From: Octopus sinensis
Taxonomy: Eukaryota
DNA length: 64,000 nt
Reading direction: 5' to 3'
NCBI RefSeq assembly: GCF_006345805.1
Contig: NC_043006.1
Coordinates: 72,726,001-72,790,000, forward strand
Position 1 is the stretch's first letter; every line of letters starts with the position of its first letter. The translations under genes and the position numbers were made by a program. Below are positions 1-64,000 of the stretch, one piece after another. The notes under the pieces were generated by a model. That model did not search any database. It saw nothing but the letters and a program-made list of their open reading frames with translations, and was not told the origin of the DNA.

Positions 1-540
1 TCACTCTCTTTATAAAATGTGTGGATGTCTTTAATTCCTGCTTCTCTCACACTCTCTCTTTCTGTCTTTAAACTTTGAAAATGTTTTTCAAAAGTGTTTT
101 TGTGACATTTTATTTTTTTTCCTGGATATTAATATCTTTATCAATCTAAATAGAACTGAACTTTAAGAAAGAGCTGAAAACATAAGCAAATCAGCAGATG
201 TTGTCATAAAACATTCTGTTTTTTATACTATTTTAACAAATGATTTTTTTTTCCTTTTGATTGTTTTTGATATCTCACTTGAATACTAACATATGCGTTC
301 ATCTGCTTTTGCACATATCAACTGCTTGCTATACATCAGTAACCTACAGTTTGGTAAATAAATAAACCTGCTGTGACTGGCAATTGACCTTAAACTGTAT
401 TCATATCCTCTAGGGATCATTTTGCTATTGGAATTAATATTCTTTTATTTATTAGTTTGATAAGAGACCAGTGACTGTCTTTGTTAGGCCGTTCCTGGGG
501 TGATGTCAGCACAGTCAACATTTAATTTTAATCATAGGCT

Positions 541-1270
541 CCGAGGTGAAGGGAAATATGAACAGAGAATGAGTTCCAAGAAGGCATAGTTCTAACGAAG
601 CTTGATTGAACATATAAGTACAGTGGCTTTTGTGTGGCCAGTCAAAGGGTGTTGAGTGGGCTTAGGTGTGGATAGTAATGCCATTCTTGTAACAATTGAA
701 GAGACAAGCATGGACTTAGCAATCAGGTACAGATAGCTTTGCCCTGGATGCCACCAAGGAGTTTTGTATGAATTGTTTACCTTTCCAAATGCATGAGACA
801 CATTTGTACTTTGTATAAAGGGTTAGACTTACTTGGTGTTAAGTAGTGTGGTGGCTCTAAAGAAGGAATCCAGCTTTTGTAGTGTTGTTTCAGTTAAGTT
901 TGATATATAGAGTCTGAACAGTTTCAAACATAGGTTTGGCATGTGTAACCATGGATTGTTCATGAGTAAAAACATTGTAGGTTTGTTTGATTGAAGCAGG
1001 GAGCATATACTAAATGTAACTTATCAAATAGTAAGATAAACAAGCTTCCCACTAAACTTCTTCAAGGCAACTTAACTCTGATGTTTGACATAGGAAAGAA
1101 TTCAAATTTTCCATTATTAAGAAGACATGGTATAAGGAAAGATGATTCTTCATTATAACCACTAATATCTTGATTGGTAACCTCTCCAAGTAACTGTTCA
1201 TCTTGGAAATGATTTGTGTTTATCTTTGAATGTCCAGAGAGCTGAGTGGAAATTGAGGCCACTCAGCTCT
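541..1270 (-). mobile_element. Degenerate CR1/L2-type LINE 3' fragment
   Basis: Minus-strand translation gives broken RT C-terminal-like motifs (LYKVQ..., SSFVRTMPSWNS, cf. SFFPRT..LWNSLP) with many stops. Boundaries are approximate. Confidence 0.45.
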
Positions 1271-3436
1271 ATAGATGTCTGTCAGCTACTTTTTTTATGT
1301 TGGTTTTTATGTACCAGGGCTCAGTATATTCAATGACAATAATACTGTGATATTTCAGCAAAGAGGAAATGTAGGGTGAAGGGAGGATTCATCATGATGG
1401 TCTATAACTCAAGTTAGTTAGAGAGGAGGTTAAGTACATAGATACTGACCGATGAAAATAGCAAATGTTTCAGCTTCTGCTCTGGAAGAGTTTGCTGTAT
1501 GTCTGTAAGCTAGTGTGGCAGAAACATTACAACACTGAATTAAATGCTTTTCCAGTATTTTATTTCATTGCATTATGTTCTGATTTGGTAAAAAAGATAG
1601 GTGAGGTACCAGTCAAGTACTGGGTTCAATTCACTTGATCCTATTCCTTCTTGACAAATTCAAGGCTTTGTGCCAAAGGTAGCATCTGTAGAGCACAGGA
1701 CTAAATATGGTAGGAATATAGTTTACATTCCTTTATGCTCTCTTAGTTTATTTAATGCCGAAATCAAACTTGCCTTTCATCCTTTGAGAGTTAATGAAAT
1801 GAGCACTGGAATGGGGTGGGTTTGGAGTTTAGTTAAGTCATATATATACTCTTGTCAACGTGTGTAACCCTTTGCTAAAGTAAGAAGTAATTATTGGTGC
1901 CATGAATTTATATCACATTGTGATCTGGTTTACATAACCAGTTAAAGACATACATGTTTAAACTGTTAAATAATACTCAGTAAAAACCTGAAATGTCACA
2001 ACCTGTTATTCCTCTTCACTAAATAAATCTGACAAAAGAAATATTTTGTTAGTGTAGAAGTTAGAGTTTAATGAATTAGTGTTTCTCTCCCCTGCCATTT
2101 ATGCTTTCCAAGCTTTGGTTTATGAAATAACAAACTTTATGTATGTTATAGAAAAAGTATTTAGCTCCATGAAATATTTAAATCAGAACATATTTGTTCC
2201 TAATCCTATCAAAAGATTATCTTCTGTTGATCATTGTTATTTGCTTTTACTGTTGTATTTGATAAACAAAAACAAAACAGAAGAAACTTTAAAGATAAAC
2301 TCTGTATGTGGGATTCTAATTATTTAAGATCAAGATTGTTAGAATGCTTAAGATCAGTTAATGCTAGAAGTTTATTAACTTTATTATTATTTAATTAGCA
2401 ATTGGTATTGCCAGTGGTTGTGTAGAAACTGTACTCCGAGAGACATCTATATTTTAGTCTTTTGTAATAAAACTAAAACAACATCTGTTTGAATGATGTT
2501 TGTTAAATCATCATTTTCTGTACCTCACAGAAAGTTTACAAAGGTTTATATCTAATTTGAAGGGTGTAAGACAGGTATGATAGATCTGAAAAGAATTTTA
2601 TTCAAAATTTGGATAACCTGTATGTTGTTACAATATTTCATTAATCAGTTGTAACCAAAGCTATTTCCCCCAGTAAAAACTGTTTATGTGCACATGTAAT
2701 ATATATTGCTTTTATATCTGTGCACATTGAAAAGGGGTTTTGTTTTATATAGCATCATTGTGGAATGGTTTTGTTATAGAATAGCTCAGTTATTTAAAAT
2801 CTCTTTCACATTTTGAGTAAACACTCAATATTTTATCTGATATTCATGGCAGTTCCTGTGATATCCAATATTTTGGCTTGCAAATCTTTTAACAAGCTAC
2901 CATCAAGTTGTGTAAGTTATTTAAGGTATACTGCAACAAAAGTTTCAGCTACAATAATTGATTTTTTTTTTTTTTTTTTTTTTTTTGTGAGGTAAGGTTA
3001 AACTAAAGAAAGAACATATCAAAATACTCATTCATTTGCAGAATAATTTTCTCTTTTAAGAAGTAATTGTTGAATAAGGGTATTATTGCTCCTACCACTG
3101 AGATACTTTAATAATTGTTTAAAGCTATATACCCTGTTCATCTTAGCTGTGTTTGTTATTTACCTAAACTTCGATATCTTACCTTTACTAGTTAACCCTT
3201 TTGATACTCACCTGAGACTGCTCCTGGCTCTAGAATACAAAATTCCTATTTTTAAAGTGATATAAATTAAAACTTCCCATCAAAATTTCATATTGATTTG
3301 TTTTGAAACACCAGTTTAATAAAGATGTTATCTTATTAAATTTTTCATTTTTTTTTTCTCAAAATAATTTTAAAGAAAAGCAATGCATTATGTATACTAT
3401 TAGTCGGACTGGTGTTTTCATCATGATTAATACTTT

Positions 3437-3482
3437 CACTCCATTCTGGCAGTTGTCCATACTCCAGCCTTTTTCAGGTGTC
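3437..3482 (-). ncRNA. Second, more decayed hammerhead-like motif (inverted copy of 3608-3649)
   Basis: Minus strand reads gacacCTGAAAAAGGCTGgagtatggacaactgccagaatggagtgaaag, alignable with gacacCTGAAGAAGGTTGgagtgcacaatgaccaaaatgtagtgaaag at 3606. Confidence 0.4.
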
Positions 3483-3607
3483 TTGTGTCAAACTTGTATC
3501 GGAATTTCAAACCTAACCCTTTATTTGATCCACAAGGATACATTGTTTTCATTCTGTTCTCTGCATTTCATGACATTTTTTTCTCTACAGTTGATTTTTT
3601 TTTTTGA

Positions 3608-3649
3608 CACCTGAAGAAGGTTGGAGTGCACAATGACCAAAATGTAGTG
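3608..3649 (+). ncRNA. Decayed minimal hammerhead ribozyme motif
   Basis: cac-CTGAAGA-aggt...gacc-AAAA-TG-TA-gtg. The departures from GAAA and from the ACGT palindrome both sit at CpG positions. Confidence 0.5.
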
Positions 3650-6496
3650 AAAGCAAGAATCAGAATGAGGACATCAATCCGACTAATGTAAATAGTGTAC
3701 ATAATATAAATTCCTCATCTCAGAAATACAGAATTGCAAAAGCTAAAAAATGTGATAACAAAAGGGTTAAATATTTAAACTCCTCATTAAATAACTAAAA
3801 ATAAAGTTAGTACACGTAATGCTTTTAATATATTTTTTCAACACATTTCCTTTATTTTTCAAATAACTAAATGCAATATTTAAGAATATATTTATTTTCT
3901 AAAAAAAAAAAGAAAATTCACTGTACTCTAGATGTTTTCTATAATCTAATCCTTTGAAACTATCACCATTTGATAAATATTTTTAGAGAGTTTCTTTTAT
4001 CTTTTAACTGTTTGATTTGTCTCTGTCTCAGATAGTTGCTGTAGTAAACATCTTTTGAGAAACTAAATCTTTTCAAGAGGATTAATTTTCCTAAATGAGT
4101 ATTTTTTACTCAGATATAAATCATAGTCCAGAAAATCTGTAATGTTCCTCTCTAAGATGCAATATTTATATTTAAATAGTAGATATGCCTGTAAGTTTCC
4201 CCTCTACATGCCACCGATGCAAGGACTGACAACAGCTTTGATACTAGTGTCATTACAAGTGTTATTTGCAGAACACATAGAAGCAGAAACAAGGCATCCT
4301 GTTCAGTGTGATGTCTTGTCAATTGCACTAATCCATTACTCTTACTCTTGACCTATACAGTATTTATCAACCCTTAAACAGTGAAAGGCAAAGTTTACCT
4401 CAGCAGAGTTTGAACTCAGAGTACATAGAGCCAGTACAAATACCATTAGACACTATACCCAGTGCTCTAATGACTGCCAATTCTCTGATTCCTGATGAGA
4501 AATAGAAGCCAATTGACTTATGTTTAGAGTCAAAGTGTGTAATAACCAAGAGAAATTCAGCGTTTGAGGTATTCAGTTAAAATTTTTCAGTTGGTAGTTA
4601 AATTCTTCCTTTTAGTATTTCACTTCAAATTTAATTCCCTATATCAATAGAGTATGTAAATCAAAACTACTTACTTATTTTGTAAGGGTTTATTAATTTT
4701 TTTTTTTAACACCTATTTAATATTTATAAAAGTTTCTTGTAAGATTAGACATCATTTTGCTTTTGAAGTGTTAGAATGTATACAGACATGACAGTAAGTA
4801 ATCCTTGCAGAATATCTCTTTCATCTTCGATATTTCTTTTGAGATTTTCTTCTTTGTAAAGCTAAAGCTTTATTAAGTTGAAATAATCAATTTTTGCTTA
4901 TATGCATTCAGTGCTTTTACAATGTTTTTCTTCTTTTTTCTTCTTAATATTTTTTTTTATTTTGCTGTATGACATATGTATATAATATATATATATATGG
5001 TTGCCATCTTTTAAACCCTGAGAAAGTTTTGTATAACATATCTTTTAAAGATTTTATATCTAAAATCCGTTGTTTGTTGGGTGATTAAATTCATATTCTT
5101 GTGCATGTATTTGTGTAACAATGCCTAACTAACTGCAGTGTTCATCAAATTTAAACTATCTCCTCCTCTCTTTCTGCATATAATATCTTGTACTAATCCA
5201 TCTTCCTCACCCTTCAGTTGTCTTTTACTCTTTTATTACACATACATTAACGTGTATGTGTGCACACGTCATTTTGATTTTACCTTAAAAACTGGTATAT
5301 GCCACTTCACCAGTCTCTTTAATATTTACTGGCTGTTAACTTATAATGTCTCATATTAGTGCAATAGTAAAAGCTAGCAGTATAGTCTGGCTATTGTAAG
5401 TAACAAGCTGGGATACTATTATATTTATCTAAGCATATAAAATATCTGTGCATGTCAAGTTTATGGTTAATGATTTAGTTAGTAAAATCTCTTGTATCAT
5501 TAAAACCTTCCTTGTAAGTCTCACACATTTCTCTTGCGCTGTCACCTCATCTTTTATTTGGTGAGTGGCTATTGTGATGTATTGATTACAAAATGTTTAC
5601 CTAAGTGTACCATCAGAATCCCTAGGCTAAAAGTAAACCATAGTTACTTCACCAGGCTGCAAGTAGAGTAGTCAGAACCTGCTTACCAGCTTCTTTCATT
5701 CCAAATTCTTATTCCAACTATTCCCCTGTCTAGTATTGAATGTCTTTGGCAATATTCTTTCTTAGATACCTGCCTCCCCTGTTTTCTTTGTTTTCTTTTA
5801 TAATTCAGTATTTTTTCTTACATTTTTTACAACCTGCTTTCATAATATTAATTTAAGACAGAAGATTCATAAATATAAAAAAAAAATTGAAGAAAAATAT
5901 TAATACAAATTGGATCAATTTTAAAGACTATTTTAAAAATAAAGTTTTGGTCGTTTTAAATTTAAAAAAAAAAGTCATCCTGATAAACAAAAATATTTAC
6001 TATGCATATTTCTGCTTTTAATACTACTGAAAACAATAATATACTATATAGCACTGTTCTTATATGGACGAAATAAAATGCTTTTGAAAAGAGAGAAAGA
6101 GAGAGAGAGAAAGATAAAAGTGATTCCAAAAGAAATATTTTAATAACAGAAAAAAATTGGCAATTATAGTAATTGGAAATATCTTATTTCTATCAATCTA
6201 TTATTAAAGTATACAAATTTTTGTAATTTTTCTTTCTGTCTTTCTTTATAACTTTTTCTTCAGTTTCAATATTTAAAATAAAACAATCCACACATTTTTC
6301 TTAATTTTATTTTAAACTATTAAAATAAATATTAAAAAAAAAATGTTTATTTTATTTTTGTTTTTGTTTTGTTATTTTTTGTTTCCTCTCTAATTCATAA
6401 GTCTACAAATCTTGTTGTATGTAAACTGAGCCGGGGCCACCAACCTAGAATCTGAACGTCTTCTTGCCGTTTCATATTTCCCTCTTCTACTGACAG

Positions 6497-6690
6497 GAAG
6501 ACACACGGTGTGGATGCATGGTGGCAGCCTTCACACGAGACACGCAGACTCACCCTCTCTGTTTATTTGCAAATTCCTCGTGGGCTCAGGCGAAGAGTGT
6601 GGCCGATGCTTTGCCTCTCAGTATCAACTGCAGAAGCATAAAAGCATTGAAAATCACCACCAAAAGAGAGGGCGGCCCAAGAAAAACTGA
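6497..6690 (+). CDS. Putative alternative terminal exon of the d4/DPF gene encoding a C2H2 zinc finger (C-x9-C-x3-F-x5-L-x2-H-x5-H) followed by an AT-hook-like KRGRPKK
   Basis: Strong acceptor (ttcatatttccctcttctactgacAG, AG at 6495-6496). Phase-1 reading gives (G)RHTVWMHGGSLHTRHADSPSLFICKFLVGSGEECGRCFASQYQLQKHKSIENHHQKRGRPKKN, ending in TGA at 6688-6690. The entry phase equals that of the PHD exon at 7096, and the segment is GC-richer than the flanking intron. Linkage to d4 is inferred. Confidence 0.6.
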
Positions 6691-7095
6691 AAATCTACTT
6701 TCCCAATGGGGGCCCAAAATGTTCATTAATGAGGCTGTTTTGAAAAGGTGCGAAGCTATTTCAAATTTTTTGTTAGTTTGGATAAGTGCTGGTGAACAAT
6801 ATCTTACCTTTATATAAACAATATGCAGATACATATTTGAATTTATCATTAAAAGCAGTTATAATTGATAATTTCTGGATGAATTTTTTTAAGCAAGGAA
6901 ATTGATAGCACAATAATTCTAAACTTATCTGTTCTGTAACTGCTTTCTTGCTTGCAGCCTGGGTGTAATGGTGGCAGGGTTAACATAGATGGGATTCTAG
7001 TTTGCCATGTTGTGTAGTGTTGTGCTTTCTTCAGTTACATCCCACTGTCTTCAAGCATTTAGTTTTTTTTATTTTTGTTTTTGTTAATCTTTCAG

Positions 7096-7221
7096 CAAAA
7101 TCTATTGATGGCAAAGTGGCTCCAAATAATTACTGTGATTTCTGCCTCGGAGACTCACAAGAGAACAAGAAGACGCGTCAGCCAGAAGGCCTAGTATCCT
7201 GCAGTGATTGTGGACGATCAG
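7096..7221 (+). CDS. d4: d4/DPF (requiem/ubi-d4, DPF1/2/3 family) exon: start of PHD1
   Basis: AG at 7094-7095 and GT at 7222-7223, phase 1 to 1. Encodes [41 protein letters not shown], matching the d4-family [11 protein letters not shown]...[11 protein letters not shown] signature. Confidence 0.95.
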
Positions 7222-8730
7222 GTAAAGGCTTTCATTCATTTAACTTTTCTTACATCCAGTATCTTAATCTTTACTTTGGGTACCATTTATATGTGTTTGT
7301 TTTTCCGTTGACAAAAAGAATTTTACAATGAACTGAAGGATTACGCAATACTTTTTATGAAATATTAATTTTTTTACAGGAAGAGTAATTACAGTGACTT
7401 TGAAGTTTTGGCCTGTTATCTTTCTACAAACTGTCAGATGAAAGACAGCAAGCCAAAACTTTGAAGTCATTGTCTTCACTCTTTGTGTAAGAGTATAATA
7501 TACTCTTGAGGAGTATATGTGTTGAGGAAACTTGTTGTTAGACTCCTTGCAGCAGTTAAGTGATTTGACAAGAAACTTTGCAATTTTAAGTTTGGTTTTA
7601 GTATCAGAGTTTTGTGTATTTGCAACAAAAATCTAAGTCCTGTTTGTTGATTATTTGGCAAAAGATATTTGGAAATATTGAAAGTCTGCCTTCTTAACAC
7701 CAGCTCCTTTTAGTCACCTCTTATGACATGCAGGGATAAGTACAGTTTATAGTTGAGTGTCATAAAACAGAACTAAAAGGGCTGGTATCAGGAAGAGTAT
7801 TTGGTTGTTAAACTGTGCCAAAACTTCCAGTCCCAACCCATGCCAGTTTGGAAGAACAGGCGTGAAAATGATGGTAGTTAAACCTATTATTTTCTTATGT
7901 TGTTTCAACATATAATTATGTGATGATATAAGCTATAATTTAGATCATACTATTACATTAATGTAATCTTGAAATACATTAATGAACATTGTTTAAAACT
8001 ATATCATGAGACAAATCTGTGAACCAAGGAAATATATATCCATGTGATGTGAAAATATTCTATATTATTAAGCTTATTTACTGGGTGATTTAATTTACTA
8101 AATATTTGAAATCTAGCTTTGACAGACTAGGACAGGAGCTGTATTTTATTGGTTTTGTTCATGCATAGGAAAAAATATTAAAAATTACTATGTTGCTTTT
8201 TAGTAAGCTAATAAACAATTTTATATACCTCTGTCTTCCTCCATAAATACAAAAACAAATACACAGCCCAACAGTTACTGAGCAAAATTGTAAAAACCCT
8301 ATAATATTTATCTCAATTACATATTTAGTACATATAAGGAAACATTTTAAGGAAGCTTGGTTTTAAATTCTGTACCAAAACAACTATTTTGGCTGCATCT
8401 TCTCTTCCATTGCTGTTATAGATCCTTCATGGTGTATCATTATAGTTTCGACATTTACAATTTTGCCCCCCATCCAAATGTTACAATTATATTTCATACT
8501 CTCTTTCTCAGAGCTCTGATACTGTTTGCAATTGTAAGTATAACAACTTGCCATTAACACTCCTCTTTAGGTTATTTATTACTCAGAATTTTTTTTTCTC
8601 TTTTTATCATTATTATTAAAAGAAAGTTTATATTTTAATTGCTTGGCTACAAATGCTCATGAAAATTACATTAATTTTCTTGCTTGAGCTTTACAATTTC
8701 TTCCAATCCATTTTGTTTGTCTTGATCCAG

Positions 8731-8843
8731 GGCATCCATCCTGCCTGCAGTTTACTCCAAACATGATTATATCCGTGAAGAAATATCCTTGGCAATGTAT
8801 CGAATGCAAGTCTTGTGGTCTCTGTGGGACATCCGATAATGAT
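8731..8843 (+). CDS. d4: d4/DPF exon: end of PHD1 and start of PHD2
   Basis: cttgatccAG acceptor and GTAAGC donor, phase 1 to 0. Encodes [38 protein letters not shown]. Confidence 0.95.
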
Positions 8844-11800
8844 GTAAGCATATGTTTGCTTTTCTTTTTTTATTTCTTTTTTTTTTATTACTTATATATA
8901 TATTTCTTTGAAAATCTATTTGCATCTTCTTAGTGCTGTTGCTACTATAGCTTCTATTGCCACTGTTTTGATTTGTTGTATGGTTAAAAAAAAAAGATTT
9001 GAGAAATTTGCATTTAAGAAAATTCACATTTCATGTCCTTAGAGGATTGTTGCTTAGATTTTTCCCCCATTAACCAGATTTAAATAAACTTAAATTAACA
9101 GAACTGTTTTTAATTACCAGTGGAAATTTCTGACTTGTGACTGAAATCGAAGGATTCAAAGTAACTCTCATTTTGTTACATTAATTTTTCATAGCATGTA
9201 TTGTTTTCCAGGTTAAACTGTTTTAAGAATTAATTTTTGTTTTGTCTTATTCTGTCAGATTTGTACAAATATATCAACACTGTTATTACTATAAGAAATG
9301 TTATGGGAATTGACCAAGAAATGATATGTATTTATTGTGAGTGTTACACCTGTTGTTTAGCCCCAAGTCATCCTTGATTGAATAGACTTCCATTTTTGTA
9401 CTTCAAGGACTCCTGCTACATTGTTCGATGTATCTGTCCTTTTTAAAGATGGTAGGGTATGATTTGACAGATTTGTGACTATGTAAGGTATTGATTCTCA
9501 ATCACAGGTAAATTTACTCGTCGGGGTAAATATTTATGTGGTAAAGGATACATATATCATACTTTATCCTATATTAGTAATCCACAAGGTTTATTAAAAA
9601 TTTATTTTGGTGAATAATGAAAACATGATAAGTTGTGATGTTTTCTGTTATATTGATTGTATTTTTGCATGGGATTAAGCTGAAGGTGGTAAATGAGAGA
9701 GGAACAGTTAAGAATCACTGCCATGGAGTTTTCCTGATTTGGCTTGTAGGAAACCTGTTTTCCAGCATCGCAGTGAGTTAGATGCTAATTATAGGGGCAA
9801 TCTAAATGATAGGACATTGGTTTGATCCTAATCTCATGAACTACAGTGTTCCATATCTGCTTTCTTGGTACCTATGAGTCACTATAAAAATCTATCTAAA
9901 GTACTAAATTTTTTGAAATGATGCAGTTTCTTTTTACTTTTAAACTTTGATTTACACCAAATTACTAAAAATATTAGCTGCTAACATCTAAAAAAAAAAC
10001 ATTCTCAAACATTTCTGTTTATCCAAATTTATGTCAAAGTATTAACAATCATGTATTATTGGATAAGGCAATGTGAGTTATCTGTGGAATGATATATTTT
10101 TAATGAGATGTAACTTATATATAACATATTGGATATGAGGATTAATGACCTGTAAAATTCTTATGGACATTAGATTATCAAATAATATTGCATATATATA
10201 TACTCAGGTGAAATAAATAGCTGATTTGTCGTGTGTGGGTGTTATAGATACCAGCTTGGAGAACATTTTGTCAGTAAAACTGTTTTGTCTTGCAGTTAGC
10301 TTTCCCATTTATTACTTGTCTCTACCATGGTCACTGTTAATTATTTTTAAATTAGTTAATAGCGATAATTTATATTTAGTAGGCATCCCTGCAGTTCTAG
10401 ATTGGTGCTTTGCAATATACACAAATGATAGAACTGTCAAGAGCACGTGTGAAGTGTAATACACACACACAAACACACACAAGCACAACAAGCATCTCCA
10501 GTTATATTCTCCTAGTCTTTTACTTTATAAAGCCACTCTGTGTTCATTCAACAGAACCCTATTTACTTCTCTCATCATAAAAGACCTGCAGTAACAGACA
10601 ATGCTTCACTAAGTGGGGTTCAGTAAGAAAGATCTTCAGAGTTGTCACCATACTGATGAAGATTAAACTCAATACTGCATTCTATATCTAATTTAATAAA
10701 TTAATTAAAAACGCATGTGTTCCCGCCTCCCCCCCAAGAAATAGCCATTTAGAAAATTATAGTTCTCACCTGTAAGGATATAATTTCAATTAATTAAGAT
10801 TTCTGGGTTTTCCACATCAAGTATGCTAGTGTCCACTAAAAACTAGATTTAGGTGGTTAATGGCAAGAGCTGGCATTGTTTATTTTGTTTTGAACTTAGC
10901 TTTCATGTCAGATACAACACCTGATAAAGTGTGACCTTGTATTCTTGCAGACCAATCTGTTTTTGATGTAATCAGGTTTGCAACAGCATGGATCAAGAAA
11001 CTGCAGGATATTTGCTGTAGGTATTGTAAAACTGAGAACAACTGTGACCATGGGTAGCACATTTTAACACATCTAGCACTGACCCACAACTCCAGCTAAT
11101 TACCGGCAAGCTTTTGTGACCCACCAAATTCGCTTTACTTCAATCTAAATCTAATCTTAACAACTGCACTTATTATTAATACATGCATTATCTTTTTTCA
11201 GAGACTGTTTATATCTAGACTTAGTTATCATCTTCATTAGTGTTTACCAATTCTTTAGCTATCAATTTAGCCTTTCACTATTTACACCTATCACTATTTC
11301 ACCAATCACTAACATGCTGGTTACTGGTTGTTACTATTAGCCACACTACATCAAACTTCATATTTAGAGCTTTGTTAGCTTCAAAATTTCATTTACTATA
11401 TTCAGATTAATATTTTCTCAGTTTTTGTTGTTAAATATTTTCTCCATTAGAAATGTCCAAAGTTGTCTTGCAGAGTAGAAATTCAAAAATATTTTCTGAT
11501 ATATATATATATATATATCTGTTCCTATTTCCTGAAAATATGTACAGTTCTCTGCAAACTTTAAGATCTTTTCTGACTAGCAGTGAATTATAGGATAAAG
11601 ACATATAAACAAGTTGATATTGAATAAAATAGTTTCCTAATTCATAAATAAAAATAAATAATATTACTTTGTCATGAAATAAGCCACAATGGATGTGAAA
11701 TTAAACTGCTGAATTATAATAGCTTTACAGCACATGCTGAAATAAGAAAAGAATCTGAGCATATTTGTAAATTCTGAATAAATATTGGCTTCTATTGTAT

Positions 11801-12947
11801 ACCAGCAGTATTATAGAAGATTTTAGTTGAATTGATTTTAATGAGATGTAAGGAACAAGGGTGGTATTGCTGTTTTCTGTTAGGTTGGTTTTGTCAATAA
11901 GGCTACTCTAGCATCTGGTTTAATCAAAGTATTACCAAGTAGTATCTTTTAGAAAATTCTTTATAGAAAACTTATGTCAAAATAGGTGCATGTGTGGCTA
12001 TATGGTTGAAAAGCTTGTTTCCTAGCCATGTGGTCTCAGGGTTCTGTTCCACAGTGCGGCACTTTGGGCACGTGTCTTTTACTATTGTCTGTGGTTGACC
12101 AAAGCCTTGCATGTGGAGTTAATAGGCAGAGGCTGATAGGGGTCCGTTGTGTGTTTTTGTGTTTACCCTTGTCTAGACATCACATGATGGTTGTAAATGA
12201 GCATCATTGTCTTGCAAGCGAGGTTGTTCATTTCCCGTCTTCCACGAAAAACACGTCTAGTTACTGGAAAATATTGCCTTTCTTGGAAATAGATGTGGGT
12301 TATCAACAGAAAGAGCATTTGACCATAGAAAATCTACCTCAACAAATTCTTTCTGACCCATACAAACAATGAAAAGTGGACATTATTAAATGGATGATGT
12401 ATGTTAACTCAAAAATAATTTCTTTCCTTGCAAATGAATTTTTTTCTGCAGTGGGCAAAAGCTCAGACTAATGGCAAAGTTAGTCATTTTCACATTATGT
12501 TGAAGTTGGTTTCTAATGACATACGAGATACAGTGAAGCCCATATTTTTCTAGTCCCCAAATTAAATAGCTGTACTGTTTCAGTTTATTTTATTATTAGA
12601 TTTATTAAACAACAAAAAAGATGAGGACAAATATCCGTCAAATGTAAATAATAAACAAAAAGAATTGCTTGTTATGAAGGAAATTTGAAGTGTTCTTATT
12701 CACATTGAGCAATATTATAACATGAACCAAATAGCCAAATCATTTCATCATTTATGTGTAAAATCTTTTGATAAGCCTGTAATCTGTAAATAGCTCTATT
12801 ATAAATATGTTTAATTATTTTCTAATTAGTTGTCATTTAAATGAATTATATGTTCTTTGGCTTTCTAAGTTTCATTCCATTATTTTCCCAAATTTTTGTT
12901 TTGCATTGTTTCATGTGGAGACTTTTACTATTTCATACGCACACACA

Positions 12948-13790
12948 CAAGGTGGTTTCAAAAAGTCTCCAAACTAGTCCTGTAGCATGCCAACAGATGG
13001 CAGCACACACTTGTATGTGCACTGAAAGCTAGCAGTGACCTTCATGAGGCAGTGTGACCAGTGATGTCATTGGGTTTACTTCACAAATATGTGTTTTTGT
13101 GATCACATGTATGCTGTAGTCTGCAATTTTTTTCATGGATAGGAACAAAGAGCCAACATGAAATTTTGTATTAAACTTGGGAAGTCTGCTACAGAGACAT
13201 TGAACATGCTTCAGTAAGCTTATGGAAATGAGGCATTGGATTGTACACAATGTTTCAAGAGGCCTGGGTGCTTCAAAAGTAGAAGAATGTCCCTAGAAGA
13301 CCTGCCATGAGTGTCACCCCCAGAAATTTGGTTTTGTGCATCGAGAATTTGTCCCCCAGAGCTAGACCACCAATTGAGAGTTGTACTGCGATGTTTTTAA
13401 GTGTTTAATGAAGGACATCCAGTGAAAGCGACTGGATCTGTGGACTACAAAGAATTGGATTTTTCACAACAACAATGCATCCTGTCACCAAGCTCGTCTT
13501 ACTTGTGAGTTTCTTGCCAAAAACAACATGGTATCACTTCTGCACCTGCCCTATTTACCAAATTTAGCATCTGCAGGCTTCCATCTTTTCTTCAAGATGA
13601 AAATGCAACTCAAAGGTACTGTTTTAACACCGTTGTCGAGATCCAGAGTGAATCACAGAAGGTCCTTGACCTACTTACAGGAAAACAACGTCCAGGCCGG
13701 ATTCCAAAAGTGGCAGGAACACTGGGACTGGTGTAAAAAGTTATTTTTTATTATGCATAACTACTCCTGGAACCTTTTGATACCACCTTG
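12948..13790 (+). mobile_element. Internally deleted mariner element in a d4 intron
   Basis: Imperfect TIRs (caaggtggtttcaaaaagt / accttttgataccaccttg). Broken transposase: EQRANMKFCIKLGKSATETLNML, then EFVP, WIFHNNNASCH, HLPYLPNLAS, KMKMQLKG. Confidence 0.75.
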
Positions 13791-13872
13791 TGTGTGTGTG
13801 TGTGTGTATATGTATGTATGTTACGTATATATATATAAAATTAATTTTCCTTTCTTTTCTTTCTCCTATTAG

Positions 13873-13954
13873 GAACAGCTTCTGTTCTGTGATGACTGTG
13901 ACCGAGGCTATCATATGTATTGCTTGACTCCTCAGTTATCGGAACCACCTGAGG
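13873..13954 (+). CDS. d4: d4/DPF exon: PHD2 core
   Basis: ttctcctattAG acceptor and GTAATA donor, phase 0 to 1. Encodes [27 protein letters not shown]. Confidence 0.95.
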
Positions 13955-14083
13955 GTAATATAACTATATACATATATGCATTATGTACTGAAACACATTG
14001 CCTATTTGCACTTACTTCCTCAGAAAAAAATTGTCCTTCCAAAATATTCTTCCTGTTAGTCACTGACTTTGATACTAACACAG

Positions 14084-14372
14084 AACATTTATTCATGTTA
14101 ACTAAGATTCATTTTATAATGTTAAGTGGAGTAGACAAGAGTAAAGAACGTACTTTCAGATTCACATAATGAAGTTTTAAGCATCTCACATGTATGTATG
14201 TAGCATCTCGCATGTATGTATGTGAGATACATACATGTATCTCACATGTATGTAAGTAACATTTATTCATGTTAACTAAGATTCATTTTATAATGTTAAG
14301 TGGAGTAGACGAGAGTAAAGAACTCACTTTCAGATTTATATAATGAAGTTTTAAGCATTTCACATGTATGTA
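14084..14372. repeat. Local direct duplication of about 115 bp (14084-14198 and 14258-14372)
   Basis: Two nearly identical copies of aacatttattcatgttaactaag...cacatgtatgta, separated by short catgtatgta repeats. Confidence 0.85.
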
Positions 14373-14846
14373 GGCAGATACACACATGCATAACTTTTAA
14401 AAAACAAAAATTACCATTTCATTATTGAATTTTAAGTAGTGCTTATTTTAGATAATCTGTAATAAGATACTTAAAATTGTGTGTGTGTACTTATATCATC
14501 CTCATCACTTAGCATAGGTTGGAAGGTTTAACTAGAGCTAGCAAGCTGGAGAGCTGTATCATGTTCCAGCCTGATTTGACTTGGTTTCTATGGCTGGATG
14601 CCCTTCCTAATACTTATCACTTTACATAGTATACTGGGTGATTTTAATGTGGCACTAGCACCTGTGTTATTATGTGGCACCAGCACAGATGCTACTTACG
14701 TGGCACTGGCATGGGTGCTTTTACATGGCACCAACATGGATGCTTTTTCTCTCTTTGTTTTCATTGAAAACTATCATGTGTATTGTATTTTGATTATCAA
14801 ATAAGTTCTATATTCTGATCTTTCTTACATTTATCTTTCGTTACAG

Positions 14847-14914
14847 GTAGTTGGAGTTGCCACTTGTGCATAGAGGAATTCCACGGAGGTAAAAAGCCCG
14901 AGGGCATGCAATGA
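14847..14914 (+). CDS. d4: d4/DPF last coding exon
   Basis: tctttcgttacAG acceptor, phase 1. Encodes GSWSCHLCIEEFHGGKKPEGMQ with TGA at 14912-14914, completing PHD2. All four exon phases join in frame. Confidence 0.93.
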
Positions 14915-17900
14915 TGATGTGGATGCCAAGCAGTGCTGTGCATCGGACCATTTGTGTTCCTTCTCACCTGTTGACCAGTGCGTGGAGGAGGAGGCATGCT
15001 ACATTCATTACTTTTGCTGTCTTTGTCTGGAGTTCACCTCTCCTAGATTACCGGGAAGAGCGATGTATCTAGCAGACTCAACTGCTGCAGCTGCTGCCTT
15101 AACTCATTTGAATTTTTTTTCAGTAGTTATTAGGAAAAACTTTTGAATTCTTTCCTGTAACCAAAAACCTTAACATATTTTTGTATATGTAAAACAAAAA
15201 TTTCAAAATATCAAACAAAAAAAAAAAAGACAACAACAGTGTCCCAATTGAGGTAGGGCTAAATTTTATTCCAACAGTTACCTACATTTTTTTCCCCCCG
15301 TTAAATGTAATATGTATGCTGCTAATGGTAATTATCTTACTGATATACTTCAAAATAATCATAATGAGTATAAGAATCTCAACAACAACAACAACACAAA
15401 CAACAAAAAAAAACTTCTGCTAATGTTGCCTAAAGAAAAAAAATCTGATACAGCACTATTGTAGACAATTGATTCCTGTAGTAGTAACAGTAGTAAATAT
15501 CAAAGTCAATAGCATGCACATGCCCACATGGTTCTTCTGAAACTGATAGTAGTACAGCACTATAAGACTTGAAGAGGAGAAGCTGTGCTTGCCTACACAA
15601 GCAAACATGTGCAATGATATTTTGGATATAACTTTAACAATAGTCGTATTTTGTTTGCATTGGCTGCTAGTATCATTTAGTAGTTGTGTTGGCTACTTGA
15701 GGGGGTGACTGTGTGCGTGTGTGTGTGCACAAGCAGTAGATACCATTTAGCCAGTTAGACTTCTTGAATATATTGTCTTCATTATATTTATATCATGGTT
15801 TTCATTTTTTTTTTATCATTTAATGCAACTGTTATCTTTGGACAATATTTTAAAATTTAATTACCATAAAGAATTTAGTAAAGACTAGTTTAAGAAGTAT
15901 TATGTGTAAATCTAAAGAACTTTGAATTGGACATTTTACTTCCTTCAAAAGAATTTTGTTCTGATTAGATGTAATAATTTAAACATTTTATTGAAATAAG
16001 CTTCGGTCTTTAAATATTTGAGTTTGAAATGTGTTTAGTGAGAATATTATACATTAGCCTTCTCTCTTCTCATTTCTGTCCCCTTTCTTGTCTGTCTCAG
16101 TCAAAAGTACCGCTTCTTGCTTAATAGTTTAATGATGTCCAATTAGGTGCTGGCTGCTATAAAAGTAAAATGAAGACGACAAAGGCAACAGTGCAGATAT
16201 ATTAGGTTGCTGCGAAGCATATGTACTGTTGTGCCTTACCAGTTATTGAATTGGCCTGTGACTGCCAGCGACACGCTATATGGAATAACCAGTTTTAGAT
16301 TATTTTTGTTACCCTTTACATTTGTTATATTGAGCTATAAATATGGAATTATATTTAAAGTTGAATAGATAAATTTCACTTAGTATGGACAAAGATTACT
16401 ATTTGGAAATTAGTTTTTACACAAGTGAGACAAACAAGGATGAGATTATTTTTCTAAAAATAAAAACCAAGAAAAATATTTAAAATTTATTGGATAAAGC
16501 ATTTCTTTTTTTTTTTTTTTTACCTTTAAATATAAATCTATGCAAGACTTTAATGTTTCAAAACTCACAATTTGTTTTTGAAAGTCTCTTATTATTATTA
16601 AGTCAAACAGACTTTCTTAGATTGAAATAAGTTTAAAGTTAATAGAGCTGTTAGTAAAACTTATTGTACCAGTTTTGACTCTGAGCATTTAACGAGATAT
16701 TTAAATATATATAGAGGGAGAGACACATCTATATTATTTCATATCTGAGATTTCAACCTGTCTTTAGTCTCCTGCATTAATTCCATCTTTCTGAATGGAA
16801 TTTTAAGTAGAATTATCAATATTTTCTTTTCTTATTGATATTTTCTTTCAAGTTAAACAAATGTTGTATATGTGTGTGCATGTGTGTGGTTTATCTACCT
16901 CTTATCAGAATATACAGAACTCAGTTTAAAAGAATGATGTAAAACAATTTTTAAAATGTTCATCAAAATTTTAATTTAAATAATAGTAATAATCATTATC
17001 ATCATAATAATAATAATAATGTGGTCATAGAAATTTTTTTTTCATATGTTCATATTTATTGAATTTAACATTATTCTTAAATGTTTATTTAAATTTTGGC
17101 TTTGATGCTCTTTGCATGCCATATTACTCCTTTTCACATCTTTAAAATCAAGCAGCTCGTTTTGGATTAATTCAGTGTTGTAGGTTTCCTTTATAAGTAT
17201 CTACCTCTCAGTTTTAAAAAGCTGGTTTGAAGCCATTATCTGTATTAAAATTAATTCCTGCTGATATCAAAACAATGTCATTCTTTCTACATAAATATTA
17301 GGAGTCTTGGGAGAAGACTTGGTTACATCAACCATTTGGTAAAGATACACTTTAGCTTATGAAAAAACATATAATGGTATAAATTCAGCTGAAGAAAGCC
17401 ATTATTGGCATGTTTATGTATTTGTTACTCACCACTAGTCCCCTGTTTATAGATTGGTACTAACAGGGTCGGTGCTATGCACTTGGAAAACCAAGAGATT
17501 ACTTAAGATGTTAAAATCTAAATTCTGAACTGTTTGGATGTAATTTCTTAATCTAGCTAAAAGTACAGATTTTTTTCAAAGAACATAAAGAAAACAAAAA
17601 AAAAAGAGAGAGAGAGATTATGATAACTTTTTTTTGGTAAATCCTAGTCTTACTATTCATATCTGTCAACAGATATGGATGCTGTAGTTGTTTAAACAAT
17701 GTTTTAGCAGTATCAGAAATAAAATAATCTTCAGCTGAACAATTGTATGTATGCTACATATTTATAAGCTACTACTCTTGGCTGTATTGGCCAAACAGCT
17801 GCACTTCGTAGCACTGGCCTGGGGCACCGAATACTCTAACTCCGGCTCTGTGTTTCATGCTAAACATTCTTTAAATGTATCAGTATCTGGTATTGTTTTC

Positions 17901-18250
17901 AATTTGAAATAAATCAAATTCTTTTTCTTTTTATCTCAGACCCCCCACCCCCTAATCCACACTTATATCTTTCTGTTAAACTGAGTTCTTCTTTTTTAAA
18001 ATTCTAAATTTTCCCCTCACACTTGCCTATTGGTGCTATTTTCCTCAACAGTTACACACTCACATATAAGACACTGAATCATGACAGTTACCTTCAAAAG
18101 CTAAAGTTTTGTTGCTTTTTTTCCTATGTAAAGGTTTTTTTCCCATTCCAATCTGACACACTTCAGACTTGTAAAAGAACAAACAAAAGAAATAAAATTT
18201 TCTCTAGCTCTAACATTTGGTTTCCTTTTCTCTTTCAATAACTGTTGATC
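14915..18250 (+). other. Probable long 3' UTR of d4
   Basis: About 3 kb after the stop has no recognisable SINE/LINE copies, unlike the rest of the window, and several AATAAA hexamers (e.g. near 16460, 17720, 17910, 18190). The true 3' end cannot be fixed from sequence. Confidence 0.45.
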
Positions 18251-20212
18251 AAATCTGCTTTAACATTTTTGCTACATGTTTATCTCTCATGTTTTAATTG
18301 TTTCAGTCATTGGACCGAGGCCCTGTTGGGGCACTCTCTTGAAGAATTTTAGTCAAACAAATCAACCCCAGTATTTTTTAAAAGTCTGGTACTTACTCTT
18401 CTCTTTTGCTAAACCACTAAGTGACAGGGACATAAACAAACCAACACCAGTTGTCAAGTGGTGTGAGGGGATAAACACCGACACAAAAAGACACATACGC
18501 ACGATAGGCTTCCACACAATTTATGCCTACAAAATTCATTCATAGGGGTGTTGGTCAACCTGGGGCTATAGTAGAAGGTACTCACCCAAGGTGTTACACA
18601 TTGGCACTGAACCCAAAACAACATGGTGACAAAGCAAGTTTCTTTGCCACATAGTCATAACCTACACCTATATATATGTGTAATTTTTATAATTTAATGC
18701 CATAATTGTTAAAATGGAATTTATCTTGGTTTCTTACTTTGCCATTTTTCAAGCTGTGTTTCATCAGGTTAAAAAATGGTAAAATTAATATTTCAACCAG
18801 GAAACCCTGGGTTGCTGTATTTCACAAGACTTCTAGTTTTCATAGGTGATCAAGTGGTATTCTTACTTGTTGAAACCCAACCACATAGTAAAAAATCTTA
18901 TATAGAGTTATCCAAGGTTATGCACCAACAAAGCCAAAGCCTTGTGGACATCTTTGAAAGAGATCACACTTTTACTTGTTTCAGTCATTGGATTGTAGCC
19001 ATCTTGAAGAGTTTGGTTGAACAAATTGACCTTGGTACCTTTTTTTTTTTTTAATAATTATAATTTTACTAGTCACTTTTGCTGAACTGCTAGGTTATGG
19101 GGACAGGAACAAACCAACATTTGTCAAGTGTTGGAGAACAAACACAAAGACAAACATATATACAGTTTTGGCTCAGGGTTCCACATTGGGACTGAATCCA
19201 AATGTAAAGTGAGCTTTTTAACCACACGGCTATGCCTACACTGTGAAGTCACGTGGCTAAGTAGTTAGGGAATTCAGCTCATGATTGCAAGGTTGTGAGT
19301 TTGATTCTTGGTGGCAGTGCATTGTGTCCTAGAGTAAGGCACTTTATTTCATGTTGCTTCAGTCCATTCAGCTGGCAAAAATGGGTTGTGTCTGTATTTC
19401 AAAAGGGCAGCCAAGTCACATTCAGTATCACGCTGAATCTCCTTGAGAACTACATTAATTTGCGAGGTAAGTGTTACAAACAATGGAGATTAACCTGGGT
19501 GCATCATCTATGAATTATTTGTTTAGAAAGAAGTCAATCAGAATGGCTGGCAACATTAACATTTTTGCTACCATAATGTTATTTCTTTTACACCTGTTAA
19601 TTAAATTTACCTGCTCAAAAAAGTCAAATTTAATAAGAAAGATCAACTAAAATTACATAACTATAAACCACTGGTACATAAGCACCCACTGACAAAATTT
19701 CAAATCTATGTAAAAAATTTAAAGTTACAAGCAAATATTGTGGACACCCCTTTTGAACCTAAATATTTCAAAATAATGTGAACACATAAGCATTACATTT
19801 TACAGATTAATCTGAACACTAAAGGGTTAAACTTGCCTTCTGTTTTCTCAAGTGTAACTTATTGAGACTATGGTTATTATCCAACCATTTCATTCACGGT
19901 CTACCTTCCCAGTTGGCTCATCTTGAATAGATGAAACTTTAAATGTCCTTGAATTGGAAGCCAGTCAATTGCAAATAACTTTTCCTATGGGAGTTTCTGA
20001 ACTCTTTCCTATGAACCATCACAATCTCATTTCAATACTTGACATAGTGAATTATACTACTTGTAGTACCTACTTAGAACCAGGTGGACTCTGCTGTTGA
20101 GAGCTAAGTTATCTTCTATGGATACAAACAGCTTACTCCTTGACTGTATGTAAACTACTCTGTTAACTCACTTAAATGTGGTTCTTCAGTGAAGTACGTA
20201 AAATTAATGGTT

Positions 20213-20317
20213 GGCCTGAGGCTATAGTAGAAGACACTTGCCCAAGGTGCCACGCAGTGGGACTGAACCCGGAACCATGTGGTTGGTAAGCAAGCCACTT
20301 ACCACACAGCCACTCCT
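20213..20317 (-). mobile_element. tRNA-head SINE fragment
   Basis: Reverse complement of GGAGTGGCTGTGTGGTAAG...GGTTCCGGGTTCAGTCCCACTGCGTGGCACCTTGGGCAAG, which recurs many times in the window (e.g. 26610, 30740, 43900, 51980). Confidence 0.7.
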
Positions 20318-21649
20318 ACAGAGTAACCTCCTGATCAGTGGGGTGGTATCATTTGAAGTCCAAAATGTTGCTTTTTCAGAAAACAAAAAAATAGTTTCAC
20401 CATTCCATTTCTTTTTACATTAGCAACAGTTTCAGCTTAACAATAATCCTTTTTGGGGTGCTTAAAATCATAACTCCATGCATGTATGATGTTTTCAGAC
20501 AGAAATATTTTTGAAGAACTGTCGTATGTGAGACTTACTACACTTTTGAAAAATGCTAAACTGTTGTACTACGCTTTGATAATTTTCATCTCAAGTAGCT
20601 GGAGATACAATAGTTTGACCAAAAGAACCAGTTTTGCAAGTAAAATTAAATATTGACAAAAATGGATTTGACCAAATTTAGACATACAACAGTTTAACAT
20701 AATGGCAACAATATATAATATGTAAGGGTAAGATCCAAAGATCAAGGTGTAGGAAGACAGTAAGCTTTGAGCAGTCTGTAGAAGGTATAAAAAACAACTT
20801 TCTGGAACAGTAGTGGGTTATTGATGTAGAGGGTTGTAAATTTTTCTTGCATCAAAGTTTGGTATGTGGAAAAAATTGTTTTATAGCTTACAGTTAACAG
20901 CAGAGGTTGCTGTGTATGTGAATAGAAATCCAAAATTAGGGAATGAAGTTGATAAAATCCAGGCAACATAAGTTTCATAGTTAGCAGAATCTCAGAAGTA
21001 GTAATATCCAAATGAGGGGTAATCAACTAGCTACTTGTTGGGCCAAAGATACCTTAATCAAAAGAAGTTTACACTGTCGTCAAGAGATCCCATGTTGACT
21101 TGCAGGAGATTTGATCGATTTTGGATATATATACGAGGGGTGTCTGAAAAGTCTTGAGTCTCAAAAAAACAAAACATGGTACAAGACTTCAAGACTCAAA
21201 ACTTTTCATACACTCCTCATATATATATATAGAGAGAGAGAGAGACAGACAGACAAATAAACAGAAATGAGCCAAGAGAAATATCTTGGAGTAAGCAAAG
21301 GTATGTTAAATAACCTTACAAGATAAATTCTTGATTTATTGACATCGTTTTGATAAAAGGTGAAGAAAGACATGGTTGGCAGTTGTGACTGACACCAAAT
21401 TTGTAAATTAGAAAGGGGAGATAATTTCAAGAATCCCCATCATACAAACAGTGTCCTACATACTGTGAAAACATGTCTGGCCACAGGGAAATATTACCTT
21501 ACTTAGAAACAGATGAGGATTAGCAACAAGAAGTGGGATCAGGCCATTGAAAATAAACCTCAATGAATTCTGTCTAACTTATACAAACATTGAAAAATAG
21601 ACATTAGAATGACAACAATGATGATGATGTGTGCTCATGTGTTTTTTTT

Positions 21650-21960
21650 TATTTATGTGCCCTTTTAAAGCCTAGCCAGGCTCATGGGCCCGGTTTCTGT
21701 GGTGTCTGTGTTCCCCCCCCCCCCAGCGGGACGGGACCCCAGTCCATTGCAGCGTTACTCAAGAAACAGGAATAAAGAATGAGAGAAAGTTGGGGCGAAA
21801 GAGTACAACTGGGGTTGCCACCCCCACCTCCCTGCCAGAGCCTCGTAGAGCTTTAGGTGTTTTTGCTCAATAAACACACACAATGCCCGGTCTGGGAATT
21901 GAAACCACGATCCTTCGACCGTGAGTCCGCTGCCCTAATCACTGGGCCATTGCGCCTCCA
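21650..21960 (-). mobile_element. tRNA-derived SINE (same family as 52544-52858)
   Basis: Reverse complement begins GGAGGCGCAATGGCCCAGTGATTAGGGCAGCGGACTCACGGTCGAAGGATCGTGGTTTCAATTCCCAG, with Pol III A/B-box-like motifs. Confidence 0.75.
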
Positions 21961-22839
21961 ACTCGTGTGTATATATGTATGCAAATGTAAAGATTCTATT
22001 TCTTTCCACCATGTGAGCAAAACAGTGATATGATATCTAAATCCACTGTTGACAAAAACATCCTATCACTGTGCTTTATTGGGATAAAGAAAATTTCTTA
22101 CTAGAAAAACAGGTGAGGGTTGGCAAGAGAAAGGTCATCCAACTATAACATGCTGCTTAGATTAAATCTCTGATCTCTGTCCAATCCATATCATCATGGA
22201 AAATTGGGTGTAAAATTAACAAACAGTAACAAAAACACTTGTTTGCTATTCTTGATTCAAGAAAAGCAAACAGTTAAATAGCAGTAAATGGTAACTGACG
22301 GTATTTTCTAACACATAACAGTTTTCTTTTTTCTTTCGTGCTAATGTAAAGAAAAGGTCAGACTAATTTAATAACTTAGCATGCCAAGATCTTTTCATTC
22401 CATTATACTGAAAATATTTTATTACTTATGACATAGCTCTTTTTCCAGCAGGGAAAGGAAAAAGTCAGACAGAAGCTTAGCATCTCAAGGTCTCGTAATT
22501 CTTGTCCAGTAAGCAGCTCAGTTATGGGTTTCTACATTTGATACTTTTTTGTCAGAAGTGCAAGGGGCAAAATTACATGGTCCTTCTTCTTTTCAGGGCT
22601 TTCAAAATAGTGATCGACACTAGCAACCTGGCTTAAATGCTTTCAAGGCAACCAAAAGCCTGTATATGTAACATACAGTTGTATGCACACACACACACAT
22701 TGTTTGTTTTATTATTCTATAATCAGTTTCATGGTTTCAGCCAAAGGTGGTCTTGCTGGGGCACTGCCATTAATATTAATGTTTGATTATTTTAGACTCA
22801 ATTTCCTGATTTTGGTGACATTTACATACACACACATGT

Positions 22840-22879
<40 letters not shown>

Positions 22880-22913
22880 GAGAGATAGAGCTAGCTAGAT
22901 AGATAGATAGATA

Positions 22914-23130
22914 TGAGGGGGTACTGAAAAGTTCCTTGTCTTAAGGGTATCACAAAAAGCCTAGTTGGAGGTCCAGTCTTCAGAGTTCTTTCACAAGGCT
23001 TGGAAAAACTGAAGGACTACTACAATAAGTGTGTGAATTTTAGAAGGGAAATTGTTAAATAAAATCATAACTAACTGATCCTTCTGTATTTTCTTTTACC
23101 CAAAGCCAGGAACTTTTCGGTACCCCCACA
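22914..23130. mobile_element. mariner-type MITE
   Basis: TA at 22912-22913 and 23131-23132. TIRs tgagggggtactgaaaagttcc / ggaacttttcggtacccccaca. The same end sequence recurs at 58571. Confidence 0.75.
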
Positions 23131-23182
23131 TAGATAGACAGACAGACACACACACACACACACACACATGCATATATCTATA

Positions 23183-23218
<36 letters not shown>

Positions 23219-25040
23219 CATACTGGGAGAAAGGAAAGAACAAAACAAAACGACGCGAGGGTGCTCAGTCATACAATAATGTAATAAATAAAATATATGC
23301 ATACATACATACATACATACATATATGTACGTACATACATCTACATGTATATATACATGCATATATAAATATATACATGTGAGTACAGGACACCACAAAT
23401 AGACGTAGAACTCAACGAGAAACGAAAACATAAAAACAAGGGAACAGACTTTTTTTTAACAACGTAAAAACAGAACACAGGCCAAACAACACAATAAATA
23501 TATATATTTATATACATACATACATACATATATGTAAAATAAGTAAATGAAACATGAAAGATTGTTTATAAGATATTTAGTTGCACTACCTTACATACTT
23601 CTCATTAATAAAAGCTGATTATTAGTTACGCAAAGTTAATACATAGCCAAGGTGTGCAGTCAAATCGTCAGAAACAGGTAAGCTTTATACACAAAATTAC
23701 TGCATTGTAGAAATGCCATCATGCATCATCATCATCATATTTAACAGCTATTGACCATGCTACCTTGAGTTGGATGGTTTAACTGGGGAGACAGGCTGAG
23801 GGGCTGTACCAGACTCCAGTCTGATTTAGTAAGGTTTCTATGGCTGGATGCCCTTCCTAACACCAACCACTCCAAGAGTGTAATGGATGCTTTTACATGA
23901 CACTGGCATTGGCCACATTACCTCCATGAGGCCCAGCACTTGAATGGTGCTTTTTATGTGCCACTGGCATGGGTGCCTATTCTGTGACACCAGTATCAGT
24001 CACATTGCCTCCGTGAGGCCCAATGCTTGAATGATGCTATTTATGTGCTACTGGCATGGATGCCAGTTATGATAGATAGATAGACAGATAGACAGACAGA
24101 TAAATAGATATAATTTTTAAACAGGACAGCAAACATTAAAGCAAAGCAAGCATCTCAAGTCATATATAATATTATTATAGGAAGAAATTCAAAATCTTAC
24201 AGCTGTTTCTGGGATATCCTCGACTATGGGATATTCTGTCATCAGAGACAAATAGGGAAAATGAGAATGGTATATATTAATAAGATGATGACATAGAGTA
24301 AGGGAGTAAAAGAATAAGGAGATGGAAAGAAAGAAGAAATAAGAAGTATAAAGGTTTATACATACATACATATGTATGCATGTATGTATGTACATTTTAT
24401 ACCTGTTTTTCCATACGTTAGTTGAATATATAATTGAGGCCTTATTTTACAGCTGGATGCTCTCCTGTTACTAACCTTTACTTGTTTCTTAAGTAATAGA
24501 TCTCTAGTTTTTTCATATGTTTAAAGATGCAAAGCCAGTGGGAAGATTTGCTGATTGGTAGCTGAATTATTTTTTTTTAGGAGAGACATAAATGTAAAAC
24601 ACACACACACACACACATGTATAAAATTAACACATAATTTTTTTAAATAATCAAGAATTATGAGAGACTTAATGAATTAGCTTATTTATTGAAAGGTAAT
24701 TTTTTACAAATTCAAATCTTATTTTAATCTTTTGTGCAAAAATAAAATTTCAGTTCAAGATTGGAATTTAAATTTCAACACTTTAATACAGGTATGTTTG
24801 GTGTTAAAAAGATTGAAGTTTGTGGTAAATTAAAACACAAAAAATTGCATTTTTAATTCATCACTCACATCTGGCATGACACTTCAAGAAATGTGCTGAT
24901 GTGTATGTGGAAATGAATTTGGAGAAATTCTAGAGGTGGGTAGAAATTTGAAAAGATTTTCTTGCAATACTGTGAAGAAAAGTGTAAACTTACTGAGTGA
25001 AAACAGTTCTTGCAATAAAGAAGGAATTTTTGTCAGTAAT

Positions 25041-25310
25041 TGGCTCGTGAAAATCTGGGTCAGATGTGAAATGAAAGCTCATTTCAACTGGTAATAGGTC
25101 CAGTGCAGATATGAAATGCAGTTTCCCTTTCAAATGGTGGGCCAGGACAGATGTGAAATTCAGGCTCATCTCAGCTTGTAGCAGGTCTGAGGCAGATGTA
25201 AAATGGAGGCTCATTTCAAATGGTAATAGACCCAGGACAGATTTGAAATGTTGGCACCATTTCAACTAGATCCAGACCAGATGTGAAATGTAGGCCCGAT
25301 TTCAAACAGT
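25041..25310. repeat. Degenerate 40-45 bp minisatellite of six hairpin units (CAGATGTGAAATG-N6/7-CATTTCA)
   Basis: Six recognisable units of 45, 42, 45, 45, 40 nt and one partial, each containing a TGAAATG/CATTTCA inverted pair. Confidence 0.8.
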
Positions 25311-25685
25311 TCATTAAGTATTTCAGTAATCAGTGCAATATGCATATAATTTGCATGTGTTATATAGGTATATAGCACTTATGTGTATACATGATAGATT
25401 TACAAATAACAAAAAAGAATAAAAGAAATAAAATCATTTATAAATAAAAAGAAAGGCAATTCTTTACCAAAAGATCCTCTTTTGCCTCTAACAGGGGTAG
25501 TAAAGCTATTCAAAGTCAAAGGCTTGTGACCTGCCCTCCACCCTTATTCTAACTTGGTTAGTAGTAGAATAAATAGGGATAAAGGGACGACAGTGTAAGG
25601 AATTTGCTTTGCAAATCACAGTCACAAATATTTGAGGAGGATGATGGTTGAGGGAATAAGGTAGGTGAGAAAATATATGCATGTA

Positions 25686-25725
<40 letters not shown>

Positions 25726-25919
25726 TATGCTTGTATGCATACATATATATATATTGAGAGAGAGAGAGATTTATCCAGTTTGATATCAACTGATTATATA
25801 TAAATAATCTATATGGCAGCCGATATCAAACAGAATAAATCTAGTTTGTTCTTTTTGGTAGGGAGTCTAATGACAAACAAGTTAAAGAATATATATGCGT
25901 GTGTGTGTGTACAAACAGG

Positions 25920-25950
<31 letters not shown>

Positions 25951-25971
25951 GTAGATAGATAAGTAGGTAGG

Positions 25972-26002
<31 letters not shown>

Positions 26003-26137
26003 GTAGGTATGTAGGTAGATATATAGATAGATAGATAGATAGATAGATAGACAGATATATATAGATAGATAGATAGACATACATACACACAGACAGATAG
26101 ATAGATAACCAGAGGCATGAACTTAGATGAAAGTCTC

Positions 26138-26556
26138 TCAACTTCTGACTCCAGGTTGTAAAACGATCTGATGGCTTGCCAAATTTGTTAAAACGCTTCC
26201 AACAGTACCTCTATTCTGTTGCATTATCTTCTTGGCAACTTTAGACATGCCACATCTGGGAACTGGTTTAATAGGTGATGGAAGTGAGCTGGTATCATAA
26301 ATCAGTTTGTTCATACGGCCTCCTTTGTCGAGATTTGACATATGCTGGCCTTCTCTTTTCACCCGAGCTGCTGGTACAGCAGCTATTTCTGCATCACTGT
26401 TGCTGCTCAGCACTTTTCTCATTTGCTCTCCTTTAGTGATGTTGTTAACTGCCTTGTTCCAGAGGTATGAAGAGTTTGTTGTATTTTTTATGTGAAACAC
26501 TGTTGGAACTGGTTTGCTTTTTGGTGGTTGACTCAAGATAGCAGCCATTGAAGCTC
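26138..26556 (-). CDS. Uncharacterised repeat protein, exon C (probably terminal)
   Basis: Acceptor cttttttattttgattacAG (AG at 26558-26557), phase 1 matching exon B. Encodes GASMAAILSQPP...RVKREGQHMSNLDKGGRMNKLI...NRGTVGSVL...GVRS, with stop at 26140-26138. Confidence 0.8.
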
Positions 26557-26791
26557 CTGTAATCAAAATAAAAAAGTTGAGAAGAAATTTTCATGATTTC
26601 AATTAAAATATTCAGGAGAGGCTGGGTGGTAAGTAGTTTGCTTACCAACCACATGGTTGCGGGTTCAGTTCCACCTTGGCACCTTGGGCAAGTATCTTCT
26701 ACTAGTATAACTTTGGGTTGTCCAAAGCCCTGTGAGTGGATTTGGTAGATGGAAACTGAAAGTAGCCTGTTATATGTATATGTATATATAC

Positions 26792-26850
<59 letters not shown>

Positions 26851-26852
<2 letters not shown>

Positions 26853-29001
26853 GCTCAATCACCTACCGAATACTATAAACAAAAACACCATACTGGTATC
26901 CTTCGATGTAGTCAACCTCTACTCCAATATCCCCCACAACCTAGGACTAGAGGCAATCCAATTCTGGCTAGAGAATCACGCCAACGAACTACCACACCGC
27001 ATCAAAAAAGAATTTGTGATAGAAGGGGTTAAATTCATCCTGGAAAATAACTTCTTCGCCTTCAATGACAACTTCTACCGACAAAAATCAGGGACTGCGA
27101 TGGGTACATGAATGGCCCCCTCCTTTGCCAACCTAGTCATAGGATACCTAGAGATCAGTCTGTATCGTAAGGTTCTAGAAAGATATGGCAGCCCTTTCTC
27201 CATCTACATAGAAAACAACTGGAAGAGATATCTAGATGACTGTTTCATCCTTTGGCATAAAAATATAGAAAAACTCATAGAATTCCAGAAAATTTTAAAC
27301 GGACTGGACGTAAACATCCAATTCACGATGGAATATAGCCAACAACAACTCCCCTTCCTCGATATCCTCATTAAGAAAGCTAATAATATAATAGAAACAG
27401 ACATATACTATAAGCCTACAGACTCTAAGCAATATCTTCCATTCAATTCATGCCACCCCAGACACACCAGGATGAATATCCCCTTCAATCTAGCAAAAAG
27501 GATATGCACTATAGTCTCTAACGCAAACACCAGAGACACACGACTACAAGAACTAAAAGATACCCTTATCACCAGGAACTATCCACCTTCACTTATTGAC
27601 AAGTGCATTCAACGTGCCCTTCAACTTAACATCAAGGAACTGAGACATCCCAAATCAAAGAAAAACTTACAACCAAAAGCCTTACCATACATCTCCACAC
27701 ACAACCCTCTCAATAACGAAGCCTTCGACACCATCCTCCACAACATACCCCTCCTAAAAAAAGACCACAGAATGAACACAATCCTCCAAACACACACGAT
27801 TATAAAAAGCAAAAGACAGCCTAGATCCATGAAAAGTCTCCTTACACAAGCCCGAATTCACTCTTCAACACAGAAGCCGACAGTAAAAAAATGTGGAAGA
27901 CCCAATTGCGGGATATGCGACTATCTAATTGAGGGATCAGAGTTCTCCTTCAAACAGGGACAACGGTTTACAGTGAAAAGCAACATGTGCTTCGGAGAAC
28001 CTAATATACTCACTAACCTGCTCCGGGTGTCAAGAGCAGTACATAGGCCAAACAAAAAATGGTTTGCGTAAACGAATGGCCCTGCACAGATCCCAGATAA
28101 AAATTCCCCAAAACAGAAAAATAGCTTTTAGCCAACACATAGATACTTGCGCCAACAAAAAAACACCAAACTTCAGAATTTTCCCCCTCTACCAATTTAG
28201 GGACAATACAACCTCGAGACAACGAATAAGTAAAGAAAATCTCTTTATTACAAAATACAAGCCACTTCTTAACGGGTCTACGACAAACAATTAATATACC
28301 TCAACTTTAGAATAAAAGAAATATATACACACACAAATATTACACTCCATAGAATCCATTACTAATCAGCCCCATCACAGCTATACTTACACCCATTCAT
28401 ATTCTCCCTTCTCTGTTTTTTTCTTCTTCTTCTTCCTCTTCTTCTTCATCATCATCATTATCATCATCATCGTCGTCATCATCATCACCACCATCATCAC
28501 CACCATCTTCTCCTTCTCCTTCTTCTTCTTCATCATCATCATCATCAACATCGTCATCTTCTTCTTCTTCTACTTCTCCACCTTCCACCCCTTAACCTTG
28601 TCACTAATGTCTTTCAGTATAACGCCTACGCAAATTCCATAAACAATTCCTGAATTGAACTGCGACTACTGTCAGCCACTGACCATTCAAAATACGACCA
28701 TTAAGGCATTCCCAGATTTCCCCACCCCCTCTCCACATCAGCCTCATTATTCTTCACCTATCCTACCAAGAACTCAAAACGACCTCGAACACACAAGTGC
28801 AAACAAGGGAGTCAGAGAAGGCAGAATGATACTTATATCTGAACACTACTACAGAAATATTCTTTTAAAAAAACTTTTCTTCTAATTTTTCTAAATTTAA
28901 TTATTTAATCGTTACAGTTGAAAAGGTCTCAAAATGACCGAAACCGGTACTGAAAGATTCACTATAAAATTATCTTAGCATTTTCTATTTTTGACTTGTT
29001 T

Positions 29002-29005
<4 letters not shown>
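26851..29005 (+). mobile_element. 5'-truncated Penelope-like retroelement (RT + C-terminal GIY-YIG), Neptune-like
   Basis: RT motifs LVSFDVVNLYSNIPH, GTAMGT*MAPS and RYLDDCF. Cys linker CGRPNCGIC. A frameshifted GIY-YIG domain NLIYSLTCSGCQEQYIGQT...KYKPLLN ends at 28294. In-frame TGA at 27109-27111 and a frameshift near 27985. Inserted in (TA)n, antisense within an intron of the minus-strand gene. Clade call rests on the Cys linker and microsatellite target. Confidence 0.9.
28912..28955 (+). ncRNA. Minimal type-I hammerhead ribozyme, U3-A8 variant, in the Penelope 3' tail
   Basis: tta-cag | TTGAAAA | GGTC-tcaaaat-GACC | GAAA | CCGG | TA | ctg-aaa. Stem I, stem II, the palindromic stem III (ACCGGT) and the UH site are all in register. 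Confidence 0.8.
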
Positions 29006-29071
<66 letters not shown>

Positions 29072-29799
29072 ATATGTATATATGTATGTATATATGTATG
29101 TATGTATGTATGTGTGTGTATATGTTTGTGTGTCTGTGCTTGTCCACCCAACATCGCTTGACAACCGATGCTGGTGTGTTTACGTCCATGTAACTAAGTG
29201 GTTTGGCTAAAGTGACTGATAGAGTAAGTACTATGCTCACAAAGAATCAATCCTGGGGTCAGTTTGCTTGACTAAAGGTAGTACTTCAGCATGGCCAAGT
29301 CATTTGACTGAAACAAGTAAAAGAATAAAAGAATATATATATATAATATTTTAAAATTTTATCTTTTACTTGTTTTAATCATTGGACTGTGGCCATGTTG
29401 GGGCACCATCTTGAAGGGTTTTAGTCAAACAAATCAAACCCAGTACTTAATTTTGTTTTTAATGTTTGGTACTTATTTTATTGGTTTTCTTTTGTTGAAC
29501 TGTTAAGTTACAGAGATATAAACAGTTCAGCACTGGTTGTCAAGCAGTGTGGGACAAACACAATAATACACACTGGCATTCTGTTGGTCACAATAACAAG
29601 GGTTCCAGTTGACCTGCTCATGAAATTAATGTGCAAATGGCTAAGCACTCCAAAGACATGCATACCCTGACCCCTTAAATATTTAAACAGGCCATATCCG
29701 ATCAAAATATTCTACCCATTTTATGTTTAAACTTGGCCATATCCAGCCTTTCACAAATACCTTTCAAAGTAATTCTAAAAATAAATTTTTTTGGTGATA

Positions 29800-30300
29800 A
29801 ACTTATTGTATAGAGTGTTCAGCTGCACTACAGCTCATCAATAAAAGTAACCAAAAATGCACAAAAACACATAGAATAATGCACAGGGAGTGAATAGTAA
29901 ATGAGTCACTAAATAAAAAGAAAGTTAGAGGAGTATCAGGTGCACTGTTGGCAAATTTCAGGAAGCATGGAAGTTTTGAAGGATGCAGTGCCCTGACATC
30001 CAGCCACTGATGTGGGTAGTTTATTCCATGCTTCAGCAATTCTAAGTGTGAAAAAATGTTTCTGAAAGTCATGGGTGCTGTGTTGCTTTTTGATTTTGTA
30101 AGCATGTCCATGAGCATTAGACATTGGAAATTCAAAAAGGGGCCCAAGGTTGTTGTTGGAAAGGTGGTAGGTGATATCTTGCAGGTGACTTGCAAGTCAG
30201 TTGTCCAACCTTGGAACTTTAATGCATTCATGCCAAGGGTTCAGAGTATGGTAGATGTCTGACGGACGGTTGCATGTTTCTGAACAGTTTCCAGGAGATT
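29800..30300 (-). mobile_element. CR1-type LINE 3' fragment
   Basis: SNAHGHAYKIKKQHSTHDFQKHFFTLRIAEAWNKLPTSV is a CR1-like RT C-terminus. Homologous copies lie at about 50060-50330 (-) and 54450-54790 (+). Confidence 0.75.
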
Positions 30301-30373
30301 GGTCATAATTAATATTAAAAAAAAAAGCAAGTATCATACATAGTACCAAAAAGAACTTCAAGTAACCACATAC

Positions 30374-30578
30374 CTTTAGCAGCTTCAGCTGTGACTTTAG
30401 CTTCTGGTTTTACTCTGGGAGCAGGTCTGTAAGAGGCAGGTTCATTTACAGAATGGTGTAATAAAGTTGATATTTTCCAATTTGGTTGAGAGTTACTCCG
30501 TTCTTCAGTTTTTTTGTGGTTTTCATTTTGTTGGTTGTTAGAACACAGAAGATTCGCCATTGCATTACCTTTCTGGCT
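30374..30578 (-). CDS. Uncharacterised repeat protein, exon B
   Basis: Donor AAG|GTATGT. Acceptor tatAG at 30580-30579 after a pyrimidine tract (exact acceptor less certain). 205 nt, phase 0 to 1. Encodes SQKGNAMANLL...PAPRVKPEAKVTAEAAK and completes the repeat begun at the end of exon A. Confidence 0.75.
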
Positions 30579-31649
30579 CTATACTCAGAATTCATTTGAA
30601 AGGACAAAGATAAAATTAAACCTCTTTCAGCATTCAGAATCCATACCATTTTTGATGTCAAAATAGATACACAGGTATACTTGAAACATCCTAATCTCAA
30701 CAGCACATATATAACCAAAAGATTATTTAGCGTGCAGGTGTGGCTGTATGGTAAAAGCTTACTTCCCAATCTCATGGTTCCAGGTCCAGACCCACTGCAT
30801 GACACCTTGGGCAAGTGCCTTCTACTATAGCCTTAGACCCACCAAAGCCTTGTGAGTGGATCTGGTGGATGGAAACTGAAAGAAGCCTATCACATATATC
30901 TATGTATGTGTGTCTTTGTGTCTGTGTTTGTCTCACATCACCACTTGACAAATGGTGTTGGTTTGTTTACATCCCTATAACTTAGCAGGTAAGCAAAAGG
31001 GACAGATAGAAGTACCAGGCTTTAAAAACTTAAGTACTAGGGTTGATTCATTCAATTAAAAATTCTTCGATGTGGTGCCCCAGTATGGCCACAGACTAAA
31101 GATCACCTCTTCCAATGCCCCCTCCCCTCATGAGAGTTTTCTTTTTTGTCTTACAAGTACTTGGTGACCCTGTCAGTGCAGGTGCCACTTAAAAGCATCC
31201 AGTCCACACTGTAAAGTGGTTGGTGTTCAGAAGGGCATCCAGCTGTAAAAATCTTGCCAAGACTGACCTCACCTGTGCTTGTGCCATGTAAAAAGCACCA
31301 AGTCAACTCTGTTGAGTAGTTGCTGTGGAAATCCTGCCAAAACAGTCACAGAAGTTTGGTGTAGACTTCTACTAGCCAGCTCTTGTGAAACCATCCTACC
31401 CAAGCTAGCATGGAAGGTGGATGTTAAAGGATGATGATGAAATGATAAGAGGTAATAATAGTACATTAACATTTAAAAACTTAAAGCAACTTTGCTTATA
31501 GGACCATGTCTGTATGTATCTTATGTGCCTTCAAGTATGGTAAAACATAAGGTCCCCTTTTCAATTCTCCCTAAACTGCTAATATAAAAAGCTAATAGAT
31601 TTGTGCCAGTGTGAACATGACTCTGAAAGGTGAGTTATCTCACTTGTTT

Positions 31650-32090
31650 CATCATCATCATCATCATCGTCTAACGTCCGTTTTCCATGCTAGCAAGGCT
31701 TGGACGGTTCAAGCGGGGTCTGGGAAGCCAGGAGGCTGCACCAGGCTCCAGTCTGATCTGGCAGTGTTTCTACAGCTGGATACCCTTCCTAATGCCAACC
31801 ACTCCATGAGTGTAGTGGGTGCTTTTTACCTGCCACCAGCACAGGGACCAGAGGAGGCTGGCAATGGCCATGATCAGTTGGTACTTTTTACGTGACATGG
31901 ACACGGACGCCAGTCAAGGCTGTGCTGGCATTGACCAAGTTCGGATGGTGCTTTTTACGTGCCACTGGCACTGGTATCACAACTACAATTTCCATTTGAT
32001 TTTTATTTTGATGTTGATGTACTTGACTCAAAGGTAAGCACAGCAGGTCATCCTATGATCCAAGGTACTTTGAATGGGCTGGGGCTGGTT
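31650..32090 (-). mobile_element. RTE-associated 3' tail repeat ending in (GAT)n
   Basis: Recurrent block CATCATCGT(C/T)TAACGTCCG...GGATGCCCTTCCTAACGCCAACCACT. Further copies at about 35940-36215, 37860-38340 and 62460-62900. Confidence 0.6.
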
Positions 32091-32886
32091 ATGTGAAGCT
32101 GGTGTAGGATACGCGGTGAACTCACTTTATTTGTTGGGTTTTTGCAGTCACAGCATATCTCCAGAGGTCTCAGTCTTTCATCATTGCCTCTGTGAGGCCC
32201 AACGTTCGAAGGTCATGCTTGACCACCTCATCCCATGTCTTCCTGGGTCTACCTCTACCCCGGATTCCTTCAACTGTTTTATATCCATTTATTTACATTT
32301 TATTTTTCACTTGCTTTGCAGGCATTGGACTGCGATCATGCTGGAGCACCACCTTGAAGGGTTTAGTTGAAAAAAATCAACTCCAGTACCTATTTTAAAA
32401 TCTGGAACTTAGTCTACCAGATGCTTTTGCCAAACCACTAAGTTATAGGGACAAAAACAAACCAACACTGGTTAGCAAGTGTTGGTGGGGACAAATGCAA
32501 AAAACACAAACACAAGGATACATTTATATATATGTATATATGATAGTCTGCCACAATTTCTGTCTACTATATTTACTCACAAGGCAATGGTCAGTCCAGA
32601 GCTATAGAAAATACTTGCCCAAGATGCAATGTAGTGGGACTGAACCCACTACCATGTGGTTACAAAGTTACTTTGGTTATCACACAGCAATTTATTTTTT
32701 CCAAATTATACTATCTATTTTGGAACAATAAATTCATTGGTTGTAGGTTTCTAAAGGGCCAATTATTGCTTCATTAATTTTCCACTAGTAATTATGACAA
32801 GTGAATGTCTGCACAACTCTGGCAGAACAGATAGCACAAAGTATTCATTTTTGTTCAAAACACACGAACACATACACACACACATG

Positions 32887-32926
<40 letters not shown>

Positions 32927-33157
32927 TCATTTGCCAATTTCTTCTCCTGATAACAGGAACGAGTCTTAGCTTAATGCCATGGATATGCAACCATTTACTG
33001 GTTGCATATCCATGACTATTTACCCATTCCATTTGCTTATTATGAACATTACGATTATTATATAATTATGAGCTCCCAGAAACAGCTGTCAAATAAAACG
33101 TTTATGCACTCTCTCCTTAGCATTCTGTATCTTTTATGGTCCATGTAAATGTAAATT

Positions 33158-33202
<45 letters not shown>

Positions 33203-33213
33203 CCTCTCCTCTC

Positions 33214-33244
<31 letters not shown>

Positions 33245-33268
33245 ATCTCTCCTTCTTCTCTTCTCTCG

Positions 33269-33308
<40 letters not shown>

Positions 33309-33715
33309 ATATATATATATATATATACACACATACATATATATAGATATCTCAATGCTTGTACATATGTGTTTATCTTCTGAATATATTTAGTTATTTG
33401 TAACTCTCTCCGCTCTCTCTCTCTCTTTATGTGTGTGTGTGTGTATCTATATGTGAGCATGTATATATGTATATTTATATATATCAAGCCTATTCATGTT
33501 TATTTAAATTACTGTCTCCACATACAAAACGCACACATATATATGTATGTATAAATACGTTTCCCTAATCATAGCTGGGAGAGTAGCAACTCCAAATAAG
33601 CAGCAACCTATCCAACCCCTTCCAGGATGCAAAGCAAATATAAAATGCTGCAGCTTTTGTATATATATATATATATATATATATACAAGAAAAAAGCAAC
33701 AAAAATGGATCAATA

Positions 33716-33805
33716 TTTCGGTACAATTGTTTCGTACGAAGACCAGCTTTATTAAGGCTGCAAATATTGCAGCAAATACAGGTGACCCGTACTCATCAGT
33801 CGAAA
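33716..33805 (-). ncRNA. Hammerhead ribozyme with a 49-nt stem II insertion
   Basis: Minus strand: tttcga | CTGATGA | GTACG-[49 nt incl. gctgcaa-tat-ttgcagc hairpin]-CGTAC | GAAA | CAATTG | TA | ccgaaa. Canonical core with palindromic stem III; the first stem I pair is an A/C mismatch. Followed by a U-rich tail and (TA)n. Confidence 0.75.
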
Positions 33806-35039
33806 AAACATCTGAGTTCTCCAAACATCTAACATCAGGGATAGTTCTATAAAAATCAGATTTAGATAATAAACGGACTTCCAAAGTTCTTTAATGTTGC
33901 ACAGTCATATAACAGGTTTTTAAAAAGTATTTTAAAAAACCTCTTATTTTCACAGAAAATGAAAATGTAAAACCATCCATAATGAAGTAGATTTGATTTC
34001 TGGAGATATGAGGAGAGATTTCATGAAATATAGATTTCTGGTGCATCTAAGTTAAGTACTGCATTCATGTGAATTCAACAGAACTCACTTGAATCTTAAT
34101 TGCTTTTACTATCTATATATATATATCGTTATCATCATTTAACATCCTTTTTGCATGCTGACATGGGTTGGACAATTTGACAGAGAAAGACCAAGTATAG
34201 GGGTCCACCAGGTTCTGTCTGTCTGTCTGTCTGTATGTATGTATGTATGTATGTATGTATGTATGAGGTCCCAACTATACACGAGACAAAATAAGTACAT
34301 GTTAAAGGGACCAAGGCTGTATTTAAAATAATTGTGGGGATTAACCTGGTGGGTGAAAAATAAGCTATATTTAATACAGTTGTAAGGATTAGCCTAGAAG
34401 AAAACAAAAATTCTCATTTAATATTTCACATTTAGCATTTATTGTGTCTCACTGTCTTGTCATTTCAACAATGGAAGTGCTGAGAGAAGGCCATTGTTAG
34501 ATTGTACATAGAACATCAGTAGCCCTTAATCTGGTTTTCACACACACACACACACACACACATACACAAACACACACACACAAATACACACACACACAAA
34601 CACACACACACACACACACAAACAAACAAACAAACAAGGAGAACATTTGTGGTGAATTAATGCAGAATTTAAATCTCTTGTACACTGACTGTAAATCCTC
34701 ATTTGTACCTATGAGGTACACTTGTACCTAGGTACATTTCAGGAATGTACCTACAAATTTACATAAAAACTAGAAATAGTATGTTTTTTAGAGAAAGAGC
34801 AAAAAAAACTGATGCGCATTCTCTAAATCCTATCTATTAGTGCCAAAATGAAGATTTGTAAGATGGGTGTATGTATAAACAACTCAACTAACATACCAGT
34901 TCAACCACATATTTTAAAATATTGGGAACTTTCTTAACCCTAAAAGTCTTGTCACTTTGTTAGCAACTGGCATGAACTCTTTTGAGAAGAACTTAAACAA
35001 AACACACACATTCACATGCATATATTTTTGTTTACATAC

Positions 35040-35385
35040 CTCAGCAATTGACAATGCTTCTGGTCTGATTCGGGTTTGGTTTGGAGTGTCAGGACGAGGG
35101 GTGGCCTGGCAGTGAATAATTTTACTTACAGATCCTTGCTGGCTGTAAACTAAATTTTCTCTGGATGCTTGTGAAGGGCATCTGGATTTTACATTATTAT
35201 TTCTGTTATTCCCTGTAAAATAAGAAGACTCAAAGAGATTTAAAGATCCCTTATGCATTGTTGCATATTCCTCTGCTTCAGGACGGACCCTTGAATTTGA
35301 CATTGGACGAGCATTCTTTGGCTGGAGATCAAACCCAGGATAAGGTCCTTGACAACTCTCATGAAGTCCTCTGGCTGTCATTGTT
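35040..35385 (-). CDS. Uncharacterised repeat protein, exon A (possible ATG at 35381-35379)
   Basis: Minus-strand acceptor ttttttttttacAG (AG at 35387-35386) and donor GAG|GTATGT. Open frame TMTARGLHESCQG...RVRPEAEEYATMHKGSLNLF...RIRPEALSIAE, ending in phase 0. Confidence 0.8.
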
Positions 35386-35427
35386 CTGTAAAAAAAAAAA
35401 GAAATTAAAAATAAGAATATGAAAAAA

Positions 35428-35489
<62 letters not shown>

Positions 35490-36280
35490 TATTGGTTTCA
35501 GTAGCAATCAAACCTTTGTGTTCTTTTACTCTTTTGTTGGTTCCACTTGCTGGACTGGGGCTATGATGGAGCATTGCATTAAAGGTTATTAGTCTATCAT
35601 GTCAACCCATTCAATCCAGTAGTTATTTTATCAAACCATTGTTTGTTAAATGGCTAAGTTAGCTTTCCAAAAGAAGGGACATAGCTAATTTAATAGTTGT
35701 ACACACACACACACACGTACAGAGTCAACAGATGAGATCTGGAGATTCTTGGTATAGAAAACACTTAGCAGCACTCAAATGATTTGAGCTTAAACTCCAA
35801 TGTCTTTATGAGAGACCAATTCTGTTGGGTAAAGAGTGGCTATAAGATGAGCAGATACAGAGGCAATTATGCAGATAAACAAATTAAATCTAACAGCTTG
35901 GGTTTGAAATACAATATATATTTATATATATATATATATGCCAGCCTCGCCTGGCCCCCGTGCCGGTGGCACGTAAAAAGCACCATTCGACCGTGGCCGT
36001 TTGCCAGCCCCGTCTGGCACCTGTGCCGGTGGCACGTAAAAAGCACCCACTACACTCACGGAGTGGTTGGTGTTAGGAAGGGCATCCAGCCGTAGAAACA
36101 TTGCCAGATCAGACTGGGCCTGGTGCAGCCTTCTGGCTTCCCAGACCCCAGTTGAACCATCCAACCCATGCTAGCATGGAAAGCAGACGCTAAATGATGA
36201 TGATGATGATGATGATATATATCAGACCTATATATGTTTCAACTGCAGATATGTATATGTATATATATATATAGAGAGAG

Positions 36281-36352
<72 letters not shown>

Positions 36353-36889
36353 TAGACAGATATGTAGATTGATATTGTAGATAGACAGACAGAGAGCACA
36401 TGTATAGCATGTGTGTGTGTATGTAGTATTGGTGACATTATATGAATGTTTGACCTATTGACTGGTAAGCTAATACATTGAAAAGCTCACTCAGTTCAAT
36501 TGCTTTCAGGAGTAAAAAACGAGAAATTTGGAGTCTTTGTCCTTCGTCTGAAAATGAAAAAAATGGATAGATAGATAGAGAGATAGAGAGAGGGGGGAGA
36601 GAGAGAGAGAGAGAGTTTTGCTGCTTTGGTCACCATTCTGCTAACTTCATTCACAAAAACTCCCTTGAGTCAAACCTACCACAAAATTTGAACATAGAAT
36701 AATGAGGGAGAAGCTAAAGGCTAAGATATGATAGAGGGACAATGTAACTATTTATTGTAAATATGGTAAAATCTTGAATCTCTGGAAACTGGTGATGTTC
36801 TATGACAACAAAGTTAATCTATAGGAGAATTCATAAAAAAAGTTCAGCAGGAATGGAAAATATCCAGCAACTTAAATACTTGTCTTTTT

Positions 36890-36958
<69 letters not shown>

Positions 36959-37879
36959 TAGAGGTACCATTTTCTATTTCAAGCTTTTGTCCTTTTTTGA
37001 GAATGTGGAAGCTCAAGGCTTAGTGGTTAGGGTGATGGATTCATGATTGTAAGACTGTAGTTTTGATTCCTGGACTCGATGATGTGTTATGTTCTCGAGC
37101 CAAACACTTCATTTCATATTGCTCCAGTCCAAGCTGGCAAAATGAGTAATCCTGCAACAGAGCGATGTCCCATCCAGGATGGTGGAGGGAGGTATATATG
37201 TGCCATGGGAACCAGAGAAACCAGCCCTGTGAGTCTATATGACTCAGGAAGGATCTCTCTCTCTCTCTCTCTTTCTCTCTCATTTCCAAGGTAATAAAAT
37301 TGCTAATGAGAAAAGGAAAGAGGTAAAGGAGTGAGTGGCACAGAAAAGTTGAAGAGGAGGGGGAAACTAATTCAAGATCGTGTGAGTAGTGTGGGAGATG
37401 GTGCAAGCAGAGTTGGAGGTGGTGTGAGGCTAGGGTAGCAGTACAATGGTCGAGGAAGTAAAATGCTAAGAAGGAGTGGCTGAAGTTTGTAGCATGATCT
37501 GGCATGTGCTGGTTGCTTCTAATGTGACACCAGAAAGAATGCTTTTTATGTGGCACCAGCACAGAAATCTTTTAGGCCAATCCCCTTCACTAGGATGAGT
37601 AACCTTAACACTTCTGCTGTGGAGTTTGGGTCTTCTTGAGTACAGGAAGGCATCATGTATCTCAGTCCTTTGTCATTTCGTTTGAAAGGTTCAGTGTCTT
37701 GAGGTTGTCCTTCAGTACTTTGTCCCATGTCTTCCTGGGTCACCCACTTCAACATGTTCCAATCACTTTGAGAGATTGGCACTTTTTTATGGAGCTGTTG
37801 GCATCCATCTGCATCACATGGCCAAACCAGTGCAGTCTTCTCTCTTGCTCATCATCATCACCGTCACCATCACCATCAC

Positions 37880-37933
<54 letters not shown>

Positions 37934-38399
37934 TTAACGTCCGTTTTCCGTGCTAGCATGGGTTGGACGGTTCGACCGGGGTCTGGGAAGCCAGGAGGCT
38001 GCACCATGCTCCAGTCTGATCTGGCAATGTTTCTACAGCTGGATGCCCTTCCTAACGCCAACCACTCCGTGAGTGTAGTGGGCACTTTTTACGTGCCACT
38101 GGTACAGGTGCCAGGGGAGGCTGGCATCAGTCACGATCGGTTGGTGCTTTTTACATGCCACCAGCACAGAAATCAGTCAAGGCGGCGCTGGCATTGGCCA
38201 CGTTTGGATGATGCTTTTTACGTGCCACCGGCACAGGTATCACAACTACAATTTCCATTTGATATTTATTTTGATGTTGATGTACTTGACTCAAAAGGTC
38301 TCCTCAAGCACAGCAGGTCACCCTACAATCCAAGGTAAGTACAGCTGGTCATTCTGCAATCTAAGGTACTTTGGATGGGCTGGATACCTTCAAATGTTT

Positions 38400-40030
38400 G
38401 GGAGTGGCATTTCTTCACACATTTCTCCTCATCCATCCATAGTACATGACCATACCAGAGCAAACGTCTCTCATTGTGTCTAATTCCTCTTATGCCTAGC
38501 TTTTCTTTCAATACACTTACATTACACATCCTGCGGAGTATACTAGCGTTAGTGCCCCAGCACAACTGCAGTCCAATGACAGATACAAATAAAAAAGATA
38601 AAAAGCAAAAAAAAAAGAACTATATAACTATGTAGGAATATGAACTAAAAAAGACAAAACATAAAACTGGATACAGAAAGTCACACAACCTAGCACTCAA
38701 TTTTCTTTGACAACTGTCCTCGTTTCAGTATAATTGTATAATTATATCGATTCAGAGGAGATTCAGAATCTGCACATTGATTTACACAGATTAAATACAT
38801 TAAAATAGGTCAAGATTTCCTCTACAAACATACCACATGTCTTCCTTTCGCTTTGAACTTATAAAATCAATGCATTTATTATATTGAAATAGAAGATATA
38901 AAAAAATTCCTTATATATGTATATATCATCATCATTATTATTATTATCATCATCATCATCATCATCGTCATTTAATGTCCGTTGTTTGTGCTGGCATGGG
39001 TTGGACAGTTTGACCAGAGCTAGTAAGCTGAGGGGCTGCACCAGACTACCGTCTTTTTTTTAAACATGGTTTCTATGGCTGGATGCCCTTCCCAATGCCA
39101 ATTGCTCTGAGAGTGTAATGGGTGTTTTTATGTGCTACCAGCATGGATGCCAGTTGCATGACACCAGTATCTGCCACAACTGTGATTTTCACTTGGTTTG
39201 ACGGGTCTTCTCAAGCACACCATATTACCAAAGGTCTTGGTCATATGTTATTGCCTCTGTGAGGCCCAACGTTCAAAAGGTACTTTTTACGTGCCAGTCA
39301 GGAGGCACAGGCATTGGCCATGACTATGATTTCACTTAACTCAACAGTTCTTCTCAAACACAGCATGTTGCCCAATGACTGAAGGGTACTTTTAAATGGG
39401 CCGGTTATGCAACACTGTTATCGGCCACAGCTATGATGTCACTTGGCTTGTCAAATTGTCTCAAGCACAGCATATCTCCAAAGGTCTCAATTGCTTGTCA
39501 TTGCCTCTGCGAGTCCCAATGTTCAAAGGTCACACTTCACCAACCTTATCTCATGTCTTCCTGGGTCTATTTCTTCCACTGGTTCCCATAACTGTTAGGG
39601 TGTGACACTTCTTCACACAGCTGTCCTCATTCATACGCAACACATAACCATACCAGTGCAGTTGTCTCTTTTGTACACCACATCTGATGCTTCTTATGTC
39701 CAACTTTTCTCTCTCAGGGCGCTTACACTCTGTCGTGTATGCACACTGGCATTACACATCCAGTGGAGCATACTAGCTTCATTTCTTTCAAACCTGCACA
39801 TGTCCTCAGCAGTCACAACCCATGTTTCACTGCAGTGTAGCATGGCTGTTTGCACATGTGCATCACACAGTCTACCATTCACTCTGAGTAAGAGGCCCTT
39901 TGTTACTAGCAGAGGCAGGAGCTCTCTGAACTTTGTCCAGGCTATTCTTATTCTAGCAGCTATGCTCTCAGAGCATCCACTGACTTGGTCACCTAGGTAA
40001 TGGAAGCTATCAACTACTTCTGGACACTTG
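38400..40030 (-). mobile_element. RTE-clade LINE 3' fragments (38400-38570 and 39560-40030)
   Basis: VVDSFHYLGDQVS...ARIRIAWTKFRELLPLL...MLHCSETW and LKEKLGIRGIRHNERRLLWYGHVLWMDEE are typical of the RTE RT C-terminus. Confidence 0.75.
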
Positions 40031-40039
40031 AACAATTCT

Positions 40040-40270
40040 TAATTCTTTATTGCTCACAAGGGGCTAATCATAGAGGGGACAAACAAGGACACATGGTTTA
40101 AGTTGATTACATCGACCCCCAGTGCGTAACTGGTACTTAATTTATCGACCCCGAAAGGATGAAAGGCAAAGTCGACCTTAGCGGAATTTGAACTCAGAAC
40201 GTCAAGACAGACGAAATACCATTAAACATTTCGCCTGGCGTGCTAACATTTCTGCTAGCTTGCCAACACT
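40040..40270 (-). mobile_element. SINE with Meta-domain-like core
   Basis: Reverse complement contains GTCGACTTTGCCTTTCATCCTTTCGGGGTCGATAAATTAAGTACCAG. Other copies lie at about 56100-56500 (-, two) and 59165-59385 (+). The domain name is from recall. Confidence 0.6.
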
Positions 40271-40831
40271 TGAACAATTCTGCCAACCCACTGCCCTAGA
40301 TTGGTATTGTTTTTCTTTTTTCAACCCAGAAAAGATGGAAAGCAAAGTTGAACTTAATGAGATACGAACTTATAGTACAGAGAACTGCAACAAATGTCAC
40401 AAGGCAATCTATACAACACTCTAACGACTCAGCCAATTCTCCGTTACTTGCAACAGAACAAACTCTGTTGAAGGCACTCAATGTCTGGTGCTAAATCAGT
40501 TAATAGATTATATTAGTGACCCAAGAACCCAAATGGTACCCTTGATGAGCTTGAATAATGTGTGCAAATAAATTTTAGTCAGAAAACTTTTGTCAAACCA
40601 AGGTTGTAGTAAAAAGACTAGCTCAAGGTACTACTTGGTGAGATTGAACCTGAAATTATGTAGTTGCTACGTGAAGCTTAGCCATGTCTGCATTCAGGTA
40701 AATTGAATCATCCATATTTATGTAAGCTAACCTGAAGTGTCCTAAATTCTTCTCTCTCTCTCTCTCTCTCTCTCCCACTCTCTCTCACTCTCTCTTTTTC
40801 TCTCTCCCTCACTCTCTCTCTCTCTAACTTT

Positions 40832-40865
<34 letters not shown>

Positions 40866-41833
40866 TCACACACATATTCTTTCATCATTCTTTTTTCTCA
40901 TACTGACATATCTCCTCTATTCACTCTTTCTCTCACACGTAAATATTTTCTCTTTCTGTCTCTTTCTCTTCCACACACAGTTATGCATCCTTTTTCTCTC
41001 TCTCCTCCCTTCCCTGTCTCTCCCCCCTCTCTCTCCCACAGGAATACATTGGGTGGTTGGAACAGCTGAAGAACTTCAACAAGAGAAACGACACTTTAAA
41101 TGTAACTTGTGTTTATGTCAATAAATAGAATAAATAAATATTAATGTATCATAGTATGAACACACACACACAAACACACACACACACACACACATCAGCG
41201 TATGAAAATCTTTGAATAAACTAAGTCTGAAACCAAGGATTTTAATATTATTCTCTGTAGCAGATAGTAAAGCATTTTACTTCATTTCTAAGAGCATTTC
41301 AATATGATGGGAAAGTATAAATGTCACAACTCCCACCAATTTTCTCTTTAAAAATTAGTTAGTGTATATATGTATATATGAATATATTAGTTGAAGTGAA
41401 TAATATTATATATCCTTTACGGCCAATCTTACAAATCGGTTTTGCACTGAGGGCTCAACAGGATGTTGGATAACAGCTTGGTTATGTAACCCCTCACTCT
41501 TCAGAGTAGGCAGTTATGGAAAAAAATATGTCATACACATACATATATAAATACATACATATACATACACACACACATATTTCATTTTCATCATTATCAT
41601 TTAGCAGCTGTATTCCATATTGGGTAGAGTATTGGTTGGATGGTTTGACAAGATCCAATAGGTCAAAAGATTGTGTCAAGCTTTCAATGTCTGTTTTGGC
41701 ATAGTTTCTATGGCTGGATACCTTTCTTAATGTCAAGCACTTCACATGTGTTTTTTCATGTTACCAGTGTAGTGAAATTGACCAAGTAACTTGCAAAAAC
41801 AAGACCCCTTGACTAAGGGAACTGGCTCAAACG

Positions 41834-41875
<42 letters not shown>

Positions 41876-42652
41876 TGTGTGTGTGTGTGCATGAGTGTGC
41901 GTGTGCATGTGTGTGTATATGTACAAAGGACTTCTGCACAGTTTTTGCCTATCAAATCCAATTTGAAAAGTATTTGTCAAACAACTTAAGAATAACAGAC
42001 TGAAGTAGAAGACCCTTGTTTAGGGTGCTGCATAGTGAAATCGAACCTGAAACCATGTGATTTGGAAATAGACTTCTTAAATACATACCCATACCTGCAC
42101 CTCCAAACTCAATATATATATATATCTCTCACTCCTCCTCCTCGACTCTCTCGTCACTGACATGTAACGAAAGAGAATCTATCTTTCAGCCCATTACCTT
42201 CCTAAAGACAACACGTGCTTATACTGTCTCCTCTCATAAGTTCATTTTCCTAGCGTTCAGAATAATTTTTTCTATCGTCTTGGCTTAACAACCCTCACTG
42301 TTTGTTTTTACTGTTTTGTTCTCACAGTTCTGTTCTTGTTACCACTTTCACCCTCCGCAAAAAATCCAAATTATATCTAATTTGCTTTGCGGAAAGGATT
42401 GTTTCGACAAAGTCGCATATTGTCCTTGCCTTCGAAATGTGGAGTAGATGAAACAGGGACAACTGAAGAAGGGGAATTGTTTGGTTCTTTGGAAAAAAAG
42501 TTCATTTCTATGTTTTTGTTTTTATGTTTTTGTTTCTCATTGTGTTCGACGTTTTTTTGATGTCCTGTACCCATATATGCATGTATATATACATATATAT
42601 ATGTAGGTATGTACATATATGTATGTATATATGCATATATTTATATATTATT

Positions 42653-42694
<42 letters not shown>

Positions 42695-43062
42695 TCTCCA
42701 TTACTACCACCTATGATGTGATCTCATTTATATATCCACTATTTTGAGCTATGCTAATTTTAAGGATCTTGGCACACAGCTTTGCTTCTGTAAGATGAAG
42801 TGCTTTTATTTGCTTTTATTAAGAATTGCAACCCTTTTATCTATTATTAGAATACCTGATAAGTGTAAGAATTACAATTGCTGACAAAGCTTTCACAGAA
42901 ATATTTGTGAATAGATTATATATCTTATGTCATATGAGAATATTTTAAAATGGTTATATATATATGTTGCATAATTAGATAGATAGATGGATATATTGCG
43001 AGATAGATAACACTAACAGACAGGCATGTAGGCAGGTGGACAGCCAGAGAGACAGATAGGTT

Positions 43063-43145
<83 letters not shown>

Positions 43146-43257
43146 TGATATAGATAGATAGTTAGATAGATAGATAACCAGCCAGGCAGAAGCACAGATA
43201 GACAGATGGAAGTATGGACAAATGGATAGATAGATAGATGGATAGACAGACAGACAT

Positions 43258-43313
<56 letters not shown>

Positions 43314-44189
43314 TTAGATAGGTAGATAGATAGACAGACAAACAGACAGCCAGACAAACAGACAACTAGACAAACAAACAGCCAGATAACCGGACAGATA
43401 GATAGATGGACAGATTGAGCAGTATTATCTTGCAACCCCCATTTTGCTTATAATGAAAATAAAATTATCTCTTGGGCTGTGGTAGATTTATTTAATGTAT
43501 AAGAGTGGGTTGGGCATAGAAGTTAGGTTAGTGCTCCCCAAAGTCCCACAAGCACCAGGTGTATGAAATAATTAAATAATTATGTTTATGTTTTGTGTGT
43601 AAATATATTTATATGTATATACTTATATATATGCACATCCGTACATAAATGTGTGTGTGTGTCTACACATACATATATGGATATATATGCATTCATGTAT
43701 ATGTATGAGCTTCCTATATTTATATATTACCAAGGCTATGTGGCTAAAAAGCTTGCTTCCCAACCACTTGATTCCAGGTTCAATAACACTGCATGGCACC
43801 TTGGGCAATTGTCTTCTACAATAACCCCTATTCCCTGAGCCGACTAATGCCTTTAGTATGGATTTGGTTGACAGAAATGGAAAGAAGCTTATCATATAGG
43901 CATAGGAGTGGCTGTGTAGTAAGTAGCTTGTTTACGAACCACATGGTTCAGGGTTCAGTCCCACTGCGTGACACCTTGGACAAGTGTTTTCTACTATAGC
44001 CTCGGTTTGACCAAAGCCTTGTGAGTTTGGTAGATGGAAACTGAAAGAAGCCCGTCGTATATATGTATATATATATGTGTTTATATGTTTGTGCATCTGT
44101 GTTTGTCCCCCCAACATCGCTTGACAACTGATGCTGGTGTGTTTGCGTCCCCGTAACTTAGCAGTTTGGCAAAAGAGACCGATAGAATA

Positions 44190-44477
44190 TGTGGGATGAC
44201 ATCAGCAGCCGGACGTCAGCAGCGGGGTGCGTTGACCGGAAGCTGGGGCAAGCGGAAGGGGTCAGCTGTCAAGCGTGCGCAGGGGGCGGAAATTGACCTT
44301 TCCAACGTGGGTCGTGCTGGTGACAAGACGTGCGAGGACGACGCTAAGGGTTTGGGGCTAGCAGCTGCTATCGTTAGTGTTCGGGTAGGGTGAGGAAGGA
44401 CCAGTCATCTCTGGAGGATCTCCGTCACCACGAAGAGAAGGTAGGTGCCTCTATATTCAAATCGCACACTCACTACA
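44190..44477 (+). repeat. 5' LTR (288 bp)
   Basis: Differs from the 3' LTR by 7 transitions and a 4-nt G-run indel (manual alignment). Confidence 0.95.
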
Positions 44478-44489
44478 AGCTATTTTGGC
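44478..44489 (+). promoter_or_regulatory. Putative primer-binding site complementary to tRNA-Phe(GAA) nt 1-12
   Basis: AGCTATTTTGGC directly abuts the LTR. The reverse complement of the conserved metazoan tRNA-Phe 5' end GCCGAAATAGCT is AGCTATTTCGGC, an 11/12 match whose single difference is CG to TG. No canonical TGG-type PBS is adjacent to the LTR. Confidence 0.6.
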
Positions 44490-44522
44490 AGTTCGTAAAC
44501 ATTCTCATTTTTTTTCAACACG

Positions 44523-45287
44523 ATGTCTGCAAAAATTAGGATCGCCAGTGACGTCGTCAGACCTTTTAACGGCGAAGGCGATGTAGTGGCTTGGATTCGG
44601 AAAATCAGGCTGGTGGCGAGACTGCAGGGCATAAGCGACGTGGCGAGTCTTATGGCGCTGTATTTAGAAGGGAGTGCGTTGTCGCTTTACCTAGAGATGG
44701 ATGAAGAGGAACGGCTCTGCGATGAGAATATAGAGCGGCGCTTGTGTGACGCATACACGGAATGCGAGTACACAGCTTTCGCTAAGCTAGGTGCAATCAG
44801 GTGGACAGGAGGCCAGGTGGATGATTTTGCATCGGAAGCTAGAAGGCTAGCGACTCTGGCCGGTTTTGCCAGAGAAGGACTGGAGAGAGCAGCCCGACTG
44901 GTGTTCGTGAATGGGTTCCCCGACGATGTAGGGATTCACCTACAACGACTGCCCGGGGTCAAAAAGATGCCATTGAGCGAACTTGTAGCTCATGCTCGCG
45001 CGTTGACGAGACACTCTGGGCAGAAGGCGATAGCAATGGTGGTGACGGAGGCGCGTAAAGACGGACGACGTCCCGAGAAAGAGGTACAGAAGCTCACTGT
45101 GCAACGAGAGCGGCCGTTCTCAGGACGGTGTTTTAGATGCCAGGGACCGCACATGGTGCGGGACTGTATGCAGTCGGGGCCCGTTTGCTATCGATGCAGG
45201 TAGACAGGGCACATTGCCCGTGATTGCGGCCAGGGAAACGACCGCGGGGAAGTTGCTGCCTCTCGAACTTTCCCCTCAAACGAGTAG
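44523..45287 (+). pseudogene. gag: gag with two CCHC zinc knuckles and a premature stop
   Basis: MSAKIRIASDVVRPFNG...CFRCQGPHMVRDC...CYRCR*TGHIARDC. Premature TAG at 45201-45203; natural stop at 45285-45287. Confidence 0.9.
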
Positions 45288-45292
45288 AGGCG
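45233..45292 (+). promoter_or_regulatory. -1 programmed ribosomal frameshift signal (G GGA AAC plus H-type pseudoknot)
   Basis: Slippery heptamer at 45233-45239 in gag-frame register, then a 6-nt spacer. Stem 1 GGGGAAGTT / AACTTTCCCC (45246-45275). Loop GCCTCT (45258-45263) is complementary to AGAGGC (45286-45291). pol is in the -1 frame. Confidence 0.8.
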
Positions 45293-48080
45293 CTATTGGA
45301 GACGCTGCCATTGATTGACGTGGAGGCCGAGGGGGAGACGTTCAAGGCCCTTGTGGATACGGGCTGTACGACCACCCTGGTGATTTCGAGGGTGACGAAG
45401 GAATGGAACGGGGTGTGTAGTGTCTGGGCGGTCGACGGAAGCAAAATCCGTTGCAGAGGCAGCAGCAAGGTAGAGATAGTGGTGCGCGGCGCGATGCTAA
45501 GGCTACAGGCAATTGTGGTCGAACGCGTGATAAATGGAGTTGATGTGGTGATGGGGATGGACGCCATCAACTGTCTCGGTGGCGTCAGTGTTGTGAGAAA
45601 TGAGGTCACGTTCGGAAGCGTGAGGGCGTCGTGCACTGCGAGTCAGGATCGCCAGAGGGAGCAGAGCCCCGCGAGGGACTGCGCCGCTTACACCATCGAG
45701 GACAAAGACTTTCAGGCGGCGTTCGATGGTCAGCGGTGGACGATAGAGTGGAAATGGAAGGACGAGCCCCCGACACTGGAGAACAGGGTGAGCTGTTACC
45801 AGCATACCCTGAAAGGCCACGCCAGGGTTGAGTTTGAAGACGAGGTGGAGAGGTGGATCGAGAAAGGGGTCCTTGTCCCTTGGAAGGAGGAGGTAGTGGG
45901 CGGAGTGCTACCCCTGATGGCGGTGGTGCAGCCTACGAAGGGAAAAGTCAGACCGGTGCTGGACTTCAGGGAGCTAAACCAGCACATATCGTGTCACACG
46001 GGAGGTGAGGCGACAGACGTTTGTGGTGAGGCATTACGTAAGTGGAGACAGTCGACTGAGGCAGCGACGATTGTCGACTTGCGATCGGCATACTTGTGAG
46101 CGACAAACTATGGCGATATCAGCTGGTGTGGTACAAGGGCCGGACGTACTGTCTAACCAGGCTGGGTTTCGGGCTGAATTCCACTCCGATGATCATGGCG
46201 GCAGTGCTTAGGTCCGTCCTAGGGAAAGACGGCAAAATTAGAAAGGCCACCAGCTCCTACATTGACGACATTTTGGTGGCCGAAACTGTAGTGCCAGCCG
46301 ACGAGGTAGTTAGACATCTGGAGAAGTTCGGACTGATTGCTAAGCCACCGGAGTCGATTGAAGGGGGAGCCGCGCTGGGGCTGAAGCTGCGAAGAGATAG
46401 ATCAGGTGAATTGGTGTTCCAGAGAGGAAATGAAATCCCAGAGCTGAGTTCCATCGTCAGCAGGAGAGAGCTGTTCTCGGTGTGTGGGAAGTTGGTCGGT
46501 CACTACCCGATAGCTGGATGGCTGCGCACGGCGTGTAGCTACACCAAGAGACGAGCAAAAGGAGAGAGGTGGGGCGACAAGGTGGGAGAAGGGACGGTGG
46601 CGATGATGCAGGAGATCCTAGAGAGGACAAGAGCGGAAGACCCGGTCAGGGGGAACTGGTACGTGCCCAAGACGAAATGCGGGACCGTCTGGTGTGATGC
46701 TAGCAGTATAGCGATAGGGGTGGTGTTGGCAATCGAAGGCACTGCGGTGGAGGACACGGCCTGGCTTCGGAAAGCAGATGATTTCAACCACATCAATGTC
46801 GCCGAATTAGATGTGCTGCTGAAAGGGGTGAACTTGGCCTTGAAATGGGGGCTGCGCACGATTGAAATGCGGACGGATTCGGCCACTGTGCTTGGCTGGG
46901 TAGGATCGGTGATCACCGGTGACAGGAGAGTGCGGACGAAAGGTGCTGCGGAGATGTTAGTGAAGTGCCGTCTAGGAGTTCTAGGTGAATTGATCGCCGA
47001 ATTCGGACTGAAGCTGAACGTGGTTTTCGTGCCTTCGGAGAAAAACAAGGCGGACGTACTGACCAGGGTGAAAAGGGCGTGGTTGGAAGAACCGGAAAGG
47101 GATAGCTGCGGCGTGTCGATTGGATGACTCTGAACTGAAGAAACTGCACGCTATGCATCACCTGGGTGTGGACAGGACCCTGTATCTGGCAAAAAAAATT
47201 GATGCTGACGTCACCAGGAGAAGCGTCCGGAAGGTGGTCGGGAGCTGCGACAGGTGTCAGTCCATCGACCCTGCTCCGTGTGGGCATGAACAGGGAAGCC
47301 TTTCCGTGGAGCAGAACTGGAAAAGGCTAGCTGTGGATGTGACACATTACCGCCAGCGAATGTACCTCTCCATGGTCGACTGTGGGCCGGGCCGGCTGGC
47401 CATTTGGAGGGAGTTGAGATCGGGCATTGCTGACGAGATCATGCAGATCCTGAACGGGATATTTTTAGAGAGAGGTCCCGTGGAAGAACTACTGATGGAC
47501 AACGGGGCGGCGTTTCGTTCGGAAGCATTGAGGGTTATGCTTGATCGGTGGAACGTGCGACGCTTGTTCAGAGCAGCGTATAGGCCGGGCGGTAACGGGC
47601 TCGTGGAGAGGCACCATCGGACAGTCAAGGCCATAGCGGAAAGGGCACATTTCGCTGCTTGAAGCAGTTTTTTGGTACAACTTGTCTCCCCGATCCGGAC
47701 AAGCTGAGGAATCTGTGCTGCAGAGAGCTGTGTTCAAATATGAATGGAGGCACCCGAGCAAAGCGCCGGAGGGTCACGAGGAAGAGAAGGGACCTGTTCG
47801 CGTGAAAATAGGGGAGGAAGTCTGGGTCAAGCCACCAAAGGCGCGCTGTACGTCTCAACGGAGCAGAGGAACGGTGACGGCGATCAATTCCAGAAGCAAC
47901 GTATCCGTAGATGGCACACCACGACATGTCTTGGACCATCGCAGGATTGTTGCTTCGACGGACGATGATTCAGGAGAGGGGGAGAATGAGGAGCCCAGCT
48001 TGAGAAGATCTTGACGAGTAAGGCGCTCTCCCGGTTGGATGGTAGACTACAACATGGAGCGGAGAGATTGTGATCTTTAA
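45233..48080 (+). pseudogene. pol: pol (protease, RT, RNase H, integrase) with frameshifts and a stop
   Basis: PR ALVDTG; RT VLDFRELN, VDLRSAY and YIDDILV; RH WCDAS, VAELD, TDS and NKAD; IN HHLG..CDRC, AVD, MDNG and GLVER. Frameshifts near 46097, 47120 and 47650; TGA at 48012-48014. Confidence 0.92.
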
Positions 48081-48093
48081 GATCAGGGTGGCG

Positions 48094-48385
48094 TGTGGGA
48101 TGATGTCAGCAGCCGGACGTCAGCAGTGGGGTGCGTTGACCGGAAGCTGGGGCAAGCGGAAGGGGTCAGCTGTCAAGCATGCGCAGGGGGGGGGCGGAAA
48201 TTGACCTTTCCAACGTGGGTCGTGCTGGTGACAAGACGTGCGAGGACGACGCTAAGGGTTTGGGGCTAGCAGCTGCTATCGTTAGTGTTCGGGTAGGGTG
48301 GGGAAGGACCAGTCATCTCTGGAGGATCTCCGTCACCACGAAGAGAAGGTAGGTGCCTCTATATTCAAATCACACATTCACTACA
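48094..48385 (+). repeat. 3' LTR (292 bp), preceded by a purine-rich tract
   Basis: AAGATCAGGGTGGCG at 48079-48093 lies immediately 5' of TGTGGG. Confidence 0.95.
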
Positions 48386-48448
48386 GAATAAGTACTAGGC
48401 TTCCAAAGAATAACTCAAACAAGTAAAAGAGTAAATATATATATATGG

Positions 48449-49417
48449 ATTAGAAGCAGCTCAAGGTATATAAACAAAATTGAACACACATACACAAGGA
48501 GTGTGTGTTGTTTGATCATGGGTCAGCTGCAGTTTTTAGGCATAAGAAAATATATTTTCTACGTGCCTGGTGTAAAAAACAGCTGAAAATAAGTCACAGT
48601 CAAGCAAGATAACTCACATCAGATCTGTAACAAAGATGAAAGGTCTGGAACACTTGAGGGGTGCAGGTCTTATCCTGTTACATTAAATTATTTGTTGAAG
48701 GAAAACCAAGACTTCGAATATCTTCAACAGCATAAATAATATTTATTTTTCTGGATTCGCAATAATATATATACATATATTTCCTTCAGGGCGAACCGGT
48801 AGCCATTGGGAGCTAGTCACAGTTGTTAAATTGTGTGAGCCAAATGCTGTCTTGTTCCAGCGTAGAGTAGCTTCGCCACGTGTTGGTTTGCTTGGGAGAG
48901 CCGTGAGGATGCGTCCATTCAATTCGGCTGCAGCTTCGAAAGAGAGCGATACAGCGGGAAATCTTCCTGTTGCTAGTTCTCTGTGCATGCACATGAGGGA
49001 ACTTCCAGCAGCCTACCGGAAGAAATCAAACTCTGTGCATGTCCACTGAAGACTTCCAAAATGGCGTCACTACAGATCTTATCTCATAGCGACAGACATT
49101 GATGTTTCGTCATTGTTTTGACTTATCAATGCCATATACTCAACAAGGTCCCCTGCAAGGTATATCGCTAACTATGACTACATGCTAAAAGGTTTAGACA
49201 CCATCTGCTAGCATGTCTCAACGCTTCATACCACAGAAGAAATTCAAATAGGAATTAGAAGTAGCTTGAGGTATATAAACAACATTGAACACACATACAC
49301 AGGGTATGTGTGTTGTTAGTTCGTGGGTTGGCTGTGGTTTTTCAGCATAAGAAAATATAATATTCTCTATGTGCCTGGAGTAAAAAGACAGCTGAAAGTA
49401 AACCATGGTCAAGCAAG
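48449..49417. repeat. Diverged direct repeat of about 160 bp (48449-48608 and 49254-49417)
   Basis: ATTAGAAG...GTCAAGCAAG alignable over the whole length with roughly one difference in five, mostly transitions (estimated by eye). Confidence 0.8.
48790..49160. promoter_or_regulatory. CpG-rich, non-repetitive segment; candidate promoter or first exon
   Basis: Locally high CpG content in an AT-rich background, with CCGGAAG (ETS-like, about 49016), CAAAATGGCG (YY1-like, about 49057) and a GTTGCTAG half X-box. No convincing ORF. Confidence 0.4.
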
Positions 49418-50390
49418 TGATCTGGAGCAATGTGAAATGAAGTGTTTTGCTCAAGAACACAACATATTTGCTTGGTCCAGAAATTAATCCCATGATTGTT
49501 AGATCATAAGTGCAACACCTGAACCACTAGGCTATGCACCTTCGTATGTATGTGTGTGTATGTGTATGTGTGTGTGTTTGTGTGTGTATCTCCTGTGTGT
49601 ATCTCCCATGTGTTTTACAGCCTGTGATAGTTGTAAATGAGTGCCACCTTTATATAAGTAGTGTCTTTCATTTCCAATTTTCCATGGAAATGTATCTGGT
49701 TATGGGAAAATATTACCTTGCTTGGAAACAGGTAGGGATTTAGGGATTGGTGACAGGAAAGGCATTCAGTCATAGAAAGTGAACTTTATCAAATTCCATC
49801 CTGCACAAGCAAGCTACACATTAAAACAAATATGTGTGTATATATATATATATAATTATCGAGTTGGATAAAATATCCATGTGAATGATTATTCAGATTT
49901 AAATGTTTGGATTGATACTTAATGAGAGTCATAAGGGAAGTTAAAGAGTCTTTACTGTCCTGTGAGAGTAAGGGAGGAAAATAAAGGATATTTTCATAAG
50001 CAAAAATAAACTTAATACAAGAGAAGTGTAAATTAGAAAGTGGGAGCACAAACTGTTTATAATAATAATAATGAAATTATTGTGTATAGTGCTCAAGTGC
50101 ACTACAACTCATCAAAGGTGCATGTATAGTACATAGAATTATGTACAAAAGTCAGGAAGGTGAACAGTGTATGAGTCATGATATACTTGTGGGTATGCAT
50201 ATGGAGGTGGGGATATCAGGTGTAGTGTTGGCGAATTTCAGGAAGCATGAAGGTTTCAAAGGATGCAATGTCTCAGCAAGTAACAACTGATACAAGTTTT
50301 CCAATGTATGCCACAACATGTATACAGATATGAATACATGCATACACACACATGCATATATTCGTATGTGTGTGTGTGTGCGTGAACTTG

Positions 50391-50434
<44 letters not shown>

Positions 50435-50669
50435 TATATATATATAGTAAAGATGTGGTTTTCCCCATTCACTTTTTTGTTGTCTTATACTCTGAATTTC
50501 TTGAAATTCCTCTAAACAATATTTGGATCTACTTCTCATACATGAGGAATTATCTTGAATGTTTGTCCTACTTGCATTCATTGGTGTCTCATTGCTTGAT
50601 ATAATTAACCAAATTCATCTAACACTGAGAGTTTTTATTGATACCTGCCTGGATTTTTAAGTTCCTTTT

Positions 50670-50702
<33 letters not shown>

Positions 50703-50943
50703 CGCACATACTTAACGAAACACATACACAAATGTTACAGTTTATAAATAATATGATAATTAAAGATTGTACTCAGTACATGGTGCAGAGTGTATTCATA
50801 AATTTATTTAAACTGAGAAGTTGGTTGGCGACTACTTGACTTTCATTATTCTTTGCAGTCTCTCAGCTGACACCTGAAAGATTGCAAATCTTGAAATTTC
50901 AGTAGTGGCTAACAACCTTAGTTCAAATAAATATAGACATGGA

Positions 50944-50974
<31 letters not shown>

Positions 50975-51110
50975 ATTTGTGTGCATGCATGCATGCATAC
51001 ATACATACATACATATATATATACATATATATATATATGTATATATACACACATACATACATGCATGCATACACACACATATTTATCCATACATGTATAT
51101 ATATACACAC

Positions 51111-51147
<37 letters not shown>

Positions 51148-51162
51148 TACATACATATATAT

Positions 51163-51193
<31 letters not shown>

Positions 51194-51278
51194 CCACACA
51201 TACATACATACATATATATATTCATGTATACACATCATGACCTGAACTACCTGGCCACTTAGACACACAAATACGGAG

Positions 51279-51309
<31 letters not shown>

Positions 51310-52466
51310 CATATTTGTGTTCATGGCCAAGAGACTTACCATTTAAATTGCCAAGTGTACTAAGCCGAAAATAGATCTTAGGGATTAACAACAACTTACT
51401 CTACCACTACACAAAAACCAAAGTTGTTTTGTTAGTTTGCAGAGTCAAATTGAATAGTTACATCTGTATATAACTTGAAAAAGTGTGTGCCTCTCTAAAC
51501 TGATTTGCCCTTGATAAAAAATTGGAAGGCAGAGTTTTTGGTGCTGTCTTTGGGGCCAATAGGATTGGGTTATGGGACTGGCTGCATTGACAGAATAAAA
51601 TTGCAACTGTTGTAGATTTCTGATTAATTTTTCAATGTAGAAGGTATAGGGGAAGGCATGTCTATGGCTGCAGGAATGAGTGTGCGGTGAGGGGGAGGAG
51701 GAGGAGGAGGAGATGTGTGTGTGTGTGTGTGCATCTTCCTGTCTTGACAAGTAGGAATGTGTTTCATTTTTGTAACATTGAAGTTAATACCAACTCATTG
51801 TGCCAGTTAGACAGTCTTTTGATTTCTTCACAGGCCTCCACAGACCGCTGGACTGCTGCTTGCTGCTCATCTCCTGCTTTTATGATGTCTTGATGCTAAC
51901 ATGAGACAAATCTCCCTCTGGATAGAACACTAGCCCATCATAAGTAGCATTTTCTATATGAAAATCAAAACTCAGTAGGCACAGTCGTGACTGTGTGGTA
52001 ACAAACTTGCTTCCTAACCACATGGTTCTGAGTTCAGTCCCACTGCGTGGAACCTTGGGTAAGTGTCTTTAACTATAACCACAGGCCAACCAAAGCCTGG
52101 TTAATAGATTTGGTGAAAGATGCTCATCATATAGTTGAAATTTATAGAAACACAAAAGACGAAGACAGGTGTATGAACAACTAGCAGGTGTATTAATTTG
52201 ACGCTTGGGAAAGTGAAAGTCTATTACGGTTAAAGCCCGCATATTTATATATATATATATAATATAAGAGATAATGGTGTCATTGATACTCGTGCTATAG
52301 ACAGACCGTAGTTAAGGTCCAGATTCAGTAATATTGCGAATAAAGGGTTCAATGTTGGTTCTATGTCAGCATGTGTATATAAGAATTTTTTATCTTATTA
52401 TGCAAAAAATTCTTATATAATATAATATGTATATGTATATATATATATATATATAATATATATATA

Positions 52467-52520
<54 letters not shown>

Positions 52521-52543
52521 GTATATATATATATATGTGTGTG

Positions 52544-52858
52544 TGAGGAGGCACAATGGCCCAGTGGTTAGGGCAGCGGACTCGTGGTCGTAGGATTGCG
52601 GTTTCGATTCCCAGACCAGGCATTGTGAGTGTTTATTGAGCGAAAACATCTAAAGCTCCACGAGGCTCCAGTAGGGGGCGGTGGTGAACCCTGCTGTACT
52701 CTTTCCCCACAACTTTCTCTCACTCTTTCTTCCTGTTTCTGTTGTATCTGTATTTCAAAGGGCCAGCCTTGTCACACTCTGTATCACACTGAATCTCCCC
52801 GAGAACTACGTTAAGGGTACATGTGTCTGTGGAGTGCTCAGTCACTTGCACGTTAATA
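52544..52858 (+). mobile_element. tRNA-derived SINE
   Basis: GGAGGCACAATGGCCCAGTGGTTAGGGCAGCGGACTCGTGGTCGTAGGATTGCGGTTTCGATTCCCAG head with A/B boxes, followed by a unique body. Confidence 0.75.
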
Positions 52859-53031
52859 AATGAGCTGTATCGGCCTTTGCCTTTCCCTTGGATGATATCG
52901 GTGGTGTGGAGAGGGGAGGCTGGTATGCGTGGGTGACTGCTGGTCTTCTATAAACAACCTTGACCAGACTTGTGCCTCGGAGAGTAACTTTCTAGGTGCA
53001 ATCCCATGGTTATTCATGACTGAAGGGAGTC

Positions 53032-53065
<34 letters not shown>

Positions 53066-56000
53066 TGTGTGTGCATGTTTATGTATATATCTATGAGTAT
53101 GTCTTTGTGTCTGTGTTTCTCTCCTCCATCACCACTTGACAACTGATGTTGGTGTGTTTACATCTCTGTAACATGGTGGTCCAGCAAAAATTTGCAGGCC
53201 AGTTTTCACTGGAGGTGCCCCAGCATGGCCACAACCTTTGGGATGAAATGCATAAAAGAATAAAAGAATAGCTTCAGGTTTATCGAAGTCTTGGGAACGA
53301 AATTTAGTAAATGGAAACTGTGTGAAGCCTATCAGAGGGAACATTGATAATTATAGGTGGCAGACTTAATTTGTTGCCTGGTTTAACACCACCACATATA
53401 CTTTGGGTACCTCTATTGTAAGCATAAGTATTGGGTCCCAGGTCAGAGAATAACTTCCTCCTTTACTCCCACCAGTTTTCAGTGCCCTGAAAAGTGAACA
53501 AGGGTGCTACCCTTCTTCCTTTGATTAAGTGATATATAGAGTATTGGGCACAAAGCCAACACAGTGAGAGTGGTTGGGTACAAACTATAGTCTACACCCC
53601 TATTAACTCAGACATCTGTGCTTTCATTTAAGCGCTGTGTTAATGGAAAGAAAATACTGGATTAGGGATGCAATAATTAAGCTTTTCTAAAGAGAGAGAG
53701 AGTAAGAGGCCTGCAATATCCATGCCAACGCCCTAGTATGAAATTACATGGTTTTATCCTCATGTAGCAGAGATGGCTTGAACCCTATCAACACCATCAC
53801 CATTAGAGTTATAACACTGCCACACCAAAACCATAATGATGACGATGACGACAATGACGATGATGACGACGACCACCACTACTGCTGCCACCACCAGCAC
53901 CACCACATCCCAGGTGGGCGCTGAGAATTCCAATGCATGTAAGTTAACGAATCTAATACTTTTCCTAATAATGAGTTGCCAGTGTTAAATAAGGCCTATT
54001 TAACTAATGCACTGAATTGAGGACCTTTTTATTGTTGATGAATGCCACACACTGTTGAACATTACATTCCTTGGATTTCTCCACGTGGATCCCGATATAA
54101 AATATTTGGCTCACACTGTGATGTTTTGACCATATTATCAAAGCCTAGAACCACTGTGCTCATTTCCTTCAGAACAGGGTGGACAGAAAATAGGCTCACA
54201 GATGATAAAGAAGAAAATAGAGTGATGACATGCTCACATGAAGTGGATGGAATTTTATGCAGCAGATTTTATGATGACCAAATGCCCTTCCTTGTCGACT
54301 CTCACCTGTTTCCAAATAAGGTAATATTTTCCCATGACCGGACATGTTTTTAGATTATTGAAAGTGAAGGACACAGCTTCCATGACGGTGACACTCATTT
54401 ACAATTATCACATGATATTAAGGTAAGGAGACAGTAACACACATACATACATGCATACGGCGACGGACTTGGTAAACGCCCACAAAGTTGTCAACCACCT
54501 CACCAATAACAACACTGAACACCTTTTTGATCTCCATGTGTCTAACACACGTGGACATGCCTACAAAGTCAGAAAACAACACAGCTCCCATGACTTTCGG
54601 AAACATTTCTTCACGCTCAGAGTTGCTGAAGCATGGAATAAACTGCCTGCGTCAGTTGTTGACTGCCATGACACTGCATCCTTTAAGGCCCTCATGCTTT
54701 CCGAAATCCGTTGAAACTACACCTGATTATATATGCACTTTAGATGAGTTGTAGTGCACCTGAGCACTGTACACAATGTTTATTATTATTATTATTATTA
54801 TTATATACATACATACATACATACATACATACATAGACATTATATAAACTGGCTTCTTTCAGTTTCATAATCCTCATTATCATAACCAAAGACATCACTG
54901 CCACTGACACCATCACCATCACCATCGTCATCATCATCCCTGTAATAATAATTATAACCATTATAATGGTTATAATGCCAGTGTGCATTCCTGTAACTTA
55001 GCGGTTTGGCAAAAGAGACCAATAGAATAAGTACTAGGCTTACAAGGAATAAGTCCTGGGAGCAATTTGCTCGAATAAAGGTGATGCTCCAGCATGGTTA
55101 CAGTCAAATGACTGAAACAAGTAAAAGAATAAAAAAATATATATATATATATATGATGGGTTTCTTTCAGTTTTAATCTACCAAATCCTGTCACAAAGCT
55201 TTGGCCAAACCAGGGTTATAGTAAAAGACAAGGTGCCACACCATGGACCTGAACCCAAAACCATATGATTGTAAAGCAAACTTCTTACCACATTATATTA
55301 TACACTATTTTTTCCCCAAAAATGTTTCAAAAAAAAAATTCCCCCTGGATCCTGTATGGGAAATTGGGCCTCTATTACAAGATTTAATGCATTAAAAACT
55401 TATTATCCTGGATATGTGCTCTTGAAATTGGGGTTTATTTAATAAGCCCATATGTCTTTTATGCCATTAAATACAGTAGTTAGTGGCAGAATAAGTTGAA
55501 TGTTATGGAGCATCATCCCTCATGGCACTTCACTACATTTTTTTTTGACAATCTGAGTCAAAAACTGGCCAGAATTAACATGTCAACTTAAACTTTCATC
55601 CAACTCATGGTTAGTAAAATAAGGATCACTGAGTGCTGGGGTCAATTTTACTATTCTACCTTCAAAATTTGTGGTCTTGTGTGTATTCTGTTTTTGTTTT
55701 TTTTTTTGAAATCTTGTATACAATGCATACCTAGACATCATAAGAGGTTATTAAAAGGGTTGAAGCAATGAAGGATGGGCATCTAACCAAAAAATTCTGC
55801 TCCCTCAAACATGTCCTGTCTGCCCCATGCCAGCATGGAAAAGTTGATGCAAAAACAGTGCTGATGTGCTAATATTAGAAATCATAAAGGCAGTGAGCTG
55901 GCAGAATCATTAGTACACCAAGCAAAATGCTTAGTGGCGTTTCACCTGTCTGTATGTTCTGAGTTTAGATTCCACTGAGGTTGATAAGATAGGCACCAGT

Positions 56001-57052
56001 TGAGTACTGGATTACTCCTCCAACAAAGTTTATAGCATTGTGCCAAAATTTGAAACCTGTATTAGAAATCATAATTATTATAATGATGTTGATCATTCTT
56101 TTCTACTCTAGGCACAAGGTCCAAAATTTTTGGGGAGTGTGGGGGCGGGGCAGTCGATTAGATCGATCTCAGTATGCAACTGGTACTTAATTGACCCTGA
56201 AAGAATGAAAGGGAAAGTCAACCTTGGCGGAATTTGAACTCAGGACGTAACGACAGACGAAATACCTATTTCTTTACTACCCACAAGGGGCTAAACACAG
56301 AGAGAACAAACAAGGACAGACAAACGGATTAAGTCGATTATATTGACCCCAGTGCATAACTGGTACTTATTTAATCGACCCTGAAAGGATGAAAGGCAAA
56401 GTCGACCTTGGCGGAATATGAACTCAGAATGTAAAGACAGACGAAATACCGCAAAGCATTTCGCCCAGTGTGCTAACGATTCTGCCAGCTCACCGCTTTA
56501 ATGATGATGATTATTATTACAGGACTAATGATGATGGTAGAGCGGTCGTAGTCAGTATTGTTGTCATGGTTGTGGTGGTCATGGTGGAGGTGGTGGTGGT
56601 AGTAATGGCATTGGAGATGACTACGACTATGATGATGATAATGATGATAATGATGATGATGGCAACATTTAATGAACTCTCCTTCCTCACTCTACCCCCT
56701 CCCTGCTCGCAATATTATTTATTTTCGCAAGCCAAGTAACAGCCACAAGAAGTGCTGAGAGACTTGAGTTTCTGTAAACACTCCGACAAGGCTCCAATTA
56801 AGTGTTCCATTGCTAACTCATACACTTGATTTACACAGGTGTATTGTCAAAGGTGACCTCAAGAAGAGGAGCAACGTGCCGGAAACAAAGCAGACCATCT
56901 TAGCAATAATCTTCCTTTGAGTAATACAGTCACAGAAATAGATTTTGATTTCATCATTATTCAAGGTATACTTATGTGGAACATATATACACACATATAT
57001 ACACACATATACATATAGATATTGATATGTGTGTGTGTGTATATTATATATT

Positions 57053-57101
<49 letters not shown>

Positions 57102-57536
57102 ATATATATACATATATATGAATATTATATATATAAGATCAAGGTCTAATATCTGTTCTTAACAGTTTAATATATATATGTGTGTGTGTGTGTGTGAGTG
57201 TGTGTCAGAGAGTATATATATGTGTGTGTATGTATTGTATGTATATGAAGGGTGTAACCAGGAATTTAACTGAGGAGTTTGTCATTAATAAAAATGAATC
57301 TGTCATTAGCCATCTAATTTGCAAAAAACACAAAACTAAAATGTTAGATAATAATTATATTTGCATAGAGTGATAAGGATAGGTTGGATTGCCTGAATCT
57401 GACTAATTTAGCCATAGCCAGGTGACTATGGCTAAGTGTGAGTAAAGTAGTAGACACACACACACACACACATATACATATGTACCAAAAAAGAAATAAT
57501 TCATCGTCACTAAAAGTGACCAAGGATACAGTAGCA

Positions 57537-57648
57537 CCAGCATTGCTAGATATAGGAGTTAAAGACCCCCTCAGCCACAGAAAGTCACATGTTCTATTTG
57601 AACTGACAGAGGAGTCAACAACTTTAATCCTATTTCTAGCAATGTTGG
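57537..57648. mobile_element. Short foldback MITE
   Basis: CCAGCATTGCTAGATATAGGAGTTAAAG ... CTTTAATCCTATTTCTAGCAATGTTGG imperfect TIRs of about 28 bp. Confidence 0.6.
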
Positions 57649-57748
57649 TATATATATATATATAGTTATCAGTAATAATATAGGGTGAAATTAATTAATT
57701 TGGAATAATCATTAATTTCACGAGGTAGATTTCGACATTTACATATAA

Positions 57749-57781
<33 letters not shown>

Positions 57782-57849
57782 TATAAATTAGAGAAAAACC
57801 ACTATTATGCAATTTGTGCCAAATGACTTCCCTCTCTGTGTTTGGCCTC

Positions 57850-57863
57850 GTTACTATAGCAAC
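57850..57863. promoter_or_regulatory. RFX X-box consensus match
   Basis: GTTACTATAGCAAC matches GTTRCYATRGYAAC at all 14 positions. It may lie within a repeat. Confidence 0.3.
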
Positions 57864-58570
57864 AGTTCGGATACTTATTGATCAGACAACAAATATTTAT
57901 ATGTATGTGTGTCTGTGTTTCTCCCACCGCCATTGCTTGACACCCGATGTTGGAGTGTTTATGTCCCCTTAACTTAGTGGTTCAGCAAAAGAGAATAATA
58001 GAATAAGTATTAGGCTTACAAAGAATAAGTCCTGGGGTCAGTTTGTTCGACTAGAGGTGGTGCTCCAGCATGGCCACAGTCAAATGATTGAAACAAGTAA
58101 CATAATAAAAGAATATACATTTATATATCATCATCGTCATCATTTAATGTCCATTTTCCATGCTGGCATGGGGTGGACGATTTGATAGGTGCTGGCCAGC
58201 TAGAGAGCAGCACAAGGTCCAATTGTCTGGTTTTTTTGTCTGCAAGGTCTCAACAGCTGGGTTCTCTTCCTGATGCCAACCACTTTACAGTGTGTACTGG
58301 ATGCGTTTTACAAGGCATCATCACTAGTACTTTACATGTGGCATCAGCCATTTATATATGTTTTATGTAGCTGTTGGTTATGGCTGGTCAGAAGGTTACC
58401 ATTGGTTTCTTCTCTGTTAATGCTCTTAGCAATATAGGCAACTCACAAGACCAGAGGCACATAACCTCTTTACTAATGCAAGTCAGAACAGGGACTTGGT
58501 CAGTACGTCAATCAAAATATTACTGCTCAAAATGACTTTTAGCCTGTGCTCTGTACAACTGATTGATATA

Positions 58571-59180
58571 CAAGGGGGTGCTGAAAAGTTCCTGGCTCTG
58601 GGTAAAAGAAAATATAGGAGGATCAGTTTATTATGATTTTAGTCAACATATATGTATGCATATATGTCCTATGTATGACATTAAACTGCATCCAGTGATT
58701 AGGAACCAGCTCAGAGGTTCTGGAGTTATGGGAAGCATGGAGTTCATTCTGACTTGGTATGGTAGTAACTGCCAGGGTCTCATTATGGGTTGAATAGATT
58801 TCCCTGGAGTATAGGAGGCTTCATTATTTTTGATAAAGCCATGGGGAAGACAGCTCTTCAAGGAGAAAGATACTCTGACATAAAACTTGCAGTCATCTTG
58901 CAATGCACTGGAACCTACAGTGCACATCTTGCCTTGGGACCTGCTATGGTGACCAAGAGAGTGGCAAAAGTGTTGTACAAGCTTTTGTCCCTTAAATCCA
59001 ATGGTATATAGATGTCTCACTATCATTTCATTTCTTGGTCCGTTTTGTATTTTATAAAGTTCTATAGTGATGGATGCATGACATGAAGAGTCATGTCTGT
59101 GCACATGCAAGGATGAAAGTAAATCTGTCTGTGCACATGCAAAGCTGAAAGTAAATCTGACAAGATGAGGTGTTAGCACA
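58571..59180 (-). mobile_element. Degenerate mariner remnant
   Basis: TA followed by the caagggggtgctgaaaagttcctggc end, shared with the 22914 MITE. Broken mariner-like N-terminal coding remnants on the minus strand. Confidence 0.5.
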
Positions 59181-60106
59181 CCGAGCGAAATGCTTAGTGG
59201 TATTTCATCTGCTGTTATGTTCTGAGTTCAAATTCTGCTGAGGTCAACTTTGCCTTTCATCATTTCAGGGTCAATAAACTAAGTACCAGTTATGCACTGG
59301 GGTCGATGTAATCGACTTAATCCCTTTGTCTGTCTTTGTTTGTCCCCTCTATGTTTAGCTCCTTGTGAGCAATAAAAAAAAAAGATGAGGCAATCATATA
59401 TATGTGTGTGTGTGTGTTTGTGTCCTTGCTTTGATATTGTATAATAGTTGTAAGCAAGTATCACTATCATATAAGGGGTGTCATTTGTTTCCAAACATCC
59501 ATGAAAACATGTCTAGTCTTGGAGAAATATGACCTTGTTTGGACACAAGTGAGGGTTGGTGACAGGAAGAACATCTCTAGCTATAGAAAATCTGCCCTGG
59601 TGAATTCAGTCTGACCCATGCAACCATAGAGAATGAAGACATTAAAAGCATGGTGATGATGGTGATGATGATGATGATGACGACGACGACGACAGAATCT
59701 ATGTATTATCCTTATTGATTACTCATTAGTTTAATCTTAACACTTACTAATTCAAGTAATTGTTTTAAATGTAATACTGGCCTTCAAAAGCAAGGCCAAT
59801 ATTACATTCTGGCCTTGATACTAAAGGCTGACAACAGTAATTCCATGGTATGTGTGTCAGCCAGATATAACAAATATTTAATATATCATCATTATCAAAG
59901 AAAAATGTAATATTATTATAGAGATCTTAACTCATTGATACACATTAGTTAGCATAAACAAGAGATATAATTTATTTCTGTCATGCCATCCTGAACATAA
60001 TGACATGCCTCACTGATGTAAAATGTATGTAATATGTACTCTTGATATTTAGGTTTAAAAATCTGGGAAACAAAGTGCTTATACATAATGTACACACACA
60101 TACATA

Positions 60107-61311
60107 CAGGGGTTGGACAAAATAATGGAAACACCTAGCATCATTTTTTTGAAATATCTATAAAACCGTCAAAAGCTTGTTTATTTTTATGTTTTTTGAT
60201 TAATTATTAGTGTTGCTTAATATGTTTTGCTAAAATTGCTGTTTCTTTTCAGATATCATCAGGAAAAGGTAATTAAAATTCATTAAAATGACAGATCTAT
60301 TGGACTTTCAAAGAGGTCAAATTATTGGTGCTCATATGGCAGGTGCTAGCGTAATGAAAACAACTAAAATATTTGGTGCATCGAGAAGTAATGTCAGCCT
60401 TTAAGAAAGAGGGAAAAACCTCCTCATCGAAACAAAACTCCAGAAGAAAACCAAAACTTTCAGATGGGGACCGTCGAACTCTTCACAAAAAATACAGCTC
60501 CCAAAATTACTTCAGAGCTTAATGACCACCTCGAGAACCCAGTTTCCACAAAAACTGTTCACTAGGTCCTACACAAAGCTGGATTTCACCAGAGGGCTGC
60601 AATCAGAAAACCATTACTTTCAAAAACAAATGTTGCAAAGTGTTTAGAGTGGAGTAAAAAACCTACAGAATTGGTCCCTAGAGCAGTGGAAGAATGTTAT
60701 TTATGTAGATGAGTCATCCTTTATCTTATTTCCGACCACCAGCTGAGGATACGTGTGGAGGCGGTCAAAAGCAGCATTTGACCCAGACTGCCTTCTTTCA
60801 ACTGTTAAACATGAGGAGGATCTGTGATGATCTGGCGGGGGGGGGGCTATATCTTGGAAATCCGCCAGCTCAATGGTTTCCCTTCATGGCAGAATTAATA
60901 GTCAAGACTATTTAAGCATTTTATCTGATCAAATTCATCCTATGGTTGCGGAACTGTTTCCAGAGGGGAAATGCAATCTTTCAGGATGATAATGCACCAA
61001 TTCACACAGCTAAAGTTGTTACAGAATAGCATGAGGAACATTCTAGTGAAGCTGAACATTTTATCTGGCCACCACAGTCCCCAGATCACAATACTATTGA
61101 ACATTTATGGTGCATTTTTGAAAAACAAGTAAGGAGTCGATATCCTCCACCATCAACACTACAAGAACTGGAGACTGTTTTAGCTGAAAACTATTAAAAC
61201 TTTGTACAAGTCCATACTTCATACAATTCAAGCTGTAATTACTGTCACAGGCAGTCCTACCCCATATTGAAATAAATTTTAAGGTGTTTCCATTATTTTG
61301 TCCAACCCCTG
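60107..61311 (+). mobile_element. Tc1-like DNA transposon, 1205 bp, DD36E catalytic spacing, transposase disrupted
   Basis: TA TSD at 60105-60106 and 61312-61313, with perfect 30-bp TIRs CAGGGGTTGGACAAAATAATGGAAACACCT. ATG at 60288. Motifs VIYVDES, FQDDNAP and WPPQSPDHNTIE, with 36 codons between D and E. Several stops and frameshifts. Confidence 0.93.
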
Positions 61312-61328
61312 TACGTATGTCTGTCTGC

Positions 61329-61395
<67 letters not shown>

Positions 61396-61622
61396 CATAT
61401 CAGCACACACACACAAGAATATCTTGTAAACAAACTAATGGTTTGTTATTGGGTTAGTATTCTACAGACACTAAAGGAATTCTAAAACACAGATAACCTG
61501 TGACAACAACTAAGAAAATTGGGTTACCCAATTTTCTAAGCTGTTGTCACAGCCTATCTGTGTTGGAAAATTATTCTAGTTTCTGTAGAATACACACACA
61601 CACACATGCACAAATACAGATT

Positions 61623-61654
<32 letters not shown>

Positions 61655-61688
61655 CAAACACACGCACTCAAACATACACAGACATTTA

Positions 61689-61724
<36 letters not shown>

Positions 61725-61819
61725 CATACACACACATACATACACATGCACTCACATATACACACACATGCTTGTATGTATTTGTGTATATATGTAAATA
61801 TATATTATACCTGTGGACA

Positions 61820-62400
61820 TCTTTAAAGAAAATGAATCTTTTATGCTCCGCTGGATGTGCAATGTCAGTGTTCATGTACAGCAGAGTGTAAACGTCTTGA
61901 GAAGAAAATTGGGCATAAGAGGCATCAGATGTGGTGTGCAAGAGAGATGACTGCATTGGTATGGTCATGTGATGCGTATGGATGAGGAAAGCTGCATAAA
62001 GAAGTACTGATCTCTAACTGAGGATGGAACTTGTAGAAGAGGTAGACCCAAGAAGACATGGGACAAGGTAGTGAAAGATGTTCTTCAAATGTGGGGTCTT
62101 ATGAAGTCTATGAGTAGTGATCATGATCTTTGGTGATTTGCAGTGATTAAGAAGACTTGGCAAGCCAAGTGAAATCATAGTTGTGACTGGTGCCGGGGAC
62201 ATGTAACAGCACCTGTTACAGTGACGCATAAAAGGCACCCACTACACTCTGAGTGGTTGGTATTAGGAAAGGCATCCAGAAATAGAAGCCAAGCCAAAGT
62301 CTGACTGGATCCAGGTGGTGCAGCTCTCAGGCTTGTCTGTTCCTGTAAAACCATCTAACCCATGCCAGCATGGAAAGCAAATGTTAAATGATGATGATGA
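61820..62400 (+). mobile_element. RTE-clade LINE 3' end with (GAT)n tail
   Basis: LREKLGIRGIRCGVQERRLHWYGHVMRMDEE...RGRPKKTWDKVVK-like translation, followed by the recurrent 3' tail. Confidence 0.75.
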
Positions 62401-63719
62401 TGATATATATATATACATACATATATATTCATACATAGATATATATGTATGTATATCATCATCATCATTATCCTTAATGTCTGCTTTCCATGCTGGTATG
62501 GGTTGGACGGTTTGACTGAAGACTGGTGAGCCAGAGGCTGCACCAGGCTCAATCTGATCTGGCAAATGTTCTACAGCTGGATGCCCTTCCTAACGCCAAC
62601 CACTCTAAGAGTGTAGTGGGTGCTTTTCGTGCCACCGGCACGTGGGCCAGTCAGGCGGTTCTGGCAATGACCACACTTGAATGTTGTTTTTCACATGCCA
62701 CTAGCACATGTGCCGGTAAGGTGATGCTGGCAATGATCATGCTTGAATGGAGCTTTTCATGTCTCACTGGCATGAGAGCCAATCTGTGGCCTGACAATGA
62801 TCATGCTTGGTTGTGCTTTTAATGTTCCACTGGCATGAGTGCCAATCAGGCGGTACTCTCATCGGCTACATCAGCGATTTTGATTTGTTTACATTTGCCT
62901 CAATAGGTCTTCGCAAGCAAGTATATTTATGTATTATAATATATATATATATATACACATCCATATGTACGCATGAATATACATATTTGTATATAAACAT
63001 ATACATATCTACATACACATACACAGCAAGTCTCTGCACAATTTGCCAATGAAATTCTAGTCATAGTGTATTGGCCAACTTGAGCCTAAGGTAGAAGATA
63101 CCTCTGTAAGTTGGCATTGAGGAGATGGATTTGAAAACCATGTGGTTGCCAAGTGATTTTCTAAAACCACACAGCATAAAAAAGGATAATGATATATAAC
63201 AGATCTGAGGCATAAATTTACAAATTCAGGGAAGGATTGTAGCCAATTGGAATCCACCCCTGTAATTGGTTGATGCTTATTTTATTGTCATCAGGTTGAT
63301 TGATAAGTGGCAGAAGTTGACCTTGGAAATAATTGAACTCAGAAATGTAGCATAATACCACATGAGTAATGAAATACCCTCTCTCTGCTAATTCTATCAT
63401 TCATCGCTATTGTATCTAGCATTTATAATGTAGGCTATGCGCTTCCAGCAAGTATGTGTGAAGAGTTGTCATATTGATTTCAAATTTTGGCACAAGGCCA
63501 ATAATTCCAGGGGAAGGGGTAAGCTGATTAGAGTGACCCCAGTGTTCAACTGCTACTTATTTTATTGACCTTGAAAAGATAAAAGGCAAAGTCAACCTCA
63601 ATGAAATTTGAATGCAGAACATGAAGATGGATGAACTGTTGCTGTGCATTCTACCTGGGGTGCAAACGATTCTGCCAGCTCTCTGCTTTAGGAAGAGTCA
63701 TCAATATTGCTAAGAATAG

Positions 63720-63950
63720 GGTGGGGAAAAATTTAGTTATTGGATCTCCAGTAGATCCAGTTGTATGAAAGCAGTACAGGTAGGCATGTTGGAGGAAGGG
63801 AAATTTAAAGTATTAGAGATGCTTGTTGTTAGTGTCTTTCACTGTTATTTTGTGACATTGGAAGTGGATGCAATTGGGTGGTAGTTGGTAGAGTATGAGG
63901 AATTGCCTTCAAGGGAATGGGACACACTGTAGCATGTTTAAAAAAAAAGC
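63720..63950 (-). mobile_element. CR1/L2-type RT fragment
   Basis: Minus strand KHATVCPIPLKGNSSYSTNYHPIASTSNVTK resembles the WK.A.V.P.PKKG....NYRPI.LTS motif. Confidence 0.55.
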
Positions 63951-64000
63951 AGACTAGAATGAGGAAAAGAAAGACTAAAGAATCTGATCCAGTAACTTTG

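What the first reader, a model, noticed from the sequence alone, without database searches (positions are those of the whole stretch)
6497..6690. Hidden alternative last exon would swap the d4 double-PHD reader for a C2H2 finger plus AT-hook
Seen: 600 bp upstream of the first PHD exon lies a strong acceptor with the same phase (1). It opens a frame with all canonical C2H2 anchor residues (C..C-x3-F-x5-L-x2-H-x5-H, with an unusually long 9-residue Cys spacer), then KRGRPKK and a stop. Established: d4/DPF proteins are BAF subunits whose double PHD reads acylated histone H3, PHD-less forms exist (vertebrate DPF3a, Drosophila Toothrin), and RGRP is the AT-hook core. Inference: alternative last-exon choice could switch this subunit from a histone-mark reader to an AT-rich-DNA/zinc-finger binder. 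It could instead be a poison exon or an exonised transposase tail.
Basis: partly seen in the sequence, partly recalled or inferred. Interest (0 to 1): 0.8.

Follow-up and report, generated by a model that had tools for sequence, protein, structure and literature searches.

The report
Transposase tail relic in d4 intron
The proposed "hidden exon" is real sequence, but it is the broken-off tail of a jumping-gene (transposase) protein lodged in an intron of the d4/DPF gene. Its zinc finger, basic tail and stop codon come from the transposon, and nothing here shows that the d4 gene splices to it.

Summary
This covers the AG at 6495-6496, the phase-1 63-codon frame at 6499-6687, the C-x9-C-x3-F-x5-L-x2-H-x5-H pattern, KRGRPKK, the stop at 6688-6690, and the position 599 bp upstream of the first PHD exon.

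The origin is different from the one proposed. The peptide matches the extreme C-terminus of a family of 550-855-aa DDE transposases related to ISAzo13/TP36-Zator (Pfam PF07592). Those proteins end in two C2H2 fingers plus a basic tail, for example ...YQLQKHQTEKNHKLGRGRPKKK* in a sponge protein and ...YQLQKHKEIQGHHQPQGRPKKN* on a metagenome contig.

The homology runs on upstream through the proposed acceptor in another frame. There CRFIFPSSTDRK corresponds to CRYVFTSEADRK of finger 1. A TGA stands where finger 1's first Cys should be, and a frameshift lies at about 6498-6503. The pyrimidine tract and AG are therefore former codons.

No other transposase remnant or terminal repeat is present, so this is a roughly 340-bp, 5'-truncated relic. 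The tail is absent upstream of the first PHD exon in a gastropod d4 locus and from an insect d4 locus.

Splicing cannot be tested with these tools. The acceptor-like site is strong, so low-level exonisation is not excluded. Interest is low.

The parts
6420..6760 (+). GC-rich patch, interpreted as a 5'-truncated relic of a DNA-transposon transposase gene (its 3' coding end plus about 70 nt of trailer). The boundaries are approximate.
   Evidence: GC is 0.478, against 0.194 upstream (5800-6419) and 0.25 downstream (6761-6940). Homology to transposase C-termini starts at about 6429 and ends at the stop at 6690. No other copy or transposase piece is in the window.
6429..6500 (+). Remnant of transposase zinc finger 1, in the frame of 6432: SRGHQPRI*TSSCRFIFPSSTDRK.
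   Evidence: tblastn with P0149 aligns SLGKTPSQCTSGCMYVFLSEADRKRHN to this stretch. A profile of transposase tails hits SSCRFIFPSSTDRKTHG at profile positions 84-100, collinear with and just upstream of the tail hit. Alignment A2 shows the same.
6453..6455 (+). In-frame TGA at the position of the first Cys of finger 1 (a disabling lesion).
   Evidence: In alignment A2 this column is Cys in five relatives.
6495..6496 (+). AG of the acceptor-like site. It is the first two bases of the former Arg codon AGG in D-R-K.
   Evidence: By my own crude weight matrix it ranks 2nd of 1095 AG sites on the + strand in 1-20000.
6498..6504 (+). Frameshift (-2 or +1 nt) between the finger 1 core (...TDRK) and its His pair (H-TVWM-H).
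   Evidence: Relatives read ...SEADRKRH-x4-H in one frame. In the window, D-R-K is in the frame of 6432 and R-H-TVWM-H is in the frame of 6499.
6499..6687 (+). It holds the His pair of finger 1 (6502-6519), a spacer, long-spacer C2H2 finger 2 (6568-6657) and the basic tail KRGRPKK (6664-6684).
   Evidence: The whole-library HMMER search gave P0125 at 49% identity, aligned to its last residue. tblastn gave P0125 at 9.6e-13, P0136 at 1.1e-9 and P0148 at 8.3e-6. The profile hit was E 7.2e-12, aligned end to end with the profile's C-terminus.
6688..6690 (+). TGA stop, at the same position as the natural stop of the transposase family.
   Evidence: The window ends GRPKKN*. P0125 ends GRPKKN*, P0148 ends GRPKKK*, L007 ends GRPKAN* and P0146 ends GRKKKT*.
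6848..6853 (+). ATTAAA hexamer proposed as a poly(A) signal. It is not informative here.
   Evidence: There are 120 AATAAA/ATTAAA hexamers on the + strand of the window, about one per 530 nt.
7096..7221 (+). d4/DPF exon encoding the first half of PHD1 (phase-1 acceptor). This is context, not part of the relic.
8731..8843 (+). d4/DPF exon (PHD1 end and PHD2 start).
13873..13954 (+). d4/DPF exon (PHD2).
14847..14914 (+). Last d4/DPF coding exon (SWSCHLCIEEFHGGKKPEGMQ*).

Best explanation
Positions about 6420-6760 are a decayed, 5'-truncated fragment of a cut-and-paste DNA transposon. Its transposase belongs to a eukaryotic family related to bacterial ISAzo13/TP36 and to the Zator superfamily.

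Intact members of that family are 550-855 aa long. After the DDE catalytic core they carry a Cys-rich 'KCTDxxCxHC' stretch. Most then carry a short C2H2 finger (C-x2-3-C-RYVF-x-SEAD-x2-RH-x4-H), a variable spacer, a second C2H2 finger (...YQLQKHK...H) and a basic end (G-R-P-K-K-x-stop).

The window keeps only the last ~87 codons of that gene, in the same orientation as the d4 gene. The first finger is dead: TGA replaces its first Cys, and a frameshift lies before its His pair. The second finger, the basic tail and the original stop codon still read through.

- Shown: the T/C-rich run and AG that look like a strong phase-1 acceptor are the old codons for F-I-F-P-S-S-T-D-R.
- Shown: the 'AT-hook' is the transposase's own basic tail.
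- Inferred: in the transposase that tail helps DNA binding or nuclear import.
- Inferred: the fragment plays no designed part in the d4 protein, and any splicing into it would be incidental.
For: 1. Homologues of the tail. A search of 1.84 billion representative proteins with the 63-aa peptide gave two short single-stretch homologues, P0125 and P0136. The remaining hits were generic multi-finger proteins.

2. Link to a transposase.
- On its 208-kb contig, P0125 is the end of a longer open frame. It follows transposase-like ORFs that carry frameshifts, among other mobile-element genes (RVT_1, pogo DDE_1).
- A pseudo-protein joined from those ORFs retrieved intact proteins P0146, P0147, P0148 and P0149, at E 1e-100 to 6e-52.
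- P0146 and P0148 end with the same two fingers and basic tail.
- P0147 passes Pfam's cut-off for DDE_Tnp_ISAZ013 (28.5 against 26.9 bits). P0149 and P0148 hit it below cut-off.
- P0148 and P0147 align over 551 residues at E 3e-87, right up to finger 1.
- ISAzo13/TP36 is the bacterial relative of Zator (PMC10045372; PMC7386202).

3. The window against the family.
- A profile built only from the transposase tails hits the window's frame at E 7.2e-12, aligned to the very end of the profile.
- It also hits the neighbouring frame just upstream, with SSCRFIFPSSTDRKTHG on the finger 1 motif.
- tblastn shows the same with P0149, P0148 and P0125.
- Alignment A2 puts the TGA on the finger 1 Cys column.

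4. Other contexts.
- None of the other loci that carry the tail (L001-L003, L007) has d4 exons.
- L007 is another solitary decayed tail.
- The d4 locus of the gastropod Gigantopelta aegis, with 14.8 kb upstream of its first PHD exon, lacks the tail. So does a compact insect d4 gene.

5. Composition. The patch is a sharp GC island (0.48 against 0.19) that starts about 75 nt before the 'acceptor'.
Against: - The acceptor-like site is strong. By my own crude matrix it ranks 2nd of 1095 AG sites and equals the best true acceptor of the gene.
- It is in the sense orientation and in the phase needed to follow the upstream d4 exon.
- The 63 codons after it have no stop or detectable frameshift, while the ~25 codons before it carry two lesions. 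This is also what selection on an exonised tail would produce. The contrast is weak evidence, because the other two frames are open here too and the ORF was noticed because it is open.
- Copy number in the host genome, terminal inverted repeats and target-site duplication could not be checked. No TIR pair was found.
- The upstream finger 1 match alone is weak: E 0.043 in the window-wide search and 0.23 by tblastn. It is convincing only because it is collinear with and adjacent to the strong hit.
- The taxon of the window was not established. One survey found Zator-type elements among molluscs mostly in bivalves (PMC10294476).
Confidence: 0.8

Rival explanations
1. Exapted transposon tail. The relic is of transposon origin but now serves as a genuine alternative last exon. 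It would give a PHD-less d4 isoform that ends in a transposase-derived C2H2 finger and basic/AT-hook tail. This would be a host-transposase fusion made by alternative splicing.
For: The acceptor-like site is strong, in sense orientation and in matching phase 1. Finger 2's ligands and the tail are intact, and the frame is open from the AG to the natural stop, whereas the part before the AG is broken. Capture of transposase DNA-binding domains by alternative splicing is a documented route to new genes in vertebrates (bioRxiv 10.1101/2020.05.07.082677).
Against: There is no transcript or protein evidence. No protein in the searched collections carries this tail attached to d4, although the tools may miss isoforms. 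The tail is absent from the gastropod and insect d4 loci examined. All three frames are open in this patch, so the open frame is not a sign of selection. ATTAAA is too common here to count. Only a 63-codon stump is retained, with half a dead finger at its start.
Confidence: 0.07
2. Incidental or poison exon. The relic is sometimes spliced in because of its accidental acceptor, either as a terminal exon or as a cassette using a GT at 6748-6749. This would give a truncated, probably unstable or NMD-targeted transcript without a selected function.
For: The acceptor is strong. A possible donor AAG|GTGCGA lies at 6747/6748. The in-frame stop at 6688-6690 lies upstream of three further exon junctions.
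Against: There are no expression data. The donor is mediocre, and nothing distinguishes this site from other intronic pseudo-exons.
Confidence: 0.12
3. Chance open frame or a native, non-transposon d4 exon. On this reading the finger-like pattern and RGRP arose in place.
For: All three frames are open in this GC-rich patch. Pfam finger matches are below threshold.
Against: The finger pattern is expected 0.03 times and KRGRPK 0.005 times per window. There is specific, end-anchored homology to transposase C-termini, including the shared stop position.
Confidence: 0.01

Closest known systems
Zator superfamily / ISAzo13 (TP36) DDE transposases (Pfam PF07592, DDE_Tnp_ISAZ013)
   Same: The window's peptide is homologous and collinear with the last ~87 residues of eukaryotic proteins, down to the stop codon. 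The catalytic region of those proteins matches PF07592: P0147 above cut-off, P0149 and P0148 below.
   Different: The window holds only the C-terminal stump. It has no DDE core, no terminal inverted repeats and no target-site duplication. Assignment of the relatives to 'Zator' as curated in Repbase was not tested. It rests on the Pfam match and on the published ISAzo13-Zator link.
PHD-less d4 forms (vertebrate DPF3a; Drosophila Toothrin)
   Same: If the site were spliced, the product would be a d4 protein without the double PHD, as in these forms.
   Different: Those forms are native gene products. This tail is a transposon fragment with no sign of conservation at d4 loci and no transcript evidence.
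Host-transposase fusion genes made by alternative splicing to an intronic transposon (e.g. CSB-PGBD3, SETMAR; Cosby et al., bioRxiv 10.1101/2020.05.07.082677)
   Same: The geometry is the same: a transposon in sense orientation inside an intron, an acceptor in front of a transposase-derived open frame that ends at the transposase's own stop, and a DNA-binding-type motif.
   Different: Known fusions keep a whole folded transposase domain and are conserved and expressed. Here there is a 63-codon remnant with one finger, and neither expression nor conservation is shown.
Long-spacer C2H2 zinc fingers (C-x8-10-C-G-K-x-F...)
   Same: Finger 2 has the C-x9-C spacing with the G-x2-C-G motif. Many eukaryotic multi-finger proteins found by the search have it too, for example P0123, P0131, P0134 and P0141. 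The 'unusual' spacer is therefore a normal variant.
   Different: Pfam scores are below the gathering cut-offs. Zinc binding was not tested.

Membership tests
ISAzo13/TP36-Zator-like DDE transposase (as a relic of its gene) | Sequence homology, collinear, to the family's proteins | tested here: met
   The profile of transposase tails hit the window at E 7.2e-12, anchored at the C-terminus, with a collinear upstream hit in a second frame. tblastn gave P0125 at 9.6e-13 and P0148 at 8.3e-6. Alignment A2 agrees.
ISAzo13/TP36-Zator-like DDE transposase (as a relic of its gene) | The relatives carry the DDE catalytic domain of this family | tested here: met
   P0147 scores 28.5 bits for PF07592 against a cut-off of 26.9. 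P0149 scores 21 bits and P0148 14.9 bits, both below cut-off. P0148 and P0147 align over 551 aa at E 3e-87.
ISAzo13/TP36-Zator-like DDE transposase (as a relic of its gene) | DDE catalytic core present in the window's copy | tested here: not met
   tblastn with five family proteins finds nothing but the tail. The copy is a 5'-truncated fragment, not an element.
ISAzo13/TP36-Zator-like DDE transposase (as a relic of its gene) | Terminal inverted repeats and 3-bp target-site duplication | tested here: inconclusive
   No inverted-repeat pair has an arm near 6690-6800. This is expected if the 5' end is lost. The 3-bp TSD criterion is from PMC10045372.
ISAzo13/TP36-Zator-like DDE transposase (as a relic of its gene) | Multiple copies in the host genome | not testable with these tools
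   The host genome is not available. There is only one copy in the 64-kb window. Decayed copies do exist in other organisms' DNA (L001, L002/L003, L007).
Alternative last exon of d4/DPF (PHD-less isoform) | Spliced transcripts joining the upstream d4 exon to 6497, with 3' ends after 6690 | not testable with these tools
   No transcript data could be reached. Exact-product look-ups for three ORFs of the patch found nothing.
Alternative last exon of d4/DPF (PHD-less isoform) | Conserved at the orthologous intron position in other species | tested here: not met
   There is no match in 14.8 kb upstream of the first PHD exon of Gigantopelta aegis, nor in an insect d4 locus. Close relatives of the window's species could not be examined.
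Alternative last exon of d4/DPF (PHD-less isoform) | Coding signal begins at the acceptor | tested here: not met
   Homology to the transposase continues about 70 nt upstream of the AG in another frame. The GC island starts at about 6420.
Alternative last exon of d4/DPF (PHD-less isoform) | Acceptor of adequate strength, in the phase of the upstream donor | tested here: met
   Phase 1 matches exon 7096. The crude weight-matrix score is 9.8, against 4.6 to 9.6 for the four true acceptors. The matrix is my own approximation.
C2H2 zinc finger (Pfam zf-C2H2) | C-x(n)-C-x3-F-x5-L-x2-H-x3-5-H ligand pattern and a profile match | tested here: inconclusive
   The pattern is present. Pfam gives 19.7 bits against a cut-off of 25.2, and zf-C2H2_11 gives 20.8 against 27. 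The homologous finger of P0148 scores 22.9 bits.
AT-hook | R-G-R-P core flanked by basic residues | tested here: inconclusive
   K-RGRP-KK is present and rare by chance. There is no Pfam AT_hook hit. In relatives the tail varies (GRGRPKKK, QGRPKKN, KRGRPKAN, AGRKKKT, RPAKRKR), so what is conserved is a basic tail rather than a strict AT-hook.

The most novel reading that the evidence does not exclude
A chromatin-remodeller subunit (d4/DPF, BAF complex) has captured the C-terminal zinc finger and basic tail of a Zator/ISAzo13-like transposase as an alternative last exon. This would give an invertebrate PHD-less isoform that trades histone-acyl reading for a transposon-derived DNA-binding module. 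It would be a host-transposase fusion outside vertebrates and from a superfamily not known for domestication.
Probability: 0.07. Interest if true: 0.55.

Novelty: new member of a known kind. Interest (0 to 1): 0.17.

Why it matters
As it stands, this is an ordinary intronic transposon fragment. Its main value is as a caution: a decayed coding relic can imitate a perfect 'hidden exon', with a strong acceptor, the right phase, a domain-like frame and a stop.

Two side results have modest value. This ISAzo13/Zator-like transposase family ends in a conserved pair of C2H2 fingers and a basic tail. Solitary tails of it survive in several animal genomes.

If RNA data showed that the site is spliced, it would become an example of transposase capture by a BAF subunit.

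Tried and rejected
- Word-indexed protein search with the 63-aa peptide found nothing. This turned out to be a limit of the index, because P0125 shares YQLQKHK and GRPKKN with the query but was only found by the exhaustive search.
- The PHD-domain search returned only proteins under 190 aa and no close relative of the window's species. It therefore could not reveal annotated isoforms or the taxon.
- Exact-product look-ups for three ORFs of the patch found nothing on record.
- Self-comparison of the window found no second copy at the DNA or protein level.
- No inverted repeat flanks the patch.
- DNA-level similarity to the homologous loci is negligible. Only a 74-nt, 68% match lies over the tail.
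- The first attempt at a metagenome locus search failed because the alignment was too diverse. The second found one more decayed tail.
- I considered that RGRP might mark a LINE ORF2 C-terminus (from memory). I rejected this because the spacing and motifs do not fit, and the transposase homology explains the whole stretch.
- I considered using 'two lesions upstream, none downstream of the AG' as evidence of selection. A rough calculation gives p of about 0.03-0.05. I set it aside because of ascertainment bias and because all three frames are open here.
- Pfam gave no support for my impression that 13426-13869 is a mariner-type relic.

Full report
**1.

- The sequence reads ...tttcatatttccctcttctactgacAG|GAAGAC..., with the AG at 6495-6496.
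- The frame starting at 6499 gives RHTVWMHGGSLHTRHADSPSLFICKFLVGSGEECGRCFASQYQLQKHKSIENHHQKRGRPKKN, followed by TGA at 6688-6690.
- An exon starting at 6497 would contribute two bases to a split codon, which is phase 1. The first PHD exon does the same (AG at 7094-7095, start 7096).
- The d4/DPF identity of the neighbourhood is solid. The joined exons 7096-7221, 8731-8843, 13873-13954 and 14847-14914 encode a double PHD. It is 76-91% identical to d4 proteins of gastropods, spiders, insects and vertebrates.
- No upstream d4 exon lies in 1-6400.
- The finger pattern and KRGRPK are far rarer than chance would give: 0.03 and 0.005 expected per window in six frames.
- By a crude weight matrix of my own, the acceptor-like site ranks second of 1095 AG sites on this strand in the first 20 kb. 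That equals the best true acceptor of the gene.

**2. What weakens the exon reading from the sequence alone**

- The stretch sits in a sharp GC island: 0.48 over about 6420-6760, against 0.19 before and 0.25 after.
- The island begins about 75 nt upstream of the AG.
- In this island all three forward frames are open, at 86, 61 and 107 codons. The open frame is therefore not informative.
- AATAAA/ATTAAA occur 120 times on this strand of the window, so the ATTAAA at 6848 means little.
- Pfam finger matches are below threshold.

**3. Where the peptide comes from**

- The word-indexed search found nothing.
- The exhaustive HMMER search of 1.84 billion representative proteins gave two short, single-stretch homologues besides generic multi-finger proteins.
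  - P0125 (67 aa) ends ...YRCQFVLDGKPCGKSFHMMYQLQKHKEIQGHHQPQGRPKKN.
  - P0136 (69 aa) reads ...VVCKFVTESGVVCGKKFATQYYLNKHKSEEEH....
- On its 208-kb contig (L001), P0125 is the end of a 166-codon open frame. That frame follows two transposase-like ORFs interrupted by frameshifts, among reverse-transcriptase and pogo-type genes.
- A pseudo-protein joined from those ORFs retrieved intact proteins of 546-855 aa at E 1e-100 to 6e-52.
  - P0148, from the sponge Dysidea avara, ends ...CMRCRYVFTSEADKERHTRLIHSG...IKCPVCGEIYPTRYQLQKHQTEKNHKLGRGRPKKK.
  - P0146 ends ...CDICERYVFQSEADRVRHLQRIHS...ICTFSGCGLVFTTHHQLQKHKRENGHKCKAGRKKKT.
- P0147 passes Pfam's cut-off for DDE_Tnp_ISAZ013. P0149 and P0148 hit it below cut-off.
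- P0148 and P0147 align over 551 residues (E 3e-87), up to and including finger 1.
- ISAzo13/TP36 is the bacterial counterpart of the eukaryotic Zator superfamily (PMC10045372; PMC7386202).
- The window's finger, basic tail and stop codon are therefore the standard C-terminus of a DDE transposase family.

**4. The homology crosses the 'acceptor'**

- tblastn with P0149 aligns SLGKTPSQCTSGCMYVFLSEADRKRHN to 6429-6509, which reads SRGHQPRI*TSSCRFIFPSSTDRKTHG in the frame of 6432.
It also hits SSCRFIFPSSTDRKTHG in the other frame, at the collinear finger 1 positions immediately upstream.
  - That second hit is weak window-wide (E 0.043).
  - It falls in the ~100 nt where collinearity predicts it.
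- In alignment A2 the TGA at 6453-6455 sits in the column of finger 1's first Cys. CRFIFPSSTDRK-x-H-TVWM-H lines up with CRYVFTSEADKERH-TRLI-H.
- D-R-K is read in one frame (6492-6500) and R-H-T-V-W-M-H in the other (6499-6519). A -2 or +1 nt frameshift therefore lies at about 6498-6503.
- The AG is the start of the old Arg codon AGG.
- The pyrimidine tract and AG are thus the remains of codons for F-I-F-P-S-S-T-D-R.

**5. Extent and context**

- No other part of the transposase is detectable in the window.
- There is no second copy and no flanking inverted repeat. The element is a roughly 340-bp 3' stump.
- The other loci that carry the tail (L001-L003, L007) contain no d4 exons. L007 is another solitary decayed tail...STRYQLLQHQEKDGHKLKRGRPKAN*.
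- Conversely, two d4 loci contain no trace of the tail. These are the locus of the gastropod Gigantopelta aegis, with 14.8 kb upstream of its first PHD exon, and a compact insect d4 gene.
- The 'unusually long' Cys spacer is a normal variant. Many eukaryotic fingers found by the search have C-x8-9-C-G-K-x-F.
- The RGRP core is not constant among relatives. What is conserved is a basic tail.

**6. Interpretation**

- Best supported: this is a decayed transposase-gene fragment, inserted in sense orientation in a d4 intron, that mimics a terminal exon.
- Shown: the homology, its collinearity across the AG, the lesions and the shared stop.
- Inferred: the fragment has no designed role in d4, and the basic tail served the transposase in DNA binding or nuclear import.
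- Not excluded: occasional or even functional splicing into the site. The site is strong, in phase and in the sense orientation, and transposase capture by alternative splicing is a known route to new genes (bioRxiv 10.1101/2020.05.07.082677).
- The frame after the AG is intact while the part before it is broken. This would fit selection. However, the sample is tiny, the finding was selected for being open, and all three frames are open here.

**7. Limits**

- No transcript data and no genome of the source species or its close relatives were reachable.
- The taxon of the window was not established.
- Assignment to 'Zator' rests on the Pfam match of the relatives and on published statements, not on a comparison with curated consensus sequences.
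- One mollusc survey found Zator mainly in bivalves (PMC10294476). Either the host or the exact superfamily label may therefore need revision.

**8. Verdict**

The finding is ordinary: a relic of a known kind of element. The residual chance that it is a real captured exon is about 7%.

Noticed in passing
window 44500-48000 (+): This stretch has 55% GC, against 30-40% elsewhere. Consecutive + strand ORFs hit Pfam DUF7047, RVT_3 (RNase H-like) and the rve integrase core, so it looks like an LTR-retrotransposon-type element. Only domain names were looked up; the sequence was neither printed nor assembled.
   Followed up: partly
window 13426-13869 (+): A 148-codon open frame in the d4 intron ends 4 nt before PHD exon 13873. 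Its motif ...NNASCHQARLT...LLHLPYLPNLASAGFHLFFKMK..LKG looks, from memory, like the C-terminus of a mariner-type transposase. If so, it is a second sense-oriented transposase relic in this gene. Pfam gave no hit.
   Followed up: partly
window ~62020-62058 (+) and ~32236-32292 (-): Two further RGRP motifs (EDGTCRRGRPKKT and RGRGRPRKT) lie in repeat-like open frames. They are unrelated to the d4 intron relic beyond the motif.
   Followed up: no
window 7096-14914 (+): All three introns between the four d4 exons in the window are phase 1, and so is the intron that ends at 7095. Exon 14847-14914 ends the protein with SWSCHLCIEEFHGGKKPEGMQ*.
   Followed up: yes
L001 10535-11539 and 12416-12982 (+): Downstream of the decayed transposase on the metagenome contig lie two related ORFs with no Pfam hit. 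They share motifs such as RPGD..HP.F..G...FFDVSVRN.L.PSY and LGHWSPSSLE.LK.IA. They are probably parts of another, unclassified mobile element.
   Followed up: no
P0146-P0149 and L001 9652-10201: This ISAzo13/Zator-like transposase family has a conserved C-terminal module after the DDE core: 'F-L-K-C-T-D-x2-C-x-H-C', then a 'HY-x-TFL' motif. Most members then add two C2H2 fingers and a basic tail. P0149 stops after finger 1, and P0147 has a degenerate finger 1 and no finger 2. I do not know whether this module has been described.
   Followed up: partly
tool behaviour: The word-indexed protein search missed P0125, although P0125 shares a 7-mer and a 6-mer with the query. For a 107-aa query it listed only proteins shorter than 190 aa. 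Its negative results therefore say little about longer isoforms.
   Followed up: partly

Follow-up and report, generated by a model that had tools for sequence, protein, structure and literature searches.

Known modes of minus-strand priming

Minus-strand synthesis in LTR retroelements is started in three described ways, i.e. from the 3' end of a host tRNA, from an internal or half tRNA, or from the 5' end of the element's own transcript. Canonical 3'-end priming is used by retroviruses, Ty1, Ty3 and most LTR elements. The host tRNA is selected by complementarity to a primer-binding site (PBS) next to U5, and this site begins with TGG and complements the 3'-terminal ~8-18 nt including CCA. tRNA-Phe is a known primer of this kind for IAP and IAPE elements. 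In Drosophila copia (and Ty5), a 5' fragment of a host tRNA rather than its CCA end provides the primer 3'-OH ("half-tRNA"). The copia site pairs with an internal stretch of initiator tRNA-Met ending in the anticodon stem, and the primer is about 39 nt long. In Tf1, Tf2, Tj1 and the wider Tf1/sushi group, a short PBS without TGG lies directly after the LTR, and the primer is the 5'-terminal ~11-12 nt of the element's own RNA, released by a cut at the end of an RNA:RNA duplex that in Tf1 requires the element's RNase H. The plus-strand stop is expected at the physical 5' end of the primer. Finally, the Dictyostelium Skipper elements lack both a TGG site and a self-complement in the LTR, and contain a polypyrimidine tract, and no primer has been identified for them.

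The octopus element described here compares differently with each of these systems. Its PBS is short, lacks TGG and abuts the LTR as in Tf1, yet no complement is present in any LTR examined. Like copia, it appears to depend on a host tRNA, but the site matches the extreme 5' end (nt 1-12) of tRNA-Phe instead of an internal stretch of initiator tRNA-Met, so that the cut would fall in the D stem. In comparison to canonical elements, the opposite end of the tRNA is matched. In contrast to Skipper, there is a clear candidate RNA. Full-text literature searches and several reviews yielded only the three modes above and no report of a PBS complementary to a tRNA 5' end, although older subscription papers and Repbase notes were not covered and a prior mention is thus not excluded. 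An Arabidopsis 5'-tRF study concerns a fragment that resembles, rather than complements, a normal 3'-end PBS.

The octopus element and its primer-binding site

The analysed window is a stretch of 64,000 nt from Octopus sinensis (GCF_006345805.1, contig NC_043006.1, positions 72,726,001 to 72,790,000 of the forward strand). Positions 44190-48385 (+) hold a 4.2-kb LTR retrotransposon with the following features:

44185-44189 (+), left copy of the 5-bp target-site duplication, GAATA
44190-44477 (+), 5' LTR (288 nt, TG...CA)
44439-44447 (+), splice-donor-like AG/GTAGGTG in the 3' part of the LTR
44478-44489 (+), PBS AGCTATTTTGGC, complementary to tRNA-Phe nt 1-12 with 11 Watson-Crick pairs and one U:G
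44523-45203 (+), gag ORF (226 aa, CCHC zinc knuckles), apparently intact
45224-46099 (+), pol piece 1, aspartic protease and N-terminal part of the reverse transcriptase (RT)
46096-47127 (+), pol piece 2 in another frame, C-terminal part of RT (YIDD), DUF7047 and RNase H
47120-47662 (+), pol piece 3, again in another frame, integrase (HHCC and the rve core)
47682-48014 (+), pol piece 4 in yet another frame, C-terminal tail of integrase
48072-48093 (+), near-palindrome GATCTTTAAGATC overlapping the polypurine-like tract AGATCAGGGTGGCG, directly before the 3' LTR
48094-48385 (+), 3' LTR (292 nt)
48386-48390 (+), right copy of the target-site duplication, GAATA

The features expected of an LTR retrotransposon are thus present, i.e. 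two direct LTRs with TG..CA ends, a target-site duplication, a PBS slot after the 5' LTR, a polypurine-like tract before the 3' LTR and gag-pol coding. The LTRs differ by 7 substitutions and a 4-nt G-run indel, and 5 of the 7 substitutions are CpG transitions. The frame change at about 46096 marks a broken pol, which lies in at least four ORF pieces, so this copy is defective. The closest pol proteins on record are from Octopus bimaculoides (80%) and O. sinensis (72-87%). The window contains no second copy, no solo LTR and no tRNA gene. Other Octopus copies were not examined, as the only Octopus proteins on record lie in mid-pol. Long AT/AC/ACAT-type microsatellite arrays surround the element (42540-43700, 50300-52550 and 56960-57790), and an Rfam search of 43500-48600 gave only sub-threshold microRNA-like hits (mir-297 and mir-466) in a TG/CA repeat. 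Two 78% identical copies of a short repeat (43897-44022 and 51976-52101) flank the element. By eye, these resemble a tRNA-derived SINE, but neither ARAGORN nor Rfam called them. The left copy contains GTTTACGAAC, whose complement also occurs just after the PBS (44492-44501), which is taken to be chance.

The observation made in the initial annotation, that the 12 nt directly after the 5' LTR are complementary to the 5' end of tRNA-Phe, is confirmed. The 5' LTR ends ...CACTCACTACA at 44477 and 44478-44489 read AGCTATTTTGGC, with the boundary fixed by both LTR copies and by the target duplication. Human tRNA-Phe(GAA) starts GCCGAAATAGCTCAGTTGGGAG (a forward primer quoted in PMC10505166), so the site complements nt 1-12 with one U:G pair at tRNA position 4. 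The base preceding the site, the last A of the LTR, is invariant and faces tRNA C13, so pairing stops at the LTR edge. The proposal that the single deviation stems from CpG decay is plausible, given the predominance of CpG transitions between the LTRs and two relatives that keep CG at this position. No TGG abuts the LTR, as had been noted, and the nearest one starts 8 nt in (TGGCAGTTCG...). An exact 12-mer match has a probability of about 6e-8 per tRNA per register, i.e. about 2e-4 after allowing for roughly 50 tRNAs and 65 registers, before the relatives are counted.

Related elements share the 12-nt slot

A gag search found 23 homologues at 36-48% identity with invariant C-C-H-C columns, all from metagenome or SRA assemblies. 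Searches with two pol pieces found the family in Octopus, Argonauta, Aplysia, Plakobranchus, Oratosquilla, Palaemon, Trinorchestia, Chionoecetes, Petrolisthes, Watersipora, Hydra, Trichuris and several hundred further contigs. A scan of JGI metagenomes gave one locus, while scans of IMG/VR and GTDB gave none. Only the 5' parts of relatives were inspected, with flanks of 700-1300 nt; these loci are numbered with the prefix L below. In 12 of them, one 12-nt motif of the form AGCTAT-NNN-GGC lies 20-440 nt before gag, and it directly follows ..A(C/T)A in the 11 for which upstream sequence was included. The forms of the site are distributed as follows:

AGCTATCTAGGC: L001, L003, L004, L005, L007, L010 and L012
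AGCTATCTGGGC: L011, a near-identical copy of L010/L012 in which one transition keeps a G:U pair
AGCTATTTCGGC: L008 and L014 (the octopod Argonauta hians)
AGCTATCCCGGC: L009
AGCTATCGAGGC: L015 (Trichuris suis, KL363358.1, positions 456-467)
AGCTATTTTGGC: the window

Across 11 non-redundant elements whose gag proteins are 32-55% identical to that of the window, columns 1-6 (AGCTAT) and 10-12 (GGC) are invariant at 2.0 bits and columns 7-9 vary, whereas information content drops to about 0.1-0.3 bits from column 13 on. Upstream, only the last three bases of the LTR are well conserved. In L003, L007 and L009, the contig also shows the polypurine-like tract and the LTR start, so the LTR lies between this tract and the motif. 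The Argonauta locus starts exactly at the motif, which lies about 440 nt before gag there, and its LTR junction was therefore not seen. No site was obtained from three further relatives: the T. trichiura contig stops inside gag, L006 is degenerate and lacks the motif, and L013 (Logan SRR22824279 contig) begins at positions 1-20 with an Illumina adapter (ACACGACGCTCTTCCGATCT) followed by a poly-A/T run, 88 nt before gag, which is an assembly artefact. Taken together, the 12-mer is the PBS slot of this family, with sharp edges at the LTR end and at base 12.

Further features recur around this slot. A splice-donor-like AG/GTRRG motif (for example AAG/GTAAG or AAG/GTGAG) is found in the 3' part of the LTR, within 130 nt upstream of the PBS, in 7 of 10 family members (the window, L001, L003, L004, L007, L008 and L015; 15-98 nt before the PBS), while about 0.03 per element is expected by chance. 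It could be a 5' splice site in R/U5, as in some retroviruses, or part of an RNA structure. The near-perfect palindrome before the LTR, which overlaps the start of the G-rich polypurine-like tract, is likewise conserved in the family (window 48072-48093; GATCTTAAGATC at L003 196-215; L007 about 712-735; L009 about 413-433). The LTR of the T. suis element (L015 331-393) shows a clear TATA box (CGTATATATACG) and an AATAAA signal about 50 nt further on, giving a short R and a U5 of about 60 nt before the PBS. The octopus LTR has no such clear signals, only TATATT 20 nt before its end. In L001 (Logan SRR34274704 contig), the sequence upstream of the PBS (positions 1-200) matches eukaryotic 18S rRNA (Rfam SSU_rRNA_eukarya, model positions 1297-1447, 39.9 bits, E 7e-10) with universally conserved bases mutated, which points to either an LTR that captured an 18S fragment or a chimeric assembly.

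Complementarity to tRNA-Phe

The reverse complement of the motif, GCC-NNN-ATAGCT, has the shape of a tRNA 5' end, i.e. an acceptor stem starting GCC, then U8, A9 and G10-C11-U12. The variable triplet falls on acceptor positions 4-6, where tRNA-Phe differs between taxa. Three lines of evidence bear on this match. First, the predicted intact form AGCTATTTCGGC is present in Argonauta hians and in L008 and is a 12/12 complement of human-type tRNA-Phe. Second, the T. suis element carries AGCTATCGAGGC, the exact complement of GCCTCGATAGCT. All three unique mature tRNA-Phe(GAA) sequences of C. elegans begin GCCTCGATAGCTCAGTTGGG, and this string occurs only three times in the corresponding table, always in tRNA-Phe rows (Supplementary Table S3 of PMC8192933). 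All three variable positions are changed in step with the nematode tRNA, whose 5' sequence had been put forward before the Trichuris locus was retrieved and was confirmed by the table afterwards. The tRNA-Phe sequences of Octopus, Argonauta and Trichuris themselves were not examined, so human and C. elegans stand in for them; in this view, tRNA-Phe(GAA) would begin GCCGAAATAGCT in the cephalopods. Third, the commonest marine variant (CTAGGC) complements GCCTAGATAGCT. As a control, 121 stretches beginning GCCTAGATAGCTCAGTNGGNAGAGC were sampled from prokaryote genomes. ARAGORN called 107 tRNA-Phe(GAA) and 7 tRNA-Thr(GGT), i.e. 94% tRNA-Phe among the tRNAs called, and the pattern starts at or within one base of tRNA nt 1 in almost all. 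This 5' end is therefore a genuine tRNA-Phe type, although the hosts of this variant and of the CCCGGC variant have not been identified, no eukaryotic tRNA with these 5' ends was found, and no paper text contained GCCTAGATAGCT or a tRNA starting GCCGGGATAGCT. On a rough gag tree, the TTCGGC-type elements do not form one clade, which fits a site that follows the host rather than the descent of the element, but the tree is weak.

The interpretation offered in the initial annotation is partly supported by these data. Its core, a PBS for tRNA-Phe nt 1-12 that is neither a Tf1-type self-primer nor a 3'-end site, holds up and is strengthened by conservation of the slot across a wide animal retroelement family and by the occurrence of the predicted intact form in two relatives. 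However, a family consensus deviating at the 12 nt had been specified in advance as evidence against the proposal, and, taken literally, this condition is fulfilled, as most sampled relatives read AGCTATCTAGGC and not AGCTATTTCGGC. This criterion has to give way to a test of host covariation, and the variable positions do track host tRNA-Phe in the one further case that was compared, the T. suis element against C. elegans. Moreover, priming by a 12-nt fragment and RNase H cleavage remain inference, and the label "Gypsy" is not established.

Proposed mechanism

The most likely explanation is that the 12 nt after the 5' LTR are the minus-strand PBS and pair with nt 1-12 of cytoplasmic tRNA-Phe, i.e. 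the 5' strand of the acceptor stem, U8, A9 and the first three bases of the D stem. The zinc-knuckle nucleocapsid region of gag may help tRNA-Phe, or a 5' fragment of it, to anneal. By definition, the U5/PBS boundary is where the 3'-OH of the primer sits, so that in this model the primer must end at tRNA nt 12. This requires a cut between U12 and C13, either on the annealed tRNA, which is considered probable, or beforehand. The foremost, albeit tentative, candidate for this cut is the element's own RNase H, in analogy to Tf1, where RNase H cleavage at the end of an RNA:RNA duplex frees an 11-nt primer, while copia provides the precedent for a 5' tRNA fragment as primer. A 5' fragment of a host tRNA made by endonucleolytic cleavage is consistent with the geometry here, since pairing ends at the LTR edge opposite tRNA nt 12. 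The RNase H catalytic motifs are intact in the family consensus and in the window copy. The new 3'-OH would then be extended into U5-R. Later, plus-strand strong-stop DNA would copy the 12-nt RNA primer until it runs off tRNA nt 1, which would explain why conservation and complementarity stop exactly there and how the three variable bases come to match the tRNA-Phe of each host. The only modified base in nt 1-12 of eukaryotic tRNA-Phe is m2G10, which does not block copying.

The position, length and conservation of the site, its complementarity, the host covariation in two host groups and the absence of a self-primer or a 3'-end site are borne out by the sequences, whereas it is deduced that this RNA primes, where and by what it is cut, and that the primer is copied. 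None of the latter steps has been observed; strong-stop cDNA, small RNAs and cleavage of an RNA duplex or a tRNA were not examined here, and a 12-nt tRNA fragment ending inside the D stem is not a commonly reported tRF class. It is very likely that the site complements host tRNA-Phe nt 1-12 by selection rather than by chance, and likely that this RNA is the minus-strand primer, while cleavage by the element's RNase H is possible but somewhat short of an even call.

Alternative explanations

The best surviving, though unlikely, alternative retains the site and the tRNA but assumes a 5' tRNA-Phe fragment already made by a host nuclease, which anneals as a 12-mer without participation of the element's RNase H. 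The complementarity and conservation data do not reveal who makes the cut, and 5' tRNA fragments are abundant in animals; for example, most age-induced tRFs in C. elegans are reported to come from 5' ends. Yet, 5' tRFs are usually 14 nt or longer and end in the D loop or the anticodon loop; a range of 16-35 nt is given in PMC7515703. Several host RNases also leave 2',3'-cyclic phosphates, which cannot prime, and Tf1 offers a precedent for cutting at the end of the duplex.

A coincidental likeness to tRNA-Phe, with the 12-mer being a conserved PBS for an unidentified RNA or another cis element such as a dimerisation or packaging signal, is considered very unlikely. The motif does contain small palindromes (AGCT, CTAG), two of the variants lack a eukaryotic tRNA counterpart and the priming RNA has not been observed. 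On the other hand, exact 12/12 complements to two different host-appropriate tRNA-Phe sequences occur in cephalopod and nematode elements, variation is confined to acceptor positions 4-6, the edges of conservation coincide with the LTR end and tRNA nt 1, and the prokaryotic control is dominated by tRNA-Phe.

Self-priming of the Tf1/sushi type, in which the transcript's 5' end folds back on the site and is cut, would suit a short, TGG-less PBS abutting the LTR, but is effectively refuted at the sequence level. A better match to the element's own transcript had been named beforehand as a result that would overturn the tRNA-Phe reading. In the LTR and leader of the window, the best 12-mer pairs at only 7 of 12 Watson-Crick positions, and a 450-nt search reaching into the host flank gave 9 of 12 at 44110, outside the element. 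In 10 loci with up to 450 nt of upstream sequence, the longest complementary run is no better than in shuffled sequences. No other 12-mer within 2 mismatches exists on either strand of the element. A second tRNA-binding box, as in the bipartite PBS of Ty3, is also not supported. CGCTCTCCC at 48024-48032, about 60 nt before the 3' LTR, is a perfect complement of tRNA-Phe nt 18-26 in the D arm, but about one such 9-mer is expected by chance in 4.2 kb and no box was found at this place in relatives. RNAduplex predictions for whole tRNA-Phe against the leader gave meaningless long-range pairings. Finally, a canonical 3'-end PBS at the downstream TGG (TGGCAGTTCGTAAAC, from 44485), which would call for an Octopus tRNA ending ...ACGAACTGCCA, can be dismissed, as this sequence is not conserved in any relative and overlaps the conserved 12-mer, no cytoplasmic tRNA ending ...GTTTACGAACTGCCA is known, and there is no run of 9 or more bases complementary to the tRNA-Phe 3' end near the LTR.

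Classification of the element

The pol domain order, protease-RT-RNase H-integrase, is that of Ty3/gypsy (Metaviridae) and retroviruses. However, the RNase H matches only the cellular and retroviral type (PF00075 and PF13456) and not the Ty3 type (RNase_HI_RT_Ty3 or RT_RNaseH_2), RVT_1 is weak, and DUF7047 lies between RT and RNase H. Signatures of BEL/Pao (Belpaoviridae), i.e. Peptidase_A17 and DUF1758/DUF1759, gave no hits at E <= 0.1. Sequence and profile searches of the PDB found only remote retroviral, foamy-virus and caulimovirus RTs, at E of 1e-9 to 1e-7 in the profile search, and a confident AlphaFold model (pLDDT 87) used in a BFVD fold search matched caulimovirid and retroviral Pols at 13-18% identity. 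No RT phylogeny was made, and the element is therefore referred to as an LTR retroelement of unresolved superfamily.

Implications

A conserved site for the extreme 5' end of a tRNA would add a fourth mode to the textbook list of minus-strand primers. It would be tRNA-dependent like copia and, like Tf1, rely on a short primer defined by the 5' end of an RNA. If correct, a 12-nt RNA joined to strong-stop DNA, a cut after U12 in the D stem and a plus strand stopping at tRNA nt 1 would be expected. PBS finders such as LTR_FINDER, LTRdigest and LTRharvest pipelines align tRNA 3' ends and would thus miss or mislabel this family. Similarly, silencing by 3' tRFs that target the PBS would not touch these elements, whereas 5' tRFs could.

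In its broadest form, which is possible but tentative, a whole, widely spread lineage of animal LTR retroelements (cephalopods, gastropods, crustaceans, bryozoans, Hydra, Trichuris and many marine metagenome contigs) starts reverse transcription from the 5'-terminal 12 nt of tRNA-Phe, cut out of the annealed tRNA by the element's own RNase H, which would combine features of copia and Tf1 priming. As the plus strand would copy the primer, the 12-nt site would be rewritten to the tRNA-Phe of the current host and would record this host as well as past host switches. The host-matched triplet could also help to assign orphan metagenomic retroelement contigs to host groups and reveal horizontal transfer.
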